Positions 1-64,000 of a stretch of 64,000 nt of DNA are shown here, piece after piece. A program made the translations under genes and the position numbers. The DNA comes from Takakia lepidozioides. Taxonomy: Eukaryota > Plantae > Bryophyta. Numbering within the stretch: position 1 is the first letter of the stretch; the number at the start of each line of letters is the position of its first letter. The stretch is from positions 2,480,001 to 2,544,000 of the forward strand of contig CM060733.1 in the NCBI GenBank assembly GCA_030704615.1, written 5' to 3'. The notes under the pieces are model-generated. The model made no database searches. It was not told the DNA's origin and saw nothing but the letters and a program-made list of their open reading frames with translations.

Positions 1-1654
1 TGATCTACAGTCATCCCTGTTGTAGGTCCAACCTGGCCTTCCGCTGCCAAGATACACAGAAATGCAGATGCATGCCATCCGGGCACCATCTCCTCGTCCG
101 TCTCACCATGCCACCGAGCTCCAGTGTCATCCTGCTGGCTCGTGCATGGATTGCGACTCAACCCATCTGCATTTCGATTGACCAAACCCGGTCGATGCAC
201 CACCTGAAAGTCATACTCTTGAAGGATGAGTGCCCACCGTGCAAGCTTCCCCGTAAGCTTGTCTGACTCCATCAACCACTTGAGTGGTTGGTGATCCGTG
301 ACAAGGGTGAAGAGATTGCCGTATAGATAGCACCTGAAGTGTGCCACGGCCCACACTGCAGCTAAGCATTCTCCCTCATATGAGCTATACTTAGACTCTG
401 CAGCATTGTTCGAGCGACTAGCATAAGCCACTACGAACTCTCTTCCCTCATCATCCACCTGTGTGAGCACCGCTCCAAGCCCCAGCATGCTCCAATCTGT
501 ATGCAGCTGAAAAGGACGCCCCCTGATAGGTCGTCTCAAGATGGGCGCCGAGGTCAACCTCGCCTTGAGCTCTTGAAAAGCTTGTTCTTGCTCATCTTCC
601 CACTGCCACTCCTGGTCCACCTTGGTCAGCTTGGTTAGAGCCTTTGCAATGGCACTAAATCCCTTAACAAACCGTCTGTAATAGTTTGCTAACCCCATGA
701 AAGCTCGAACTCGGCTCACATCCGTGGGACGTGGAACCTGTGCAATGGACTCTACCTTAGTCTGCTGTACCCCCAATCCTCCAGGATATATCATGTGACC
801 CAGGTACTCAATCTGGTTGTGGAAAAACTTGCACTTGCCCGGATGTAACTTCAATCCGTGCGTCCTCAAGCGCTCAAATACCCCCTGAAGGTGTCTCTCA
901 TGCTCCTCCACCGCAGCACTAAAGATGATGATGTCATCTATGTAGCACCGAGCAAACTCCACCCCTGCTAGAATCCTGTCCATGACTCTTTGAAACTCAG
1001 CGGGAGCGTTTTTAAGCCCAAATGGTAAGAACCGCCATGGTATAGGCAATCCTTCCCGTGCTCATTGATCCCCCAGAATGCCGTCTTTTGCTTATCCGCC
1101 TCCTTGATCGGCAACTGGTGATATCCGGATCGTAAATCCAACGTGCTAAAGACCTTGGAATGCCCAATGGCATCAAAGATCTCCTCTGGTGTTGGCATGG
1201 CATACCTATCGGACTTGGTCTGACGATTTACAGGCCGGTAATCACCGCACATACGTCTCTCCGTCCAATTGCCATAGACATCCTTCTTAGCTGGCATCAC
1301 TGTGGCTGAAGCATACTCTCCACCAGAGAGCTCCACCAAACCTGCCTCCCAGAGATCTTGAGTCCTCATCTGAATCAAAGACCTCTCCATGTCACTGTAT
1401 CTATAGGGTCTCCGAAAGATTGGCGTATCAGTGGCCAACTCAATACGGATCTCTTGACCCTTCAGTGCTCCCAAGTCCTTCAAACTGAAGGCAAAGCAAT
1501 TCCTGTAAGCCCTCAGGAACCGCCGTATACGTCGTCTCTCTCCTCCGGTGACAATGGGTCCAATGTCAGGCTCCCAATTGTCCTCCGTAACTGCAACCTT
1601 AAGTCCAGTGGGCTTAGAGGTAGAGGACCCGTCCCGTAGAGGTTCCCGTGGTTG
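1..1654 (-). pseudogene. Gypsy pol (RT + RNase H), in frame with the upstream ORF after one TAG, with a 1-nt frameshift at about 1038
   Basis: 1654-1483 is 171 nt, so this frame matches ORF 968..1483 (RMCGDYRPVN, FSTLDLRSGYHQ). After the frameshift the frame reads WRFLPFGLKNAPAEFQRVMD...CYIDDIIIFS (YIDD at 933-944)...FQLHTDWSMLGLGAVL...YEGECLAAVWA...LVTDHQPL...NADGLSR and stays open to the window edge. Confidence 0.9.
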
Positions 1655-4600
1655 CTATGCTGCAACCTCTTGAGCAGTACCCCCTTCCTGCTCAGTCAAT
1701 GACAAGGCCTCATCCTGCCCCATCATTTCATCATTGAGAACCTCCTCATCCCGAGAAGAATCCCCAACCTCATCCATCACAGCTGCCTTCGCTGCCAACT
1801 CCCTCTGAACCTCGAGCACCTCCCACATGTGCCATGGATGTCTACACCTCGTGGTCCTCACCGGCTCGCCCCCACTCGCTGCCTGTACCGTCTCGGTAGG
1901 CAGAGAGACCGTCAAGGGAAGTGCACTCCGCACTCTACGTTGCTCAGCCATAGCCAAGCTGACAATCCAGGTCAAGCAATTGAGATCCATTGCTTGCCCC
2001 AACACCTGACGACGTGATGCCTCAGAAAGAGAAGGCACCGCCGTGGTCCCAGTGGAAAACCCCATAGCCCGCTCTCGCTCGTCGGCATTAGGCTCCACTA
2101 ACTGCTGCAACTGAGCATCCCACAGGAGGCCAGGTCCACCATCCCGAAAAGCATGGGATCCTGGGAAGCTGAGCAGTGTAGGTAATGCTGCTCGTGGTTG
2201 ACCCACCCTGACCACTGCCAAAGGCGAACGGTCATCGTGTCTCACACGTTGAGACTGCCTTCCTGTGTCCAAAATGCCATCCACGGTGAGGTGTGCTGGC
2301 CGCTGCACCCCATCAAATGCACGCTTGAGCAGTGCGGGTGGCATCAAGTTAGTCCACCATAGTCGTGGACGATGAGCCCGTGACCCCACTGCAGCTGCAT
2401 CCAGCAACACTGCTGACCCAAGCCACGACCGGACTTGATGCACACTGGCCATCACCCTGGCCCGAGAATCACCCATCAGTGGTACATTCTCCAAGATGTA
2501 TGCTGGAGATACAGCTTGATGAAGCTGCAAGCAACGCAAAATCCGCACCATCTCCCAAAACAGACCCGTCCTCGAGTCTCGTAATCCATTGCCATGCCCG
2601 GCTGATGAATGCCCTTGGCAGGGCCAACCTGCCACTATCAGATCAATAGAGCCAACCTGCTCCAAATCTTGCGCCCCCAACAAGGAAATGTCTGCTGGCA
2701 AGGCTTGTTGGTATCCACGAACTGCAGACACAGGCAACAAGTCAGGGTACTGCTGTACCAACTGAGCCACATGGCGCAGTGAGACGCGTCGTGCAGTCTC
2801 ATCCCTCTCCACATACAGGTAACGCCTTACCCGCACACCTGCCTGTAGCACAGCAGCCAATCCGGTGCTGATCCCGCCAAACAAGTCCAGAAGGCAAATG
2901 CCTTCATCCGGCCGCTGCCATACAAGAGGTGTGGTGTCCAATGGCGACAACTGAGGTGGCCCTGGTGCAATCACCGAACTCTCCTCCTCTCCTGACGGTA
3001 CAAAAGCTTCTTCCCAAGCTTGTTGCACCCGTCCATCAGCAGCTTGCTGCAAATCTTTGCTCGTACCCCACAACGGGGTGTGAGCAACCATGGCAGGCAA
3101 CTCCGCCGTACCATGCATGTCATCCTGCTCTGCTGGAGGTGGCACATCCTCTGCATGGGCATTGCCTTCCAGCAACTCTCCAGGCCAACTAACGGCAGCT
3201 GTGAAGGCGGCTAGTGTTGGCATCTGGCCCCGCTGGGCAGCTGCAATACCCCCAATGAATGTCACAGGGAGCTGTGCACGGCGACCATCCCCTGACTGCC
3301 ATCCAGGCCTGTAGGATGCTGACTCCTCCCAGAAATCCAGGGTGAAGCCCATGGGGTATAACACTGCCCCACCAACGAGGACATCGTAAGAGACCGCGTC
3401 TGTCACAATGGCCTTGGCTCGCATCACTGAGCCATCTACAGGATGATCCGGCTGCAGTCTAATAGCCAACTGATGTCGTGTCATGCCGCGAGCCTGCTCT
3501 GATCCTCCCAGAGATGTCTGTATCTGGAAAGGACAAGGCTCCATATCCGCCTCCATGAGGCCCAAACCTGCAATAGCAGCTCTGCCCAACATCAGTGGCT
3601 GAGCTCCTGAGTCCAACAAGACCCGCAGTGGCCGGTACTTCTTGCCTGCCGGTCCACTCAAAGTAAAAATGCCTCCCTGGTTGTCTAACAAGACAACTCC
3701 AGGTGTCACCATGGCGCGCTCAATGGCTGGCCTAGCTGGCAGCTCCGTCAACCTAGCAGCTGCAGCTTGCCAGGGCGCTGCCGTGGCAGTCTTGACCCTC
3801 AAATCCGAGGATCCCTCTGCCACTACACCTTCCACTAACTCCGCAGAAGATGAAGTGACCTCCCCACTCTCACAGAGTGTTGCTGCTAGTCTGAACACTG
3901 CAGCTGGTCTCACCCCCGGCGTCGCAATCATTGTTGCCGAGAACAGTGGGGCCTGACACACAGAGGTGGCTGCCCCCAATAACACACCGGCCGCACTAGC
4001 CTTGGCAGCAGGAGTCAATGCTGCACGTGTAGCTCTCCCCAATGGCATAGTAACCTCCGCCTCGGTAACAGTCGGGCGAGAACTAGGTGCCATGGATGGC
4101 GTTGACACAGTCTCCGCCAATGTGAATGACTGAGGAAGCCTTGCCTGACGGCTTGCCTCCCCACGCTGTGGATCCAATTCCACCTCTGCACCTCGTGGCT
4201 CAGGAACTCGTGCTGCTCCTCGAGTCACGGCTGCAGCAGACTCCACCTGCTCTAGTGGTAGTGCTGCTCCGCACATAAATCCCATGCCTCCCATATCTCC
4301 TCCCTCAGGAGCAGGAGGTGGACCATCCCGCCTGGGAGCCGGTACCGCCTGAGCTATAGCCATGGCAGCGAGCCTCTGCTCTAGCTGCTGAAGCCGGTTG
4401 GCCATGCCTTGATCAACGCCCTGACCTCCGCGTCCTTGGCCATGTTGAGCTTGCCCTTGGCCTGCACCTCGTGCCCGACCACCTCGTCCTCTCTGGGCTG
4501 GTCCACCTCGCCCCCGGCCACCATTGTTCCCTTGGAACTGGCCTGGGCGCAACTCAGGATGCAAGTCATAACACTGGGCATCTCCATGCCCATACTTGCC

Positions 4601-5860
4601 ACAATGCCCACACTGCAACTGTGCAGGCTGTGCTTGTGCCGGCCTTCTGCCACTCTCTGGGCAATCTCTCTTGACATGGGGTCCTCCACATGTCCAACAT
4701 ATCACCCCTGGTTGCTGTTGGCCTGCAAAAGATGCCACGGGCCTCTGCACCTGAGGCCCCCTGTAAGCTCCATGGAACTTGGGCTGGGCAACCTTGCCCC
4801 CCTGACCACGCTGTTGGGCAGTCCCTTGTGCTTGTGGGCTGACAGCTGTGCCCCGTACAGGCATGTCCTTGCCAAATCCAATTGTAACAACTCGTTCCTC
4901 CACCATGTTGAGCTCAATCCGCTCAGCCAGCAGAAACACATCTGCTAATGTGGGTTGGGCTGCTTGTAACAGGGTTGCATCTCGCACCCTTCTCTTGAGC
5001 TCCTTGTCCAGAATTCCATACCAAAACTGGATTGCCTGAGCTTCAGTAACCCCTTGGGTCACACTTATCAAGCGCCTCATACGAGTGTACGCCTCTCGCA
5101 GGCTCTCACTGGGTTTGCGCTGGAAGTCTTGCAAACTTCGCAGCTTCTCTGTCCGTACACCTTGGTAGTTCCTCCGCAACTCCTGGAAGAACTCCACCAC
5201 CGGGTTGAATCTAGGCACATGTGTTGTAGTTGTGGCAGGAGGAGTAGTAGCACCTTCTGAACTGGTACCACCTGCAGAAGTACCAGCACTACCTGCTCCA
5301 CTACTAGTGCTGGCAGTGGGAGCTATTGGTACTGATGCAGCTACTGGTCGCGTCGTGCCTCGAGTAATGGAGATGTAGTCAGGTGACCAATACATCCTCC
5401 ACTCCTCAATCTCTGCTTCATGTCCTCGCCTGAACTCGTGGTAATCGTCCATAGGCGGGCCTTCCAAATGCTGGAACAGTCCCTTCCACGCCATGAATGG
5501 GGTGAATAGATGTGGATTGCGCATCTGCTGCAAATCACACCAGCTGTCGAACTCCTGGATAAAGTCATCCAACTCGATTGTGCCCACCGCTCCAGAGTAC
5601 CTACGAGGCCCCTTGGTAGCTCCATACATCTCCTCCATGTCGTCCCACAACAATGGCGAATGAAAGTGCACACCTGTTGATGAAGCCTCCGAGTCTGTGT
5701 CTGACTCTACAGTAATTGAGGGTGGCGGTGAAGGTGGTCTGAACCGAATACCTCGTCTTGTGAACCCACTCTCACTGTTACTGCCTGTAGCCGTACTCCC
5801 CTCAAAACCCTTGGGTAACTCCGTAATGACACTCACAATGTGCACCTCCTCCAGTGACAC
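1655..5860 (-). CDS. Gag - zinc knuckles - aspartic protease - C5 DNA methyltransferase (DNMT3-like) polyprotein
   Basis: Uninterrupted 1401-codon frame; first ATG at about 5638. Gag core FQRKPSESLREAYTRM; knuckles CWTCGGPHVKRDC and CGHCGKYGHGDAQC; protease LLDSGAQ at about 3602-3620. DNMT at about 1950-2900: LDLFGGISTG (I), DLIVAGWPCQGHS (IV, catalytic PC), YILENVP (VI), RAHRPRLWW (VIII), ERERAMGF (IX), RRQVLGQAM (X). Confidence 0.93.
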   Translation of the reverse strand: MSLEEVHIVSVITELPKGFEGSTATGSNSESGFTRRGIRFRPPSPPPSITVESDTDSEASSTGVHFHSPLLWDDMEEMYGATKGPRRYSGAVGTIELDDFIQEFDSWCDLQQMRNPHLFTPFMAWKGLFQHLEGPPMDDYHEFRRGHEAEIEEWRMYWSPDYISITRGTTRPVAASVPIAPTASTSSGAGSAGTSAGGTSSEGATTPPATTTTHVPRFNPVVEFFQELRRNYQGVRTEKLRSLQDFQRKPSESLREAYTRMRRLISVTQGVTEAQAIQFWYGILDKELKRRVRDATLLQAAQPTLADVFLLAERIELNMVEERVVTIGFGKDMPVRGTAVSPQAQGTAQQRGQGGKVAQPKFHGAYRGPQVQRPVASFAGQQQPGVICWTCGGPHVKRDCPESGRRPAQAQPAQLQCGHCGKYGHGDAQCYDLHPELRPGQFQGNNGGRGRGGPAQRGRGGRARGAGQGQAQHGQGRGGQGVDQGMANRLQQLEQRLAAMAIAQAVPAPRRDGPPPAPEGGDMGGMGFMCGAALPLEQVESAAAVTRGAARVPEPRGAEVELDPQRGEASRQARLPQSFTLAETVSTPSMAPSSRPTVTEAEVTMPLGRATRAALTPAAKASAAGVLLGAATSVCQAPLFSATMIATPGVRPAAVFRLAATLCESGEVTSSSAELVEGVVAEGSSDLRVKTATAAPWQAAAARLTELPARPAIERAMVTPGVVLLDNQGGIFTLSGPAGKKYRPLRVLLDSGAQPLMLGRAAIAGLGLMEADMEPCPFQIQTSLGGSEQARGMTRHQLAIRLQPDHPVDGSVMRAKAIVTDAVSYDVLVGGAVLYPMGFTLDFWEESASYRPGWQSGDGRRAQLPVTFIGGIAAAQRGQMPTLAAFTAAVSWPGELLEGNAHAEDVPPPAEQDDMHGTAELPAMVAHTPLWGTSKDLQQAADGRVQQAWEEAFVPSGEEESSVIAPGPPQLSPLDTTPLVWQRPDEGICLLDLFGGISTGLAAVLQAGVRVRRYLYVERDETARRVSLRHVAQLVQQYPDLLPVSAVRGYQQALPADISLLGAQDLEQVGSIDLIVAGWPCQGHSSAGHGNGLRDSRTGLFWEMVRILRCLQLHQAVSPAYILENVPLMGDSRARVMASVHQVRSWLGSAVLLDAAAVGSRAHRPRLWWTNLMPPALLKRAFDGVQRPAHLTVDGILDTGRQSQRVRHDDRSPLAVVRVGQPRAALPTLLSFPGSHAFRDGGPGLLWDAQLQQLVEPNADERERAMGFSTGTTAVPSLSEASRRQVLGQAMDLNCLTWIVSLAMAEQRRVRSALPLTVSLPTETVQAASGGEPVRTTRCRHPWHMWEVLEVQRELAAKAAVMDEVGDSSRDEEVLNDEMMGQDEALSLTEQEGGTAQEVAA

Positions 5861-6371
5861 TATAAGGCTCTAGTACTAATCTAATAGTGACACGGGTGGG
5901 CACCTGTTGCAGTCTAAGGGTCATATCCCAGTGGCTCAGGGCACCTGCACCTGCATCCACCGCAAGAACTCCTATGGTTGGCTGGTCATCAACCCAGCCT
6001 CACCATAGAAGAAACACTGGTGGTCTTGCTGGTCATCACTCCAGCCTCACCACCGACAGCATACTCTAGGATTGACCGGTGATCAAATCCGGCCTAATCC
6101 CTATGAAAGCAAGCGCCCACACAAAACCAACATGGCGCACAGTCAAGCATGCAGGTGTTGGGGGGATCCAAACACAAGAAATCAAAACATCAACACCCCC
6201 ACACCAAAATCCAGCTGCAATGCTGATCCTGCAGAATATCCCAGCCCAAAACCCCGGACTGACTGGCCTCCACCAAGAGAGGCTTTGGCAACTACAAGTA
6301 TAAGGTAATGAAAATAGTACAGAGATGGAGGGGAAGAATAGAAGCCCGCCCAAGCAAGATCTAACCCTGAT

Positions 6372-7208
6372 CTATGCTATCAACTTCCAGACTTCTCTCA
6401 AAGTACCTCGCTCTGCTTGATGGTAAGGTGTAGGAGGTATATCTATGTCCAGAAACCTGCCACTAACCTTGTCCCAAGCTACAGTAGCTCGCTCTAACCA
6501 ACCCTCCTCCTCTTTCTGCCAGGTAGAGACAAAGCAACACTCTGCTATCTCCCGCTCACTGAACACTAAAGAAAACAAAGGTAGGGTCTGATAGTCTCTC
6601 AACTCGAAAGCTTTGAGACGGTTGCGGGTGTCTTCATTGCGAATGACTGCATCGCCTTCAAACAGAACAAACTTGTCCTCGCTAATGAACCCCCGCTCGT
6701 GGTTGCCTTGTGCAGAGCGTGTCCGACTGCAACACTGTCTAATTGCACAAACTTGTGCAGCTCCTGCTCCTCTGCTCCAGTACACCACGGCCTTGTGGCT
6801 GAACACCTTGGTCCCCGGTGCTGTCTTTGGCTGTGTTCCAAGCCTAGCTTTCACCCACTTTGGTATTTCACCTACAGCTGCAGAACTGCTGGCTCCAACA
6901 GAGTTCTGACTGTCCAAGGCGATATTGAGGCCCTCAATGCCAACTACAGCAGTCTGTTGTCTACTGCTAATGCCTGACTCCCAGTATGCAATCAACTCGT
7001 CCAACTGTTCTCCACTCAAATCAGTCTGAGTTCCTTGGGAAACATAAATCCTGTCCCCTTGTGTGCACAGGCTAAGAGAAGAGACCTGCCCTTCAATTAC
7101 GTCCTCATTTCCCCCAGCCATGCAAGGAGTACATCCACAGGTTTGTCTCTCATATAGGCCAGCACAGGTTCTAGAAACAGGATTGTGGATATTTCGTGGC
7201 ACACTCAC
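6372..7208 (-). CDS. Accessory ORF upstream of gag in the DNMT-Gypsy element; function unknown
   Basis: 278-codon open frame (GTG start; first ATG gives MAGGNEDV...) on the same strand as gag and about 500 bp upstream of it. No recognisable domain. Confidence 0.5.
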   Translation of the reverse strand: MSVPRNIHNPVSRTCAGLYERQTCGCTPCMAGGNEDVIEGQVSSLSLCTQGDRIYVSQGTQTDLSGEQLDELIAYWESGISSRQQTAVVGIEGLNIALDSQNSVGASSSAAVGEIPKWVKARLGTQPKTAPGTKVFSHKAVVYWSRGAGAAQVCAIRQCCSRTRSAQGNHERGFISEDKFVLFEGDAVIRNEDTRNRLKAFELRDYQTLPLFSLVFSEREIAECCFVSTWQKEEEGWLERATVAWDKVSGRFLDIDIPPTPYHQAERGTLREVWKLIA

Positions 7209-7383
7209 ACTCTAAAAATTCCATAGATTTTTAGCAGAGTCCCAAAAACAGAAACCAGGTCTAGATAGGTAGATTTCCCCTTTCTGCAGCTATCCCCTCA
7301 AAAACTGTGTCAAACAGAGTTCATTTGCCAAAGATATGACCAATTAGGCTCTAAATCCTTTAACTTAGATCAAAAGGGTTTTT

Positions 7384-7415
<32 letters not shown>

Positions 7416-7441
7416 TTCAAATTTAAAAATTCAAAGGAAGG

Positions 7442-7537
7442 TGAGAAGCTCTTTGGAAACTTCCCCTATCCTTACATGCTTTTCCACCTGGGTCATGCTT
7501 TCTCCCTGCATGGGGTGGAATTTGCATATGCTTATCA
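7442..7537. repeat. Candidate very short (96 bp) LTR or terminal segment of the DNMT-Gypsy
   Basis: Bounded by TG...CA with 8-bp imperfect inverted termini (TGAGAAGC ... GCTTATCA) and has an internal hairpin (ttccacc/ggtggaa). Host-gene-derived sequence starts immediately after 7537. The partner LTR is not in the window. Confidence 0.4.
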
Positions 7538-7610
7538 GCGTTGGAGAGGGCGGCAAGAGCGGACGTACTGATTGCGGGCGTACAGAGCTGAAGGATGGGC
7601 TTTAGGGGCT

Positions 7611-7685
7611 ATGGCGGCTGTCTCAATGCAGGTTGTAGCGGAAGTCTCCTGCTCGACTCTGTGGCAGTCGGGCTTTCTGGCGGGT
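7611..7685 (+). pseudogene. 5' fragment of an unknown gene with a plastid transit-peptide-like start
   Basis: [25 protein letters not shown], preceded by UTR-like sequence and fused abruptly to the antisense RPL8 fragment. Confidence 0.3.
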
Positions 7686-7884
7686 TCCAATGTGCAGATG
7701 GTTACCACCTCCATGGGGATGCTCAACAGGGTTCATGGCCACACCCCGCACCTTAGTCCAGCTATTGCGCTTCACCTTGTACTTGTGATATGCACACCTT
7801 CAGCATAGTCTTCTCTGTTCGGCCCCTTCCAGCAACCTGCCCTACCATCGCTCGGCATCCGCTTGGTATAACCTTCTTTGCTCC
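7686..7884 (-). pseudogene. RPL8: 60S ribosomal protein L8 (uL2) C-terminal fragment with an indel
   Basis: [29 protein letters not shown] / [35 protein letters not shown] is the uL2 signature. Confidence 0.9.
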
Positions 7885-7953
7885 CTTAGTGAGAAGGATG
7901 TATCTTTTGTGCTCGTTGCATTTCGTGTCCAATTACTCCATCTACGTTGAGGA

Positions 7954-8256
7954 TCAAAGAGAAAGCAACGACACCTGCTCGTCAAGCGAGCACTCAACAC
8001 AGCACGAAGTGCGGCAGCGAGCTGGAATGAGCACAAGGCCCAGGCTACGTTGTTCCATAGGCGGGGGCTCCTTCATCACTGATGCAGAGGGGCCAGGAAT
8101 TTGCCTGAACTCCAGAGTGTCATACAAAATTATGTTCCCTTGTTTGTCCAGACAATGAAATTTCTCCACAAACACTCGTCCGTCCTCTACTCCCACACGC
8201 AGCCTGCGATACAGAAGCTTCCGCGCCCGCTTCACAATGGGCTTCACCGTCTCCAC
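7954..8256 (-). pseudogene. NAA38: NatC auxiliary subunit NAA38/MAK31 (Sm-like) captured copy; no ATG visible
   Basis: RKLLYRRLRVGVEDGRVFVEKFHCLDKQGNIILYDTLEFR...EQRSLGLVLIPARCRTSCCVECSLDEQVSLLSL matches the plant NAA38/LSMD1 Sm fold. The usual Gly in the Sm1 motif is replaced by Glu. Confidence 0.75.
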
Positions 8257-8343
8257 TCCCTGCTCCTCCTGCTTCTCTTCTCTACCTTCTTCTGCTGCAG
8301 CCGTCCACTTTGTTGGAGTAGGATCCCCTCCTCGGGTCGAAGG

Positions 8344-8806
<463 letters not shown>

Positions 8807-8844
8807 TCATGCAGGAAGCAACAGCCTGCCCCACAGCCCGCCTC

Positions 8845-9050
8845 ATGGCTACCGCTCTCCGGTGCAACGTCCAGCAATGCTTCCAGCCACCTCAGACTGC
8901 CATCAACTCACCGAAGTTGCGCATGAGGAAAATCGCTCCTGCAAAAAGCGCCTCTGCTCGCAACAACCTCAAGTGTGCAGCCAGCTTCTCCTCATCTCCA
9001 CTGCCCACTGCTTCTTCAATTTCGGAAAGGCAGTCGCAGCCATGCTTGCT
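8845..9050 (+). pseudogene. 5' fragment of an unknown plastid-targeted gene (transit-peptide-like)
   Basis: MATALRCNVQQCFQPPQTAINSPKLRMRKIAPAKSASARNNLKCAASFSSSP is Ser/Ala/basic-rich and lacks acidic residues. Confidence 0.35.
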
Positions 9051-9501
9051 GGATTGCACCGACTCCCTCTTTGTCTATCCTCTTTGTTTATTGCTGCAAC
9101 TTGACCCCATTCTCAGATATAGCCACATGTTGACAAAAATTGCAGCAACATCTCAAGCCTCCCGTTCTGCTCCCCGTGACCAAGCTATATTATAATAGTG
9201 CTTAAAAAACAAAAACATCATATCTAGCTTAGCACTGGAAAACTAGATAGAGCTCATCTTTCTCGAGTGATAGAAAACCAACGAACACACTGGTTACACA
9301 AAACATGAAAACCAAACCATCACTCTTTAAAACAGTAGTCGAGCCAGGGGCACCCCAAGCTATGGGGACTCCACCCCACAACAACCTACACTCCCATCAT
9401 GAGTACACTCAGACCTAAACGCATGCAGGAGTTCGGTCGCGCAGGCTCAACTCGAGAAAGATGAGCCGCGCGACTGCCGCTCTCGTGAAGATAAGACGGA
9501 C

Positions 9502-9574
9502 CAGGTGTCAAACTAAACTTGACACCTGATTTAACACTTGACCTAAATCCAAGTGTTAAATACAAATAACTAGT
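9502..9574 (+). mobile_element. Helitron-like 3' terminus (two hairpins, then CTAG|T)
   Basis: Stems are caggtgtcaa/ttgacacctg (9502-9528) and atttaacacttg/caagtgttaaat (9529-9561). CTAG at 9570-9573 follows 8 nt later and is followed by T. Confidence 0.5.
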
Positions 9575-10654
9575 TTTATTCTAGCTGTTTTCACACTGTG
9601 CTTATTTAACTTGACAAGCTGCTCAAATTATATTTTAAAAAAAACTGATTTTTGAGAATCATCGTCATTTCCATGTTACTATCGCCACGTCATCTTCGTC
9701 ATTTTTAAGCTGCCCAAGGAAAAAAAACTGAATTTTGAAAATCTTTTCTGCAAATCTGCTGTAATATCGTTTTTTTTTTTTTTCTTCACACGTTCACTGT
9801 AAATGTTACAACACTTATAGTATTACTTATGACAAAACCACGAAACAGAAATCGATTGGTATGCCCAATTTCGAAAACCATCACAAGTTCAATTCTTTGG
9901 TTTGTGGTAAGCACGTTTCAAATTTATTAATATAGCACATAGGATATATATGTAGTAATAATTTAAAAAAAATCAAGATTCTTAATTTAGATTTATCTCT
10001 TATTTATATTTTGGATAATTATAAACAAAAATTCAAAAGTAAATACAACTACTAAGCATCCAACTACGATTGTAAAAAATGAAATGAAAACACCATTGAA
10101 TTTCATAAAACCTATGACGAAATACTAGACAAAAATTTGTTTGTTAAACGCAAACGATTTCGATGGACAAATGAATTAAACATTAAACTTCTTGAAATTT
10201 CTCAAAACAATATAAATGTAACTGCTCAAAACATAAATAAACTATTTGTGGATTCATATCCAAACTTCGATTGAATTCTAAACAAGTATACCATCATTTG
10301 TAAATTTCAATAAAACATGAAGACACGATAATAACATTTCTTCCATAAAACTAGCCAAATCATCAACAAATTGAATGATATAAATGCACACAACATTAAT
10401 AATGTACCAACACATGACTTCCATGGACACAATAATAAACCAAAAAATCAAAAAGCATTTTGATTTGAAAATATAATTTGATGAAATTTTAATTAATGTA
10501 ATCAAATATGTTCTCATCAAACAATTAAAAAAATAACTTATACATTTATAGCATCTCAAGATCAGTTGATATTAATTTGAAAATAAATTTATAGACATAT
10601 AAGCGTATGACGGAATCAACATAAAATAAAGTCAAAGTAAAATATTAATGAAAT

Positions 10655-10885
10655 ATTTATTTTATTTTATTTTTCAATAAAGGAAACCTGGGAAGGACTG
10701 CTCACAATTCAGGCCCTTGAGGAGGGGGAAAAATTAACCCCCTTTCAGATAAGCCATTAGGCACACAAGTGGGAACGTCACCACCAGACCAACCGGTCAC
10801 GAACGATCCACACACCAGGCAGGGCAGCGGGTTTGAATCCCAAACCCCAGGGCGACACATTGTGCACTTACCATCTGAGCTGTGC
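10655..10885 (-). mobile_element. tRNA-derived SINE, copy 1
   Basis: Minus-strand head GCACAGCTCAGATGGTAAG (A box) ... GGGATTCAAACCC (B-box-like) and an A-rich tail. The body (ccttgaggagggggaaaaattaaccccctttca) is shared with 55651-55860. Confidence 0.7.
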
Positions 10886-11959
10886 TATTTATTGTGAAAT
10901 ACGCACATTATTGTGAAATACAAAAGAGACATTGAAGACACTCCTAAACATTAATGTTTTGTGTGTCAATGATTGTGGTTTAATTACCAAATTGTAACAA
11001 TCACTACTTAATCCTTAATTTTCTTAGCGACCCGGGTCGCTATAAATTCCCACTTCCACCTAATTTCAGCGGATCTCCTCTGATGGGGCCCACTCCTGAA
11101 GCTTTTATGACAAAGGACTTGTCTCGAATATGAAGCAAAAAAACAGTTTAAATAACAAAAAAAGCTACCACCTACAGAAAATATCTAAGATAACTATGTC
11201 AGATTTTGGTAGTGTAAAGGGCTTGTTGATTGCTGACATGGCAGGTAAAATATATTGTAAAATTAATATAATTAGTTAAAAATAAATAAATAAAATAAAA
11301 AATTTACTTCAGCTTGTGGTGTGTGAGCATTAATAGGCACATCCAAGAATTTTTGTAGGAAAAAAAATACTTCATTTGGAGGCACATTTTTCCTTGTCAA
11401 TTTTTAGACTTTAACCCCTAGGTAATTACATACAAAGCAACCATAGTTGAAAAAAATCAGTTGGACCTGCAATTTAGAGGGAGTGTAGCCATTCGTGGAT
11501 TTGGAAATGGTGGGTCTTGGGGCAAGCAAAATTGGATGAAGCCAGGTATTGATTTGGTCAAACCTATTTTTTTTCCCACTTCTCCTTTGAGACCTGAAAT
11601 TTGAGGTTCGGGCCAATGTTATAATCTCACAATTCCCATGGTGGAATGGGCTCATTTTTTGATATGTTGTGCATAAATGAGATAGGCCCACTTCTATATG
11701 GCTGAAATCTATGGATAATTTTTGGTAGGTCTCGGCGGGCAATTTACTGCAGCTGGATACCCAAAATTGTCAAAAACTCCAAAAAATGCTTGGGAAATTA
11801 AGGGTTAAAAGTATTACAAAATTGCATGCATGTTCCTGACACAAAAAATGTTCAAACTCAATATTTTACAAAAACAAATTATAAAAATATGGATGAGGAT
11901 AAATTTGATGACGAATCAAACACGGTAAAATGTCAATACATAACCAATATTAAAACAAT

Positions 11960-12660
11960 AACAAACTTGAATGGTTTAGAAGAAGATTGGTAGCTCCGCG
12001 AATGTGCACAAAACTATCAACTAAATGGATTCTAGCAATTTGGATTACGTGTGGCAGTATCATTAATGTACCTGCTAATGTTGATCGGATGCAATGTAAA
12101 TTACCCACATACTCCACATGGCGAATAAACAATAGCTTTAATAATTAAACAAATACAGTATAAATATATCACCATTTGTCACTTTCATTGCATCATGTCT
12201 CAAGATCATTTCAATACATAAATACATCACCAAAACATGACAGAACTTTTGAACTAAACCAACGAACTTATTGCAAAATTTTCCACCCGATTCTACTCAT
12301 ATTAAATAAAAAATAATTATAAAAAATACTTGATTCAGCGAGATTTCGTAGAACACATTTGTCTCGCAGAAACAGTCGCTCAATATGACCTCAACAACTT
12401 CAAATAAAAATGTATATCAACAATTATTCGTTGTGTCCATTACAACTTTAATCAAGATACTGAGAATTATTATAGAGAACAACTATTATTGTTTTCTCCT
12501 TTTCGAGAATCAGAACAATCTTAAAAGAAAAATCACATAATTGAGCATGATGCATATACATAGAGAAACAAACGACAATTCAACACATTCATGATACACT
12601 CAAAAGTTTAAATACTGAATCAGCAAAAATTGTGATTGACATTCTTTACAGAACATCGTC
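11960..12660 (+). pseudogene. Degenerate Helitron Rep/helicase fragments
   Basis: Frameshifted LNGLEERLVAPR...GSIINVPANVD (DUF6570-like N-terminus of RepHel) and IIRCVHYNFNQDTENYYREQLLLFSPFRESEQ (region between Rep and the Pif1 helicase). Confidence 0.6.
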
Positions 12661-14024
12661 AATGACCTTGCAGAACCAAAAAAAGAGGATATTACAGGAT
12701 GAGTCTTGGAAAAAGAAGTTTTCTCTAATTCCATATTTAAATCCATAGTAGGAACAAGAACATTTCTTTGTAGACACCTTAGCAATTGTCTTATCCGTTT
12801 TCGTGTGCGTGCACATCTAAATGGATTTCTCTCTCATCACGTTTTCATGGTTTCCATTGTTCTTTGTCTCATGTGATAATGTCCTTCTCTTCTATGTAGG
12901 TGAAAAGGATCACTGCTCTTGAAAATTTTCAGATCGATGGCTACTTGTAGCCAGAAGGCATACGAGTTTGATGACTCCCCTCTGAGAGTTGGTTGTTCGG
13001 AGTTGCTACACACGCGTGGATCTACAGATGAGGTGTATTACATGCGTCTCGAGCCCTCGATCGAGAGCTAAGGAGAGGAAATGCAGAAGAATGTCACCGC
13101 AGAAGGGGGAAGGAGCGAGAGAGCAAAGCGGTGGAACATGCAACGAGTGTGCACGAGCAGATGCGGAAACAACCACGTCTCCCCAAGCGTTGCCACTCTC
13201 CACCACTTTCCGCCGTATGGGCAGTGAAGAGATTGCGACCCCTGACATGTACAGACGGATGAAGTCGTCTGGAACGTGACGCGTGTCTGTTGCGGACACC
13301 AGCAGACAACGCTTTATCCAAATTGCGGCGCCGAAATACCGTTTCGTCCACAGGATTCTGTACCCGGATCAGCCGGCATTGAAGGCACTATCCGCACATC
13401 ATCAAACCCAACTGCCGATTGACATGACATTCAACAGTAAGGTGGGCATATTTCATTCAGGCACAGTTGAATTTCGGCGCCGAAATTCATCCTCTGCAAG
13501 TGCTTTCATCCCCAAAAATTTGAATTTCGGTGCCGAAATTCATCGCTTGCCTACTCATCCGTCAAGAGCACACATGTCAGTCGGATTTCGGTACCGGAAT
13601 TCATTCCGGAACAGGGGACAGTCCTGCACTTGGGCACAATTCATCCATATTTTGGCGCCGAAATTCATTAACAAAAACTCCATCCGGGAGCAGAAGGGGG
13701 CAATCATCCATATTTTGGCGCCGAAATACATCCATCGCCCACACATCCGCACCATGCTACGCTTTTGCGACAACATTGTCCCCTACGGTTTCTGCACATG
13801 CCAGTTCACTTTGCCATGTCCGGACGATTAAGCCCAATTTCGGCGCCAAAATTAATCAAAATTAGAGTTTATGTGGCGCAACGTGCTATACGGAAAAGTG
13901 CCACTTCAGGGATACGCTCAGTTTCCAATCCAAACAACGGTTCTGCATGCAATTAATGTTTCCCTTACTTTAGAAAAAACATGTTGCGTGCAATGGATAA
14001 CGGCCATTTGGCCACCTGCAGGGG

Positions 14025-15129
14025 TTAAATGACACGAATTCTCCATTTCATCAGGATATTCATGTTTTTTCTATCTGAATCGGTACTTTCATCCCTATTT
14101 TTGCGTCGAATATCATCCGCAAGCAAGAAATACCTGAAGCGTTCATCCAAATTTCGACGCATTGTATCACTAAAGCTAGATGATCCGGCTCTTACTATGG
14201 TATCCATGAAGAAAGCGGACTCTGGAATCAAGCCTTTCAAAATGCATAGGCTCGTCATGGCTTGTTGTAGTGGATTGCTAGGCATTCCCTGATCAGGTTC
14301 AATGTATGTCACTAATGCTTCCCATGAAGCGATGTCGACGTTGGGTAGTGATGCATGGCCTTGTGGCACTATGTCGAAAGTTGTTGTCCGTATCTCTTGC
14401 ACGTTGATTTGAGATAGTTGAGGTTCAAGGTTTACCTCTGGGATATCCTCTATCAATTAATGTATGTTATGAAGGTGCTCACCACTGGTGGTTATTGTTT
14501 TGAAATCTGATAGCGAGAGGTGGTTCTTTGCTTGGTTGGCCTCTAATTCACTGGCTATTTGTTGAGGGCCAACAATATTTGGTCCAAAAAAATATTTGGA
14601 ACAATAGTGGTAGTTTGTTGAGGATGGAATTGATTTCGACAAACTCCACCAACCGACTAGCGTTGTATGTATGCTTTTGATCTAATTGTATCTTGGTTGG
14701 TTTTTCAAATAAATCTTCATGCGTCACATGTGGTCTAGAAAGAACTTGTGCTGGTGTGTCTTCTTTGGATAAATGGAAGATGGTTGCCAAGTAAACCTCT
14801 GTAAGAAGAATGTCCTCCCCTCGTACTTGTATTTGTCGTGTCAGATTCTCATTGTAATTCTGCAAGAATTCACAGACCATCTTTTCTCCACAAATAGTCC
14901 AGTCCATTGCCATAATAAAATACTTGAGTTGAAGTAGTTGCAAAAAAATTTCCATCTCAACATTTGCCTTGAACGTTCTAATTGCAACGTTTGTCTTGAA
15001 GATGTGTTTTTCAGTATTTATCATCGATGGAACAACAATCCATTCAGATTTAACGATACCTTTAAATGGACTGACATTTTTAAGTGACGATCGTCGAGAC
15101 AGTTTATAAAACGATATGACCAAGTACAT
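14025..15129 (-). pseudogene. Plant transposon accessory protein (ATHILA ORF1/Transposase_32-like), frameshifted
   Basis: MVCEFLQNY...IQVRGEDILLTEVYLATIFHL resembles the LVxEFYxN..VRG..IxxIFxL motif of plant TE accessory proteins. It is split over three frames. Confidence 0.4.
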
Positions 15130-16129
15130 TTATTAGTTCTAGATGAAATTTCACTTCTGTAAACCGAATGCTTACTTTCATCGACAAGAGATTAAAATCT
15201 ATTAAACACATTCGAAATAGTTTTGTTGATAATTTAGATGTTATAACTACCGGAGTTTTTTACCAAACACCACCAATTCAAGACTCATCGATTTTTAAAC
15301 CAAAAGTGGAGGTTAGCTATTTCATGAGCATGAGCGGCATGAGCGGAGTAGTAAGACAATCGGTTTTCATCAGCAGAAGTATAAATTCTGGAAATAAAAA
15401 ACATTATAAACATTATTTTAATGGAATATGTCAGAAAAACAATATAATATTCATTGTTTGAAGTAGAAATTGTAGTTTTGAGAGCCGTGCTCATGATATT
15501 TCGTCTTCCGCTCATGCGAATTCCGAGCGACATCTGCAAAAATGGCGCCGAATTTCGCGGTAATAGGTTCCGCAACCGGAGAAATCTGCGACGTATTTCG
15601 CGGTAATAGGTGTCTCCGGCGAAAAATGGTGCCGAATTTCACGGCTATAGGTCCCAACATAGTTGAAGTGTAACCCCAAAATTTGAAAATGTGGCGCCGA
15701 ATTTCGGTACATGGTGCCGGGGATTGCACAGATGTTGGCAGTTCTGGGCCATGTAACTGGAAATTCGACGTCATTTTTTCAAACATCGTTTCCGTACATG
15801 TTGGGATTAGCCAGTTTTCGGCCCAAAATAGAGAAATTCGGCGCCTTTTTTCCAGAAATGGCCCCCACAACTGCAACTGTTGGAACTCAGTGTTCTGGAA
15901 GATTTGCAAATTTTTCCTGCCGCCATCTTTGTATTGATTCTGTTTTGACATTGAATTGCCACTGGACGTCAACGGATATCCAGCAGTCCATAGTGTTTAA
16001 AAGACATTACTTTAATATTGTCTGTCTCATTCCAGGAGTTTTGGGGTGCATTTCATTAGACTGCAAAACAAAGTCTAATGCATCAAAATGCAATTGCAAA
16101 TATCCATATGGTGGATTCTCTTTGCCCCA

Positions 16130-19100
16130 TCAATGATTTATGGAATCCCGGCGGAGGAGTTTGTGTAGCTCGTTCACGCTCAACGCTGGTGCATGAATAA
16201 AGTCATCAATAGGCAAGTTCATCCTCAACCTCTTCAGGTAAATGTAATACAGATGCTTGCACGGATAATACTTTGACCCCTTCTTTGATTCCATCAACGA
16301 GAAGTCCGTACAATTGCAAGTTGGCTCCACTCTAATCGTAATTGTGTATACGTCGTCGCGTACAGCTGAGCCGGCCGTTGCCATCCGATAAACACACCCA
16401 AGGCCGGGTGGGGGTACGTCCATGGAGCTCTGAATAGTGCAAGCCATCCCAAGAGCATTGGCAATCCGAGTCTCATTCAACTTATTGGGAGGGTGTCGTC
16501 TCTTCACTCTTCCGAATTGCATTGTGGGATGTGCAGAATTGTCCACTCCGTCTCTACTGGACCGAGCAGTCTGCACTGGCTGGGTCTGAGGAACTGGAAA
16601 TGCGTGGGCCGGGACGTCTGTGCGTTGCACCATTCAAAATCATGTTGCAGAAAGAGCATCCGCCACATTCTGAGAGAGGTTGCAACCCGGTGCAACAGGC
16701 CAGACGCCCGGAGGCTCCGGCATTCCCTAAATCCCGTACTTGGGCTTGCCAAATACACAGGTCATTATGTCGTGCCTACAGAACCAAAATGTCTACGTTG
16801 TGGCGTGAGAAAATGTGGGAGTCAAAAATCTGCCGCTGAAACAAGGTGCAGGTACAACACCGTGTGGGTTCCTCCAAATCATTTCACCACAGCGTGCTCT
16901 CGTATCCACCCGGATAGCCCAGCACTTCCCTCAAAATGCCGGCAATGTCCTTACAATTCTCCACTGTGACTCCGACACTCTTGTCTCCACAATGGGTATG
17001 TTGTACTGCGTTACTACAGATGGCTCGTTATGTTCCTCGGGCACGTGCCCTGTGCTCAAAGGAGTTGACGATCTTGAACGTGCAGGACTTGCGGTGCTCG
17101 ACGAGACCTCCTCGGGCAACATCACGGGACCACGAGGGAGCGTGCGAATATTCTTGTCAGTTTGCCATGAATCCTCTTCTCCGCCAGGTGCCTCGTCAAG
17201 TCTTCGTCTCACTGGACGGGTGTGAACATCTCCTTCCAAGTGTTGGCCTCTTCGAAGCAATGGCGTGTCCCGAAGGCCCTCTCGCAAGGCTGCCGCCCAC
17301 TTCCGAGGATTCTTTGGTTTGGAGGCAGTCCGCATCAGCATTTCCTGCCTGTCCGGCCCCAAGCCCCACTGTTTCCCTTTCAAGAACTCGTTGTACCTGC
17401 ATTGCTGCATAATTGACCTCATAATGTCCTCCGTTGTGGCAATGAGGATGTCCACCAGATGCGCTACAGAGGAGGCACGCTAGGAAGAATGTACTGATTC
17501 GGCCATGTTTGTTGTCGGCATGTCGGTGTCGGAGTCGAGACACATTTCCTACACATGCACATGTTGAGGTTACAAGCAAGTTACAAATAATGAGTAGCAT
17601 AATATTCAACGGGACGTGAATTCGTCCAACTCACCTCCCGCATATACTCGCCGAACTGGAGGAAACGATAATGCCACCATGCTAGCCAACTGACCATTGC
17701 TCCCTCGTCTGATTTTTTTACAGTACCTGACGTTGTCCACCAAGCTCGTATACATGCAAACTGTGTCTCTGCATCATCCAAGGTGGGAGCACGCTTCCAC
17801 GCAAGACACATGGAACGGTGCTCCTATCTGAAATCTGGTGCCACGAGCCTGGTTGTGTACAGCAACAAGCTCTGCAGAAAATGGAACCCACAAGATCTCT
17901 CATTGCTTTCCATCGGAACATTGGGGTCTTCCCCGTACACCCTTCGGATGGCAACCCAATTTGCTTGTGCATTGTCCGCCATGAAACCAAGGAAATTGGG
18001 AGGGGGCAATCCTGCCCTGGCCATCTGTTCGTTTATTCCCTACCAAAGAATCATCTCCGATTGTGTGTCATCTCCTTTCATCTCACAAATAGCAATTGTC
18101 ATTAGCATCCTGCAGTGGGTGTCGTAGACATGTGCACCCATTGTCACCCACTGGTGATTTGTAATTCGCTTGATATGATCAAACATGACCCAACTGTTTG
18201 ACAAGTCCCCACTTGTCATCCGGTCGACCAGTTCGACGCCGCTGCCAGGCCCACACGTGAACATTTTGAATACGAAACAACGATCTGCCTCAGTCCCTTG
18301 TTTTGGAAACCTACTTCCATGAATGTAGTCATATCCACATCGTCGCTTCACCTCCAGAATGGAGTGCATATCCAAGCCACGCCCAATTCTCTGTTTGCAG
18401 GAGACAATGTGGTTTCGGACATTCGGTGAACAGATGTGGGACATTGACTCCAGCAATGCCTCCATTTCTTTCTCATCGAGAGGAACTCTGTCAGAGCCAT
18501 CTTCCGACATAATTCTGGCCAATGCCATCTTATGGGCGGCCTGCAGCTGTATCTGTTTGGGTTTGGCACCAGGTCTCAACTTAATCTCCTCCTGAATGAG
18601 CTGCTCTGCCTCGTGGGCAGCCTCCCGCGAGTTCCCCCTCGCCAATTTGTGACAATGGGAACCAACGTGTATGCAAGCTCGTGTGAGGTCAGAGAAACGG
18701 TGCAACACATAGAACAGCTTGGCATTACAAACAGACATGCAATGTGGTGGTTCTTTGAAATGCGCACACTTAAATGTGGAGTTTGGAACCTTCTCCTGAG
18801 CTCGTTGTGCCTGTCCAATCCGTCTCGTTCCTGTGACCTGTGGATTTAAAGTGGAAGCAAATTAGGGAGAAACACCGCAACGCTCCCGCACAAACAACGT
18901 AGCGCACCCACACACCATCGAGCATCTTCATGCTGGTGGTTTTGGTGATGCACCAAGGATGACCGTCATGTTTCCTATCCATATCTGTCAACATTCCGGA
19001 CGCCCTCGAATAGTCCGTTCGAGGAGGGAACTCAAAGAAGATATTACTGTCGACGTCTGCGGGAAGGCATGTAACAGATTTAATTGTGAACTTGCTGTAG

Positions 19101-19750
19101 TCCAGCCCAGCCAGTTCCGAGCGGTGTCCCTCCATGTGAAGCCCTCGCAAAATTTCAAGAATGGATCGAATTGTTGAGCTCGTGCTGGGAATATGACTCC
19201 CTCGTCCGCTGATGTCCATTGAGGACTTGCCTGATCTCCAGGATGATCTTGGAACTTCCATGACCTCGTCTGAGTCGGACAGGTTGTGAACAACCCGGTT
19301 CTCGCTCGTCTTCATTGATGGGTTCGGCTCTGGATTTACTTTGTTGCGGACTTCTCTCTTTGAGGTACCCACTCTCTTATTCGCGGATTGTTTCGTGGAA
19401 GGCGCCAGGATAGAAGGCGCATTTGGCGGGCAAATGAAGTCCCCAACAGCTTTGTATATGACGTTGTCCGATGGTGGAACTCGCCATTCCCTGCCGTCGC
19501 CAAAATCATCGTGGAGCACAACAATACTTTCGACTACAACTCCATTTGAGTCCTTCCTTTCCTCCTCCAAAAATACCGACCCCGGTTTCAAGTGGTATCG
19601 AACACAGAGATATTTCTCCATCACCCAGCAGATCTCCCATCTGCACGGAAATGTAGCTCTATGCTCGTGAGGAGGGCAGTACACTATAGCGCTCGGGTTT
19701 TCTGTCATGAGAGATGTGCACACAAGACTGCCAGGACAGCGTTCGGGCAA
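16130..19750 (-). pseudogene. MULE-type transposase: WRKY-GCM1-like Zn finger + DDE domain + SWIM; disrupted, with at least one intron (about 17470-17634)
   Basis: Zn finger CAGALRC...CNAK...RACIHVGSHCH; MULE D..D..CxxH core WVMFDHIKR...TIAICEMKGDD / GFMADNAQANW / ERSCGFHFLQSL; SWIM PTCNCTDF...PCKHLYYIY. Confidence 0.75.
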
Positions 19751-21077
19751 GCGCCCTGGGAGAAGGGGGGATGCAGTGAGGGAAAGGAATGTAGGGCCGA
19801 TTTTTCCGAGCGACGAAGCCTATTCACGAATCCGGGGAGCCCACTCTCCCAAAAATCCACTGTCAGAGTGTTAATGAACCTTGTCTCCGGAATGCAGCCC
19901 CTGGCCTTTGCGCACTAATTGCCAACGGTATGCAGTCAAAAGGTATATGACCTGTGCAGATGTGCTGCGCAAACCTATAATTACGGCGTCTGACAAGAAG
20001 CGTGGGGGGGCGAGCGTGCAAGCACCTTCCCCATGGACAGAGGGAACTGACAAAGGTGGCATTCCAGTGGGTCTGATTGCAACAAAATGCAACATTGCGC
20101 AAAAAGTGGAACTTTGGTTCAAAGGAGATATTTTTATTAATAATGAACTGTGACAAGTATGCATGCCCTCACAAGCCGAGGGAAGCCAAAAGTATGCATG
20201 CCATCCATGCTCAGGTAAGTTGGGAATTTTCTCCCGTGTTGCACTATTCTCACGAAGCTGGAACCTCGATTGGCCTCTCAACAAGCTCATGACTGATAGG
20301 ATGTCGGTAGGTAAAGACAATGGATGCAGCCCGTTCTCATTTGGTGTAGTGGACAACGGTGTCATGTCCTTCGATATATGCACCATCGTAAATCGAGATC
20401 TTTGTTGTGGAGACTTTGTGTCCATAGGACTCATCCTCGTAGCTTATGAGAATGTCCCCATACACTGTTTGCGATGGAATCCTCTCTGGCATGTACGTAC
20501 ACCCAATGCAATCCTCGTAGGCCCACTGGCAACACCTCCAATGATGTAGGAAGGTCGTGCGGCTTTTGGGGATGTTCCATGTAGGCGGATAGTGCAGATC
20601 AACGATTCGCAGGCACCAAAGCCGCGCAAGCCCGTCCCCGTGAGGCTGATCGTGGAAGGCCAGGAAGGTACTCAAGAGCGGACAGGTGCACCCTCTTCTG
20701 CTGAGAGGGGTCTATCAATCCTACAGGTATATAAAAATATCCCCTGACTTGGGCGAGAAGTCCCACGGGGTGAGATGCTTGTTTGGGCAGTTGCTAGGAT
20801 CCCGGCACGCCATCGCCGACTACTGAAAGGGCTGCCAGGAAGCAGAGAGGGTGCGCAGGGAAGGGGGAGTGTGGGGAAGATGAAGTGAGAGAAGCTCGGA
20901 GCGAGGAAGTGTTGTTGTTGTCTCCGTTTGAAACGCGTGGGTCACGAGCGAAGGTCGGGCAAGTGGCAAAGCAAAAGAGCAGCATTTAATATAACCGTAA
21001 CCAGGAATGAGGCGCAGAATTTACTTCGACATGACGTCCAATCGGAGGGTGATGGCCCCATGTGCCTGCCAAAGAAC

Positions 21078-21670
21078 TTCCCCCGGATGGAAAAACGGCG
21101 CCGAAATTCCATCCGAGGCCGGTCGGTTGAAGTCGTCTCGGGGGGAGAGGCCAACACCTGGCCGATGGAGAACATCCCCCAGATGGAAAAACGGCGCCGA
21201 ATTTCCATCCAAGGCCGCAAGGATGAAGTCGTCTCGGGGGGAGAGGCCAACACCTGGCCGACAGAGAACATCCCCCGGATGGAAAAACGGCGCCGAAATT
21301 CCATCCAAGGCCGGTCGGTTGAAGTCGTCTCGGGGGGAGAGGCCGACACCTGGCCGACGGAGAACATCCCCCGGATGGAAAACCGGCGCCGAATTTCCAT
21401 CCGAGGCCGCACGGATGAAGTCGTCTCGGGGGGAGAGGCCGACACCTGGCCGACGGAGAACATCCCCCGGATGGAAAAACGGCGCCAAATTTCCATCCGA
21501 GGCCGCACGGATGAAGTCGTCTCGGGGGGAGAGGCCGACACCGGCCGACGGAGAATATCCCCCGGATGGAAAAACGGCGCCGAATTTCCATCCGAGGCCG
21601 GTCGGATGAAGTCGTCTCGGGGGGGAGAGGCCGACAGAGATCATCTGAAGGATGGTAAAACGGCGCCGAA
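21078..21670. repeat. Tandem array of about six 96-bp units, each with a stem-loop centred on GGCGCC
   Basis: atggaaaaacgg (or a variant) recurs at 21087, 21183, 21279, 21375, 21471, 21566 and 21652. Each unit contains ggatggaaa-aacggcgccgaa-tttccatcc. Confidence 0.95.
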
Positions 21671-22339
21671 TATCCATCCACAGACGCCCGTTTCGACCCT
21701 TCATCAACAATTTTCAGTCGTTGCATCAAGTTTTTCGCGTTTTTTTGTCTAATCAGACACTAAACTTAGAGTTTTTTGCCTGCGGGCCACTTTTTGGCAC
21801 ATTATTCCAACCAATGTCGTCCGCTAGAGACAAATTCGGTGCCGGTTTTCCATCCATGAGATGGACCGACTTACCTGCAGGATGGAAATTCGGCGCCGGT
21901 TTTCCATCCGGCCGCCCTCCCGCTTACCTGCTCACTACTACATTTAGGGGGGGTTAGCGATGCCGGGACCCCGGGCGCACCGGACGCGCCGACCCTCCTA
22001 TGACTGCAGCGCCGCGCAAGCGCCCGGCCCGGAAATTGCGACGTCGCCGCGTCGCCACCGTATCGCTCCGGTGACGCTTTGCCAGCTTGTGATTCCGCCA
22101 CGTCGCTGCATTTGGGGCATGACCCGCCAGCGAGCTGGGGATTGCGACGTCCGGGCGTCGCACGTACCCTCTGCGAGGCTCCCGCAAGGCTGCGACTACC
22201 GGGAATCGCAACAACACCCCTCACACTTGGGCGCGTGGGGAGGGCCAAGTCAACTCGCGCTGGGTTTTGCGACGTCTAGACGTCACCGAAATGCCACAAT
22301 GGCGAGGTTGCGATTCCTCGCAGTCGCAGGCCTGCTGGG

Positions 22340-25300
22340 GCGTCGCAAAGTGCCTTCTTGCCTGGGGGTCTAGGATTGGGGATTGCTGCTACGTAATAAT
22401 TATTTTTTGGTTGTGTTTTGTTCTGTGAATTCGACCCTTGCACCACTACATCCATGCAAAATATTGGACCAAAAACAAATAAAAAATAAAAAAATGTTTT
22501 CTTCGTTCACTATTGCAGAACTCTCTATGAGTAGTGCATGAAGTTGAAGACCACTCAACTTTGGTGAACCGGTGGACTGTTGGCCCGTGGACCATTGGCC
22601 TCAACTTTGGCCAACGATGGACTTCACGTGAACTTTGGTGGCCTTATTTCAAAATCAACATCAAATCAAACTTCAAATCAACAAATCATCAAATCAAATC
22701 ATGAATACAATACAATTGCACGTCGTTGCCTTTGTGGGAGTTGTTTGACATAATCACCTAAGTCGTAGCTAGCAGACATCCACTGTCAGGAGACAACGTT
22801 GACATCTAGATACATCACTGGAATGGTTGGAGATGGAATGCATGGAGAATGCTTGCATTGTTTTTTTGCACTGTCTCCATAGAATGCCAACGATCGTTGA
22901 AACTAATAATTGCATAATAATTGATGAAGATACACAACAAGTAGAAGCAGAGACTGATATTATCACCCAAATGAAGGAACTGAAGCAGATCATTCTTGTT
23001 GGAGATCACTCGGTGTATAAAGCTCCGGCCTTGTTCAAAATCAACATTAAATCAAACTTCAAATCAACAAATCATCAAATCAAATCATGAATACAATACA
23101 ATTGCACATCGTTGCACTCCAGTTGCACGTCATTTCTTTGTGGGAGTTGTTTGACATAATCACCTAAGTCGTAGCTAGCAGACATCCACTGTCAGGAGAC
23201 AACGTTGACATCTAGATACATCAGATAACTTGTAGAGAACCTCGGATTATGTGCATGCTAAACTTCTTTGGTGGCATCCTCGATTCCTTGACGAATTCGA
23301 AAGATTTTGTCATAGAACGACGCAATTGCAATCGGCCCCAAATACTCTTCGTCACAGAAAAACGCTCGCACATGCTCAGGTAGGATGGTGGAGAGAAGCA
23401 CAACCTCGGATGATTTCGCTTTGTATATAGGATGAGATCCCATTAACATTTTCACTTCCATGTGATTTACATAACGTAGAGTCTTGGTGCCAATTTGCAT
23501 CACTTGCTCTAGTTGCACGTCGTTGCCTTTGTGGGAGATACTAAACTTCTTTGGTGGCATCCTCGATTCCTTGACGAATTCGAAAGGACAACAATATCAT
23601 CGAAAAAATCCAAGGCTTGAGAAAGCAGCTCGGAATCTAAAGGAGGAGAGAGACATACAAGTGGGTTCTCCCTCCCCTTGAACGCCATCACCAAAAACTC
23701 GCGCACATGCTCAAGTAGGATGGTAGAGATAAACACAACATTGGATTGTGTAAAGCTTTGCCCTTATTTCAATATCGTTGTTATTAGTTTTCAAGTTCGT
23801 TGTCTCCACTGTCCGGAGACAACGTTGACATGTAGATTTATTAAATAACTTATAGAGAGCGTCGTATTAGGCATATACTAAACTTCTTTGGTGACATCCT
23901 CGATTCCTTGACGAATTTGAATGGTTTTGTCACATAACGACGCAATTGCAATCCATGCAATACTCTTCGTCAGAGAAAAACGCGCGCACATGCTCAGGTA
24001 GGATGGTAGAGAGAAGCACAACATCTAATGATTTTTCTTGTATAAAGCTTTGGCCTTAATTCAAAATGAACATCAAATCACGAAATCATCAATCATCTAT
24101 CATCAAACCATCAAATACAATAATGAAATAAAGTCAACAAATTATTTCTGGAGGAACAAGATATTATTGCAAGACCATCGATCAAAGGTGCGATACTCTT
24201 CGTCACAAATCAACTCAAGCACATGCTTCGGGTATGACAGTAGAGAGAAGCACAACATCGGATGATTTTGCAAACATCAAACATAAAACATAAAACATCA
24301 AATGAACAGATCGTCAATCAAATAACGATGAACGATTAACGATCTGAAGGAATACTTCCATGATTTTGGAATAACGATTAACGATGACGATTCATGATTA
24401 GCCATTAGCCATTAGCCATTAGCCATTGAAACGATTAGCGATTAGATCGTGGTTATTAGCCTAGATCGTGGTTGGATGGAAAATATGAAGTCCAAATTCC
24501 AACATGTGTGTGGACACAAAGCCTCTGCCGAAATCGGCCAATACTTTGTGCAAATGTATTACGCTGAGGTTGTACTCAAAAGACAATGGATTGGAGCGAA
24601 AGAAGAACATTTTGTGAAATAACCGGTGGTTGCTGCGAAAGAAGAGCATTTTGTGAACGAGTTTGTCGCAGCGGAAGAACAGGTCATCCCTGGACAAATA
24701 AATCACTACGGATAGACACGAGCAAGCCAAGGGCCGTAAATTATGCACATTTCAATATGTAGAGGTTGCTTGGTTACATTGCACTAATTTAAACCAGGAT
24801 CGTCAAAATGAGAGAACAATGTTGGTTGAACAATGCTCACAACTGCGAGCAATTCCAAACTATCATTAGAGTATCACATGTTAGAGATGCAAGAAAGACA
24901 AGAGAAGCGGCCTCACTCCAAGTTTTCAACACTCCGGATCAATGGATTCCTTAAGTGAAATTTGGCTTTATCCAAAGAAACTCCTCTGAAATGCAATCAT
25001 GAGAGCTTTACATTTTAGCAACATCCATCTGATGCTGGTCTTCAACTTCTCATTTTTGTTCCTATGCGAAGACCGAGAACATAACTGAGTGGATGCCTAA
25101 TCCCTATGTGTCCTTCCTGGATGTTTTTTTGGGGTTTGAAAATTCTTGACCACCTCAGGCCTGATCGAAGTACAATCAATGGATGACATTAACGACCGAA
25201 GCGATTAGTGATGTTCATGTAGACCAATTGTAAATTGGTCTCTCTTGCATCATATTTAATTCACATTCTTTCCCTCCACAAAACCACATAGATACACTAT

Positions 25301-28030
25301 GCTGGTCATAAATATAAGCTAAAAATATTTACGTACATGTTTGTAATGAGAGCATTTAAGTAATTGTCGGCTCCCTTTACTTGCACATGATGGGTGTAAT
25401 TTGCTGGATATCCCATTCACATTTCCACCTCCATGTGATTTACATAGTGTAGAGTCTTGGTGTCATTTTGCATCACTTGCTCCAGTTGCACGGCATTGCC
25501 TTTGTGGGAGTTGTTTGACATAATCGCCTAAGTCGTAGCAGACATCCATTGTGAGGAGACAACGTTGACATCTAAATACATCAGATAACTTCTACAAAAC
25601 CTCGATGAGACTTATCTCGAATGACATGATCCCCACCCAGAAAGTGGTGTGTGCTTTGAACTGACAACCATTTCGAAGTTTGAAAAGATCTAGTAGACCT
25701 GTGAAATCACATGATTCTTTTTTTTCCCATTCTCAAGCCATATGCTTAATGACTGCGTGTGCAATGTGCGTGCAAAATTTGGCAGTGAACAAAAGTCATC
25801 TGGACCCAAAACCATATTTTCCTCCATCATTTGCTCTCCAAGGTTGAGTTTTCTTAAACTTCATGCAGGACCTACGACGTCGGGGTAAATATTTCTTCTT
25901 GATGCTCGTCATTTGCAACTTTGCATATGTGATCTGAACATACTTAAGCACATGTGGATCAAATATGAGCTTGAACCAAGTTCAATCAATGGGTCATTCG
26001 AGATTTCAACGAAACTATGTGTCATGGAGACTAAATATTGAAAAGCTTTGGACTCGATCACACACATCCCTGGAAATTAGCAATCTGGATCTAAAGATCG
26101 AGTGATTGTAGGACCTTCCTTGTGCATACCTGAGACCTATTTGAATTCCGAGGGTTTCTAGAAACTGCCATGACAACAATCTGATTTCCTTTAAAGCCTT
26201 GAATTGGTGGCTCTTAAATGCATGTCTTTCCTTGCAACTTCCATAAGTCACAGGTGTTCTCTGCATATCCTTCAGTATGAAAAGTCATGAAGGATACTCT
26301 TTCAGTACGCTGGTTCTAATGCTCCAAACTATCATGTCCTTATCGTAGCCAATGAATACATTTACTTAGTGGCTATAGCTCTGCCTTAGTATCTGGTTTG
26401 ATAGTATTAGTCTATCAAGTACTTGACTCTTAGGTGGAACTAAACTCTTTGGCGATTGAAACTAAAATTAAGGTTTTTACTTCCCACCCACCTGGACTAA
26501 AGGTAAGCTGAGATAAAAACTAGACTCTAGTACAATGAAATTTTTTCTAAATAGACGATGTCATTAAATTTCTTCGAAGGGATCAGTCAAATTTTGTCTC
26601 TACATGACAGTAATAGTTCTCTCTCTTTGTTCCGCCCAAACTAGGCGCGGGTTAAGGCTACGACAAACAACGTCTTATGAGTACATTCGCTCTCTCCCCC
26701 CTCCTTTTTAAAAAAAAAATCTTTTTGCTGCATTCATTCATACTCATCTCTCTCTACACATTTTTTTTTTTTAATTCCACTTTCAAGCCATATGTTTAAT
26801 GACAACATATGCAATGTATGGGCAAAAATTGGGGGTAAACAAAAGTCATCTGGACCCAAAACCATATTTTCTTCCCTCATTTGTATTCCAAAGTGAAGTT
26901 CTCTACAACTTCATACACTCTTCATAGTGAGCAAAGATTTTTTATTTTTATTTTTATTTTTATTTATTATTTATTATTTATTTTTGGTCCAATATTTTGC
27001 ACAGATGTAGTGGTGCAAGGGTTGAATTCACAAAAACAAAACTGAGTAAAAACAAAAATCATTACGTACCAGAAATCCCCAATCCTAGACCCCCAGGCTT
27101 GAGGGTATTGCGACGTCCCAGCGACGTGCAGGAGTCGCAACGTCACCATTTCCCCTTGGACGCCCAGCTCAACGGGGTATTGCGATGTCATGTCGTCGCA
27201 GGATGGCCTAGCGACGCTCTAGCAGGGCAGCGACGTTGGGGAGTCGCAAGGATGCCATTTCCCCCTTGGCCGCCACGTGGCAAGGGCACGCCACCTCACG
27301 GGGGTTGCGATTGCTAGAAGTCGTCCATCAGCGGTAATGCGACGTCAAGGAGTCGCAGAAAGGCCATGTTTAGTGTCTCTTTGCAAAGAACATGGCAGAG
27401 GCCAGGGTCAATTGATCCCCTTCTTCCAATCTTTTATAGTGCTCATTCTCTCTTGTTGTATAACAGGGCCAGAGTTCTTTCTATCACCATTGGTGCCGAT
27501 CCTAGCAAACTTGACGGCCGCAGCCACATCCTCCTCCTCATCCTCTCAGGTGGGATGATGATTTTTTGCATATGCACATGATTTTGTTTTATTCCGTTCC
27601 CAAGCCATATGCTTAATGACAACGTTTGCAATGCGTGTGCAAATTTTGGGAGTGAACAAAAATCATTTGGACTGAAAACCATATTTTTTTCCCTCATTTG
27701 CATTCCCAAGTTGAGTTCTTTTCAACTTCATGCACTCTTCATAGAAAGTTCTGCAATAGTGAGTGAAGGAAACTCTTTGTTTTTTTGTTTTTTTTTGTTT
27801 GGTCCAATTTCTTCCATGGATGTAGTGGTCTGGGGTTTGCATTCACAGAACAAAATAGAGCTAAAACAAAAATCATTGCGTAGGAAAAATCTGCAATCAT
27901 AGATATTGTAAATGTAGGGGGTTGCAACCTCCAGGGGTCGCCTTGCGACGGTATTGCGATGCCCCAACAGGTCTGCGATGGCGGGGAATCGCAATATTGC
28001 CTTTTCTGTGTCTTTGCAAAGGTCATGGCA
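22340..28030. repeat. Inverted and direct internal duplications in the CACTA region
   Basis: 22340-22550 is the reverse complement of about 26900-27110. About 27570-28030 repeats about 26760-27400. The block ttgcctttgtgggagttgtttgacataatcacctaagtcgtagc...acgttgacatc recurs at about 22725, 23130 and 25495. Confidence 0.8.
22911..23009 (+). pseudogene. Upf1/SEN1-like SF1 helicase fragment (motifs II-III)
   Basis: CIIIDEDTQQVEAETDIITQMKELKQIILVGDH resembles the IIDEAxQ..ExE....LVGDHxQL consensus. Confidence 0.6.
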
Positions 28031-28084
28031 GAGGCCAAGCTAAATGGATCCATTGTTGCAAATCTTTTTAGTCCTCCTTCTGTG

Positions 28085-30880
28085 CTACAATATAATAGGT
28101 CTATCTTGCATGTGGGAGACCGTGATCAGCCCGGGCGACCTTATTGTTAAAGACAAAGGGCAAGAAGAGGGGGTGGGGACACTAGGAAAGGAAAAGGGAA
28201 GGGCCATGCGATTAGAGGGTTGAGGGTAGATTGCTTTGGCAATGGCTTTGGCAACATTGTTGTGTTTCACACCAATTTCAAAGATTCTTTCTGTTGCATC
28301 AAGATCGTGGTAACCAAATCGATTGAAGGGTTTCCAGGGGTAAGTCTTGGTCACCACTTGTAGAACAAGAACCATGTCTTCCAACATTCTTGCCCTCGTA
28401 CAAAAACTCAACAATCCTAGAGTCACTTTTCGAGTCACAACTTCACTAAAATCATTCATAGATCGCCACACCTACAAAGGATTTTTTTCATGGATTTTTC
28501 ATTAATCAATCATAAAAATAAACTACATGCATGTACATGTACAATCAATCGAAGGGATGGGTATAGTTATGTGCGAGAATTATTATGTAGCTTGCAATAG
28601 ATTGTGGTAGTCACGAGACTTCAAACCATGGACCCCGTCTTCGTTGAACTTCATACGGAGGGATGACCCATAACCAGTTGGTGTTCGGACAGCTCTTATG
28701 GTGGCTATCACTTTCTTGTATTCCTCCTTTGTTCATTGCCAAGGTGCACGCATATACTTCCACCGTACAACACTCTTTGGGTCCACACCATTTTCTTCGG
28801 CCAATAGATGGGGCATGCGACCCTGCTCCTCAAGTTCCTTTCTAACACCGAGAGAATCTCATTTCGCAGCCACTCCCTTCTTTGTCGGCGTGCCATGAAG
28901 AACACGAAAAAAGGACGAGCAAACATTCTTCTCAATATGCATAGGATCTAGAAGATGACGAATCTTCAGGTCCTACACATATCCCCACCCACAAATTCTT
29001 ACACTTGTCTATTTTGTCGTGAAAGTGACAATGGAAATCATACAAAACATGCAATATCACATGCATGCATAGCAATATTGATGGTGTTTTTGTGGAATAT
29101 GTACCGCCCAATATGGCAACTCGTAGAAGATTGAAAGCCGCTTCATGCCGGACACCTCCACTTCACCGGACCCCTCCGGATGGGCCTCCTTCCATCGGTC
29201 TTCCCAAAAGTGCCTGGATGGTGTCACATGTGGGGGACGTAACTCCACTTTGCCATCAAACAAATGTTTGTCTCTTCTTCTCCAATGATGGCTCATAGGA
29301 AGAAACTTGCGATAGTTGGGATACACCATCTTGTGAAGATTGCTGGAGCTTTGTGCATCAAGTTCATCGCCACAATGCAGGCATGCGTGGTACCCTTTAG
29401 TGCTCAACCCCGAGCAAACAGTAAGTCCTGTAGACATTCCGCCACATTAGGAAAGACAAAAAGTTTCCATGTGCATCTATCCCACTACGGTGCAGAAGAC
29501 TGTCACCGCTACTTCAATCAATCCCAATCCTCATCAATATCCCTTGACAGGTAAATGTACGCGGGTTTCTCATGGGGAACATAATATACCTGGATAATCA
29601 TGCATTGTCCAAAGAAGATGCCTCTCATCTGAAAAGATTGTCCGGCCATAGGGTCAAGTGAAGCATCCAATGCCGCCACCCCCCTCCATAGCTCATTCAG
29701 TTCATCAACTAGAGGACGCAAGTACGTGTCTATGTCTTTCACTTGTTTTTTCCCTATGAGACATTCACATCATTAATTGTTTCAATGCTCCACCATGCTA
29801 ATTATACTTCATAATGAATGACACATCTTACTACATGATTACGTCACTCATCAATCTTCCATCGGAATTGCGCCAAAGAGAAGAAGATTAATGTAAAATC
29901 CAAAGTAATAATAAGCATGAAATGGGAACACTCACCCGGTACAATGGCAGCCAATATATATGATATGGCCTTTTCTTTATTGAAAGATACGGAGGGATGT
30001 TGTAATTCACCATGGTCACCGGCCAAGTGGAATGACTACATGACTGGACAGAGAATGGGTTGACCCCATCCGAGAAGAAGCCGAGGCGGACATGTTGTGG
30101 GTCCTCCAAGAGAAAAGGCCACATCTCTTCAGTATGCCTCCATGCTGTGAATCTTGTGGCCCGCACACCTTTCCCGGCCGGGGGCTCCAATGCGAGGCGT
30201 GCCATCTCATCAGTTCTGCCAATGAGGGGCTTCGGTAATGTGCCTGCAGTCGCGGGATGATTGGAAAGTAGTGCATTTTCTAGCACCATCCCCATGTCGG
30301 CCCCATATCATAATCAATGTCATTCATATCTCTAAGTAAAATCTTACGTCTTGTAGCGGTTGCAAAAAGGTAGAATGCAATAGGGTTTTATCACATGGAC
30401 ATGCATGAAAAATCTTATAGCCCATCCCCACAGCATCCAAGGTTGTTCTTGCCTCTTTTCTTGATCGTGGCATTCTCGGCTTCAAATGTGGGGCAAGGAT
30501 GTAGTCTGCAATAGTCCGCATTATGGCGGACATACCCACATTGCTTATGTCAAACCGGATTTGCAAATTCAGCAACAAAAAGATGGTTGAAAGTCTACTC
30601 ACTTTGGCCCCTTTGTATAAGGGAGTTTTGGCTTCTTTTTCCATGTCATTCAAAGAGTCCGTGTCCTCATCTACCATCTGATGCATTAAGAGGTCCTCCA
30701 TTGCTGCCACATCCTCATGCATAATTCCATTGTCATTGTTGTCCTCATCATCGGAGACCGCCATTTCAGACGGGGTCGGGTCCTTTGATACGCACCCCCC
30801 CTCTGAAGGAACAAAATCCGGGTTCATGACAAGATCATGAACTTCATGAATTAACGTCGTGGGGTTGTGGCCTTCATCCT
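28085..30880 (-). pseudogene. CACTA TnpD (Tnp2 / Transposase_21) transposase, multi-exon, disrupted
   Basis: KTPLYKGAKVSRLS; HYFPIIPRLQAHYRS; HVRLGFFSDGVNPF...STWPVTMVNYNIPP; KDIDTYLRPLVDELNELW; GLSTKGYHACLHC; GMKRLSIFYELPYW; LDPMHIEKN. Confidence 0.9.
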
Positions 30881-31192
30881 AAGATGCCAAAAACAACCAT
30901 GTCATTATCAGTTTCCATACATGGCGTTGTTCATTATCATACATGATAAAACCCAAAGTACACATTATACACACGAGGGGAATACATACATTGCTTCACC
31001 ACATGAAGGAGACACTATATAATTCAAAATACCCAAATTCACATATAACATCCACCCAAACTCCCTTGAATATAGCATAAAAAACTGCATCCAAATACAC
31101 ATCAATGCCTATGTATATATATACACGGTGGAGGAAGCCACCTCAATGTACAAAATATCTTCCTACGTCCATCTACACATGATGAAAGTCGG

Positions 31193-32965
31193 CTAACGCC
31201 TGAAGTCATACTCTGCAAACAACTCCTCTCCAACCCTAATAGTCCTCCTTGCACATGTCATCACAAAAGTGGTGATGTTAGGGTCCAATCTACTATCCCT
31301 GTCATGGTGCTCATCCCAAAACACGTTGGCAGTGTGGCCCGGCGGTAAGGTAACTGAACTGTTGATGAGCCCAGCCACGTTGCCGTACACATCGGGGTTT
31401 CTGTCACAATAAATATGGGCTTTGTGGCCCAAATATCTCGCCCCTACATCATTGTCGTTTACAACAAGGATGTAAGGATGGATCAAGGACCCAAGACCGT
31501 GTGTCTGCAATAATTGCCACTCCCGGTGGGTGTACCTCGGCCCAAAATAGGGGAACAAATCCACAGAATCCTCTCCTCCCCCCAAAACTACATCCTCCAT
31601 AAAAAAAAGTCCGCGACCCATACTAGGGTCCATTGTCTCTATCACGCAATACATGCGACCCCAAAAAAGAAAGGGCTCACCCTCGGGAATCGGAACTGAA
31701 CAAGGCACAAGACATTGGTAGAAATAGGGTTGGACTCCCATCGTGAATAGCTCCCTAGCACCACGATGACGTATGGTGCCATCATCAGGCCGGCGAAGGC
31801 GCGGACCAACCGTGCGAAACAACTTCGGTCCACCTCTCCTAGGGGGCGGCGCCCGTCCATCACTTCGGGGGCCTTTCACCCGGAGTGGGAACCTAGTGAT
31901 CCATCGGTCCCAGTCATACATAGTCCCCAAAGGTGGTGGGATCCATCCGGGTTCTGCCGAAGGACCCGGATACGGACTTGGTGGCGGCTGCAGTCTCGGC
32001 AATGGAGGAGAAGGGACACGTAGGTTGGTATGAGGGATCTCGCGTGGAGGTAGTACTGGCCGAGATGGTCGGGATGACGATGGTGATGAGGAAAGAACAT
32101 GTACAATAGGAGGAACGGACAATGCGGATGATGGTGATGATGGGGTGCCGATGTTGAGGATGTCGAACTCGGACTCGGTGGCGGCTGTGGTCTCGGCAAT
32201 GGAGGGGAAGGGACACGTAGCCGGTCGGTCTGAGGGACCTCGGATGGCAATGGTGATGAGGAAAGACCATCTACAATAGGAGGAACAGACGATGCAGATG
32301 ATGGTGATGATGGGGGTGCCGATGTCGAGGGTGACGAATGTGTGTGCGTAGGTGGCAAGCGCCTAGCCCGGTGCCCAAAAATAGAAAAACACGCATCGTA
32401 CCCCGCTACCTCACAAACTGCATCTACGTCATATTGCGAGAAAAAAATGTTCACATCTGGAACGGGGTGGGGCTCGTAAGAAGGAAGAAACCCGCATCGG
32501 TATGCCTCTTCAGCAAAAAAAATTGCGAGCTTGGATATCAAGACGGGGCTGCAAGATGCATGATATGAAATGCATCAATACTCAATTCACAAACGCGAGG
32601 TTTCATTAGATATAGTACTTTTAATTGAGGAGTACGTGAGAAGATATATGGACGACTTACCTGTGCTGCATCAGCAATCTCGTACTTGGCGTAATGTTTT
32701 GCACAACCGGTAGTCGTGCCCAACACCAACTGCACCAACACTCAATCTTGGGGAGGCGGTCCCGGCGGGGTCTCCCCGGGGCTCGTGCCTCTGGACTTGG
32801 CGGCCTACGACCTCTGGGTGGTGGCCGTGGGGGCAAAGCTGTGCGGACATGGTGATGCCGCCTAACTCGTAGACGAGGCGAACGTGCTGTCTCGCCCTCA
32901 GCAGGTGGTTGTGGCACAACCGGCAACGAATCCTCAAGCGTGACACGTCGATAAACACGCGGCAT
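31193..32965 (-). CDS. SET-domain protein with a Pro/Ser-rich N-terminus; SET portion in intact frame 31193-32122; upstream exon to about 32965, intron at about 32549-32660, apparent frameshifts
   Basis: MGRGLFFMEDV (GxGLF), FPYFGPRY (YxG), DVYGNVAGLINSS (GNxARFINHS-like), ANV, and ARRTIRVGEELFAEYDF (RDIxxGEELxxDY). Minus-strand splice sites are cag|GTAAGT and ttgcag|. Confidence 0.75.
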
Positions 32966-34127
32966 GACCTAGCACGAGAGAGAGATAGAGTACCGTATTG
33001 TGACCCACTGTAACCTCCGGAGGAGTTACACTCCCAACCCTTGGAAAAACTTGAAAAAAAAAACCCTACAAACGTAAAGCCATATGTCCCCACCCCACAA
33101 AAAAAAAAAAACCCTAAAAAAAAAACTATATTGCAGCTAATCCTAAACTAACTATATTATAACTAACCCTAAACTAAACTATGAAACTAAACCCTAAACT
33201 AAACTATGTAACCCTTAAAACCCTAAGAGCCAAAGACCCAAAAACCCAAATGATCCTTGTAAACCCCATAACCCAAAAAACCAAAAAAATAAAATAAAAA
33301 ATGAGATGCATCTTCAACTCATCTCTGCGCCAGATCTGCGACTGCCGTGCAACGTCCCCCTAAGGCAGCGACGCTCGTGCGATTCCCCAACATCGCAGCG
33401 GATCCTCCTCCTGCCAAGGTGACCGCCCTTCTCTCCCCTTCGCGAAGGCGCCTGATCGCCGCCGAGGGTTTCCGGTGGGGTCGCCACACTGGCGCGTCGC
33501 GGCTGCACCGACTACCTCTCACTCCCCCTCTCAATCTCTCTATCTGATCTCTCTCTCCTTCACCCTCCTCCTCTCACTCTTCCTCCCTCCCCTCCCTCCA
33601 TCCCTACTTTGTTTTTTTTTGCTCTCGAGCTCTCCCGGGCGCAACTACCCCCGCACGCCGGAGCGTTTTCCGGTGGTGGTGACGCAACACTGACGCGCTA
33701 CAACGTTCAAACCCGCGCGCGCCCTCTCTCTCACTCTCCCTCTCGCCCTAATCCATCTCCCTCACTCTCTCTCTCCATCTTCTATCTCGTTTTGTTTTTT
33801 TTTGCTATTTGAGCGAGCTGGGAGCGCGCCCCGTGACCTGCTGGTGGAGCGCCAGCCGAACGCCAGCGCCGCGGGAGGGACCGCCAGCGTGAAGGAGCTG
33901 TCGCGTGAGGGATCTGCCCTCCCTCTCCTTCTCTCTCTCTCATTCTCCCTCTTAGCTCTCACTCTCCCTCTCGCCCTTATCTCTCTCCCTCATTCTCTCC
34001 CTTGCTCTCTCTCTCCTTTTCTTTATTTATTATTTATTTATTTATTTATGTTTGAGCGAGGGAGTGTGCCCACGCGACCTGGTGGCGGAGCGCCAGCGGA
34101 ACGCCAACGTGAAGGAGCTACTGCGTG

Positions 34128-34290
34128 AGGCACCCAACTGCAGGTAAGCTGCCATGCATTTCTGATCTTCATAATGAGAGATTTCAGTGAGAGTTTGGGT
34201 TCCATGGAGTAGACAGTGGAATCCCCACGGATCTCATAGTATATAGGACAATAGAAGAAGTGTTCCTCAGTTTCAATTTCATGGAGAGAG
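34128..34290 (-). mobile_element. LINE 3'-terminal fragment
   Basis: HEIETEEHFFYCPIYYEIRG is a LINE ORF2 C-terminal Zn-finger region and is homologous to 62565-62745. Confidence 0.65.
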
Positions 34291-34607
34291 AGGGAGAGAT
34301 TCCCCTTTTTGGGGGGGGACCTGCACAAATGAGAAGGAGAGAGAGGGAAGATACTTTTGTCATGTCAAGACAAGGACGGGACCCCTAGGGTCGTTGTCAG
34401 GAAAAATAAGAATAATCAGACATATCAGCCACCTTTCAGTGGCACTATCCATCAATCATCAAGCTGGAAAATCCAGAATTACCTCAATGCACAATAATGT
34501 GTTCATGTCAGTAAAGAGTAAGTAAAAATACTGATTGAACACCAGTCATAATCAGGATATACATTCAGAGGTCTGGGTGGGATGGTGGCCACTTGGCCAC
34601 TTGGCCA

Positions 34608-35500
34608 TATTGATGTGTGTGTCCCACACAAACCACCATAATCTTTGCCTTCATTGCCAGGTTTATTATCAAGATGAAAGCCAAGTAAACCACGGCCAAA
34701 AAACTGATGTGTGTGTCCCACAAACCATCATAATCTTTGCTATCATTGTAAGGTTAAACAGGGCCTAAAAACTGATGTGTGTGTCCCACACAAGCCATCA
34801 TATTCAGCACCTGTATGTTTAACCTAACAGGTTGGAAGACCCACAAACTAATGTGTGTGTCCCACACGAACCATCATAATCTTTGCCATTATTGCAAGGT
34901 TTATTAACAAGCTGAAAGCCAAATAGACCAGGGCCTAAAAACTGATGTGTGTGTCCCACACAAGCCACCATAATCTTTGCCATCATTGCCATGTTTATTA
35001 ACAAGCTGAAAGCCAGTTAGACCATGGCCTAAGAATTAATGTGTGTCCCACACAAGTGATCATCTTCTCAGCCATCATTGAAAGGTTTAAACAAGGCCTA
35101 AGAACTGATGTGTGTGTCCCACACAAGCCATCATAGTCAGCAATTGTATGTTAAACCTCACAGGCTGGAGACAAAGCAAAAAAAGGCTACAAGCTGATGT
35201 GTGTGTCCCACACGAACCACCATGGTCTTTGCCATCATTGCCAGGTTTATTAACAAGCTGAAGCCAAGTAAGCCAGGGCCTAAAAACTGATGTGTGTGTC
35301 CCTCACAAGTCACCATATTCTCAGCCATCATTGCAGGGTTAAACACTGTCCGGGAAGGTACCCAAAGGGTTGCAGCAAACTATAACTTGCAACACCTATA
35401 TGTTTACCCTAACAGACCGGAGGCAAAGCAAATCAGGGCCTAAAAACTGATGTATGTATCCCACACAAACCACCATAACTTAGCCACCATTGCAGGGTTT
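34608..35500. repeat. Degenerate tandem repeat, about 10 units of 65-160 bp
   Basis: The core aaaactgatgtgtgtgtcccacacaa...ccataatctttgccatcattgc recurs at about 34611, 34703, 34770, 34849, 34940, 35038, 35104, 35194, 35286 and 35445. Confidence 0.85.
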
Positions 35501-38030
35501 AAACAATGCACGGGAAGGTACCCAAAGGGCTGCCGCAAACAATACATTGTAGTCCCTTTATGCTTAACCTGACAGGTTGGGGGCAAGGCAAGGCAGTCTC
35601 AGCCATCATTGCAAAATAGGGGCCCTCCACCAATCTGTAAAGGATTACCCACCACAAGTAGCACTATACTGTCCTTCACAGATCAAACATAGAGGTAGGA
35701 TCATGAAAAACATAGAGTAGTTTAGTTTTTCAGATTTCAAGATGAATCCACAGTCAGCCGCCATCTTCACTCCTTTGTAATCCTCATGGTACCCTGCAGC
35801 ACTTAGCAATCAGCATATTAAGTGGAAGCCCTCACCTGTGCCCGTCCCAAAAACAACCACAACGCATTGTGAGTTAGTGAGGATGCACGAGGAGAGTAGC
35901 AGGCTTCCACACTTGCTATCGAGGTCAAATACACTTGAATCTAAGCACAGAGAATGCCAAAGAAAGCAGGGAAGCAAGACAAACAGAAAAATAACCTTTT
36001 TTACTATTTGGGGGATGGTCGCCATCTCTCCACAAGCCCAACCGTGTAGGGAGGTCTCTGCCAACACCACAGCACTGCTACCTTAACCAAAGCAAAGTCT
36101 TGCCAAGCACAAGAAAAAAGAGCTTTGTGTCTCATAAGGTAGGGTTTATAAAGGGAGGGAGAGAGAGACTTCCTTCTTTTACCAAGACACCGCCATTCAT
36201 CAAAGATCCAGAGGAGGGCTCCTAAGGAAACTTCATAAGCAGGCAGGTGGTACCTCCGCCATCACTGCCTTTGTTCCCTTGTGCAGCAAAAAAACAGACA
36301 AATGAGACAGTGCCTTCACTCACCTCAAAAGAACCGCCGTCTCCCTAATGAATCCATAGGGGCGGCATTCATAGAGTCTTTAAACAACCCAAGGAGCGGC
36401 AACTCAACGTAACTGCAGCTCGAGCACCTCTCCTCTTCCATGCCGCCATTGCGCGATCCTTCAACGCAAGAGGCAAAAATATGGTTGCGCGGGGACCTTA
36501 CCTTGTCTTGCCTGATGAATTTCATCCAGCATAGCCTTGAGCCCGGCGGACAGATTCCAATTTCCATCAAGGTAGGATGAGAAAAATCAGGAAATTACAT
36601 AAAGGTTCAACACATCACAGCTATGGTATAGGCTGGATGAAATCAAGGTAGGCTATACTGAAAAATCGTAGGCAGTAATGAAAAATCAGATACGTGCCAA
36701 GGTAAAACGGATGAAACCAGGATGAAATTCATCCGGTTTTCCCTGCAACCCATATTTTAAGCACAAAAAATATGGAAGTCGGGATAACAATTCCATAGAC
36801 CCAGGTAACAGAGGGAGAGAGAGGGATAGAGGGGGCCAAGAAAATAAAAAAACAAGTGGGGGGGGGGGGGGGGGGGGGGTGGGGTGACTGAGCAGCAGCA
36901 GCTCAGCCCCTCTTTGGTTTTTTTTTTGTGAGTAGCTGAGGGACAGGGACAGATGGAGGAGAGAGACGGAGAAATGAGGCAAAAATAAATAAATAAAAAT
37001 AAATAAAAATAAATGGGCGGGGGACTGACTGAGCAGCAGCTGCTCAATCCCACCTTCATTTTTTTTTTTTCCCCCTCAACACTCCCTCTCTCTGCACATC
37101 CTGATGGGACAGAGGGAGAGAAAGGGACAGAGGGAGAGATGAGGGAAAATAAATAAAAAAGAAGGTGGTGGGGGGGGAGTGACTGAGCAGCTGCTGCTCA
37201 GTTGCTGGTGCTGCTTAGTCACCCCCCCCCCACCCCCCCAACCATCTTTTTAGATTTTTTTTCCCTCCTCACTCCCTCTTTCTCCCTCTCTCTCTCTCTC
37301 TCTCCACATCTTCATGGGACAGAGGGAGAGATGAGGGAAGATAAAATGTCTTGTTGAGACATGTACAAGACCAAACAAGGTCTTTGTCAATTTTTACGAC
37401 AAATCAGCTTCATAACGAGGCACTATCAATCACTCTTCATTCATAAACTAGTCTGATGACATATAACAGATCTCACGGTTCATGAAATTTCTGGGTGGGG
37501 GGGTGGGATTATATAAAAATCCGCTTCAGTATATGCTTCATTATGATGTTTGTCCAAATAGGGACCCAATCATGTATCACATGTATGGGTGTGCTTTCAG
37601 ATGTAACAATAGCAACTGTTCATAGCAGGTAAAACTTGTTTATCCTGCTAACATTACTCCCCATGATTACATTAACACTATGAAAAGGAAGTTCCAGTTT
37701 TTATGTAATCTTATGGCCATATCAAAGCATCAGACAGATTGTGAACCATTTACACATAAGGGGTATGACCTCATACCTTGTTTTTTTGTCCCAAGACCTG
37801 GTTTAGGTCTGGGGCCATTGTATAAATGTGGTAACAAGGTGTTGAGTAGCAATTAGTTATACATATTGCTACTTTTACCATTGTGTAGAGCAGGAAAGCA
37901 AGTCTTAAGATTGCTAAAATTTATCACCCATGGTTACATTGTATTTGTGCATACCAAACAGCAATGTAGGAGGTCGTATGGTATCCCAGCCATTGGGCTC
38001 TTGGCCATGTATGTTGTTTAATGCAGGCCC

Positions 38031-38662
38031 TGTCACGGACATAGCCCAGAAGAACTTATCAGGAGTAAATACCAGAAGTTACCAAGTTACCATGTTACCG
38101 AAAATTACTATGACTTACCATAATTTACCATGATCTACCATGATTTACCATTACTTACCAAGTTACCGGGTGTTTACCAAATTACCAAGAGTAACTTGAG
38201 AAACTACTCAGGAAGCTTCCTTTGGAGGAAACTTCTCCATCAAGATACCTCCTTTGTTTAAGGAAGCTTCTCCATCAATAAATCTTTGTTTAATCTTGGA
38301 AACTTCTCCAACAAGAAACCTCCATAGGGGAAGCTACTTAGGGAAGCTTCTTAGTAGCCAGTATATATAGGAGGCGAGACGGGACACTCTTCAGTCTCGC
38401 CAACACCAGTTCAAGTTACTCTTATTTCCAGTTCCCAGTACTCTAGCCCAATTTCCAGTATCTGGTACTCCAGTCCAGTTTCCAGCATTCCAGTATTCAA
38501 GTCGTGTTCCAATATCTTGTACTCTTGTTCATTGTTAAAAAGATCGTCTTGATTTCTATTTATTCATCGTGGATTCGGCCACGCCGACCTTGACTACTTG
38601 TCTAGCATTGTACCTCTAGTTTTATCTCTTGTTTGTGTTCAGTCATGTTCTCGTCCTTGACA
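38031..38662 (+). repeat. 5' LTR (632 bp)
   Basis: TG...CA termini, TATA at 38362-38369, and a close match to 45711-46297. Confidence 0.95.
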
Positions 38663-38664
38663 GT

Positions 38665-38675
38665 TTGGCGAGACT
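38665..38675 (+). promoter_or_regulatory. Non-tRNA, self-priming primer binding site
   Basis: TTGGCGAGACT is the exact reverse complement of AGTCTCGCCAA (38393-38403), about 24 nt downstream of the LTR TATA box. Confidence 0.75.
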
Positions 38676-38700
38676 AAAGTTTGTTCTTTAGTTAGTTAAG

Positions 38701-39738
38701 ATGGAAGGCACATTTGCGGAAATGGTCACCACATTGCAGAGTCTTCAACTCCAGATGCAAGAACTTCGTACATCTACCGCCCAATTGCAAGCTGATTAGT
38801 CTCAAGATCTTGGCAACGCTCTCTACAATTTGCAACAACAAATTTCAGAGTTAAAAGAGTCGAACAATGGATCTTCAACCATACGAGTCCCTACTGCAAC
38901 AGCTCCTACTGCAACGGTTCCTCTTCAACAGATTACGAGAGAACCAAATATCAGCATGCCCGAGAAATTTGATGGGACGAGATCAAGATTTCGCGGTTTT
39001 GTTCAACAAGTACGACTGTTCCTACGATTACATCCACAACGCTACCCCGATGAAGGTATTCAAGTGGGATTCGTGGGCACCCTTCTATCAGGCACTGCCC
39101 TATCTTGGTTTGCACCGCTATTAGAAAAAAATTCGCATTTACTATATAATTTTGAAGCATTCATGTCCGAGTTCACTGCAATGTTTGGAGAAAATGATAG
39201 AGAGAGAGTTGCAGAAACAAAGATGCAAAATCTTCGACAATGATCACGTCTTGCTTCCGTTTATGCTGCCGAATTTCGACAACTTGCGTGCGACCTCGAC
39301 TGGAATGAGAAGAGCCTCATTAGTCAGTTTCGATGTGGACTAAAAGATGATGTAAAAGATTTGTTGCTGACAATGCCAAACGTGAGCACCCTGAGTGAAT
39401 TCATCACCCAAGTCATTACATGCAATCGTTTGTTCGAAAGACGTCAAGAGAAGCGATCTGGATGGTCGACGACGCATCATGTCACTGCTACTACGACACC
39501 AAATACAACGATCCATCAGACATCCAGTAGTGATCCTATGCAGATTGATGTTGTCCGATTCAAACCATTGACGCCACAAGAAAAACAAAGACGGCGCTCG
39601 AATGGATTATGCCTCTATTTCGGAGAAGAAGATCACATAGCCTTAAACTGCCCCAACAAGAGAAGATTCAAAGCTCGGGGCACAACTCAAATGTTCGATA
39701 CGAGGAGGTCGGAAAACGACGATGTCCAGTCACAGTAG
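38701..39738 (+). pseudogene. Chromovirus gag, with stops
   Basis: PEKFDGTRSRFRGFVQQV, LLSGTALSWF, DPMQID, and a degenerate CCHC GLCLYFGEEDHIALNCP. Confidence 0.88.
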
Positions 39739-39755
39739 GGACCATGCGGCTGGAC
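39711..39755 (+). promoter_or_regulatory. -1 ribosomal frameshift signal at the gag/pol overlap
   Basis: Slippery G_GAA_AAC (39711-39717), a 6-nt spacer and the stem gtccagtcaca/tgcggctggac. The -1 frame reads GKRRCPVTVGT into the protease. Confidence 0.7.
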
Positions 39756-41860
39756 GCCACAAATTTCTTACCGAAAAAAAATCTTTTTCTACCTCCAGAC
39801 CCTACACCTTGCTTCATAGTTCCAATAAAAATCAGAATGCAAAATCGAGATATCGTTGTAGAAGCACTTTTGGACTCAGGAGCTTCAGCTTGTTTTATGG
39901 ACAAAAACTTTGCGACGCAACACAATTTAACGCTCGTAAAGAAGAAATTTTCGGCCCCCGTTGAAGTCATCGATGGACGACCGTTAGCATCAGGAAATGT
40001 GGACCATGAAACTCGACCACTTGAAGTGAAGCTTAAAGATCAAGCATCACATATTGTTTTCAATGTCATCCAGTCTCCAATGAATCCTGTGATCCTTGAA
40101 CTTCCCTGGTTCATATTTCACAATCCCGACATCGACTGGTGATCGCGAAAAAATTCTGCAAGACAAAAATGTAGAAATATCAAAGGTACTCAACCCCTAT
40201 TCCTTGGAGCTAGAGCTTTCATGAGAGCTACAAAAAAGGAGGCGGTATTTGCACTTTATGCGACTCCGATCAAGACCACAACAGACAAATGTACTTCAAC
40301 ATTACCCGCTTAATATCAAGATTTCAAAGATGTCTTCGAGAAGAAAAATGCAGACATGTTGCCAGAACATCGACCTTATGACTGTGCAATTGAGTTACAA
40401 GAAGGAGCCCAACCACCATTCGGCCCAATCTATAACTTATCCCAGACGGAGTTGGCTGCATTACATGAATACATTGATGAAAATTTGTCGAAGCACTTCA
40501 TCCAACATTCAAAATCACTTGCGGGGTCGCCTATCTTGTTTGTGAAAAAGAAGGACGGATCATTACGCATGTGTGTCGACTATCGCGGTCTCAACAATGT
40601 TACAATCAAGAATCGTTATTCGTTGCCGCTGATTTCTGGGCTTCTCGACCAGCTAGGACGAGCGAAGATTTTCACCAAAATCGACTTGAGATGAGCCTAT
40701 AACCTTGTACGGATAAAAGAATGAGACGAATGGAAAACAACTTTTTGAACAAGGTATGGACATTTTGAATACAATGTTATGCCTTTCGGTCTTACCAATG
40801 CTCCAACAATTTTTCAACATATGATGAATGACATCTTTCGAGAATTTTAGATGACTTTGTAGTCATTTATTTGGACGACATTTTGATATTTTCACAGAAT
40901 GAAGAAAAACATGGCCGCCATGTACGCCTTGTCCTTGAAAAATTAAGAGAAAGAGGACTATATACCAAGTTGGAGAAATGTCTTTTTCATCAATCTGAGG
41001 TCGAATTTCTGGGCTACATTATTTCCGACAAAGACGTCTTTATGGATCAGAAGAAAATACAAACCATCATCGAGTGAATTAAACCAACTTCGGTCCGAGA
41101 TGTACAATGTTTTCTGGGCTTTGCAAATTCTATAGAATCTTCATCAATGACTACTCCAAAATTGCTGCACCGTTGACACGACTCACAGGGAAGGACAAAA
41201 TTTGTATGGGACGAGAAGGCTGACCAGACATTTGAAAGGCTGAAGCAAGCATTTACAACGGCTCCAATACTGGTACATGCAGACCCATCTAAACCATTCT
41301 TCTTAGAAGCAGATGCATCGGACTTTGCACTTGGCGCGGTACTCTCGCAATACGGTACAGATGGCCGACTCCACCCTGTTGGTTTTCGTTCTCGCAAATT
41401 TTCCGCTGCGGGGATCAATTATGAAATCCATGACAAAGAACTTCTAGCGATTATCGATGCTTTTGAGGAGTGACGACATCTATTGGATGGAGCTAAACAT
41501 CAGGTCACTATCTATACCGATCACAAAAACCTCGAATATTTTATGAGTGCTCGTGTTTTGAATCGACGTCAAGCGAGATGGAGTATGTCACTAGCAAGGT
41601 TTGATTTTGTTATTACCTACCGTCCCGGACATCTTCAAGGAAAACCAAATGCTCTTTCTCGACGATCGTATCTTGCGCCAAAAGAAGGGGATGCAGTTTT
41701 TGACCAACAAAAATTCATTATCTTGAAACCAGCAAATCTCCAATTGAATATGCTATCCATGTCTATCTATGACGATGCAGAGATCATAAAGGAGATTCAG
41801 GAAGCACTAAAGAGCGATCATTTTGCTACGACACTACGAAGTCAACTAAATCAACTTCGA

Positions 41861-43731
41861 ATTGGACACCACACCGATCATGAGGCAGTGTCCGGATGAA
41901 GGCATTTGCCTTCTAGACTTGTTTGGCGGGATCAACACTGGATTGGCTGCTGTTCTACAGGCAGGTGTACGGGTACGGCGTTACCTGTATGTGGAGAGGG
42001 ATGAGACTGCACGACGCGTCTCCCTACGCCATGTTGCTCAGTTGGTGCAGCAGTACCTTGAGTTGTTGCCTGTGTCTGCAGTTCGTGGATATCAGTAGGC
42101 CTTGCCAGCAGACATTTCGTTGCTGGGGGCGCAGGATTTGGAGCGGGTTGGCTTCATTGATTTGGTAGTGGCAGGTTGGCCCTGCCAAGGGCATTCATCA
42201 GCCGGGCATGGCAATGGATTGCGAGACTCGAGGTCGGGTCTGTTTTGGGAGATGGTGCGGGTTTTGCGCCACTTGCAGCTTCATCAAGCTATATCTCCAG
42301 CATACATCTTGGAGAATGTGCCATTGATGGGCAATTCTCGGGCCAGGGTGATGGCCAGTGTGCATCAAGTCCGGTTGTGGCTTGGGTCAGAAGTGTTGCT
42401 GGATGCAGCTGCAGTGGGATCACGGGCTCATCGTCCACGGTTATGGTGGACTAACTTGATGCCACCCGCACTGCTTAAGCGTGCATTTGATGGGGTGCAG
42501 CGGCCAACACACCTCACAGTGGATAGCACTCTGGATACAGGGAGGCAGTCTCAACGTGTGAGACACGATGACCGTTCACTTTTGGCAATGGTCAACAAGG
42601 TGGGTCGACCACGAGTAGCACTACCTACACTGCTCAGCTTCCCAAGATCGCATGCTTTCCGGGATAACGGACCTGGCCTCCTGTGGGATGCTCAGTTGCA
42701 GCAGTTAGTGGAGCCTAATGCCGACGAGTGAGAGCGGGCTATGGGTTTTTTCACTGGGACCACGGCGGTGCCTTCTCTTTCTGAGGCATCACGTCGTCAG
42801 GTATTGGGACAAGCGATGGATATAAATTGCTTGACCTGGATTATCAGCTTGACTATGGCTGAGTAATGTAGAGTGCGGAGTGCACTTCCCTAAACGGTCT
42901 CTCTGCCTACCGAGACGGTACAGGCAGTGAGTGGGGGCGAGCCGGTGAGGACCACGGGGTGTAGACATCCATGGCACACATGGGATGTGCTCGAGGCTCA
43001 TAGGGAGTTGGCAGCCAGGGCGGCTGTGATGGATGAGGTTGGGGATTTTTCTCGGGTTGAGGAAGTCCACGAAAATGGGGCAAGATGAGGCTTTGTCATT
43101 GACTGAGCAGGCAGGGAATACTGCTCAAGAGGTTGCAACATAACAACCACTGGACGCGTCCTCTACCTCTAAGCCCACTGGACTTAAGGTTGCAGTTACG
43201 GAGGACAATTGGGAGCCTAACATTGGACCCATTGTCACGGGAGGCGATAAACGACGTATACGGCGGTTCCTGAGGGCTTACAGGAATTGCTTTGCCTTCA
43301 GTTTGAATGGACTTGGGAGCACTGAAGGGTCAAGAGATTCGTATTGACTTGGCCACTGACACGCCAATCTTTCGAAGACCCTATAGATACAGTGACATGG
43401 ACAGGTCTTTGATTCAGATGAGGACTCAAGATCTCTGGGAGGCTGGTTTGGTGGAGCTCTCTGGTGGAGAGTATGCTTCAGCCACAGTGATGCTAGCCAA
43501 GAAGGATGTCTATGGCAATTGGACGGAGAGACGTATGTGCGGTGATTACCGGCCTGTAAATCGTCAGACCAAGTCCGATAAGTATGCCATGCCAACACCA
43601 GGAAGAGATCTTTGATGCCATCGGGCATGCTAAGGTCTTTAGCACTTTGGATTTACGATCCGGATATCACCAGTTGTCGATCAAAGAGGCGGACAAACAG
43701 CAGACAACATTTTGGGGGATCAATGAGCACG
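41861..43731 (+). pseudogene. Internal DNMT + RT N-terminal fragment from the DNMT-Gypsy family, inserted between RNase H and integrase
   Basis: Homologous to minus strand 2942 to about 1058 (LDTTP...[12 protein letters not shown]...WPCQGHS...ENVP...RPRLWW...FWGINEH). It has no LTR and carries several stops and indels. Confidence 0.93.
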
Positions 43732-45253
43732 ACAACCCACATGTTACAAACGACTTCGAATTCAAAGATGGCTTACTTTACTTCAAGGGACTTCTCTATG
43801 TACCTCCAGGACCTACGCGACTTCGAATTCTTCAAACATGTCATGATCTTCCGGCTGCAGGACATTTCGGCTTCAACAAAACATTGGAGTTGATATCCAG
43901 GGACTATTGGTGGCCGCAGATGTGGAAACTCGTGAAAGAATTCATAAAATCTTGTGACACGTGTGCTAAAGCGAAGGGACCACGACATCGACCTTACAGC
44001 CTTCTTCAACCATTACCCATTCCCGAGGGTCCATGGTCGTCCGTGTCTATGGACTTTATTACGGACCTTCCAATTTCCAAGACCACCGATTCAATCCTTG
44101 TTATTGTAGATCGTTTTACGAAGATGACACATTTCATTCCATATAATAAGACGGTTACCGGCGAGGAAACTGCAAGACTCTTCCTCAATAATATCTACCG
44201 CATTCATGGACTCCCGAAGGACATCGTATCTGATCGAGGACCACAGTTCATATCAAATTTCTGGAGGGGATTATTTCACATATTGGATACTAAGATCAAC
44301 CTCTCTACAACTAATCATCCACAAACTGATGGTCAAACCGAACGTGTAAACCAGATTTTGGAGCAGTATCTTCGCTGTACGATAAATTATCACCAAGATA
44401 ATTGGACGGACCTTCTGTTATTGGCTGAGTTTGCCTATAATAACAATATACGTTCTTCGACCAAGCAAACTCCATTTTTCTCCAATTATGGTCATCATCC
44501 TTGAGCAAACCATTTCCACATAAAGACTGTTGGAAGCCCTGCTGAAGAAAACCTTGCTACTCATCTAGCTACGATTCACAAGGAGCTTACATCTCACCTC
44601 GCAGAAGCTCAAAAACAATACAAGGAGTATGCAGATCAACGTCGCCAACTCCAACCCCAGTTCAAGGTCGGAGATCGTGTGTGGCTTCTTCAACGAGAGA
44701 TACAAACCTCGTGACCATCAAGGAAGTTGGATTATCAACGCCTGGGACCATTCAAAATTATTCGACAAATAAATCCAGTCAGTTTTCGGCTTGAACTCCC
44801 ACGAAGTATGCGCATCCATCCAGTCTTTCATGTTTCATTATTGGAGTTGTATCATCCATCGAATATTCCAGGGAGAGTCTCCGTACCACCTCCATTAGTC
44901 GAAGTCAATCAAGAACTTGAGTATGAAGTCGACGAAGTCCTAGACTCTTGCATCAAGTATAAACGTCTTGAGTATTTCATACATTGGAAAGGCTATGACA
45001 TCAGCGAACAAACGTGAGAACCTTCATCCAACCTCGCTAATGCATCTGATAAAGTCCAAGAGTTTCATCAATGATATCCAGCTAAGCCCCGAGCTACACG
45101 TCAATAAGACGTCACAACGATGATGTCCGTCAAGTTAGCTTCAAGGTGAAGACTCCACATTCAATGTACCTGATACACGCTAAAGAGAGAAGAGCCCCAC
45201 ACATCAGTATATATAGCTACACTTCCAACACTCTTGCATCTTGTATTGGCAGT

Positions 45254-45655
45254 ATGGAGTCACAAGAACCAGATACATTGGAGTTGTCGCTTACCCAGCT
45301 ACCAGATCAGCCATTCCGACTCTCACGACCTTTAACATCACGCCGACGCTCTCGAGACGATGGGCCACCAATGCGACGCGTACTTCCTCGTCTGAACCCC
45401 GAACGACGGCAAGTGGAGCCTACTCGAAGTCTGATAATTTTGTTGGAGGTTGAGGCTTCGGACCCAGAGGGCAACGAAATCATGTTTGAAGGCAACTTTG
45501 AAAATCAGAATGCTCAAATCACTGCGTGGTCCCAAGTTCAAGGTGTTGGACACTATCGATGATTGCAGGGACCTATAAATCATTTGAGTCAAGAACGAAG
45601 AGCCGAATACTTGGCAAGAACCATTCGTCGGATTTTGGATTTTCTCCAACTCTAA
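45254..45655 (+). CDS. Extra ORF between the chromodomain and the PPT (one internal TGA at 45560)
   Basis: MESQEPDTLEL...GVGHYR*LQGPINHL...LDFLQL*, preceded by its own TATA-like tatatata at about 45208. Confidence 0.4.
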
Positions 45656-45710
45656 GCAAGTCCAAGATTTTACCGCTCCTCGAGGAACTCGGCGCTAGAG
45701 GAGGGAATGA

Positions 45711-46297
45711 TGTCACGGACATAGCCCAGAAGAACTTACCAGGAATAAATACCAGAAGTTATCAAAAGTTACCATGACTTACCATGATTTACCATTACTT
45801 ACCAAGTTATCGGGGGTTTACCAAATTACCAAGAGTAACTTAGGAAACTACTCAAGAAGCTTCATTTGGAGGAAACTTCTCCATCAAGATACCTCCTTTG
45901 TTTAAGGAAGCTTCTCCATCAATAAACCTTTGTTTAATCTTGGAAACTTCTCCAGCAAGAAACCTCCATAGGGGAAGCTACTTGGGGAAGCTTCTTAGTA
46001 GCCAATATATATAGGAGGCGAGACTGGACACTCTTCAGTCTCGCCAACACCAGTTCAAGCTACTCCAGTCCAGTTCCCAGTACTCTAGCTCAATTTCCAG
46101 TATCTGGTACTCCAGTCCAGTTTCCAGCATTCCAGTATTCAAGTCGTGTTCCAATATATTGTACTCTTGTTCATTGTTAAAAAGATCGTCTTGATTCCTA
46201 TTTACTCATCGTGCATTCAGCCACGCCGACCTTGACTTCTTGTCTAGCATTATACCTCTAGTTTTATCTCTTGTTTGTGTTGTTCTCGTCCTTGACA
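45711..46297 (+). repeat. 3' LTR (587 bp)
   Basis: Preceded by the PPT agaggagggaatga. It differs from the 5' LTR by substitutions and by indels, including in the ttaccatga micro-array. Confidence 0.95.
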
Positions 46298-48430
46298 GAC
46301 CCTATGTTTTTCTGGATTCCCTTTCAGTCTGTGATAGACAAATACCATGCTGAGATAGCCATAGATTGCCCCCAGAATTAAACCAAGCTCTGGGACTAAA
46401 GACAAAACATGTAATGTCTAGATCTGGATAACAGGCTGATTGACAATCTGGTTACAGCCCTACTATACATGTTGGGTTACTAAAAATGACCCTTGCTGGC
46501 TTTACTGATTTGGCTTGGACCAAATAACACAGTAGTGAGGCCTTTTTTGGAACCCAAACAATCTGTTTAAAGCCTTTTAAGACATCAGGGTTTTAACTTA
46601 TGCTGCCCAGATGTATCTCTATGTACTTATATTGATGCTTTGTGATTTTATAAGCACTTTGCTAGGGTATGTGTATGTTGTACCCAGATTGAAGCCAGGC
46701 TATGGAACATAATACAATTCCTATGTTATGTTCCCTGTTTACAATACTGACCTGCTACTGTGACTTGGAGCATACCAAGCAGCAATGTAGGAGGTCGTAT
46801 GGTATCCCAACCATTGGGCTCTTGGCCATGTATGATGTTTAATGCAGGCCCTCTGTTGTTTTTGGGTTTCCTTTCAGTCTGTGATAGATAAATACCCTGA
46901 TGAGATTGCCACAAATTGACCCCAGAACTAAACCAGGCTCTAGGACTAAAGACAAAACATGTAATGTCTAAATCTGGATAAGAGGCTGATTAACAATTTG
47001 GTTACAACTCTACGTTACATGTTGTGTTAAAATGACCCTTGCTGGCTTTACTGATTTGACTTGTACCAAGTAACACAGTAGTGAGGTCTTTGTTGGAATC
47101 CAGACAATCTGGCTAAAACCTTGTAAGACATCAGGGTTTAAACTTATGCAGCCCAGATGTATCTCTATGTACTTACATGGATGCTTTGTGATTTTATAAA
47201 CACTTTGCTAGGGCATGTGTATGTTGTACCTAGACTGAAACCAGGCTATGGAACATAATACAATAACCTCTGTTATGTTCCCTGTTTACACGCTGCTTAG
47301 TCACAGTAGCAGGCCAGTATTGTAAACCGAAAACAAGAGCACATATTGGGCTGTAAACAACAAATCCAGCCCATGATAGAGTGTAGTAATCAAAAGTAAG
47401 AGTCTTTAAAAGAAAGTATGTATTCTAGTAAAGCTCATCTAATGAACAATGCTCAACAAGGAGGGGTGGAAGCATAGCCAAAAAGGTCAAAAATATGGAA
47501 GCAGATTTGAATCAGCTCCCTGAAGATCAGTTGGAGTCGACATTGCCTCAATTGCTTGGATTCAATCAACTTCAAGCTTCATAAGTCATGTTAAGTGAGG
47601 GCCCTAACCTGGTCCCATCACATGCAATCAAAAAACAATGAAGTTAGTGAAGATGTGGAACCCCAGGTGAATATCAGGCCTCACGCTTGTTATCGCTGTA
47701 CAACATGCGTTCCAAAGCAAGAAGAGATCAAACGCAAAGCAAAGACAGTCCACAACCTTCAGGGTTTGTGGAAGAGGATTCGACATAGCTCCAAGAACTC
47801 GGCAATCGACATCACAAACAAGCAACGGTTTGCTGATTTCTACGAGCATTTTATCAAGTGAAGAGACTTCCTGAAAGTTTAAGAGCGGCGCTAGATCTTA
47901 ATGACCATTGAACGGATCGACAAACAATCACAGCTTAGGGTAGATTGTCCGCCAAAGGAAGAGACAACCTCATTGAGGGCATTGAAGTTTTGCCGCCATT
48001 GCATACCCCAAGGGGAATCGAAAAGTACTGGAATCTTGCCAGAGCACTTGCAGGCTGTCATAAAGCTTCTCTATAGCCATCAAATTCACAAGATTCGTGT
48101 TTAAATGAACCCTCTGACATCATCTCTCAGCTCCAGCAAATCAAAACGCACGAGTATCGTGCAGAGTTTTAGGGCGGAGGAAGAGATAGGGAAAACCTTC
48201 ACGATTTCATCCAAATTAGATGAAAAACAGATAATGAGATGTAAAGAACTTCCCTGATTTCCTCATGATGTCATCCAGTAGGGATGGCATCCAAAATAGA
48301 GTCTGGCTTTCATTAGGGTTAGTTCTCATGACCAAAATCATCCAAAGAACCCAGCTATCAAAGAATATTATTTAATGGAATTCATCCATTTTCATGATTA
48401 CATCCAGTATGGATGAAATTAAAATATGGT

Positions 48431-50530
48431 TTAGACATAATTAGTCCAAGCCTTCCTGGGTTTTGGAAAAAATACAAGCAAGTTCTTTGTATAGAGGGAG
48501 AGGGAGAGAGGGAGAGATGAGGGAAAGAAAAAAGGAACTGGTCGGTTAGAAAGGAACTGGATGTACCGTGTGTAAGAAAAAGGCAACATCCTTCTCTTAT
48601 CATATTTCCGGAACTGAAATAAACCAGTATCGGGATCCAGCATACTGATCTGTACATTCATAAAACAAGCTTCCATACCAGTGTAAGGTGTACCATCCTT
48701 GGTTCTTAATAACTCTGGTTTAATTTCCAGTACATTTAGTGGGTAATCCCACCATGGGTTTAAGCCATTTCTGTCCGTAGAAGGATCAAGAAATAGCTTA
48801 GCATCACCAACATTCAGCCAGCATATGTCATCAATGTACCGGAAGGCTGATTTGAATTTAGCCATAAGCTGGAACTGTCCTAGAGCAGCCAAACAGAGGA
48901 TGAATCTCAGTTCATAGGACAAAAAGTAATTGTTACACCATAGAGGAGATCAGGCAAAACCCATGGGTATGCCAGAAACTTGTTGCCAAACTCGATCCCC
49001 CAAAGCAACAAAGCAGTGAGTCATCAACCACTTGTGGAGCCCAAGCAATCTAGCTTCGGAGAGCTCAATCCACATACCGATTTTAGGCGAGGAGGGTCCC
49101 CACCTACATTTCCCGAAGGTGTCTTTCCTGGCTGGAATCCATAGTGAGTGGTTGGATCGAGGGTGGGCAATGTGGTATTGCCGGAAGGCAATCTGAACCA
49201 CGTATTCGATGGCGGCACCCAAATTATCTTCACCTATCAAAGGTATGTTTTCGTAACATTGAGTGATGTCAGCGACAAACACGTCATAGATCTTTGCAGG
49301 TAGATTCAGAGTAAAATCAGAGATGCTGTCTATTATCCAGTACATGGAAGTGGACACTTTGAAAAAATTCTCATAAGTATCAAGTCGTGCCTTGACCCAT
49401 TCCTTTACCAAAGGCAATAGGTCCATGGTGGCACGTGTCAATAGACAGGCAAGTTCGCTGAAAATACAATTGTGGGCATTGGTAATCCAGCAGTACTTCT
49501 TTTTGTGTAGTTTGTAAATTCCCATCATCTAGGGGAGGTTACATGCCACTGCTGGTATTTCAGGTAGCAACTTCTGTAAATCTTCAGAAATGCTTACCAA
49601 TACAGAATCAGTTGAAAGCCACACCTCATTTTCATAATAGGGTTTGAAATCTTTACCCATCAGTTGGTGGTATGCTTGAGTTCTTATGTGCTTCACACAC
49701 ATAAAACATACATTGTTGTTAGCCTTGTCAAGTCCAGACATGTACAAGTGAGAAAGAAGCCATGCTAGTTCATCCCGTGCTTCTTGCACTAAAAAAGGAT
49801 TTCTTTCATGGTGATTGAAACGGCCGTTACGCCTGCTAGCTTTTTGTTTCAGTCTGTCCCAGCATGATTTTTTCAGCCATAAGCTGCAAGGTGACACCCA
49901 ATCCTCACAAGTATCTACTTGTAGAATATTACATGTCATGAAAAAAACAGAGCGGACTTGTTCAACCACATCCTTCAGCAATGTGCGTTTGAGAGGAATG
50001 TGATGCATACCTAGGCTGAACATTGCTTTCAAACAGTCGTGTCTGATGATGTTAAGATCCATGGTACGTACATGTTGTTTGTGCATAGAGCCAGGTAGTT
50101 GGAACTCTGTTTTGGTAGCCTCATCACCAAACGCACGAAACATGTTTGTGTTGTCACAGATGCATTCTGGTGACATAATCAGATCTTGCAAGAATTTGAA
50201 ATCATGGAAAACAACAGCAGGCTGGTAGAATTCAGTACTGCATTGTTTATGATAGGTCCAACCAAATACAATCTCATCAACAAGGAGAGCAAGGTCATGT
50301 TGGCCATGAGCAATCATTGCTTCCTTAATCATGTTTTTAGGGCTTATCCATTCCATACCTCGGTTGGCGTATAGCATATGTACGAATCCCAAGGGGTAGG
50401 TTTTGCCGCATGAGTAATGAATTTCCTGCCATGGGCGTGGGTTTCAATCAGTCTGTAGCTGTCCTCCAAGATGTTTAGAGTCGGAGAATCCTCCAGAACT
50501 TCAGAATCCAGCCCTTGCAGAAGTCCCTTG
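48431..50530 (-). mobile_element. Penelope-like retroelement RT, degenerate
   Basis: GLDKANNNVCFMC; IYKLHKKKYCWIT; ADITQCYENIP; WQQVSGIPMGFA*SPLW; FRYIDDICWLN; KYDKRRMLPF. Confidence 0.8.
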
Positions 50531-50594
50531 GGGTGACTTATGACAGCCAGCGTTGCTGGAATTGGTGGAGGTCAGGGACTGATACACCAAGAAA

Positions 50595-52130
50595 GCTTGA
50601 TCGTCATCCTTCCCACCCAAGAGGTTCTATGCTGGACAACTGCCAGTATTTTATGGTTGGGTCGTGTTGGTGAGTATTCACGTGCAGTTCGTGCTCTGGC
50701 ACCTTTCACTTCTGCACCACCTTCTTCAGACACTGTTGCCACTTTGGAGGCCCTTCATCCCCTATCTGAGCACATTCTTCCAGTTTTTGTCGATGATTTT
50801 GAGCCGGATCAAGATGACTGCTTCAATCCCAGGACTCTGCTAGTGGCTTTTCCCAACTCTTTCAGGTTTGTTCTCATATTACCAATGGTCGCATACCTAC
50901 TTAAATGGCACGTCTCATTGGGGCATCACAACTCTTGGCTATGTCCAAACACACTGGTGCTGGCATACGTCCTATTGCCGTGGGTGAGGTTATCTACCGT
51001 CTTGTTACCCGCTCTCTCTGTCTTTAGTATTGGGATGCATTCTCCGCCCACCTCTTTCCACGTCAATTTGGTGTTGCCACTCTAGGAGATTGCAAAGCTG
51101 TCGTACATGGGATCCGCGCCACACTTGACCCTCATGACTGGGTTGTTCTTCAAGTCGACGTCACCCACGCCTTCAACACTGTCTCACGTGCTGCCATCTT
51201 TCAGAAGCTCCGTTCTGCTGGAGGTGACTTTCATTAGCTTATCCATGTTATCAAACTATTCTATGCGTATGGTGCTCCCCTCTTTTACAGTCATCATTCT
51301 CGCACATGCGACTACAACATCATAAAGTCGGAGGTGGGAACTCGTAAAGGTGATCCATTAGGGGGTCCTCTTTTTGCCATGGGACATGTTTGCTCTTACT
51401 TCATCTGCACAAGCATGTCATTCTTGTCTATTCCCTTCTGTTGCAGATGACACCCACATCGTCAGTCCGACATCCGAGGTCCTCCCGGCTTACAGTCATT
51501 TCATCACCCAGTTGCACTCTTTGGGGCTCTCGGTTCAACCTCGCAAGTGTGTCATGTGGTCTCCATCCAGTTCACCATCCGACTTTTCACCACCTGCCTA
51601 TTTCCTCACACCATCCGACGACATCTGAATCTTGGGCGTTCCTTTTGGCATCACCTCATTCACTTCAACTTTCCTGGAAAACGCACTTCAAGATGACCTA
51701 TGAGCTCCTTCCTTGGCTTGGGGATCTATATGTAGTCTATGGTATTCTCACAAGGTGTTTCATTCAACGACCATCGTACCTTTTACGGGCTTTTCCACCG
51801 ACCGATGAATTCCTTCAATCTCTATTGCAGTTTGATGCTCACACGACCTACCATCACGCCGTTTCGTTTGTCGTTGCCAATCTTTGCCCTAATCATTCGG
51901 GGAGTTTATAAGTCATTTTGCTCTTATCATGGAAGAATCTGATCAGCCATCGATCCACTTGCTATTCATCTCCTAATTCGTTGTCCATGTGAAAGAGACC
52001 GTACAACGACTCATGATGTTATGCGGGACCCCGTCGCTTCTGTTGCTCGAGAGGCTAGATTCCATGTATTGCGGGAGCAAACTCACATGCTTCCCTCTCG
52101 CACGCCTCACTACAACAAATTGCGGCTTTT
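50595..52130 (+). mobile_element. CRE-like (RLE-type) non-LTR retrotransposon fragment, RT to Zn finger
   Basis: Frameshifted GIRPIAVGEVIYRLV; QFGVA; VLQVDVTHAFNTVSR; GTRKGDPLGGPLFA; SVADDTHIV; IRCPC...THDVMRD. Confidence 0.8.
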
Positions 52131-52309
52131 ACGACTCTGTGTTATGACTGCAAATGCAGTTATGAAAGCCATTTACGACTTCATGACTCTGCTGTCGTAA
52201 AACCCTAGTCAGTTGTGGCATGGCAGATATGACTCGCCAGCCTGGCTGTGACGTGGCGCCTGAGCAGCTGTGGGGGTAGTCATACACGCTGGCTTTATTG
52301 AATGACCCA

Positions 52310-55300
52310 TGACCATCTATCCATGCAGGTTTCTTGTAGCTATCCTTCCACAGGGAATCATCGGTAATCTGGAGCTTGAAATCTGGCTCTCTTGGATGAT
52401 CTGGACCCACACTCCATCCCTGCTCCTTCAGCTATCCATGCCTCTGCACAGATCATGCATATATCCTTGCATTGCTGTTAGCAGCTGAAAATGACAGCCT
52501 ACACTTGTTCCAGCAAACACCCAACTCAATGTATCACACTAGTTCCTATTCTCAATTGCATCTGCTACTCTATGTAATCCAACAGGCATTTACCTTTTTG
52601 CCTCGGTTGTCCCACCATTGACTGGGGTCAAAAAAGTATTCATTCCACAGCTTTCCCCCATCTCCGTTAACTATTTTTTGATACTTTCCTGTTGTCACAT
52701 TGGCAATATCATGTCAAAGTCACTCCAAACTAGATTCACTCAACCAGCTAACTTGCAGACATTGAAATTTAGGGCCGGTTCTGATAAGAGGGGAAAACAG
52801 GGTGAAATGTGTTGAAGAAGGTGCATTTATTAGCAGTGCTTGATTTTATCAATTGTGCCGCTACTCCTGCAGCTTCCAGTTCACCATCTACCCATGCGGG
52901 TTTCTTATAGCTATTGATCCACAGGTAATCATAGGTAATCATGTGCTTGAAATCTGGCCCTCTTGGATGAATCTGGACCCATACTCTATCCTGCTCTTTC
53001 AACTATCACTGCTTCTACACAAATCATGCATACTTCCTTGCCTTGCAGCTGATAATGACAGCCTAGATTTGTTCTAGGAAACACCCAACTCAGCTTATCA
53101 CGTGCTAGTTCCTATGCTGAATTGCGTCTGCTCTCTATAATCTAACAGGCATTAACCTTTTTCCCTCGGTTGTCCCACCATTGACTGGGGTTGGAAAAGT
53201 ATTCATTCCACAACTTCTCCTCGTTTCTGTGACCTGTTTCTGGATACTTTCCTGTTGTCACATTGGCAGTATCATGTCAAAGTTCAGATTGACATCTAGT
53301 ACAATTCCAGCTTGGACGATGTTACCACGAACCTCTTTGCTATTTTGCAGGGCTGCCAGGCTTGCACACATGTTGCAAATGTAACAAACGCGATGTGGTT
53401 GCGCTGCAGTATCCCTTCCCACACCACTTGCTCATAGACTTCTCCAAAGGGCCTCCATCCCGCGCCGCTGTTGTGCATATCCTGGGATCATCATCCTCCA
53501 TGCACCCCAATTTGGCATACAAGTCCACAAGGGCATAGTTCAGAACAACATTTGTTTAATTCCAACTTGGACGATGTCATCACAAACCCCGTCTTCACTC
53601 ATTGCGTACTCTAGTTAAGTGCAATTATGGGCTAGGCTGGTACCACATCTCATTCAGCCATATTATCAAAACAGCCATGTATCCTTGTAGTTGCACCCTG
53701 CAACCTTGGCATACATGTCCACTACGGCAACGTTCAGAATCACATCAGATACAATACCAGCTTTGACAATATCACCGTGGACCTCTGTACCCTTTTCCAG
53801 GGCTGCCAGGCGTGCATTTGACATACATATCCACCAAGGCAGTGTTTAGAGTGACATCTAGTGGTACAATTCCAGATTTGATGATGGACCTTTGCGTCCT
53901 TTCCAGGGCTACCAGGCTCGCATTTGACATACATGTACACCAGGGGAATGTTCAGAATGACATCAGGTACAATTCCAGCTTTGATGATGTCACCATGAAC
54001 CTCTTGGCCCCTTCCCAGGGCTGCTAGGCTCGCATATGCATATTAACAAACACAAATGAACATGACCTAGTTTGGCTTCATCCTTTCCCACATCATTTGT
54101 TCTTAGGTTTCCAAAGCCGTACTCCCACACCTATGCTACACACACCTTACAATCATGGCAGTCCACAACACCACATCTCATTTAGCCATGTTGTCGAACT
54201 CTCCTTTTGCATCAGGCTTGTTGCACCCACATTTGGCATACATATCCACTAGGGCAGTGGTCAGAATGACAACTAGTACAATTTCAGCTTTGACGATGGC
54301 ACATGGCCAAGAGATATCCCAATATCCCGCCACCAATGGGTTCAATGCATACTCTTATCACATTGGCAGTATCATGTCAAAGTCACTCCAACTAGATTCA
54401 CTCAACCAGCTAACTTGCAGAATTCAACATGAAAATTTAGGGCCGATTCTGATAAGAGGGGAAAATAGGGTGAAATGTGTTTCAGAAGGTGCCTTCATTA
54501 GCAGTGCTTGATTTTATCAATTGTGCCGCTGCTGCTGTGGCTTCCAATTGACCATCTACCCAAGCAGGTTTCTTGTATCTATCCTTCCACATGGAATCAT
54601 AGATAATCTGGAGCTTGAAATCTGGCCCTCTTCCACACTCTATCCCTGCTCCTTCAGCTATCTATGCCTCTGCACAAAATCATGCATACATCAATCATTC
54701 CAACAAACACCCCCAACCCTACTTATCAATGAGCAACGAGCTAACTTACATAATTCAATATGCATCTCAGGGCCGAGTCTGATGAGAGGGCAAAACAGGC
54801 TGAAATAGGTCGAAGAAGAACCCATAGAACCCATGGAGGATTTGACTGACCATGAACCCAAGAGGACCTCTTCAGTGTGCTGCTTGTTTCTGTAGTCAGG
54901 TAATGTCGGATTGGTCTGTGAGAACCACCACGGTGCAGCTGAGTGGGTAGAGGATTTGACCGACCATCAACCCAAAAGGACCTCTTGTGTGTGCTGCTTG
55001 TGTCTTGTAGTCAGGTAATGTCGGATTGGTCTGTGAGAACCAGCACGGTGCAGATGAGCAGGCAGAGATTGAAACACGGCCTGCTAAGACCAAGCTGACT
55101 CTCCCAAGAACCTTGAAACATCAGGAAGAATACCAAATCATGGTACTAACAGGAGCCAACAACCCACATTTGCAGGATGGACAAACTTCTTCACATCGTA
55201 CATTAAGGAAAAGCCACACCTTGCCATTGCGGTTGTCGCACCATCGTGAAGGATCTTTAAAAATCTCATGCCAGCTCTGCTCCGTGCTGCAAATGAAGGG

Positions 55301-55400
55301 CCGAGTTTGATGAGAGGGCAAAACAGGCTGAAATAGGTCGAAGAAGAAGGTGCCCTCACCACATTGTCCTCGACACGGTCTGCTAAGACCAAGCTGACTC
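52310..55400 (-). pseudogene. Shuffled, duplicated PLS/E-class PPR gene debris
   Basis: Repeated LVDMYVKC / LVDMYAKCG / VDLYAKLGCMED motifs and E-domain-like YKKPAWIDG. Blocks recur at 52310, 52870 and 54350, and at 54770 and 55298. Confidence 0.55.
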
Positions 55401-55650
55401 TCCCAAGAACGGCGAGCTCCCAGCCAAAACCTCCTCGCACACATACCCTAGCGTTTCCAGGGTTGCTTGCTTCAGATGCGAAGGTTGCTCCAACTCCGGC
55501 CTCCCATGCATGTTTGCCTTCCCTCCCGCTCGCTCTAAGTCCCAGCCCTCTCTCTCTATCTCCCTCCCTCCCGCTCACTCTAATTCTATTCATGGCTACC
55601 GTGATGGGCAACTTTTTAAGTTTTTTAACCTTCTTGCAAACCCTATAAGC

Positions 55651-55860
55651 AATTTTTTGATTTTTTGATTTTGATTTTTTTAAAGGAAGCCTCAGGGCCT
55701 TGAGGAGGGGGAAAAATTAACCCCCTTTCATTTGGGCCATGAGACCTACAGGACGATCAATGCCCAAACATATCGTCACGAACAATCCCACACACGGGGC
55801 AGGGCAGCGGATTTGAACCCCGAACCATCGGGGCGACGCACTGTGCACCTCCAGCCGATG
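55651..55860 (-). mobile_element. tRNA-derived SINE, copy 2
   Basis: B-box GGTTCAAATCC on the minus strand, the same body as 10655-10885, and an A-rich (aaaaatc)n tail. Confidence 0.7.
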
Positions 55861-56909
55861 TGTTTTTTTCAAATCTTTTGCACTTTGATTTTTTTTTAAA
55901 ATAAATCATTCTAGTGGTTAGAGTCTCCGACATTTTTTCAAAATTTAAATACTGATATATTATGTATATAACCAGAAAAGCATGTGTCGACACGTGCAGT
56001 CATGTAGTGATTCATCCATGTGATGATCTGGCAGAATGCATTAGAGTGAGAGTCGTGAAGTCATATGTCCGTCTAGCAATTTGCGCACTACGGTGGCCTC
56101 ATGGTGTTGAAGGTCACCCATTATGGCCAGCCCAACTATGAAAGGGGATAATTGGGTTGACAAGTTACTTCATGTGTGGGTACTTCTGTGTCCTTGGTGG
56201 AGGGTTGGGCAACCACAATGCCCAGATTTCAGTCGGTAGAACGTCACCTTCCAAACATAAGGCCATAAGTTATGCTAAGTTTTCATTCTTCTTTTCTTTT
56301 AACTTCCGAAGAAATGGAATGATGGGACTATGGACACCCACTTCTCATGCAGAGTCCACCATCAAGTATTAAACAATGCTTTGCAAAACTCTGGTGTAAC
56401 TAGTGTGCAAATGTGTGTTTCAATTTCATACTACTGCTATAAGTGTTTGGAACATGTGACAACAAATTCTTGAGCTGAGATGTCGTCCAGACTGCTAGAT
56501 AAACAATTCGACCGCCCACATCTAAGGACAAGGCCACATTCCCTCAGAACTGTGTATGTGATTAGTGCCTTCCAGGAATACTCCCCTGAAATCTATCACA
56601 AAAGGACCATCTTGCTCATTGCTTTTGTTTTTTTGTCTAATTTCAAATACATTTACAATGCTCTTTGCAAGGTAGCATAGTATCCACCCCTACATCTTCC
56701 AACTTGATGTCACACATGGAGCATGGCAACTCAATCAATAGAATTATCTATTGAAGATCTCTGAATAATGATGAAACCCTGTAAAGCTTTATTTACAAAC
56801 AAACATGAGGTAACTGTACAAAGGATGGAAAGTTCCCATAGCAAGGGAAGAGTTAACATAAAAAAATGAAAAAGAAAGTGTAGCAAGCCAAACAAACCAA
56901 ATGGTCATC

Positions 56910-57400
56910 CTATTTAACTGCCTGAATCACATCAGACAAAGAAATGGGTGTGACATGGGGAAGGGCAGAAAGATGGGACGAAGTCATGCGAGCTACAGTA
57001 GCCCGATGCAAGATGGACATGGCCTGCGCCCTATGTAAAGCTACATAAACTCGTTGTCTATAGAAAGCTACGAAGATGGAAGCATGGGGAATGCCATTGA
57101 TCTTGTTCTGAGCAGCATGATGAGCACAAGTACGAAGAAAGTCGTCGAATTGACGATGAAAACATCCAAAGATCTCCATGCAGCCAGTGGAAGGAACGCA
57201 TCTAAAGGATGATGGTCTTGATAGTCTCGTTGCTTGGTCTGTGCAGTAATCAAAGCGGCAGTGCCTTGGGAAGAGGCCGATCGAGGAAGTAAGTCGATCG
57301 AGTAGGATCGGCAATGATAACATCTGCAACGGTACGCAAACCATCTCGAGATAAGACGATGTCGACGCACCGACGAGAGGACTGACACTACAACATATTG
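56910..57400 (-). mobile_element. 3' end (restriction-like endonuclease) of a CRE-like non-LTR element
   Basis: VDIVLSRDGLRTVADVIIADPTR...EIFGCFHRQFDDFL...FYRQRVYVALHRAQA. Confidence 0.7.
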
Positions 57401-57993
57401 CGGCTTTTATGACTTCCATGGCTGCGCAGTCATGATAGATTTGTGGCAGAAATGCCATTTGAAGTCGTAGATGCCTTTTGAAGTCATAACGCAGGTCCGG
57501 GGAAGGCGTATATACGATTGCATGACTCCGGACTCTGCGCAACAAGAGTAATAGAGAGGCAGATTAACAGTCCATGCTACCATGCACTCAGAACACAGTA
57601 TAAGTATGTGCTGTTTGTTCCACTGTTGCCCTTTCGAGAGGACAAATGAACTTACTCGTACACTCCATTCGAAACCTGGACAACCCTCCTCCCTGACCTT
57701 CAAAGATTGTTAACCCAAAAACAGAAGAACAGGAAAGCCCCATAGGGCAAAATGGGGCATTTGCGTGGTGGGGAGAGTAGGTGATCTTTGTTGAAAATGT
57801 TTCCATTTTCTGATGAATCTCAGAAACGGAGTCACATGGATCTTTGCTTGGAAAAATCACAGAACAATTTGGACTTGTCCCCTGCAACATGCAGTTGGGA
57901 AGGATGGTGAAGGAGTCACGGAGTTGGAAGGTAAGCATGCAAGCAAGTCAAAGAATGGGCGTCTGATCTTCATGCGGTGGCAGTGGCAGCTTC

Positions 57994-58116
57994 AACGTGG
58001 ACGTGGCATGCGAGATACATCTTACGTGGAGGCTACGTGTCGCGTCTGTCTATCTTGTCTTGGTCCTCTGGACCCACCACCTATGCGAGCTCCCTTCTCT
58101 GTGGGTAGTTATAAAT
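57994..58116 (+). promoter_or_regulatory. Putative promoter of the BAH gene: four ACGTG (ABRE/G-box-like) cores and TATAAAT
   Basis: acgtgg, acgtggc, acgtgg and acgtgtc within 57995-58041; TATAAAT at 58110-58116, about 330 bp before the ATG. Confidence 0.5.
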
Positions 58117-58442
58117 GTGGAGTAGCGTTTTTGATGTGAGTTTTCCCTAGGTCCCTAGGTCCCAACATCACTGTCTGTGTCTGTTTTCCTAGTGTCGAGT
58201 TTTGGTGGAGTGGGTTTACTCCTCCGGTGCGGAAGTAGTCTCGTGGAAGTTTGGTTTCAATTCGTTAAAGTATTGCATTTGGGTTCATTTCTCCAGAGTA
58301 CGGAGATGATCTGAATTGGTTCTTTGTTTCCAGTCTTGGAAGCTGCGAAGTCACCTGCTTGAGATCTGCAAGGACTGCTACAGTGGCTTGTTTGGGTGGT
58401 TTTGAGAGAGTAGGCGGTTTTCAGAAAGAGATCCGTGTAGGA

Positions 58443-61400
58443 ATGGGAAAGAGGAAGCTGTCGCACGTCAAAGACACAGAAAGTGATGAGAAAGAGGGGA
58501 GTTTGAAAGCTCCAGAGGGAGGGGGCAGTGATGAGGAGACGGCTATGGAGGTGAAGGTCGTCGGGGAAATGCTGAGAAAGTCAGGGAAGGGCAAGTCTGA
58601 ACGTAGGCATTATCAAGCTTTTGAGGTGGATGACTGTCGGTATGATATTGTGAGAATTCAGACCTCAAGACCCTTTCTGTTTGTGTGATTCCCCGTAATG
58701 CGAGATAATTTGGAACTAGACTCATACATGCTGGACAAAGACACGAGTTTTTGGGGGAAAGAGACCTGAGACGATCATTTGGAGAGTGTTTTGGTAAACA
58801 GAGTAGATGTTTCGGCAGTCGTCTTCTTATACAGAAAGTAAGGCAGCCCCATCTTCACAATCCTTGATCGGCAGGTCTTACAAGAAAACCTCGCTAGTAG
58901 CGTATGGATTTAGTATCTTGCGTCTACAAGTTGAGTCTCATCCAACTGGTGAATGGCATGTACTGAGGGCCTAACGGCTGCAAGGTTATAGCATCCTGCA
59001 TTGCACTTAAAATTACTGAACCCTTTCTTTGCCGCTCAAACCTGAGTCACGTCTTATGTGAGGCTGGAGAGCAGCTTGGTCACAACAGTTACTGAAGGCT
59101 TGGCTTGCTTCAGCATTGGGACTTGCACAAGCACCATAAGTAACGACCTTCACAGCAACTAACATACATAGGAGGGTGGCAGTATTAGAGCTTGTGTTGC
59201 ACTGTCCTGACCACTGGAGGAGAGTGTGACGCTTATGACTCGAAGTGGCCTCTCGCTCCACCACCATTGTAGGAATCCTTGCTAATGCCATATCCCAAGT
59301 GCACTTAATGCCAGGCTCTAGGCTGCGGCAAGCCTGTGTTGTCAGGGGGTATGAAACATGCAATCCTCAAAGCAAAGAAAGATTTATCCAGAGTAACAAC
59401 TTGACATTCAAACAAAGTTGTAGATGAGGCAGCACAGATGAGCCATTAAATTTTTTATTTTACACTCTAGCTGATCCATTGGCGTTGTGTGTAGGGGGAG
59501 GTGGCAGTATTTTTAACTGAGATTTGAGTTGTATGCATGAGCTAAACCTTCCAAGATCCTCTGATTCTTGGACAACCTCATGATAGCAGAATGGTCAGCA
59601 TGCGCCTACCATTGATAGTCTTGCAGGATCAGTCCAGGTTTGCATGCTTTCAAGGGCATTTTTTGTTTCTTAAAGGCGTGAAGAGATGTAATGGTGTGTA
59701 AATTTCTTAGTGGTTCATGCCGAACCTGTTTAAAGGGTGGTTTGTCTACATAATACATGTATCATGCTAGTGTGCTGGGTTCCTCCCACTACATTTGCGA
59801 GTTGTGCATAGCAGTAGGTTCTCCATTCTGTTTTTGGAGCTCTATCCACTGGTCACAGGAGTTCCTGTTGAGATGCGCACAAATTCAAATCTGCTCACTC
59901 TCCCTTGAGTTCAAAATACAAAATAATTTCATGGGTATTTGGCCAAGTGCTACTCACTTCTCGAGGTTTCAAAAGCTGACAACTCTTGTTTGCTTGAGGA
60001 TGTTTGCTTTAGGATGGTTGTTGTTGACAACGAAGAGAATGAGCTTATACCAAGTGTATTTGTGTAACTTAGCAGGTCAGTGAGATTGTCTGTCATGTCT
60101 TTGCAAGTTACTGGACTACAGACTGCTTTGTCCAAAATCCTCAACCAATCAAGTTACTTAGTGCCATTATCTTAGGACTAACGCAGCAGTTGTTCGTGTG
60201 TTTCTTTGCAGGACGACCCTGTGTTAGTCACACCCGAGAAGAATGGCCAAAAGCCCTATGTTGCAATCATCAAGGTAAGCCAGCTGGGTGTTGTCACGTC
60301 AGGTCTTTTGCTGGACTACATACCAGGCGAAATGGGTTGCTCTAGGAACTAGGAGGGGGCCTTTGTCTCAGATGCAGAGTCTCACCCTGATTTTGCTTTT
60401 GTCCTCCCAGGAAATTAAACAGACAAGAGATGGGTCGATCCAAGTTACAGGCCAGTGGTTCTACCGGCCCGAGGAGGCTGAGAAGAAAGGTGGGGGCACA
60501 TGGGTATCTACCGACTCCCGCGAGCTTTTCTACAGTTTCCACATTGACGAGGTTCCGGCAGAATCAGTAATGCATAAGTGCCAAGTCTACTTCATTCCTC
60601 CCCAGAAGCAGCTGCCTCTGCGTTCCAAGCACCCAGGTTTTATAGTGCGCCGGGTGTATGATGCATGTGAGAAAAAATTGTTCAATCTCACTGACAAGGA
60701 CTATGAAGATCCAATGCAGAAGGAGATAGACTTGCTTGTACAGAAAACAAGAGATGCATTGGGAGATTTACCCGATGTTGAGGGAGAGGAAACTGTGCCC
60801 ACTGGAGAGGATGAATATGCTGATCCCAAGGCCAAGCGGCAACGGTCTGTGAGGAGGATGACACCTCTTAATGTCAATAGGGAAGATGCACTGGCCATAG
60901 AAATAGGAGGGAAGGTTGAGACTCCACCAGGGAAGTCTGAAACAGTTGGACGGGGCGATACGCCTACAAGCTGTGGAGGGCCAGACCTTGAGGTCTCATC
61001 TCTTTTGCGAACCCATAATGTGCACTTTGGTGTTCATGCACGAGACCGATGGCTGGAGAAGCTTGTCCATACTGTGAGGGATCTCTGTGGAGGAGGTAAA
61101 GGTTTCCGTGTACGAAATGGAGGGGAGGACACTTCAAACAAGGACAACATGAGTGGTCTCACAGAGTTGGATGCAGGTGCGGCTAGCAAGCCTCAGGATG
61201 GAGGTGAAACAGAAGCTTCAAAACAAGGATCAGCTGAGGAAAGTGTCTTGGTAGGTTATGTTCCCCTTGAGCCTACTTGAAAGGTGTGGAATAATAATTA
61301 GCTGGTCTGTTTTGCTGACTCTTCCGATATACCTTTTAGTTTTCTTAACAAACATTCTTGAAACATCACGTGATGCAGACTGCTGTGATGTTCAGAGTGA

Positions 61401-64000
61401 CAGATGCTTGAAGCATAGAGGGGGTTGGCACGATAAATAGGTGGTGTGGGCTTTCGGTTTGGGTCCTATGGCCACTTCAGTCACCATGTTAATGGTTTTG
61501 GATGATGGGATATATGGATTGCAGGGTGAAGGATTTCTGGCATGGCGGGAAATTGCAGATGTCGCAGTTGAGGTAATAAGTGCCTTGGAAACGTTGAGCT
61601 ACGATTCCCTGGGCAATGATCTTCACAAGTATAACATTAAAATGCGCCAACTTGATTTCAATTTGAAGGTGAGTGGCTAACTTTCATGAATCTCCTTCCA
61701 TCTCTGGTCCCTTCTCTCCCTCTCCTCCACTGTGTGCTACTGTAAGTTTGTGTGCTCTTTCTCTCCCTCTCCCTGCTTGCATCTTTGTCTCTTAAGTGTT
61801 GATCCACAACATCTGTTCAGCTGATACCATGCACTTCCGGACTAGTGCTTATTAGACTTTTCTTGCCATAGCCTTGTGAGACTCTGCGGCCAGTTTGGAG
61901 GATACAGAAAAGGGGGCGAGATGAGGTAATAGGACAGCAGAATGGGGATCACTACCAATGAGAAGGGTCCGTCCAGTGGCAGGACTTACCTTCAGTATGA
62001 GTGATTGTGGTGTCCTCTGGATTACAGACATGGCGAATGAAGCGGACAAGCAAGACAGTTTCCAAACTTGTCATGTGATTGTCTACCACTGGCCTCTAGT
62101 AGGAAAGAGGACTGATGGAGTTCTTGATATGTGATGGAATAAGCTTGGAATTGAAGAAATTTCTTATTTAGCCTTGCGTTTGTTAATGTCCAGAGTAGCA
62201 AAGTGCTTGCACGGCGGCTGTTGAATAAGGAGCTGGAGCCCTTAACAGTTTTGAACATGACACCTGCGGAATTGAAGGTGGGGATCTCTTTTTGGTGTTT
62301 GATGACCTAGCTCAGAGAAACATTCTTGTTCATACTTCTTCAACCCCACCCACCTCCCTAGACCTTTGTTTACTTCGGACATGTGATTTGTATTGACCTG
62401 AGTTCTCTGTCGATCCCAACAGGATGGTTTCACAACTGTGGAAAAAGTTGCCCAAGAACCACCTGAGGAGGAGGCTATACAGGTATTTCTCTTCCCAATT
62501 GAACCTTAGGTCATAAATTTCTTTCTCTCTGTCCATCTATGTCCAGCTTGCACAGGGCGCAACTGGGAAATTGAAACTGAAGAACACTTCTTCTGTTGCC
62601 CTCTATATTACGAGATCCGTGGGAGATTCCACTGTCTATTCCGTGGAACTCAATCTCTCACTGAAGTCTTCCACTATGAGGATCAGAAATGCTTGGCAGC
62701 TTACCTGCACGAGGCCTTCACCCTTAGACAATCCCTCGAGCAATAGTTTTATTTTTGGCGCTGGTTTTGTTTCCTCTCTAATTTTTTTCCATTTTGTCCC
62801 ATAAGCTCTATGAGCTTTCCGGGGACGTTATAAAGTACCATTTCATTTCATTCATTTCATTTCTCTTTGTTCCATTCTCTCTCCGTACGTCCAAGTCAGG
62901 CAATTGCATTACTCTGAATGTTTTCTTTCCCTTATAGCCTCTTCCGACATGAGCTGGAAGGCCAGAACTCATTCAGTTTTCAAACATAATGTGTGCTACT
63001 GCAGCTAGCCTTCATGCTGGTAGTAGAAGATTCTCTCTTTCAATCTCCCCCCCCACACCCTTTCCCTCCTCTATACTCCGTTGGAGTGAGAACTGGTTCA
63101 TTCCCTGACACCACGCAAAATTTGAAGGATTACTTTTCTGACTGTCTGGGTATTATCTGAAGCGAGGAAGGTAGATATTGGACATGACACAATGCCTATG
63201 ACAGATGGCGGATGTGCGGTGTTCGATTTGCACGGAACGTCAAGTGGGTGTGAAAGATATTATCCATGTTGGCTACGGCGATCGCTATCAGGTACTACTT
63301 GTCTTTTGAACACACCTGCGGGGACGACCATACCTCTGTATTTTTGTACTCAGTTATGATGTGGCTCTAATAGATGCCTGTAGTATTCCATATCCATCAG
63401 ATATTCTATAATGCTTATATTGGTAATAAGCTTTGAATTTTCCCAAATTTTGTACCTGGTAGTAATTCAGGGTTTGTGCAGCTTGAATGTCTCAAGTGTG
63501 GCCATTCCTGGTACGCATCAAGAGACACAATCTCATCGTTGGTAGACGCACAGCCATCACCAACGACGGTGGGTGCAGCCCCCTGGGCCACTTCCAAGTT
63601 TGAGGAGGTGGAGAAGGACCTCACGAGCCCCCACGAAGGGATGGTAAGCAGTTCTGCTGACTCAAGCATCGCAGTACCCGCACCACCTCCACACACCACA
63701 AGCCATTACCAGGAAGTTCAAAATCTTCTCACTGAGAAGATCCCAGTTACCAACCACCCTCATGATGGAACAGGGACTGTGACCACTGATCAAAGTATTG
63801 GGAACTCGAACCCTCAAGAAGACTCTCACTTATCAGGGGGTATTCCAGAAGCAAACCCTCCACTTTCTACTGGGGTACGACAGTCTAGCGATGGTGACAT
63901 GTCCCCTTCCAGTACACATGTTGAGAACTCACAAGGGTCTATACTGGGAAAGATTGAGACAGTGCCAAATGGTGGAGAAGATCATATCATTAGCAAGGTC
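58443..64000 (+). CDS. AIPP3: BAH + TFIIS-central + Zn-ribbon protein (AIPP3/BDT1-like); exons 58443-58649, 60212-60274, 60411-61250, 61525-61668, 62194-62277, 62423-62482, 63205-63291, 63482 to beyond 64000
   Basis: All introns are GT-AG and phase 0, and the spliced frame is open. BAH: DDPVLVTPE..KPYVAIIK, GQWFYRPEEA, RELFYSFHIDEVPAESVMHKC. TFIIS-M: KYNIKMRQLDFNLK, LNMTPAELK. Zn ribbon: RCSIC...LECLKCGHSWYAS. Confidence 0.88.
62545..62863 (+). mobile_element. 5'-truncated LINE in intron 6 of the BAH gene
   Basis: EIETEEHFFCCPLYYEIRGRFHCLF...QSLEQ*, then a 3' UTR and an (atttc)n tail; homologous to 34128-34290. Confidence 0.7.

Follow-up and report, generated by a model that had tools for sequence, protein, structure and literature searches.

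We found that the window analysed here, a 64,000-nucleotide stretch of the genome of the moss Takakia lepidozioides, carries a broken copy of a Ty3/Gypsy-type retrotransposon family in which a DNMT3-like enzyme ends the Gag-protease polyprotein and probably methylates new double-stranded DNA before it is inserted, a reading to which we give a probability of roughly 55%.

Structure of the window copy

The first open reading frame, ORF1, encodes Gag, zinc knuckles, protease and DNMT, and lies on the minus strand, as do all parts of this copy. The uninterrupted frame of 1401 codons reported by the sequence-only reading is a real open frame, though its extent is 1655-5869 on the minus strand, or 1404 codons from stop to stop with a TAG at its end; counted from the first Met at 5638 it yields 1327 aa. 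The Gag region (4571..5638) carries two CCHC-type knuckles, recognised by reading the sequence (4699-4661 and 4612-4571), and shares 52-64% identity with the corresponding part of Sphagnum-like loci, while its Pfam match to Retrotrans_gag (E=0.006) stayed under the cut-off. It is followed by an aspartyl protease (3260..3724) with an LLDSGA motif at 3619-3602, a region whose homologue in the related locus L021 matches Asp_protease_2 (E=2e-4), and by a DNMT3-like C5 cytosine methyltransferase domain (1910..2914) with motifs I-X in canonical order. A Pfam domain search detected no targeting domain on ORF1. The DNMT does lie between protease and reverse transcriptase (RT), as had been proposed, but the RT is outside ORF1, in the same frame beyond the TAG at 1657-1655. 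The start of ORF2 (1..1654) holds the RT, its frame broken near 1037, and RNase H, with RVT_1 and RT_RNaseH matches in two frames; ORF2 leaves the window before the integrase, and relatives continue into integrase and a PHD domain.

The description of the element as intact holds for the DNMT motifs and not for the copy as a whole. Besides the RT frameshift, the DNMT is one codon shorter than in relatives, near 2208, and a single-copy stretch of 1.8 kb breaks up the leader. This insertion (7378..9204, minus) is a piece of a decayed retrocopy of ribosomal protein uL2 (L8) with an A-rich tail (PF03947, E=2e-10, 7626-7799). Summed contig depth (X1), which is a sign of repetitiveness only, was 8-28 over 7609-9193 compared to 9,000-43,000 on both sides, and climbed again at 9194-9500. 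The high-depth part of the leader also holds an extra open frame of 249 aa from Met (6372..7121, minus), which had no Pfam match, no counterpart in 80 related loci and no usable Atlas match, and whose predicted structure had a pLDDT of 33.

We infer from stem geometry and the renewed rise in depth that the 5' end of the element, the "A" half-repeat, lies at 9252..9616 (minus), starting with TGTCA at 9616; its primary-sequence similarity to the A of relatives was not significant (score 31; best shuffle 44). This putative A contains a 17-bp perfect inverted pair (9466-9450 and 9268-9252), predicted to form a self-priming stem; no such pair arose in 1000 shuffles. Its geometry, +151/+349 in the window and +164/+339 in the A repeat of the Sphagnum-like relative L036, is kept while its letters differ. 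The contigs of L021 and L031 lack the 5' ends of these elements, and no stem could be located there.

A second, decayed copy lies on the plus strand at 41861-43731, with arms 89-97% complementary. The sequence-only reading took it as proof of a family, and the family is real, but this copy is only a 1.9-kb fragment comprising the DNMT, its tail, a TAA CAA CCA junction and the 5' part of the RT, with four stops within the DNMT match and frameshifts. The recipient is an unrelated Gypsy element (38031..46297, plus), likewise decayed, with a chromodomain and ordinary LTRs, in which the fragment separates RNase H from integrase; it may be "Tcn1-like". The left junction shows 4-nt microhomology and is out of frame; on the right, the RT piece is in frame with the integrase of the recipient element. 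That element has gag, protease and integrase Pfam matches, a chromodomain read by eye near 44920-45030, and an LTR pair whose 633 aligned columns hold 29 mismatches and 3 gaps. The RT-RNase H of the DNMT family is 33% identical to it.

A family shared by mosses, liverworts and algae

Relatives at 60-76% identity were found in Marchantia, Calypogeia, Riccia and Sphagnum, and more distant ones in Closterium and Scenedesmus. The domain order Gag-PR-DNMT-RT-RH-IN-PHD recurs across 80 related loci, and the Closterium relatives share it. In relatives, the order protease-RT-RNase H-integrase and an RT closest to Ty3 place the family in Ty3/Gypsy (Metaviridae), the window itself ending before the integrase; the best match of ORF2 of L021 was Ty3 Gag-Pol (E=4e-98). 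Retrotransposons with a DNMT are known from dinoflagellates and charophyte algae and are not a recognised feature of typical land-plant Gypsy lineages. The present family did not arise in land plants on its own: it is spread widely among mosses and liverworts, and algae contain relatives of it.

A probable leaky stop between DNMT and RT

The stop that separates DNMT from RT (1649..1657, minus) reads TAG CAA CCA, a readthrough-type context with the same hexanucleotide as in tobacco mosaic virus, where UAG followed by CAR YYA gives about 10% readthrough (PMC2754532). Of 55 related loci, 45 have a stop followed by CARYY in the RT frame, as do both window copies, compared to 11 of 1073 decay stops; the 10 loci lacking the in-frame signal are mostly heavily decayed. 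Four runs listed no variants at the nine bases. L021 consists of two open frames joined by TAG CAG TTA. The named Marchantia and Calypogeia proteins stop 92-94 residues past motif X, and that of the window 109. Given a stop of this type after the DNMT, it is likely that the leaky stop causes the enzyme to be carried alongside abundant Gag. Such Gag-level dosage is not universal, since in algal relatives the DNMT either shares one frame with the RT (P0354, P0451, P0456 and P0457) or is placed between RNase H and the integrase, as in 102 of 147 rows of relatives.

A DNMT on the abundant side of the stop would be more enzyme than one cDNA requires. An active DNMT might then have its main targets outside the particle, be they genomic element copies, the insertion site or host chromatin, and limit or tune the expression of its own element, a self-limiting role that is among the options named by de Mendoza et al. 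(PMC5890265). We consider this unlikely, though it is the strongest of the alternatives: the Pfam search showed no targeting domain on ORF1, the PHD belongs to the integrase, and the position of the DNMT within Pol, beside the integrase, in those 102 relatives points to the cDNA as its substrate.

The DNMT is DNMT3-like and under constraint

All of the C5-MTase motifs quoted in the sequence-only reading were found, in canonical, non-permuted order: I LFGGISTG (2884-2861), II YVERD, IV GWPCQ (2629-2615), VI ILENV (2497-2483), VIII AHRPRLWW (2377-2354), IX ERERAMGF and X LGQAMD (2002-1985). The domain passed the cut-off for PF00145 (E=1.3e-12). Its DNMT3-like character was borne out by both sequence and predicted fold. 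The best solved relative by sequence was DNMT3A (E=7e-11), ahead of DRM (7.6e-6) and HhaI (4e-4). The predicted structure (pLDDT 86, pTM 0.89) aligned best with DNMT3B (6kda; Z 27.4, rmsd 2.7, 271 residues aligned), followed by M.MpeI (Z 24.3) and HhaI (Z 23.1), and the top Foldseek rows were all DNMT3. A DRM identity was rejected, as motifs I-X are not circularly permuted and the DRM match covers residues 6-132 only. A viral or phage origin was also set aside: the best matches were 25-45% over partial lengths, with no close donor.

The canonical motif order is shared with host plant DNMT3 (PpDNMT3b; Yaari et al. 2019, PMC6453930) and with animal DNMT3A/B, which are the closest solved fold, yet only 20-26% identical in structural alignments. 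Unlike host DNMT3, the element DNMT has no introns and forms part of a polyprotein; the matches listed for it included no host plant DNMT3s.

The domain showed purifying selection, and the neutral evolution that would have counted against the proposal was not seen. dN/dS was 0.086-0.109 between the window copy and four Sphagnum-like loci (at dS 2.0-2.6, near saturation), 0.136 and 0.122 among L021, L022 and L031, and 0.249 between the two window copies. In alignment numbering, G98 W99, P100 C101 Q102, E144 N145, R184 and R186 were invariant or at least 90% conserved in an alignment of 22 sequences with identity down to 38%. This conservation of SAM-binding and catalytic positions speaks against the idea that the domain is kept for binding or protecting DNA or RNA in the particle and not for methyl transfer. 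Gag-level stoichiometry would fit such a structural function, and the Klebsormidium DNMT domain gave no methylation in yeast, where human DNMT3B failed too (PMC5890265); related retrotransposon DNMT3s of Symbiodinium perform de novo CG methylation (PMC5890265). Overall we regard a binding-only role as improbable and favour an active enzyme.

CpG depletion was considered as a footprint of self-methylation and rejected. CpG was 0.32-0.65 of expectation in the element and its relatives (0.36 in the window element) and 0.9 in the chromovirus, but values of 0.34-0.51 for host exons and 0.41 for another retroelement show that the depletion is not a specific footprint.

Split repeats with target duplications

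Instead of a full LTR at each end, relatives have split repeats of the form A-coding-B or A-coding-B-A-B. All four distinct insertions with both ends showed TG...CA ends and an exact 4-bp target duplication. Among 15 5' ends (13 distinct flanks), 14 started with TGTCA and one with TCTCA, and none had B upstream. Of the distinct 3' ends, five read B-gc-A(-B) and six end after B, and a purine tract lies upstream of the first B. The palindrome core also occurs in the distant L021 and L031. A DIRS/PAT/Ngaro identity was rejected, L021 having rve and integrase zinc-finger matches and no recombinase, and relatives having 4-bp duplications.

Taken together, the A-coding-B-A-B repeats and the 4-bp duplications suggest that a circle is integrated by way of a palindrome within the LTR. 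Another possibility is that ORF2 is expressed by reinitiation or splicing and that the split repeats are short A-B units inserted at element ends, not products of circles. In Sphagnum-like loci the sequence is CAA CCC, which departs from CARYYA at one base, and most of these loci have an ATG two codons past the stop, an arrangement also compatible with reinitiation; the mirror form A-B-A-coding-B, expected of a symmetric circle, was missing from all 13 distinct 5' ends, and one A|B junction (L026) is ambiguous. However, the window copy, L021, L022 and L031 have no ATG there and carry the exact CARYYA. Moreover, independent insertions have a B|A spacer of 2 bases, unlike the 4-bp duplication, and all four distinct clean cases have an A|B joint equal to the two predicted cDNA ends. 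The chances of this alternative appear slim, slightly below those of a binding-only DNMT, and readthrough with integration from a circle is the account we prefer.

The host is a moss

The window contains an exon of a host BAH-TFIIS gene (60279..61280, plus; PF01426) that is 64-66% identical to Sphagnum and Ceratodon and 53-59% to liverworts, ferns and lycophytes, and that groups with mosses in a tree with 100/100 support for the moss clade, as expected for the land-plant host proposed from the sequence. It is very improbable that the contig is algal or a contaminant, or the DNMT a neutrally evolving passenger: close algal relatives exist and phage methyltransferases reach 27-30% identity, but the host gene groups with mosses, relatives lie on chromosome-scale records of Marchantia, Calypogeia and Sphagnum, dN/dS is 0.09-0.25 and the position in the polyprotein is fixed. 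The proposal of a real land-plant family was thus sustained, with relatives in mosses and liverworts and purifying selection.

Discussion

In the mechanism that we propose, most ribosomes would stop past the DNMT and a minority would read through the CARYY-flanked stop, adding RT-RNase H-integrase-PHD. The DNMT would join the particle with Gag, in likely excess over RT, and the protease may free it. Reverse transcription, self-primed by the 5' RNA stem, would give a cDNA with an LTR of the form B-gc-A; joining of the cDNA ends would produce a circle, and the DDE integrase would cut the palindrome GACA-gc-TGTC inside the LTR to leave A-coding-B-A-B. The PHD may guide the element to chromatin lacking H3K4 methylation, where an insert that is already methylated would blend in. 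The self-priming, circle and PHD steps rest mostly on relatives, because the 3' end of the window copy lies outside the window. The conserved stop, the integrase PHD and the split repeats go beyond the sequence-only reading. The full scenario, a Viridiplantae-wide Gypsy lineage, until recently alive in mosses and liverworts, that uses readthrough to load an active DNMT3 into its particles in amounts on the level of the capsid, methylates the cDNA it makes, integrates two-LTR circles with a DDE integrase at a U3 palindrome and is aimed by a PHD at H3K4-unmethylated chromatin, is one we put forward tentatively, with less confidence than its core.

The closest described system is KnitGypsy-Dnmt3 of Klebsormidium nitens (de Mendoza et al. 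2018, PMC5890265), compared here by its description, as the named matches include no Klebsormidium sequences. That element, too, has a Dnmt3-type domain of non-permuted order within a Gypsy polyprotein; the catalytic residues are conserved, selection is purifying, and a Gypsy domain set is combined with DIRS-like A-coding-B-A-B repeats, of which the window shows the putative A half only. The present family differs in its land-plant host and in a DNMT that ends the Gag-protease frame with a conserved, probably leaky stop, where the Klebsormidium element may have a single Pol frame; it also has the integrase PHD, the self-priming stem and the 4-bp duplications, of which the available text of that paper makes no mention. 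The family is most likely a land-plant branch of the KnitGypsy-Dnmt3 kind, given its wide occurrence in mosses and liverworts and the existence of algal relatives whose domains are arranged alike. SymbioDIRS-Dnmt3 (PMC5890265) also combines a retrotransposon-borne Dnmt3, whose CG methylation was shown in yeast, with split direct repeats, but it uses a tyrosine recombinase, whereas the present family has a DDE integrase and target duplications. Foamy-virus integrase, likewise of the DDE type, cleaves the palindromes of 2-LTR circles (PMC1180852); here the palindrome would lie within U3, about 115 bases in from where the LTR begins, instead of at the LTR-LTR joint, and the permuted structure is present in the inserted copies themselves.

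In the openly accessible literature searched, DNMT3 retrotransposons of this kind were described from algae only, and we found no description of the circle-integration mechanism. PMC12344493 and bioRxiv 10.64898/2026.05.21.726589 speak of "streptophytes", and their trees may include bryophyte sequences. Troyka (PMC12440569) is unrelated.

Why retrotransposons keep the enzyme that usually silences them has been a question since 2018, and the hosts known so far do not lend themselves to manipulation. Marchantia polymorpha Mp4g09160, Mp8g17980 and Mp6g11220, annotated as ordinary hypothetical genes, are relatives of the element, so that the question can be put to the test in a genetic model species; they also caution that transposon copies can enter tallies of bryophyte DNMTs. 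From the leaky stop follows a prediction of the enzyme's dose, and the split repeats with 4-bp duplications hint at an unexplained route for a DDE integrase. If the full scenario is true, a retroelement would both write and read host chromatin marks, by way of a circular intermediate that has been considered a dead end for DDE integrases.

Results

A DNMT3-like methyltransferase in a Gag-protease frame

The first frame of the element (ORF1, 1655-5869, minus strand) runs for 1404 codons from stop to stop and contains Gag sequence, a pair of zinc knuckles, an aspartyl-type protease motif and a C5 methyltransferase (DNMT). The single open frame uniting these parts in the sequence-only reading is upheld, with the strand and bounds given here, but reverse transcriptase (RT) does not lie inside it as had been claimed: a TAG closes the frame and RT resumes beyond it, in the same frame. 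The DNMT exceeds the Pfam cut-off for PF00145. Ranked by sequence, its best solved relative was DNMT3A, followed by DNMT3B/C, DRM and HhaI. An AlphaFold model with an input alignment of 22 sequences was confident (pLDDT 86, pTM 0.89), and the predicted fold was closest to DNMT3A/B (Foldseek E=9e-19; Z 27.4, rmsd 2.7, 271 aligned). Because every catalytic motif is present in canonical order, the domain is not a DRM, and its earlier assignment as DNMT3-like agrees with motif order, predicted fold and sequence.

DNMT dN/dS was not neutral across the compared loci: 0.086-0.109 between the window and four Sphagnum-like loci (so labelled from 78-90% identity to a named Sphagnum protein) and 0.229 against metagenome locus L031 (dS 2.0-2.6, near saturation), 0.136 and 0.122 within the distant set L021, L022 and L031, and, for the two copies in the window, 0.249. 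RT gave 0.05-0.20 for the same pairs.

A conserved stop between DNMT and RT

The DNMT end and the RT start were both present in 55 of 80 metagenome loci. In 45 of the 55, RT is closely preceded by an in-frame stop (TAG or TAA) with CAR YY after it; one had the stop and CAR YY off frame, and nine, mostly decayed, had no signal. The same context followed only 11 of 1073 decay stops. Since many of the 55 loci are near-copies, the number of independent cases is closer to four lineages, with contexts CAA CCA (the window moss), CAA CCC, CAG TTA and CAA TCA. In L021, TAG CAG TTA links open frames of 1369 and 1047 codons; some algal relatives have no stop at this position. For TMV, the accessible text of PMC2754532 gives ~10% readthrough when CAR YYA follows UAG. 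From these contexts we infer that ORF2 (RT) is expressed by stop readthrough, which would make the DNMT part of the abundant, Gag-containing product.

Split repeats at the element ends

Sphagnum-like loci start with TGTCA and end with CGACA or TGACA, and all four distinct insertions with both ends carry exact 4-bp target duplications. With A and B denoting half-repeats, six distinct loci read A-coding-B and five A-coding-B-gc-A-B (one cut by a contig end). A purine tract lies just 5' of the first B, and in relatives the bases directly after A form a stem with sequence lying 3' of a TATA-like box; tract and stem together imply that the reverse-transcribed LTR is B-gc-A and place the ends used by the integrase at a palindrome within it. 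The palindrome core is also present in L021 and L031. If the cDNA were joined end to end and then cut at this palindrome, the product would be A-coding-B-A-B. The mirror product of this circle model was seen at 0 of 13 distinct 5' ends, an absence the model leaves unexplained. The stem would allow self-priming of reverse transcription, as is reported for Tf1. Self-priming has been predicted for Tcn1 by Neumann et al. (PMC6317226, as far as its accessible text goes).

The window's putative A half-repeat (9616-9252, minus strand) has the relatives' geometry and a 17-bp stem with different letters. It is cut off from the rest of the element by a single-copy leader insertion (7378-9204, minus strand) that holds a decayed uL2 (L8) retrocopy piece with an A-rich tail; an upstream part of the insertion weakly matches LSM (E=0.011). 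A PHD lies on the integrase, and among solved structures it comes nearest to the CHD4, PHF12, PHF21A, KDM5 and UHRF1 fingers, which read unmethylated H3 tails. Another metagenome locus, L026, holds a rearranged copy (4923-5819) with an inverted internal segment; its A|B joint retains ~11 bases of primer-site sequence, for which possible origins are a circle junction that kept its primer, auto-integration and an internal deletion.

State of the window copies and their surroundings

Because RT shifts frame near 1037 and the DNMT is one codon shorter than in relatives, the copy is dead; its first frame is well preserved, and "intact" applies only to the DNMT motifs. The second copy (41861-43731) contains related DNMT-RT sequence, as proposed, and is a mere fragment with stops. 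The element around it is unrelated, has a chromodomain and ordinary LTRs, and carries the fragment between its RNase H and integrase. This chromovirus site matches the DNMT position in the second, algal architecture; the chimera, whose left side is out of frame, is possibly a snapshot of module transfer.

The leader contains a 249-aa open frame (6372-7121, minus strand) in its high-depth part, with no counterpart in the 80 related loci and no family or fold match. Elsewhere lie a decayed tandem series of PLS-type PPR repeats, broken by numerous stops and frameshifts (52000-54800, minus strand, by eye), decayed RT-like frames without a Pfam match, Penelope-like by eye (48431-50443, minus strand), pieces of a decayed Mutator-like transposase with a weak SWIM match (16130-19819, minus strand), and two tandem arrays, one of a 96-bp unit open in several frames (21032-21693) and one of a ~70-95-bp unit with core TGTGTGTCCCACAC (34603-35478).

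Host and range of the family

A BAH-TFIIS exon in the window (60390-61190) clustered with Sphagnum and Ceratodon at 100/100 support in a 25-row tree, for which 24 rows were chosen among 120 matches listed, confirming a land-plant host. In run X1, summed contig depth, which is not copy number, was 9,000-43,000 across 1-7291 versus 8-28 across 7609-9193; the family is clearly repetitive in Takakia lepidozioides. A profile search with the DNMT gave 584 clusters with E up to 1e-30; among the 150 listed there were two architectures, with the DNMT after protease or between RNase H and integrase. Named relatives come from Marchantia polymorpha, M. paleacea, Calypogeia fissa, Riccia sorocarpa and three Sphagnum species. 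When 147 DNMT domains, chosen for near-full length and classifiable architecture, were analysed with FastTree, one branch (support 99) separated the architectures into 45 and 102 rows. The first side held the window copy and, from a look-up of 20 proteins, bryophyte sequences and Closterium; the second held Scenedesmus. RT-RNase H-DNMT-integrase-PHD polyproteins (P0338, P0297, P0160, P0161 and others) form a large, diverse set, one named from the chlorophyte Scenedesmus; we met no description of chlorophyte Gypsy-DNMT3-like elements in the literature text available.

Discussion

We favor, at a probability of about 0.55, packaging of the DNMT with Gag, where it would methylate new cDNA ahead of insertion. 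Two observations count against this: the Klebsormidium Dnmt3 domain was inactive in yeast (PMC5890265, accessible text), and CpG depletion, considered as a footprint of self-methylation, was not specific to the element. Action on genomic DNA is unlikely. A non-catalytic role, with which the yeast result would agree and the preserved motifs would not, is less probable still, and slightly below it we place other routes to the stop and split repeats. An artefact is highly improbable.

De Mendoza et al. (2018, PMC5890265) described KnitGypsy-Dnmt3 of Klebsormidium nitens, and a figure legend gives it DIRS-like repeats; the window's relatives share split repeats. Two later papers, in their accessible text, speak of "streptophytes" (PMC12344493; bioRxiv 10.64898/2026.05.21.726589). 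Our literature search found no account of land-plant copies, though supplements beyond it may list bryophyte ones, nor of the leaky stop or a circle route. On the simplest reading of the unrooted tree, the bryophyte elements would have a streptophyte-algal ancestry.

Follow-up and report, generated by a model that had tools for sequence, protein, structure and literature searches.

Probable transposon cargo: a SET-domain exon in a tnpD intron of a CACTA-type element of Takakia lepidozioides

The stretch of Takakia lepidozioides contig CM060733.1 that we analysed (64,000 nucleotides, hereafter the window) contains a CACTA-type transposon whose genes are read from the minus strand. A frame at 31193-32362 on this strand runs for 389 codons from stop to stop and carries GRGLF, PYFG, GNVAGLINSS, ANV and RTIRVGEELFAEY, all the motifs named in the initial annotation, which had placed a SET-motif ORF about 300 bp upstream of TnpD on the same strand; the first core exon of tnpD (acceptor 30878) follows 314 nt beyond the stop of this frame. 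The SET-domain core (195 aa), together with a family-specific N-terminal flank, occupies 31196-31780 (minus strand) as delimited by profile, alignment and structure, and shows the motifs GxG, N..G.INSS and ELxxxY without post-SET cysteines. What had been described as a Pro-rich N-terminal part is a duplicated Pro/Ser-rich linker (31973-32338, minus strand; self-BLAST of 31973-32167 against 32170-32338, 74%), whose length varies between copies of the element, contigs from runs X7 and X9 skipping 179/214 nt there.

The first core exon of tnpD (30324-30878, minus strand) begins at an AG acceptor, has no start codon and encodes an acidic region followed by the pre-Transposase_21 region; by tblastn it matches Riccia P0061 at 40% identity. 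The rest of tnpD (28088-30307, minus strand) encodes Transposase_21 and contains several frameshifts, PF02992 matching it in three pieces (E 2e-17, 1e-12 and 2e-7) and indels being evident against other copies. By tblastn, the tnpD of the window is 40-53% identical to Riccia TnpD. The DUF4218 part was found neither by tblastn in the window nor by Pfam searches of 61 ORFs in 21900-29200, and no Pfam match to a TnpA HTH protein was obtained in 21900-29200, a rearranged and decayed region.

Upstream of both lies exon 1 (32661-32968, minus strand, ATG at 32965), whose product starts Arg/Pro-rich and continues with a zinc-finger motif, CxCxxC...H, of the Transpos_assoc type, a domain found at the start of plant TnpD proteins. 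An AG acceptor immediately precedes 32968, and the junction of exon 1 with the tnpD exon that begins at 30878 is in phase 0. This splice was predicted and then met in run X7, where a single contig with 41 letters on its short side shows the joint 30877-32660, skipping 1782 nt with CT..AC ends; the joint was not seen in runs X5, X8 and X9. In X7, a contig further runs from 33336 to 32970 by way of 44 letters of different sequence, and the segment 33336-33441 (minus strand) is probably a 5' untranslated exon of the element transcript. X7 is only guessed to be RNA and covers 27 of the 30 bins of a wider stretch; X8, likewise guessed to be RNA, covers 6 of the 30 and was left out.

Because the X7 joint splices exon 1 to tnpD across the ORF, the SET ORF lies within an intron of tnpD, the first in its coding part. 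A separate SET gene, free-standing ahead of tnpD and having a start of its own, was rejected on this ground. We infer instead that the SET exon (31193-32548, minus strand, preceded by a TTGCAG acceptor) is an alternative terminal exon in the 1782-nt intron, and that splicing of exon 1 to it would give a zinc finger-SET isoform, with exon 1 as the shared first coding exon. One X7 contig breaks off at 32550, leaving 11 letters unaligned, in weak agreement with such splicing; none was found to span an exon 1-SET junction by at least 31 letters on each side. The X7 pieces on the SET exon, where the contig has its own 1-nt deletion at 32462, are no proof of a SET mRNA, since X7 covers most of the region. 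The broken exon 1 of the window gave no significant PF13963 match, and a zinc-finger HMM from seven relatives failed to single it out (E 0.67, rank 5 among 2083 ORFs).

On its own the window sequence matches SET profiles weakly, with PF00856 at E 0.023 for the whole ORF and E 0.0043 for the 195-aa core. A phmmer search of the PDB with this single sequence returned no matches, a word-index search with it confirmed no relatives among 286 candidates, and AF2 without an alignment folded the domain poorly (pLDDT 32.7). HMMER over 1.84 billion representatives found 50 proteins at E<=0.001, 13 of them at E<=1e-10. Thirty-nine of the 50, which are 27-39% identical to the window, were aligned with it (40 rows); the others were ten short or partial matches and P0002, an artefact of tandem repeats. 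Among these rows 36 matched PF00856 at E<=1, the best at 6.5e-9, and AF2 run on the alignment gave a pLDDT of 83.7 and a pTM of 0.78. All matches listed by Foldseek against the PDB are SET methyltransferases (best E 1e-5, TM about 0.5), and VIA put SET7/9 first (Z 11.8, rmsd 3.3 over 137 residues). The SET fold proposed earlier is thus borne out by both profile and structure, a chance ORF is rejected, and, judged from alignment and structural model, the ORF holds a genuine SET domain of a divergent family.

To which SET proteins this family is closest is less specific. Set1, ASH1L, SET8 and EZH2 fall within 1 Z unit of SET7/9 in VIA, so that no host SET subfamily can be assigned, and host subfamilies are only 15-22% identical in the structural alignments. 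In view of these tied matches and the missing post-SET Cys cluster, we assigned the family to none of SUV39, Set1/Trx, Set2/ASH1, E(z), SET7/9 and SET8. The best PDB matches of the family profile are LegAS4 (E 4e-6 over the whole domain) and then EZH2 (E 0.01). Viral SETs match the fold about as well, and the Atlas clusters that come closest consist of small SETs, from giant viruses (stand-alone proteins) and from haptophytes.

Thirty of the 50 relatives were looked up, and comprise five from Riccia sorocarpa, one from Ginkgo biloba and 24 with no organism label. No prokaryotic relative was confirmed among 140 + 10 pattern matches in genome contigs and no viral one among 70 + 19 in viral contigs; none was confirmed in the phage and plasmid collections, and NCBIfam and PHROGs gave nothing convincing. 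A weak search for longer homologues, covering only proteins of 878-2505 aa, found none among 3323.

The motif labels used here follow general usage for SET domains, in which Gly and Asn take part in binding SAM. The first glycine of GxG is kept in 38 and the second in all of the 40 rows, the Asn of NxS in 35, the knot Asn in all 40, the Glu of EL in 36 and the catalytic Tyr in 34, with three rows truncated or gapped at the last position. After the catalytic Tyr column 38 of the 40 rows have no Cys, in line with the earlier remark that post-SET cysteines are absent. The change of NHS to NSS had also been noticed and is family-wide: the motif is of the GYINSS type in place of the canonical RFxNHS, and since its His is missing in 40 of 40 rows, NSS is a family trait and not a sign of decay.

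The initial annotation had left a pseudo-enzyme as one of two options, and a non-catalytic reader or decoy, binding either histone tails or SAM, would agree with the universal loss of the NHS His, with Gly or Ala in place of the canonical Arg before FxN, with Phe in place of Tyr as the motif-II aromatic (15 against 25 of 40 rows) and with a window score of 17.9 bits against the Pfam cut-off of 22.4 for PF00856. We nevertheless regard it as the less likely branch, and as quite improbable, because the catalytic Tyr, the Asn and the GxG glycines are kept across deep divergence. That Tyr is the residue required for activity in PRDM9, according to the available text of PMC6116924. LegAS4, which reads YINFS at the NHS site and so also has no His, methylates H3K14 and reprograms host expression, as far as the available text of its description goes (10.64898/2026.05.29.728679); hence the lost His does not exclude activity, and NSS as proof of a dead enzyme was rejected. 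Judged by these residues, the SET product of intact copies is probably an active enzyme.

Several lines of evidence place the SET exon in a mobile family. Run X1 has 6-13 distinct contigs at the listed SET positions, which marks the family as multicopy and dispersed; its summed depth there is 6,000-15,000 against 150-330 at 26000-26601, which is not a copy number. A 1599-nt DNA contig of run X5, from another study, spans tnpD to SET and so shows the linkage in independent DNA. One copy in X1/X2 has no SET exon at all (joint 31000-32551, with a second joint 30756-30928), and may be a deletion derivative or a member of a SET-free subfamily.

The ends of the element are less clear. A CACTA-type terminus with sub-terminal repeats at 21933-22564 (plus strand; one match) may be the 3' end of this element or that of an adjacent non-autonomous relative. 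Its sub-terminal motif has 8 matches against 2.2 expected, with none of 100 shuffles reaching as many, and inverted copies of the terminus block were found by self-BLAST at 26963-27150 and 27705-27903. No partner for the 21933 terminus was found in the window at up to three mismatches, and no TSD. The sub-terminal blocks at 22298-22564, 26963-27150 and 27705-27903, inverted or duplicated, enclose about 5 kb of internally repeated non-coding DNA with a faint AAA-helicase fragment (22803-23087, E 0.001), the whole perhaps a nested non-autonomous element. Upstream of the element, a tandem repeat of about 70-95 bp at 34600-35600 has deep contig cover in X7 and X8 (both guessed RNA), the contigs stepping back 68 or 235 nt.

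Parts of this arrangement recur in Riccia and in metagenome contigs. In Riccia, the 794-aa gene model R1sor_016921 encodes a partial SET of this family followed by TnpD (PF02992 E 3e-23; PF13960/DUF4218 E 2e-31), in the order seen in the window. Direct linkage of SET to Transposase_21 was thus found in Takakia lepidozioides and in one Riccia gene model. Four metagenome loci were also compared, and three of them (L001-L003) have upstream of SET a CxCxxC..H exon with a phase-0 GT donor, and a phase-0 AG acceptor before SET; there is no such exon in L004. The L002 and L003 exons match PF13963 (Transpos_assoc) at E 1.3e-4 and 9.7e-4, below cut-off, the L001 finger has no Pfam match, and Riccia P0047 matches Transpos_assoc at E 0.03. 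None of the four loci reaches Transposase_21, and the acidic exon downstream in L002 is not significantly TnpD-like (E 14 and 2.1).

Placed in a family tree of 43 rows, the window belongs to a group of 11 rows that includes Ginkgo (support 99/96); the Riccia copies, which fall in separate clades, and L001-L002 lie across the midpoint from it. With the tree rooted at its midpoint, linked cases are present to either side of the deepest split, which suggests that the layout is old. Taking together the fold, the multicopy family and the tnpD link here, in the independent DNA run and in Riccia, the initial view of a transposon-borne SET domain holds, and the SET exon is very probably cargo of the element that shares exon 1.

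The copy in the window is itself damaged. Exon 1 is 37 nt shorter than in the X5 contig, which has 40 letters for the three at 32700-32704. Read in phase 0 from its acceptor, the SET exon meets a stop at codon 13, and around 32143 its reading passes into another frame from one Pro/Ser repeat to the next. We place one 1-nt frame break in the T run 32515-32522 and a second near 32143; the deletions that cross the latter point in X7 and X9 are of the size expected if the window lacks a base there. At the Gly of DG.P, kept in 37 of 40 rows, this copy alone has Arg. The window has T/A against C/G in other copies at 194 places and the reverse at 91, as in methylated, silenced DNA. Judged by its reading frames, this copy is dead on both isoforms.

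These data bear on the earlier remark that the SET frame is intact while the transposase has decayed. The SET domain is indeed uninterrupted and tnpD frameshifted, but the SET gene is broken upstream of the domain, and as the copy is dead on both products the remark is no evidence of selection. Private changes of this copy look neutral on sequence comparison: among the sites at which the window stands alone against a common letter of the other runs, 11 were listed, a subset, and seven of these change an amino acid (p 0.5 against an assumed 0.73). Selection on the SET of this copy was rejected in view of these changes, the exon 1 deletion and the frame breaks. The neutral-looking sites and the copy with no SET exon are what one would expect if the exon were a captured host gene fragment carried as a functionless passenger. 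We find this very hard to credit for the family as a whole, as the motifs are retained among members only about 30% alike, the Riccia copies are spread over separate clades, the position and phase of the exon recur, and there is no close host SET subfamily (15-22% identity).

The window holds further mobile elements. Two Ty3/Gypsy copies, at 968-5869 (minus strand) and 38800-45017 (plus strand), are 92% alike over 1.9 kb, and the pol region of each includes a domain of the C5 cytosine methyltransferase type (PF00145 at E 1e-12 and 9e-13); in the left copy it follows the protease and the FGG, PCQ, ENV and RxR motifs are readable. This would be a second chromatin-writing transposon cargo in the window. 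A decayed multi-frame ORF at 16130-20443 (minus strand) encodes Cys/His-rich segments and a SWIM finger (E 0.003); it is probably part of a MULE-like or related DNA transposon, and adjoins a 96-bp tandem array with internal hairpins at 21031-21680. Three in-frame pieces of 172, 192 and 304 aa at 48431-50443 (minus strand) resemble, on visual inspection, a reverse transcriptase of the Penelope type, with the motif FRYIDD, and have no convincing Pfam match. A host BAH-domain gene exon lies at 60279-61280 (plus strand, E 2e-14), and PPR-like fragments were seen by eye at 53740-54042 (minus strand).

What might intact elements do with such an exon? In the model we favour, one promoter would give rise, by alternative splicing, to a zinc finger-TnpD protein and a zinc finger-linker-SET protein. 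The latter would be a SAM-dependent lysine methyltransferase with a histone substrate, and the shared zinc finger, or TnpD, would target it to copies of the element. Marks placed on the histones of cognate copies would then help these to resist silencing and stay expressible, an accessory role like that of TnpA or VANC, by analogy with which the direction of the effect is proposed. That the shared-exon SET methylates histones on its own copies and thereby favours their expression is a tentative reading, to which we give slightly less than an even chance.

An active SET isoform might instead write a repressive or acetylation-blocking mark, limiting its own element or damping host defence genes. 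The closest profile match, LegAS4, writes a mark tied to host reprogramming and not to self-activation, EZH2 and SUV39H2 are among the tied structural matches of Foldseek and VIA, and small giant-virus SETs form the nearest Atlas clusters; the chlorovirus vSET writes H3K27me3. The likeness to LegAS4 is however remote, its profile E of 4e-6 standing beside an NCBIfam AnkI/LegAS4 match of only E 0.22 in one of 14 rows, and the transposon accessory regulators that have been tested, VANC and TnpA, oppose silencing (PMC12730594 and 10.64898/2026.08.24.746577, respectively, in their available text). We therefore consider a repressive mark unlikely.

A non-histone lysine, in TnpD itself or in a host silencing protein, might also be the substrate, methylation then tuning transposition. 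SET7/9, the top structural match, has been solved with TAF10, ER and DNMT1 peptides (by entry titles), the common N-terminal exon could unite both isoforms, and no histone-reader domain was seen. As the lead of SET7/9 amounts to less than 1 Z unit and is not meaningful, this substrate seems to us improbable, to much the same degree as the pseudo-enzyme.

The self-activating model can be extended, by analogy, to a lineage of CACTA elements in non-flowering land plants that uses SET where flowering plants use TnpA, the zinc-finger exon steering to copies of the same element a histone methyltransferase that writes an activating mark. This extension is doubtful; if it is true, a histone code that a transposon writes for itself would have been conserved between liverworts and Ginkgo. 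The enzyme would have been recruited by insertion of an exon behind the transposase's own N-terminal domain. The tested transposon anti-silencing factors, VANC and TnpA, bind DNA and act on DNA methylation. For SET enzymes carried by transposons there are records from oomycetes and red algae, and no activity test of them was found in the literature searched. A small, post-SET-free family in a land-plant CACTA, with members in a sequenced liverwort, makes self-written histone marks of a transposon testable. Annotated 'SET domain-containing proteins' of Riccia that belong to this family are probably transposon products, and may inflate counts of host SET genes.

Our full-text literature searches found no description of a land-plant CACTA with SET, although Repbase Reports, most subscription journals and preprint supplements (e.g. 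Plavaka Supplemental Table 6) could hold one. The Riccia genome paper (PMC11735767) mentions neither CACTA nor methyltransferase in a term search, the available part of PMC13547354, on En/Spm, has no mention of 'SET domain', and that of PMC11982613 has nothing on TE-borne SET. SET cargo as such, which the initial annotation had thought non-standard, is already known in DNA transposons including EnSpm/CACTA; it is the land-plant shared-exon form that we did not find described.

According to the available texts, SET cargo occurs in HarbingerS and oomycete MuDR (PMC12730594) and in Helitrons (cited in PMC12730594 and 10.1101/2025.02.11.637652). These resemble the present case in encoding a SET lysine methyltransferase within a transposon, but belong to other superfamilies and hosts, and no shared-exon arrangement is described in the available text. 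As to the fold, LegAS4/RomA (PDB 5czy, 8sr6), SET7/9 and giant-virus SETs have, like the window family, no post-SET cysteines. The family differs from LegAS4 and SET7/9 in sequence (15-22% identity), in having no ankyrin or MORN domains, and in its own N-flank and DG.P motif.

A near likeness in cargo is PAG2 of red-algal Plavaka, a member of the EnSpm/CACTA superfamily, in which an N6-adenine methylase is fused to SET (10.1101/2025.02.11.637652, available text). In both cases SET is an accessory cargo of an EnSpm-superfamily DNA transposon, and PAG2 has been proposed to modulate chromatin. PAG2 is, by description, a separate gene in a three-gene cassette of 17-19 kb elements; the methylase domain PF01555 is absent from the SET exon and from the family members scanned, so that the locus does not correspond to the Plavaka cassette of PAG1, PAG2 and PAG3. 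Unlike PAG2, the SET of the window is an exon inside a plant Transposase_21 tnpD, behind the transposase's own zinc finger. If it makes two products as proposed, the element would resemble maize and Arabidopsis En/Spm, where one transcription unit encodes a transposase and an accessory regulator. Spm produces TnpA and TnpD by alternative splicing, and TnpA, apparently confined to flowering plants, is anti-silencing (10.64898/2026.08.24.746577, available text). TnpA binds DNA as a protein of the HTH type and brings about DNA hypomethylation, whereas the putative second product of the Takakia element would be a SET enzyme.

Follow-up and report, generated by a model that had tools for sequence, protein, structure and literature searches.

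A DNMT3-Gypsy fragment in the RNase H-integrase linker of a Takakia lepidozioides chromovirus

A Gypsy retroelement with a DNMT3 domain, KnitGypsy-Dnmt3, has been described in Klebsormidium nitens (PMC5890265). Within a window of 64,000 nucleotides of Takakia lepidozioides DNA, the whole stretch analysed here, we examined a fragment of a family that resembles KnitGypsy-Dnmt3 in two respects: an intronless DNMT3-related domain lies within a Gypsy polyprotein, and copies have been under purifying selection. The present locus differs in that the fragment is an orphan inside a chromovirus and in that its family has its nearest named relatives in Marchantia polymorpha and Sphagnum fallax; the two systems are likened by description only, and the main text of PMC5890265 makes no mention of Marchantia, PHD or readthrough. 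In the literature searched, which covered few subscription journals, no title or abstract opening reported a bryophyte DNMT3-Gypsy family or the order RNase H-DNMT-integrase-PHD. The host can be likened, again by description, to the Tcn1-like chromoviruses of non-seed plants (PMC2864245), with which it shares TG...CA LTRs, a 5-bp target site duplication (TSD), gag and pol in separate frames, and the order protease, reverse transcriptase (RT), RNase H, integrase and chromodomain. DAM and DNMT4-sister domains have moved among retroelements, some to a position between RT and integrase and some in chromovirus-like elements (bioRxiv 10.64898/2026.05.21.726589), and the crossing of methyltransferase domains between retroelement lineages has so far been inferred from tree conflict in that work. 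Those DAM-LTR and EpiLTR elements form in-frame, multi-copy clades, whereas our insert is a single, out-of-frame DNMT3-like piece that gives no sign of spread.

Two kinds of documented event provide the closest comparisons for the insertion itself. Pieces of Ty1 cDNA between 140 bp and 5.6 kb long have been captured at breaks in yeast (PMC1976456), doubly truncated MuERV-L pol pieces without LTRs have been captured in mouse zygotes (PMC4516963), and 54% of numt insertions are reported to lack a deletion (PMC2567098). Like our insert, these Ty1, MuERV-L/MaLR and numt captures are doubly truncated, lack LTRs and integrase-type TSDs, and entail little or no loss of target sequence. Unlike them, ours is a natural plant event that targets another retroelement and is known without a pre-insertion allele. 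LTR-mediated capture by double template switching (PMC5131818, and Bs1 cited there) likewise yields foreign sense-strand sequence between two LTRs with a TSD. However, all 15 chimeras in that set replaced host ORF sequence, and in none of them did foreign sequence simply interrupt an otherwise continuous element; microsimilarity, with a median of 6 bp, was present at 25 of the 29 junctions. In our locus nothing is replaced and the junctions share 0-1 nt.

The host chromovirus, the insert and the donor family

The host is a complete chromovirus (Table 1). Its domains follow the Gypsy order from protease to integrase and end in a partial C-terminal chromodomain (PF00385, 26.2 bits against a cutoff of 25.1). 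The LTRs are paired, with TG...CA ends and a 5-bp TSD with one mismatch, and differ by 29 substitutions over 587 sites (K2P 0.051). The left part of pol contains seven stops and is frameshifted near 40845 and at 41129-41203. Among the best 120 of 7575 host relatives, the closest are P0067 and P0068, with 78-79% identity in integrase. Shortly after the 5' LTR, an 11-nt stretch is, from its complementarity to the LTR, a likely candidate primer site for self-priming of reverse transcription. Such priming would be of the Tf1 type. The target of the chromovirus was a tandem repeat unit of approximately 550 bp (37949-38030, 46303-47290), a sister unit of which, near 46770-46880, provides an uninterrupted site.

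Table 1. Positions of host, insert and donor-family features in the window
Feature	Position	Strand	Remarks	Basis
DNMT3-Gypsy copy, separate and less decayed	1..5869	-	runs off the window at position 1; 1057-2942 is the insert homologue	self-comparison, PF00145
Host TSD, left copy	38026..38030	+	GGCCC; right copy GACCC at 46298-46302, one mismatch	
Host 5' LTR	38031..38662	+	TG...CA	LTR comparison
11-nt stretch just inside 5' LTR	38665..38675	+	perfect complement of LTR positions 38393-38403	
Host gag	38701..39738	+	2 premature stops	
Host pol, left part	39744..41860	+	protease, RT, RNase H, start of RNase H-integrase linker	69-73% identity to P0067 residues 1-702
Insert, internal fragment of DNMT3-Gypsy family	41861..43730	+		self-comparison, junction analysis
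DNMT3-like C5 methyltransferase domain	41913..42821	+	motif I-X; host pol in another frame	PF00145
Family-conserved stop, then CAA CCA	43141..43149	+	between gag-protease-DNMT frame and RT frame; readthrough-type context	
Donor-family RT N-terminal piece	43150..43730	+	ends mid-domain; two +1 insertions	self-comparison
Host pol, right part	43731..45098	+	remaining linker, integrase, SH3-like part, chromodomain; 4 stops	PF00385
Host 3' LTR	45711..46297	+		

An earlier, sequence-only reading had described a 1.87-kb internal piece of a DNMT-Gypsy, including the whole DNMT domain and the RT N-terminus, in the same orientation as a chromovirus and within its RNase H-integrase linker. Comparison of the window with itself bore out this description. 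Positions 41861-43731 match 1057-2942 of the minus-strand DNMT-Gypsy copy at 1731 of 1891 sites (91.5%), the insert has the same sense as host pol, and the sequences on either side map to the linker. The insert itself measures 1870 bp, since g43731 is common to insert and host as a 1-nt microhomology. Its GC content is 53%, against 42-43% in the flanks. It is truncated at both ends and carries no LTR, no integrase-type TSD and no poly(A) between 41861 and 43730; the lack of an LTR and of a 4-6 bp TSD had been recognized before. All C5-MTase motifs are present, from motif I (41913), which begins 17 codons in from the left end, to motif X (42804), and are followed by the RT N-terminus. The DNMT domain is thus whole in extent, but it is interrupted by two stops between motifs I and X and is followed by two more.

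The assignment of the insert to the DNMT-Gypsy family also held, although the copy in the window, 39 kb away, is a relative and not the source. We rejected it as the source on a synonymous divergence (dS) of 0.167, compared with 0.051 between the host LTRs. Because insert and copy differ by this dS and by a dN of 0.048, the source must have been another family member. The mismatches to this copy include a cluster at 41876-41892, just inside the left junction, which is explained in part by the residues of relatives and probably represents lineage difference plus decay.

The C5-MTase of the donor family is intronless, of the DNMT3 type and embedded in the Gypsy polyprotein. Its catalytic motifs are retained (FGG, PCQ, ENV and the motif VIII arginines), the top matches of the donor-copy DNMT in a PDB sequence search were DNMT3A, and the named relatives of the DNMT region come from Marchantia polymorpha (up to 73% amino acid identity) and Sphagnum fallax, with no named Klebsormidium sequence among the matches listed. 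The copy in the window has a gag-protease-DNMT frame of 1404 codons and, after one stop, RT-RNase H. The stop between DNMT and RT reads TAG CAA CCA in this copy (1655-1657, minus strand) and TAA CAA CCA in the insert, and the pattern TAR CAA CYN occurs there in 31 of 49 loci scored (L001-L066). The window sequence TAG CAA CCA matches the readthrough motif CARYYA (PMC4132726). This context suggests that RT is produced by readthrough and that DNMT is made together with gag. As predicted from sequence, a conserved readthrough-type stop would make DNMT part of the gag-side product, the more abundant one, in this bryophyte family.

Junctions, coding state and age of the insertion

Breakpoints were defined by comparison with uninterrupted relatives. 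The tblastn alignment of P0067, the closest host relative, stops at residue 702 (41848) and restarts at residue 707 (43731), with exactly four window codons in between, and the projected linker gap is zero residues for both P0067 and P0068. The host flanks are therefore consecutive codons of the closest relatives, the insert occupies 41861-43730, and no host codon was lost. This zero loss is inferred from P0067 and P0068 because linker length varies among the other 43 of the 45 host relatives listed, most of which differ by between -10 and +66 residues, with -45 in one partial alignment. Exact microhomology amounts to 0 nt at the left junction and 1 nt at the right, as scored against the copy in the window, a relative of the source (dS 0.167). 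These values are at chance level: 85% of 20,000 random junction pairs had no more than 1 nt. Gapped similarity at the junctions was not significant (p 0.15 and 0.37), and a fuzzy resemblance of the host right flank to the first bases of the insert was discarded on the former value.

A cga triplet had been noted at both junctions, and it does occur at both. It is not a duplication: c43730 and g43731 match the donor, so the right-hand 'cg' is donor sequence. Reading cga as a TSD was rejected because it would mean that the host integrase was already out of frame, yet the relatives show consecutive codons. Insertions by LINEs and Helitrons are recognized by poly(A), TSD and element ends. LINE-mediated or Helitron-type insertion was accordingly rejected, as there is no poly(A) or TSD and the ends ATTG...GCAC do not fit.

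The same boundaries bear on two further explanations. A full DNMT-Gypsy might have integrated normally into the chromovirus and later been trimmed at both ends by deletions. Among composite patterns in plant genomes, nested insertion is the most frequent (PMC1950507), and the family is present 39 kb away, but the insert has neither LTRs of its own nor a 4-6 bp TSD, and two deletions, independent of each other, would have had to stop precisely where host sequence begins and to take away both ends of the element together with one TSD copy while sparing every host codon; we regard this course of events as very improbable. Equally hard to credit is an assembly error joining two repeat families. 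Both families are repeats, but two false joins with 0-1 nt of overlap, the second returning to the very next host codon, would be unlikely in an overlap-based assembly, and the insert has stops and indels of its own that are absent from the copy in the window.

Host pol read into the insert meets a stop at 41897, after 12 codons, and the methyltransferase is in a different frame. Its four stops lie at 42096 and 42729, between motifs I and X, and at 42864 and 42891 beyond them; farther downstream are an 8-nt loss, the family stop at 43141, a 12-nt loss, two +1 insertions and the cut RT. The right junction had been called in frame with integrase and the left off by one. Both statements are correct, but the right junction joins just the last 43 RT codons to integrase, and the two +1 insertions and the family stop separate these from DNMT. 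The insertion disables host pol. Because it parts RNase H from integrase, we infer that the host copy could not have been autonomous afterwards.

Decay was compared at conserved columns, of which 37 of 513 are hit in the host, 7 of 139 in the insert (omitting changes common to the in-window copy) and 1 of 139 in the in-window copy; host and insert do not differ significantly (Fisher p 0.45). Columns with less than 45% local identity were dropped, which leaves 25 of 301 for the left host part (36 of 316 unfiltered, a value inflated by an out-of-frame stretch). Intact host relatives give a baseline near 1.3%. Stops are likewise not significantly rarer in the insert, with 4 in about 623 codons versus 11 in 1136 for the host (p 0.60). 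When amino acid changes were polarised over 535 codons, 29 fell on the insert branch and 13 on the donor branch, with 10 unresolved. The excess of the insert over the donor copy is 0.013 +/- 0.011 per site, versus 0.026 (0.017-0.036) for each LTR. From these estimates the insert is old and perhaps somewhat younger than the host, with equal age compatible with the data. Between insert and in-window copy, dN/dS is 0.29 for the whole fragment, 0.20 for the RT piece and 0.28 for DNMT, decay included.

The sequence-only reading had offered template switching or break-repair filler as sources. Filler fits the junctions better, and on balance we favour, by no wide measure of confidence, capture of the fragment by end-joining repair of a double-strand break in the integrated chromovirus, out of frame and between consecutive codons. 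A break would have opened within the RNase H-integrase linker, and doubly truncated DNMT-Gypsy DNA, either a cDNA fragment or a copy of a genomic element, would have been ligated in nearly blunt. The capture would date to the older part of the life of the host copy. The product would have been unable to make integrase or methyltransferase, and neutral decay would have followed. Such a history is consistent with a doubly truncated fragment without LTR, TSD or poly(A), with 0 and 1 nt of microhomology, with the retention of every host codon and with point estimates that place the insert somewhat later than its host. Several observations fit less well. Shared sense is a coin toss under break repair and is required by template switching; the decay of the insert is not significantly below that of the host (p 0.45 and 0.60), which makes formation at integration compatible with the data; and the left end 17 codons before motif I, in the very site that serves a sister lineage as its DNMT slot, presents coincidences that the model does not explain. 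The cited break captures often have short microhomologies (PMC4516963, PMC1976456), and the precedents all come from yeast and animals.

Alternatively, RT may have jumped end-to-end from a nicked host RNA to a co-packaged fragment of DNMT-Gypsy RNA and back, so that a chimera integrated once, already defective. Template switching of this kind keeps a real though clearly lesser claim, because insert and host pol have the same sense and the decay of the insert is indistinguishable from that of its host; both LTRs and the single TSD are also as such a jump would leave them. The dN/dS of 0.29 over the fragment would further suggest that members of the source family were under purifying selection until shortly before. 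Double template switching is documented for LTR elements (PMC5131818) and has been proposed for plants (PMC1950507). However, the plant cases join whole elements via shared LTRs (PMC1950507), co-packaging would be needed across two distant lineages, and, unlike the chimeras of PMC5131818, the present one shows neither replacement of host ORF sequence nor microsimilarity beyond chance. Break repair is favoured over an RT jump because published template-switch chimeras replace host sequence, with about 6 bp of microsimilarity. In rough terms, we weighted the shared sense about two-fold for template switching and the junctions about three-fold for break repair, and treated age as neutral.

Methyltransferase carriage among related Gypsy elements

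It had further been suggested that the insert offers a snapshot of a methyltransferase module spreading between retroelement lineages. Related proteins were pooled (n = 329) from three sets: 60 matches, restricted to lengths of 772-2457, the 150 best-ranking of 4644, and the top 120 among 7575 host relatives; domains were assigned with our own profiles, and 29 and 22 of the pooled proteins were checked with Pfam. DNMT was found in 209 of the 329, lying after RNase H in 79 and before RT in 10, with a further 95 uninformative in containing DNMT only. By the same profiles, none of the 209 relatives sampled carries a chromodomain, and none of the 120 host relatives sampled carries DNMT. A large group with the order RT-RNase H-DNMT-integrase-PHD (P0032-P0055 and many of P0181-P0329), which is complete in 43 of the 209, stands apart from the protease-DNMT-RT group in the trees of both RT-RNase H and DNMT. 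As judged from these proteins, a sister lineage thus carries DNMT natively in the RNase H-integrase linker.

In the RT-RNase H tree (43 rows, none of them a named Tcn1 reference, unrooted, without another Gypsy outgroup and with 19 of 89 host relatives hand-picked), all 23 DNMT carriers are separated from 20 chromovirus-side rows with support of 100/100, and the carriers are themselves divided by DNMT position. The DNMT tree (47 rows, with 22 of the 56 after-RNase H rows drawn randomly and 16 rows without full RT placed by us in the other group) requires a single change of DNMT position (SH-aLRT 98, quick method). Within what was sampled, these trees suggest that DNMT has been inherited within one PHD-bearing Gypsy lineage and changed its position once. 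P0216, which scores slightly better with our chromovirus RT profile (112 versus 95), was not counted as a transfer, since the end of the protein truncates its RT and its DNMT falls among those placed before RT.

Genomic loci gave a similar result. We examined 80 related loci (67 clusters at 98%) out of at least 93, and neither a chromodomain nor an integrase of chromovirus type occurs in any of them. At 31-80% identity, these loci speak for relatives rather than for the source genome. In four of the 80, a stretch is best matched by a chromovirus query at just 29-38%, three of these resembling the element's own integrase zinc finger and the fourth being L033. An 'RTchromo' profile matches eight of the 80, in each case within the N-terminal portion of the RT that belongs to the element itself, and such matches would reflect an RT region outside the coverage of the other profile. 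L033 (2036-3420) contains another join of unlike Gypsy elements: its DNMT-Gypsy copy ends within RT at 2036, beyond which a decayed RT-RNase H from a second kind of Gypsy (27-29% to chromovirus queries) continues in the same sense.

Spread between families is unsupported because the methyltransferase is out of frame, host pol is disabled, the RT piece is not relaxed, and neither the 209 proteins nor the 80 loci include a chromodomain-bearing DNMT element. We nonetheless retain, at low probability, the reading that the present copy belongs, in decayed form, to a young chimeric family, in which a land-plant chromovirus received an entire DNMT3 domain in the linker between RNase H and integrase and transposed with it, because that linker tolerates DNMT: of the 79 relatives out of 209 with DNMT after RNase H, 60 have integrase next. 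On this account the chimera was in frame in an earlier copy, and the left-junction frame was lost later in the present one. A left end only 17 codons before motif I and an in-frame right junction would suit it, as would the reported movement of methyltransferase domains between retroelement classes, chromovirus-like elements included (bioRxiv 10.64898/2026.05.21.726589). It would, however, require a 1-nt indel exactly at the junction, when the 1870-bp insert has about four indel events altogether, and would set the family stop and half an RT before integrase. The redundant RT piece also shows no relaxed selection relative to DNMT (dN/dS 0.20 versus 0.28; dN 0.029 versus 0.052). With these points and the zero counts among DNMT relatives, host relatives and loci, the account appears improbable.

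The chimera represents a type of event and a type of element that are both already known, and is most likely a dead end. Read so, it has little consequence beyond offering a clear case, from nature, of the material on which domain shuffling can draw, in which a whole enzyme domain was placed in a permissive linker of an unrelated element, one base out of frame. If other copies with the same junctions exist, they would give a base-resolution view of methyltransferase domains crossing retroelement lineages, and a true chimeric family would mean that a chromodomain-targeted element had been caught in the act of acquiring a de novo methyltransferase. The lineage with DNMT between RNase H and integrase and the readthrough-type stop may outweigh the insert in value.

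Some DNMT-Gypsy relatives carry extra domains, namely peptidase S26 in P0036 and G-patch in P0283. Elsewhere in the window, a 333-codon frame at 60279-61280 on the plus strand contains a BAH domain (PF01426, 1.8e-14) and is possibly a chromatin-related host gene or element. A 96-bp tandem repeat at 21030-21700 has open frames on both strands, and 34600-35500 is an array of 70-95 bp units with the common sequence TGATGTGTGTGTCCCACAC.
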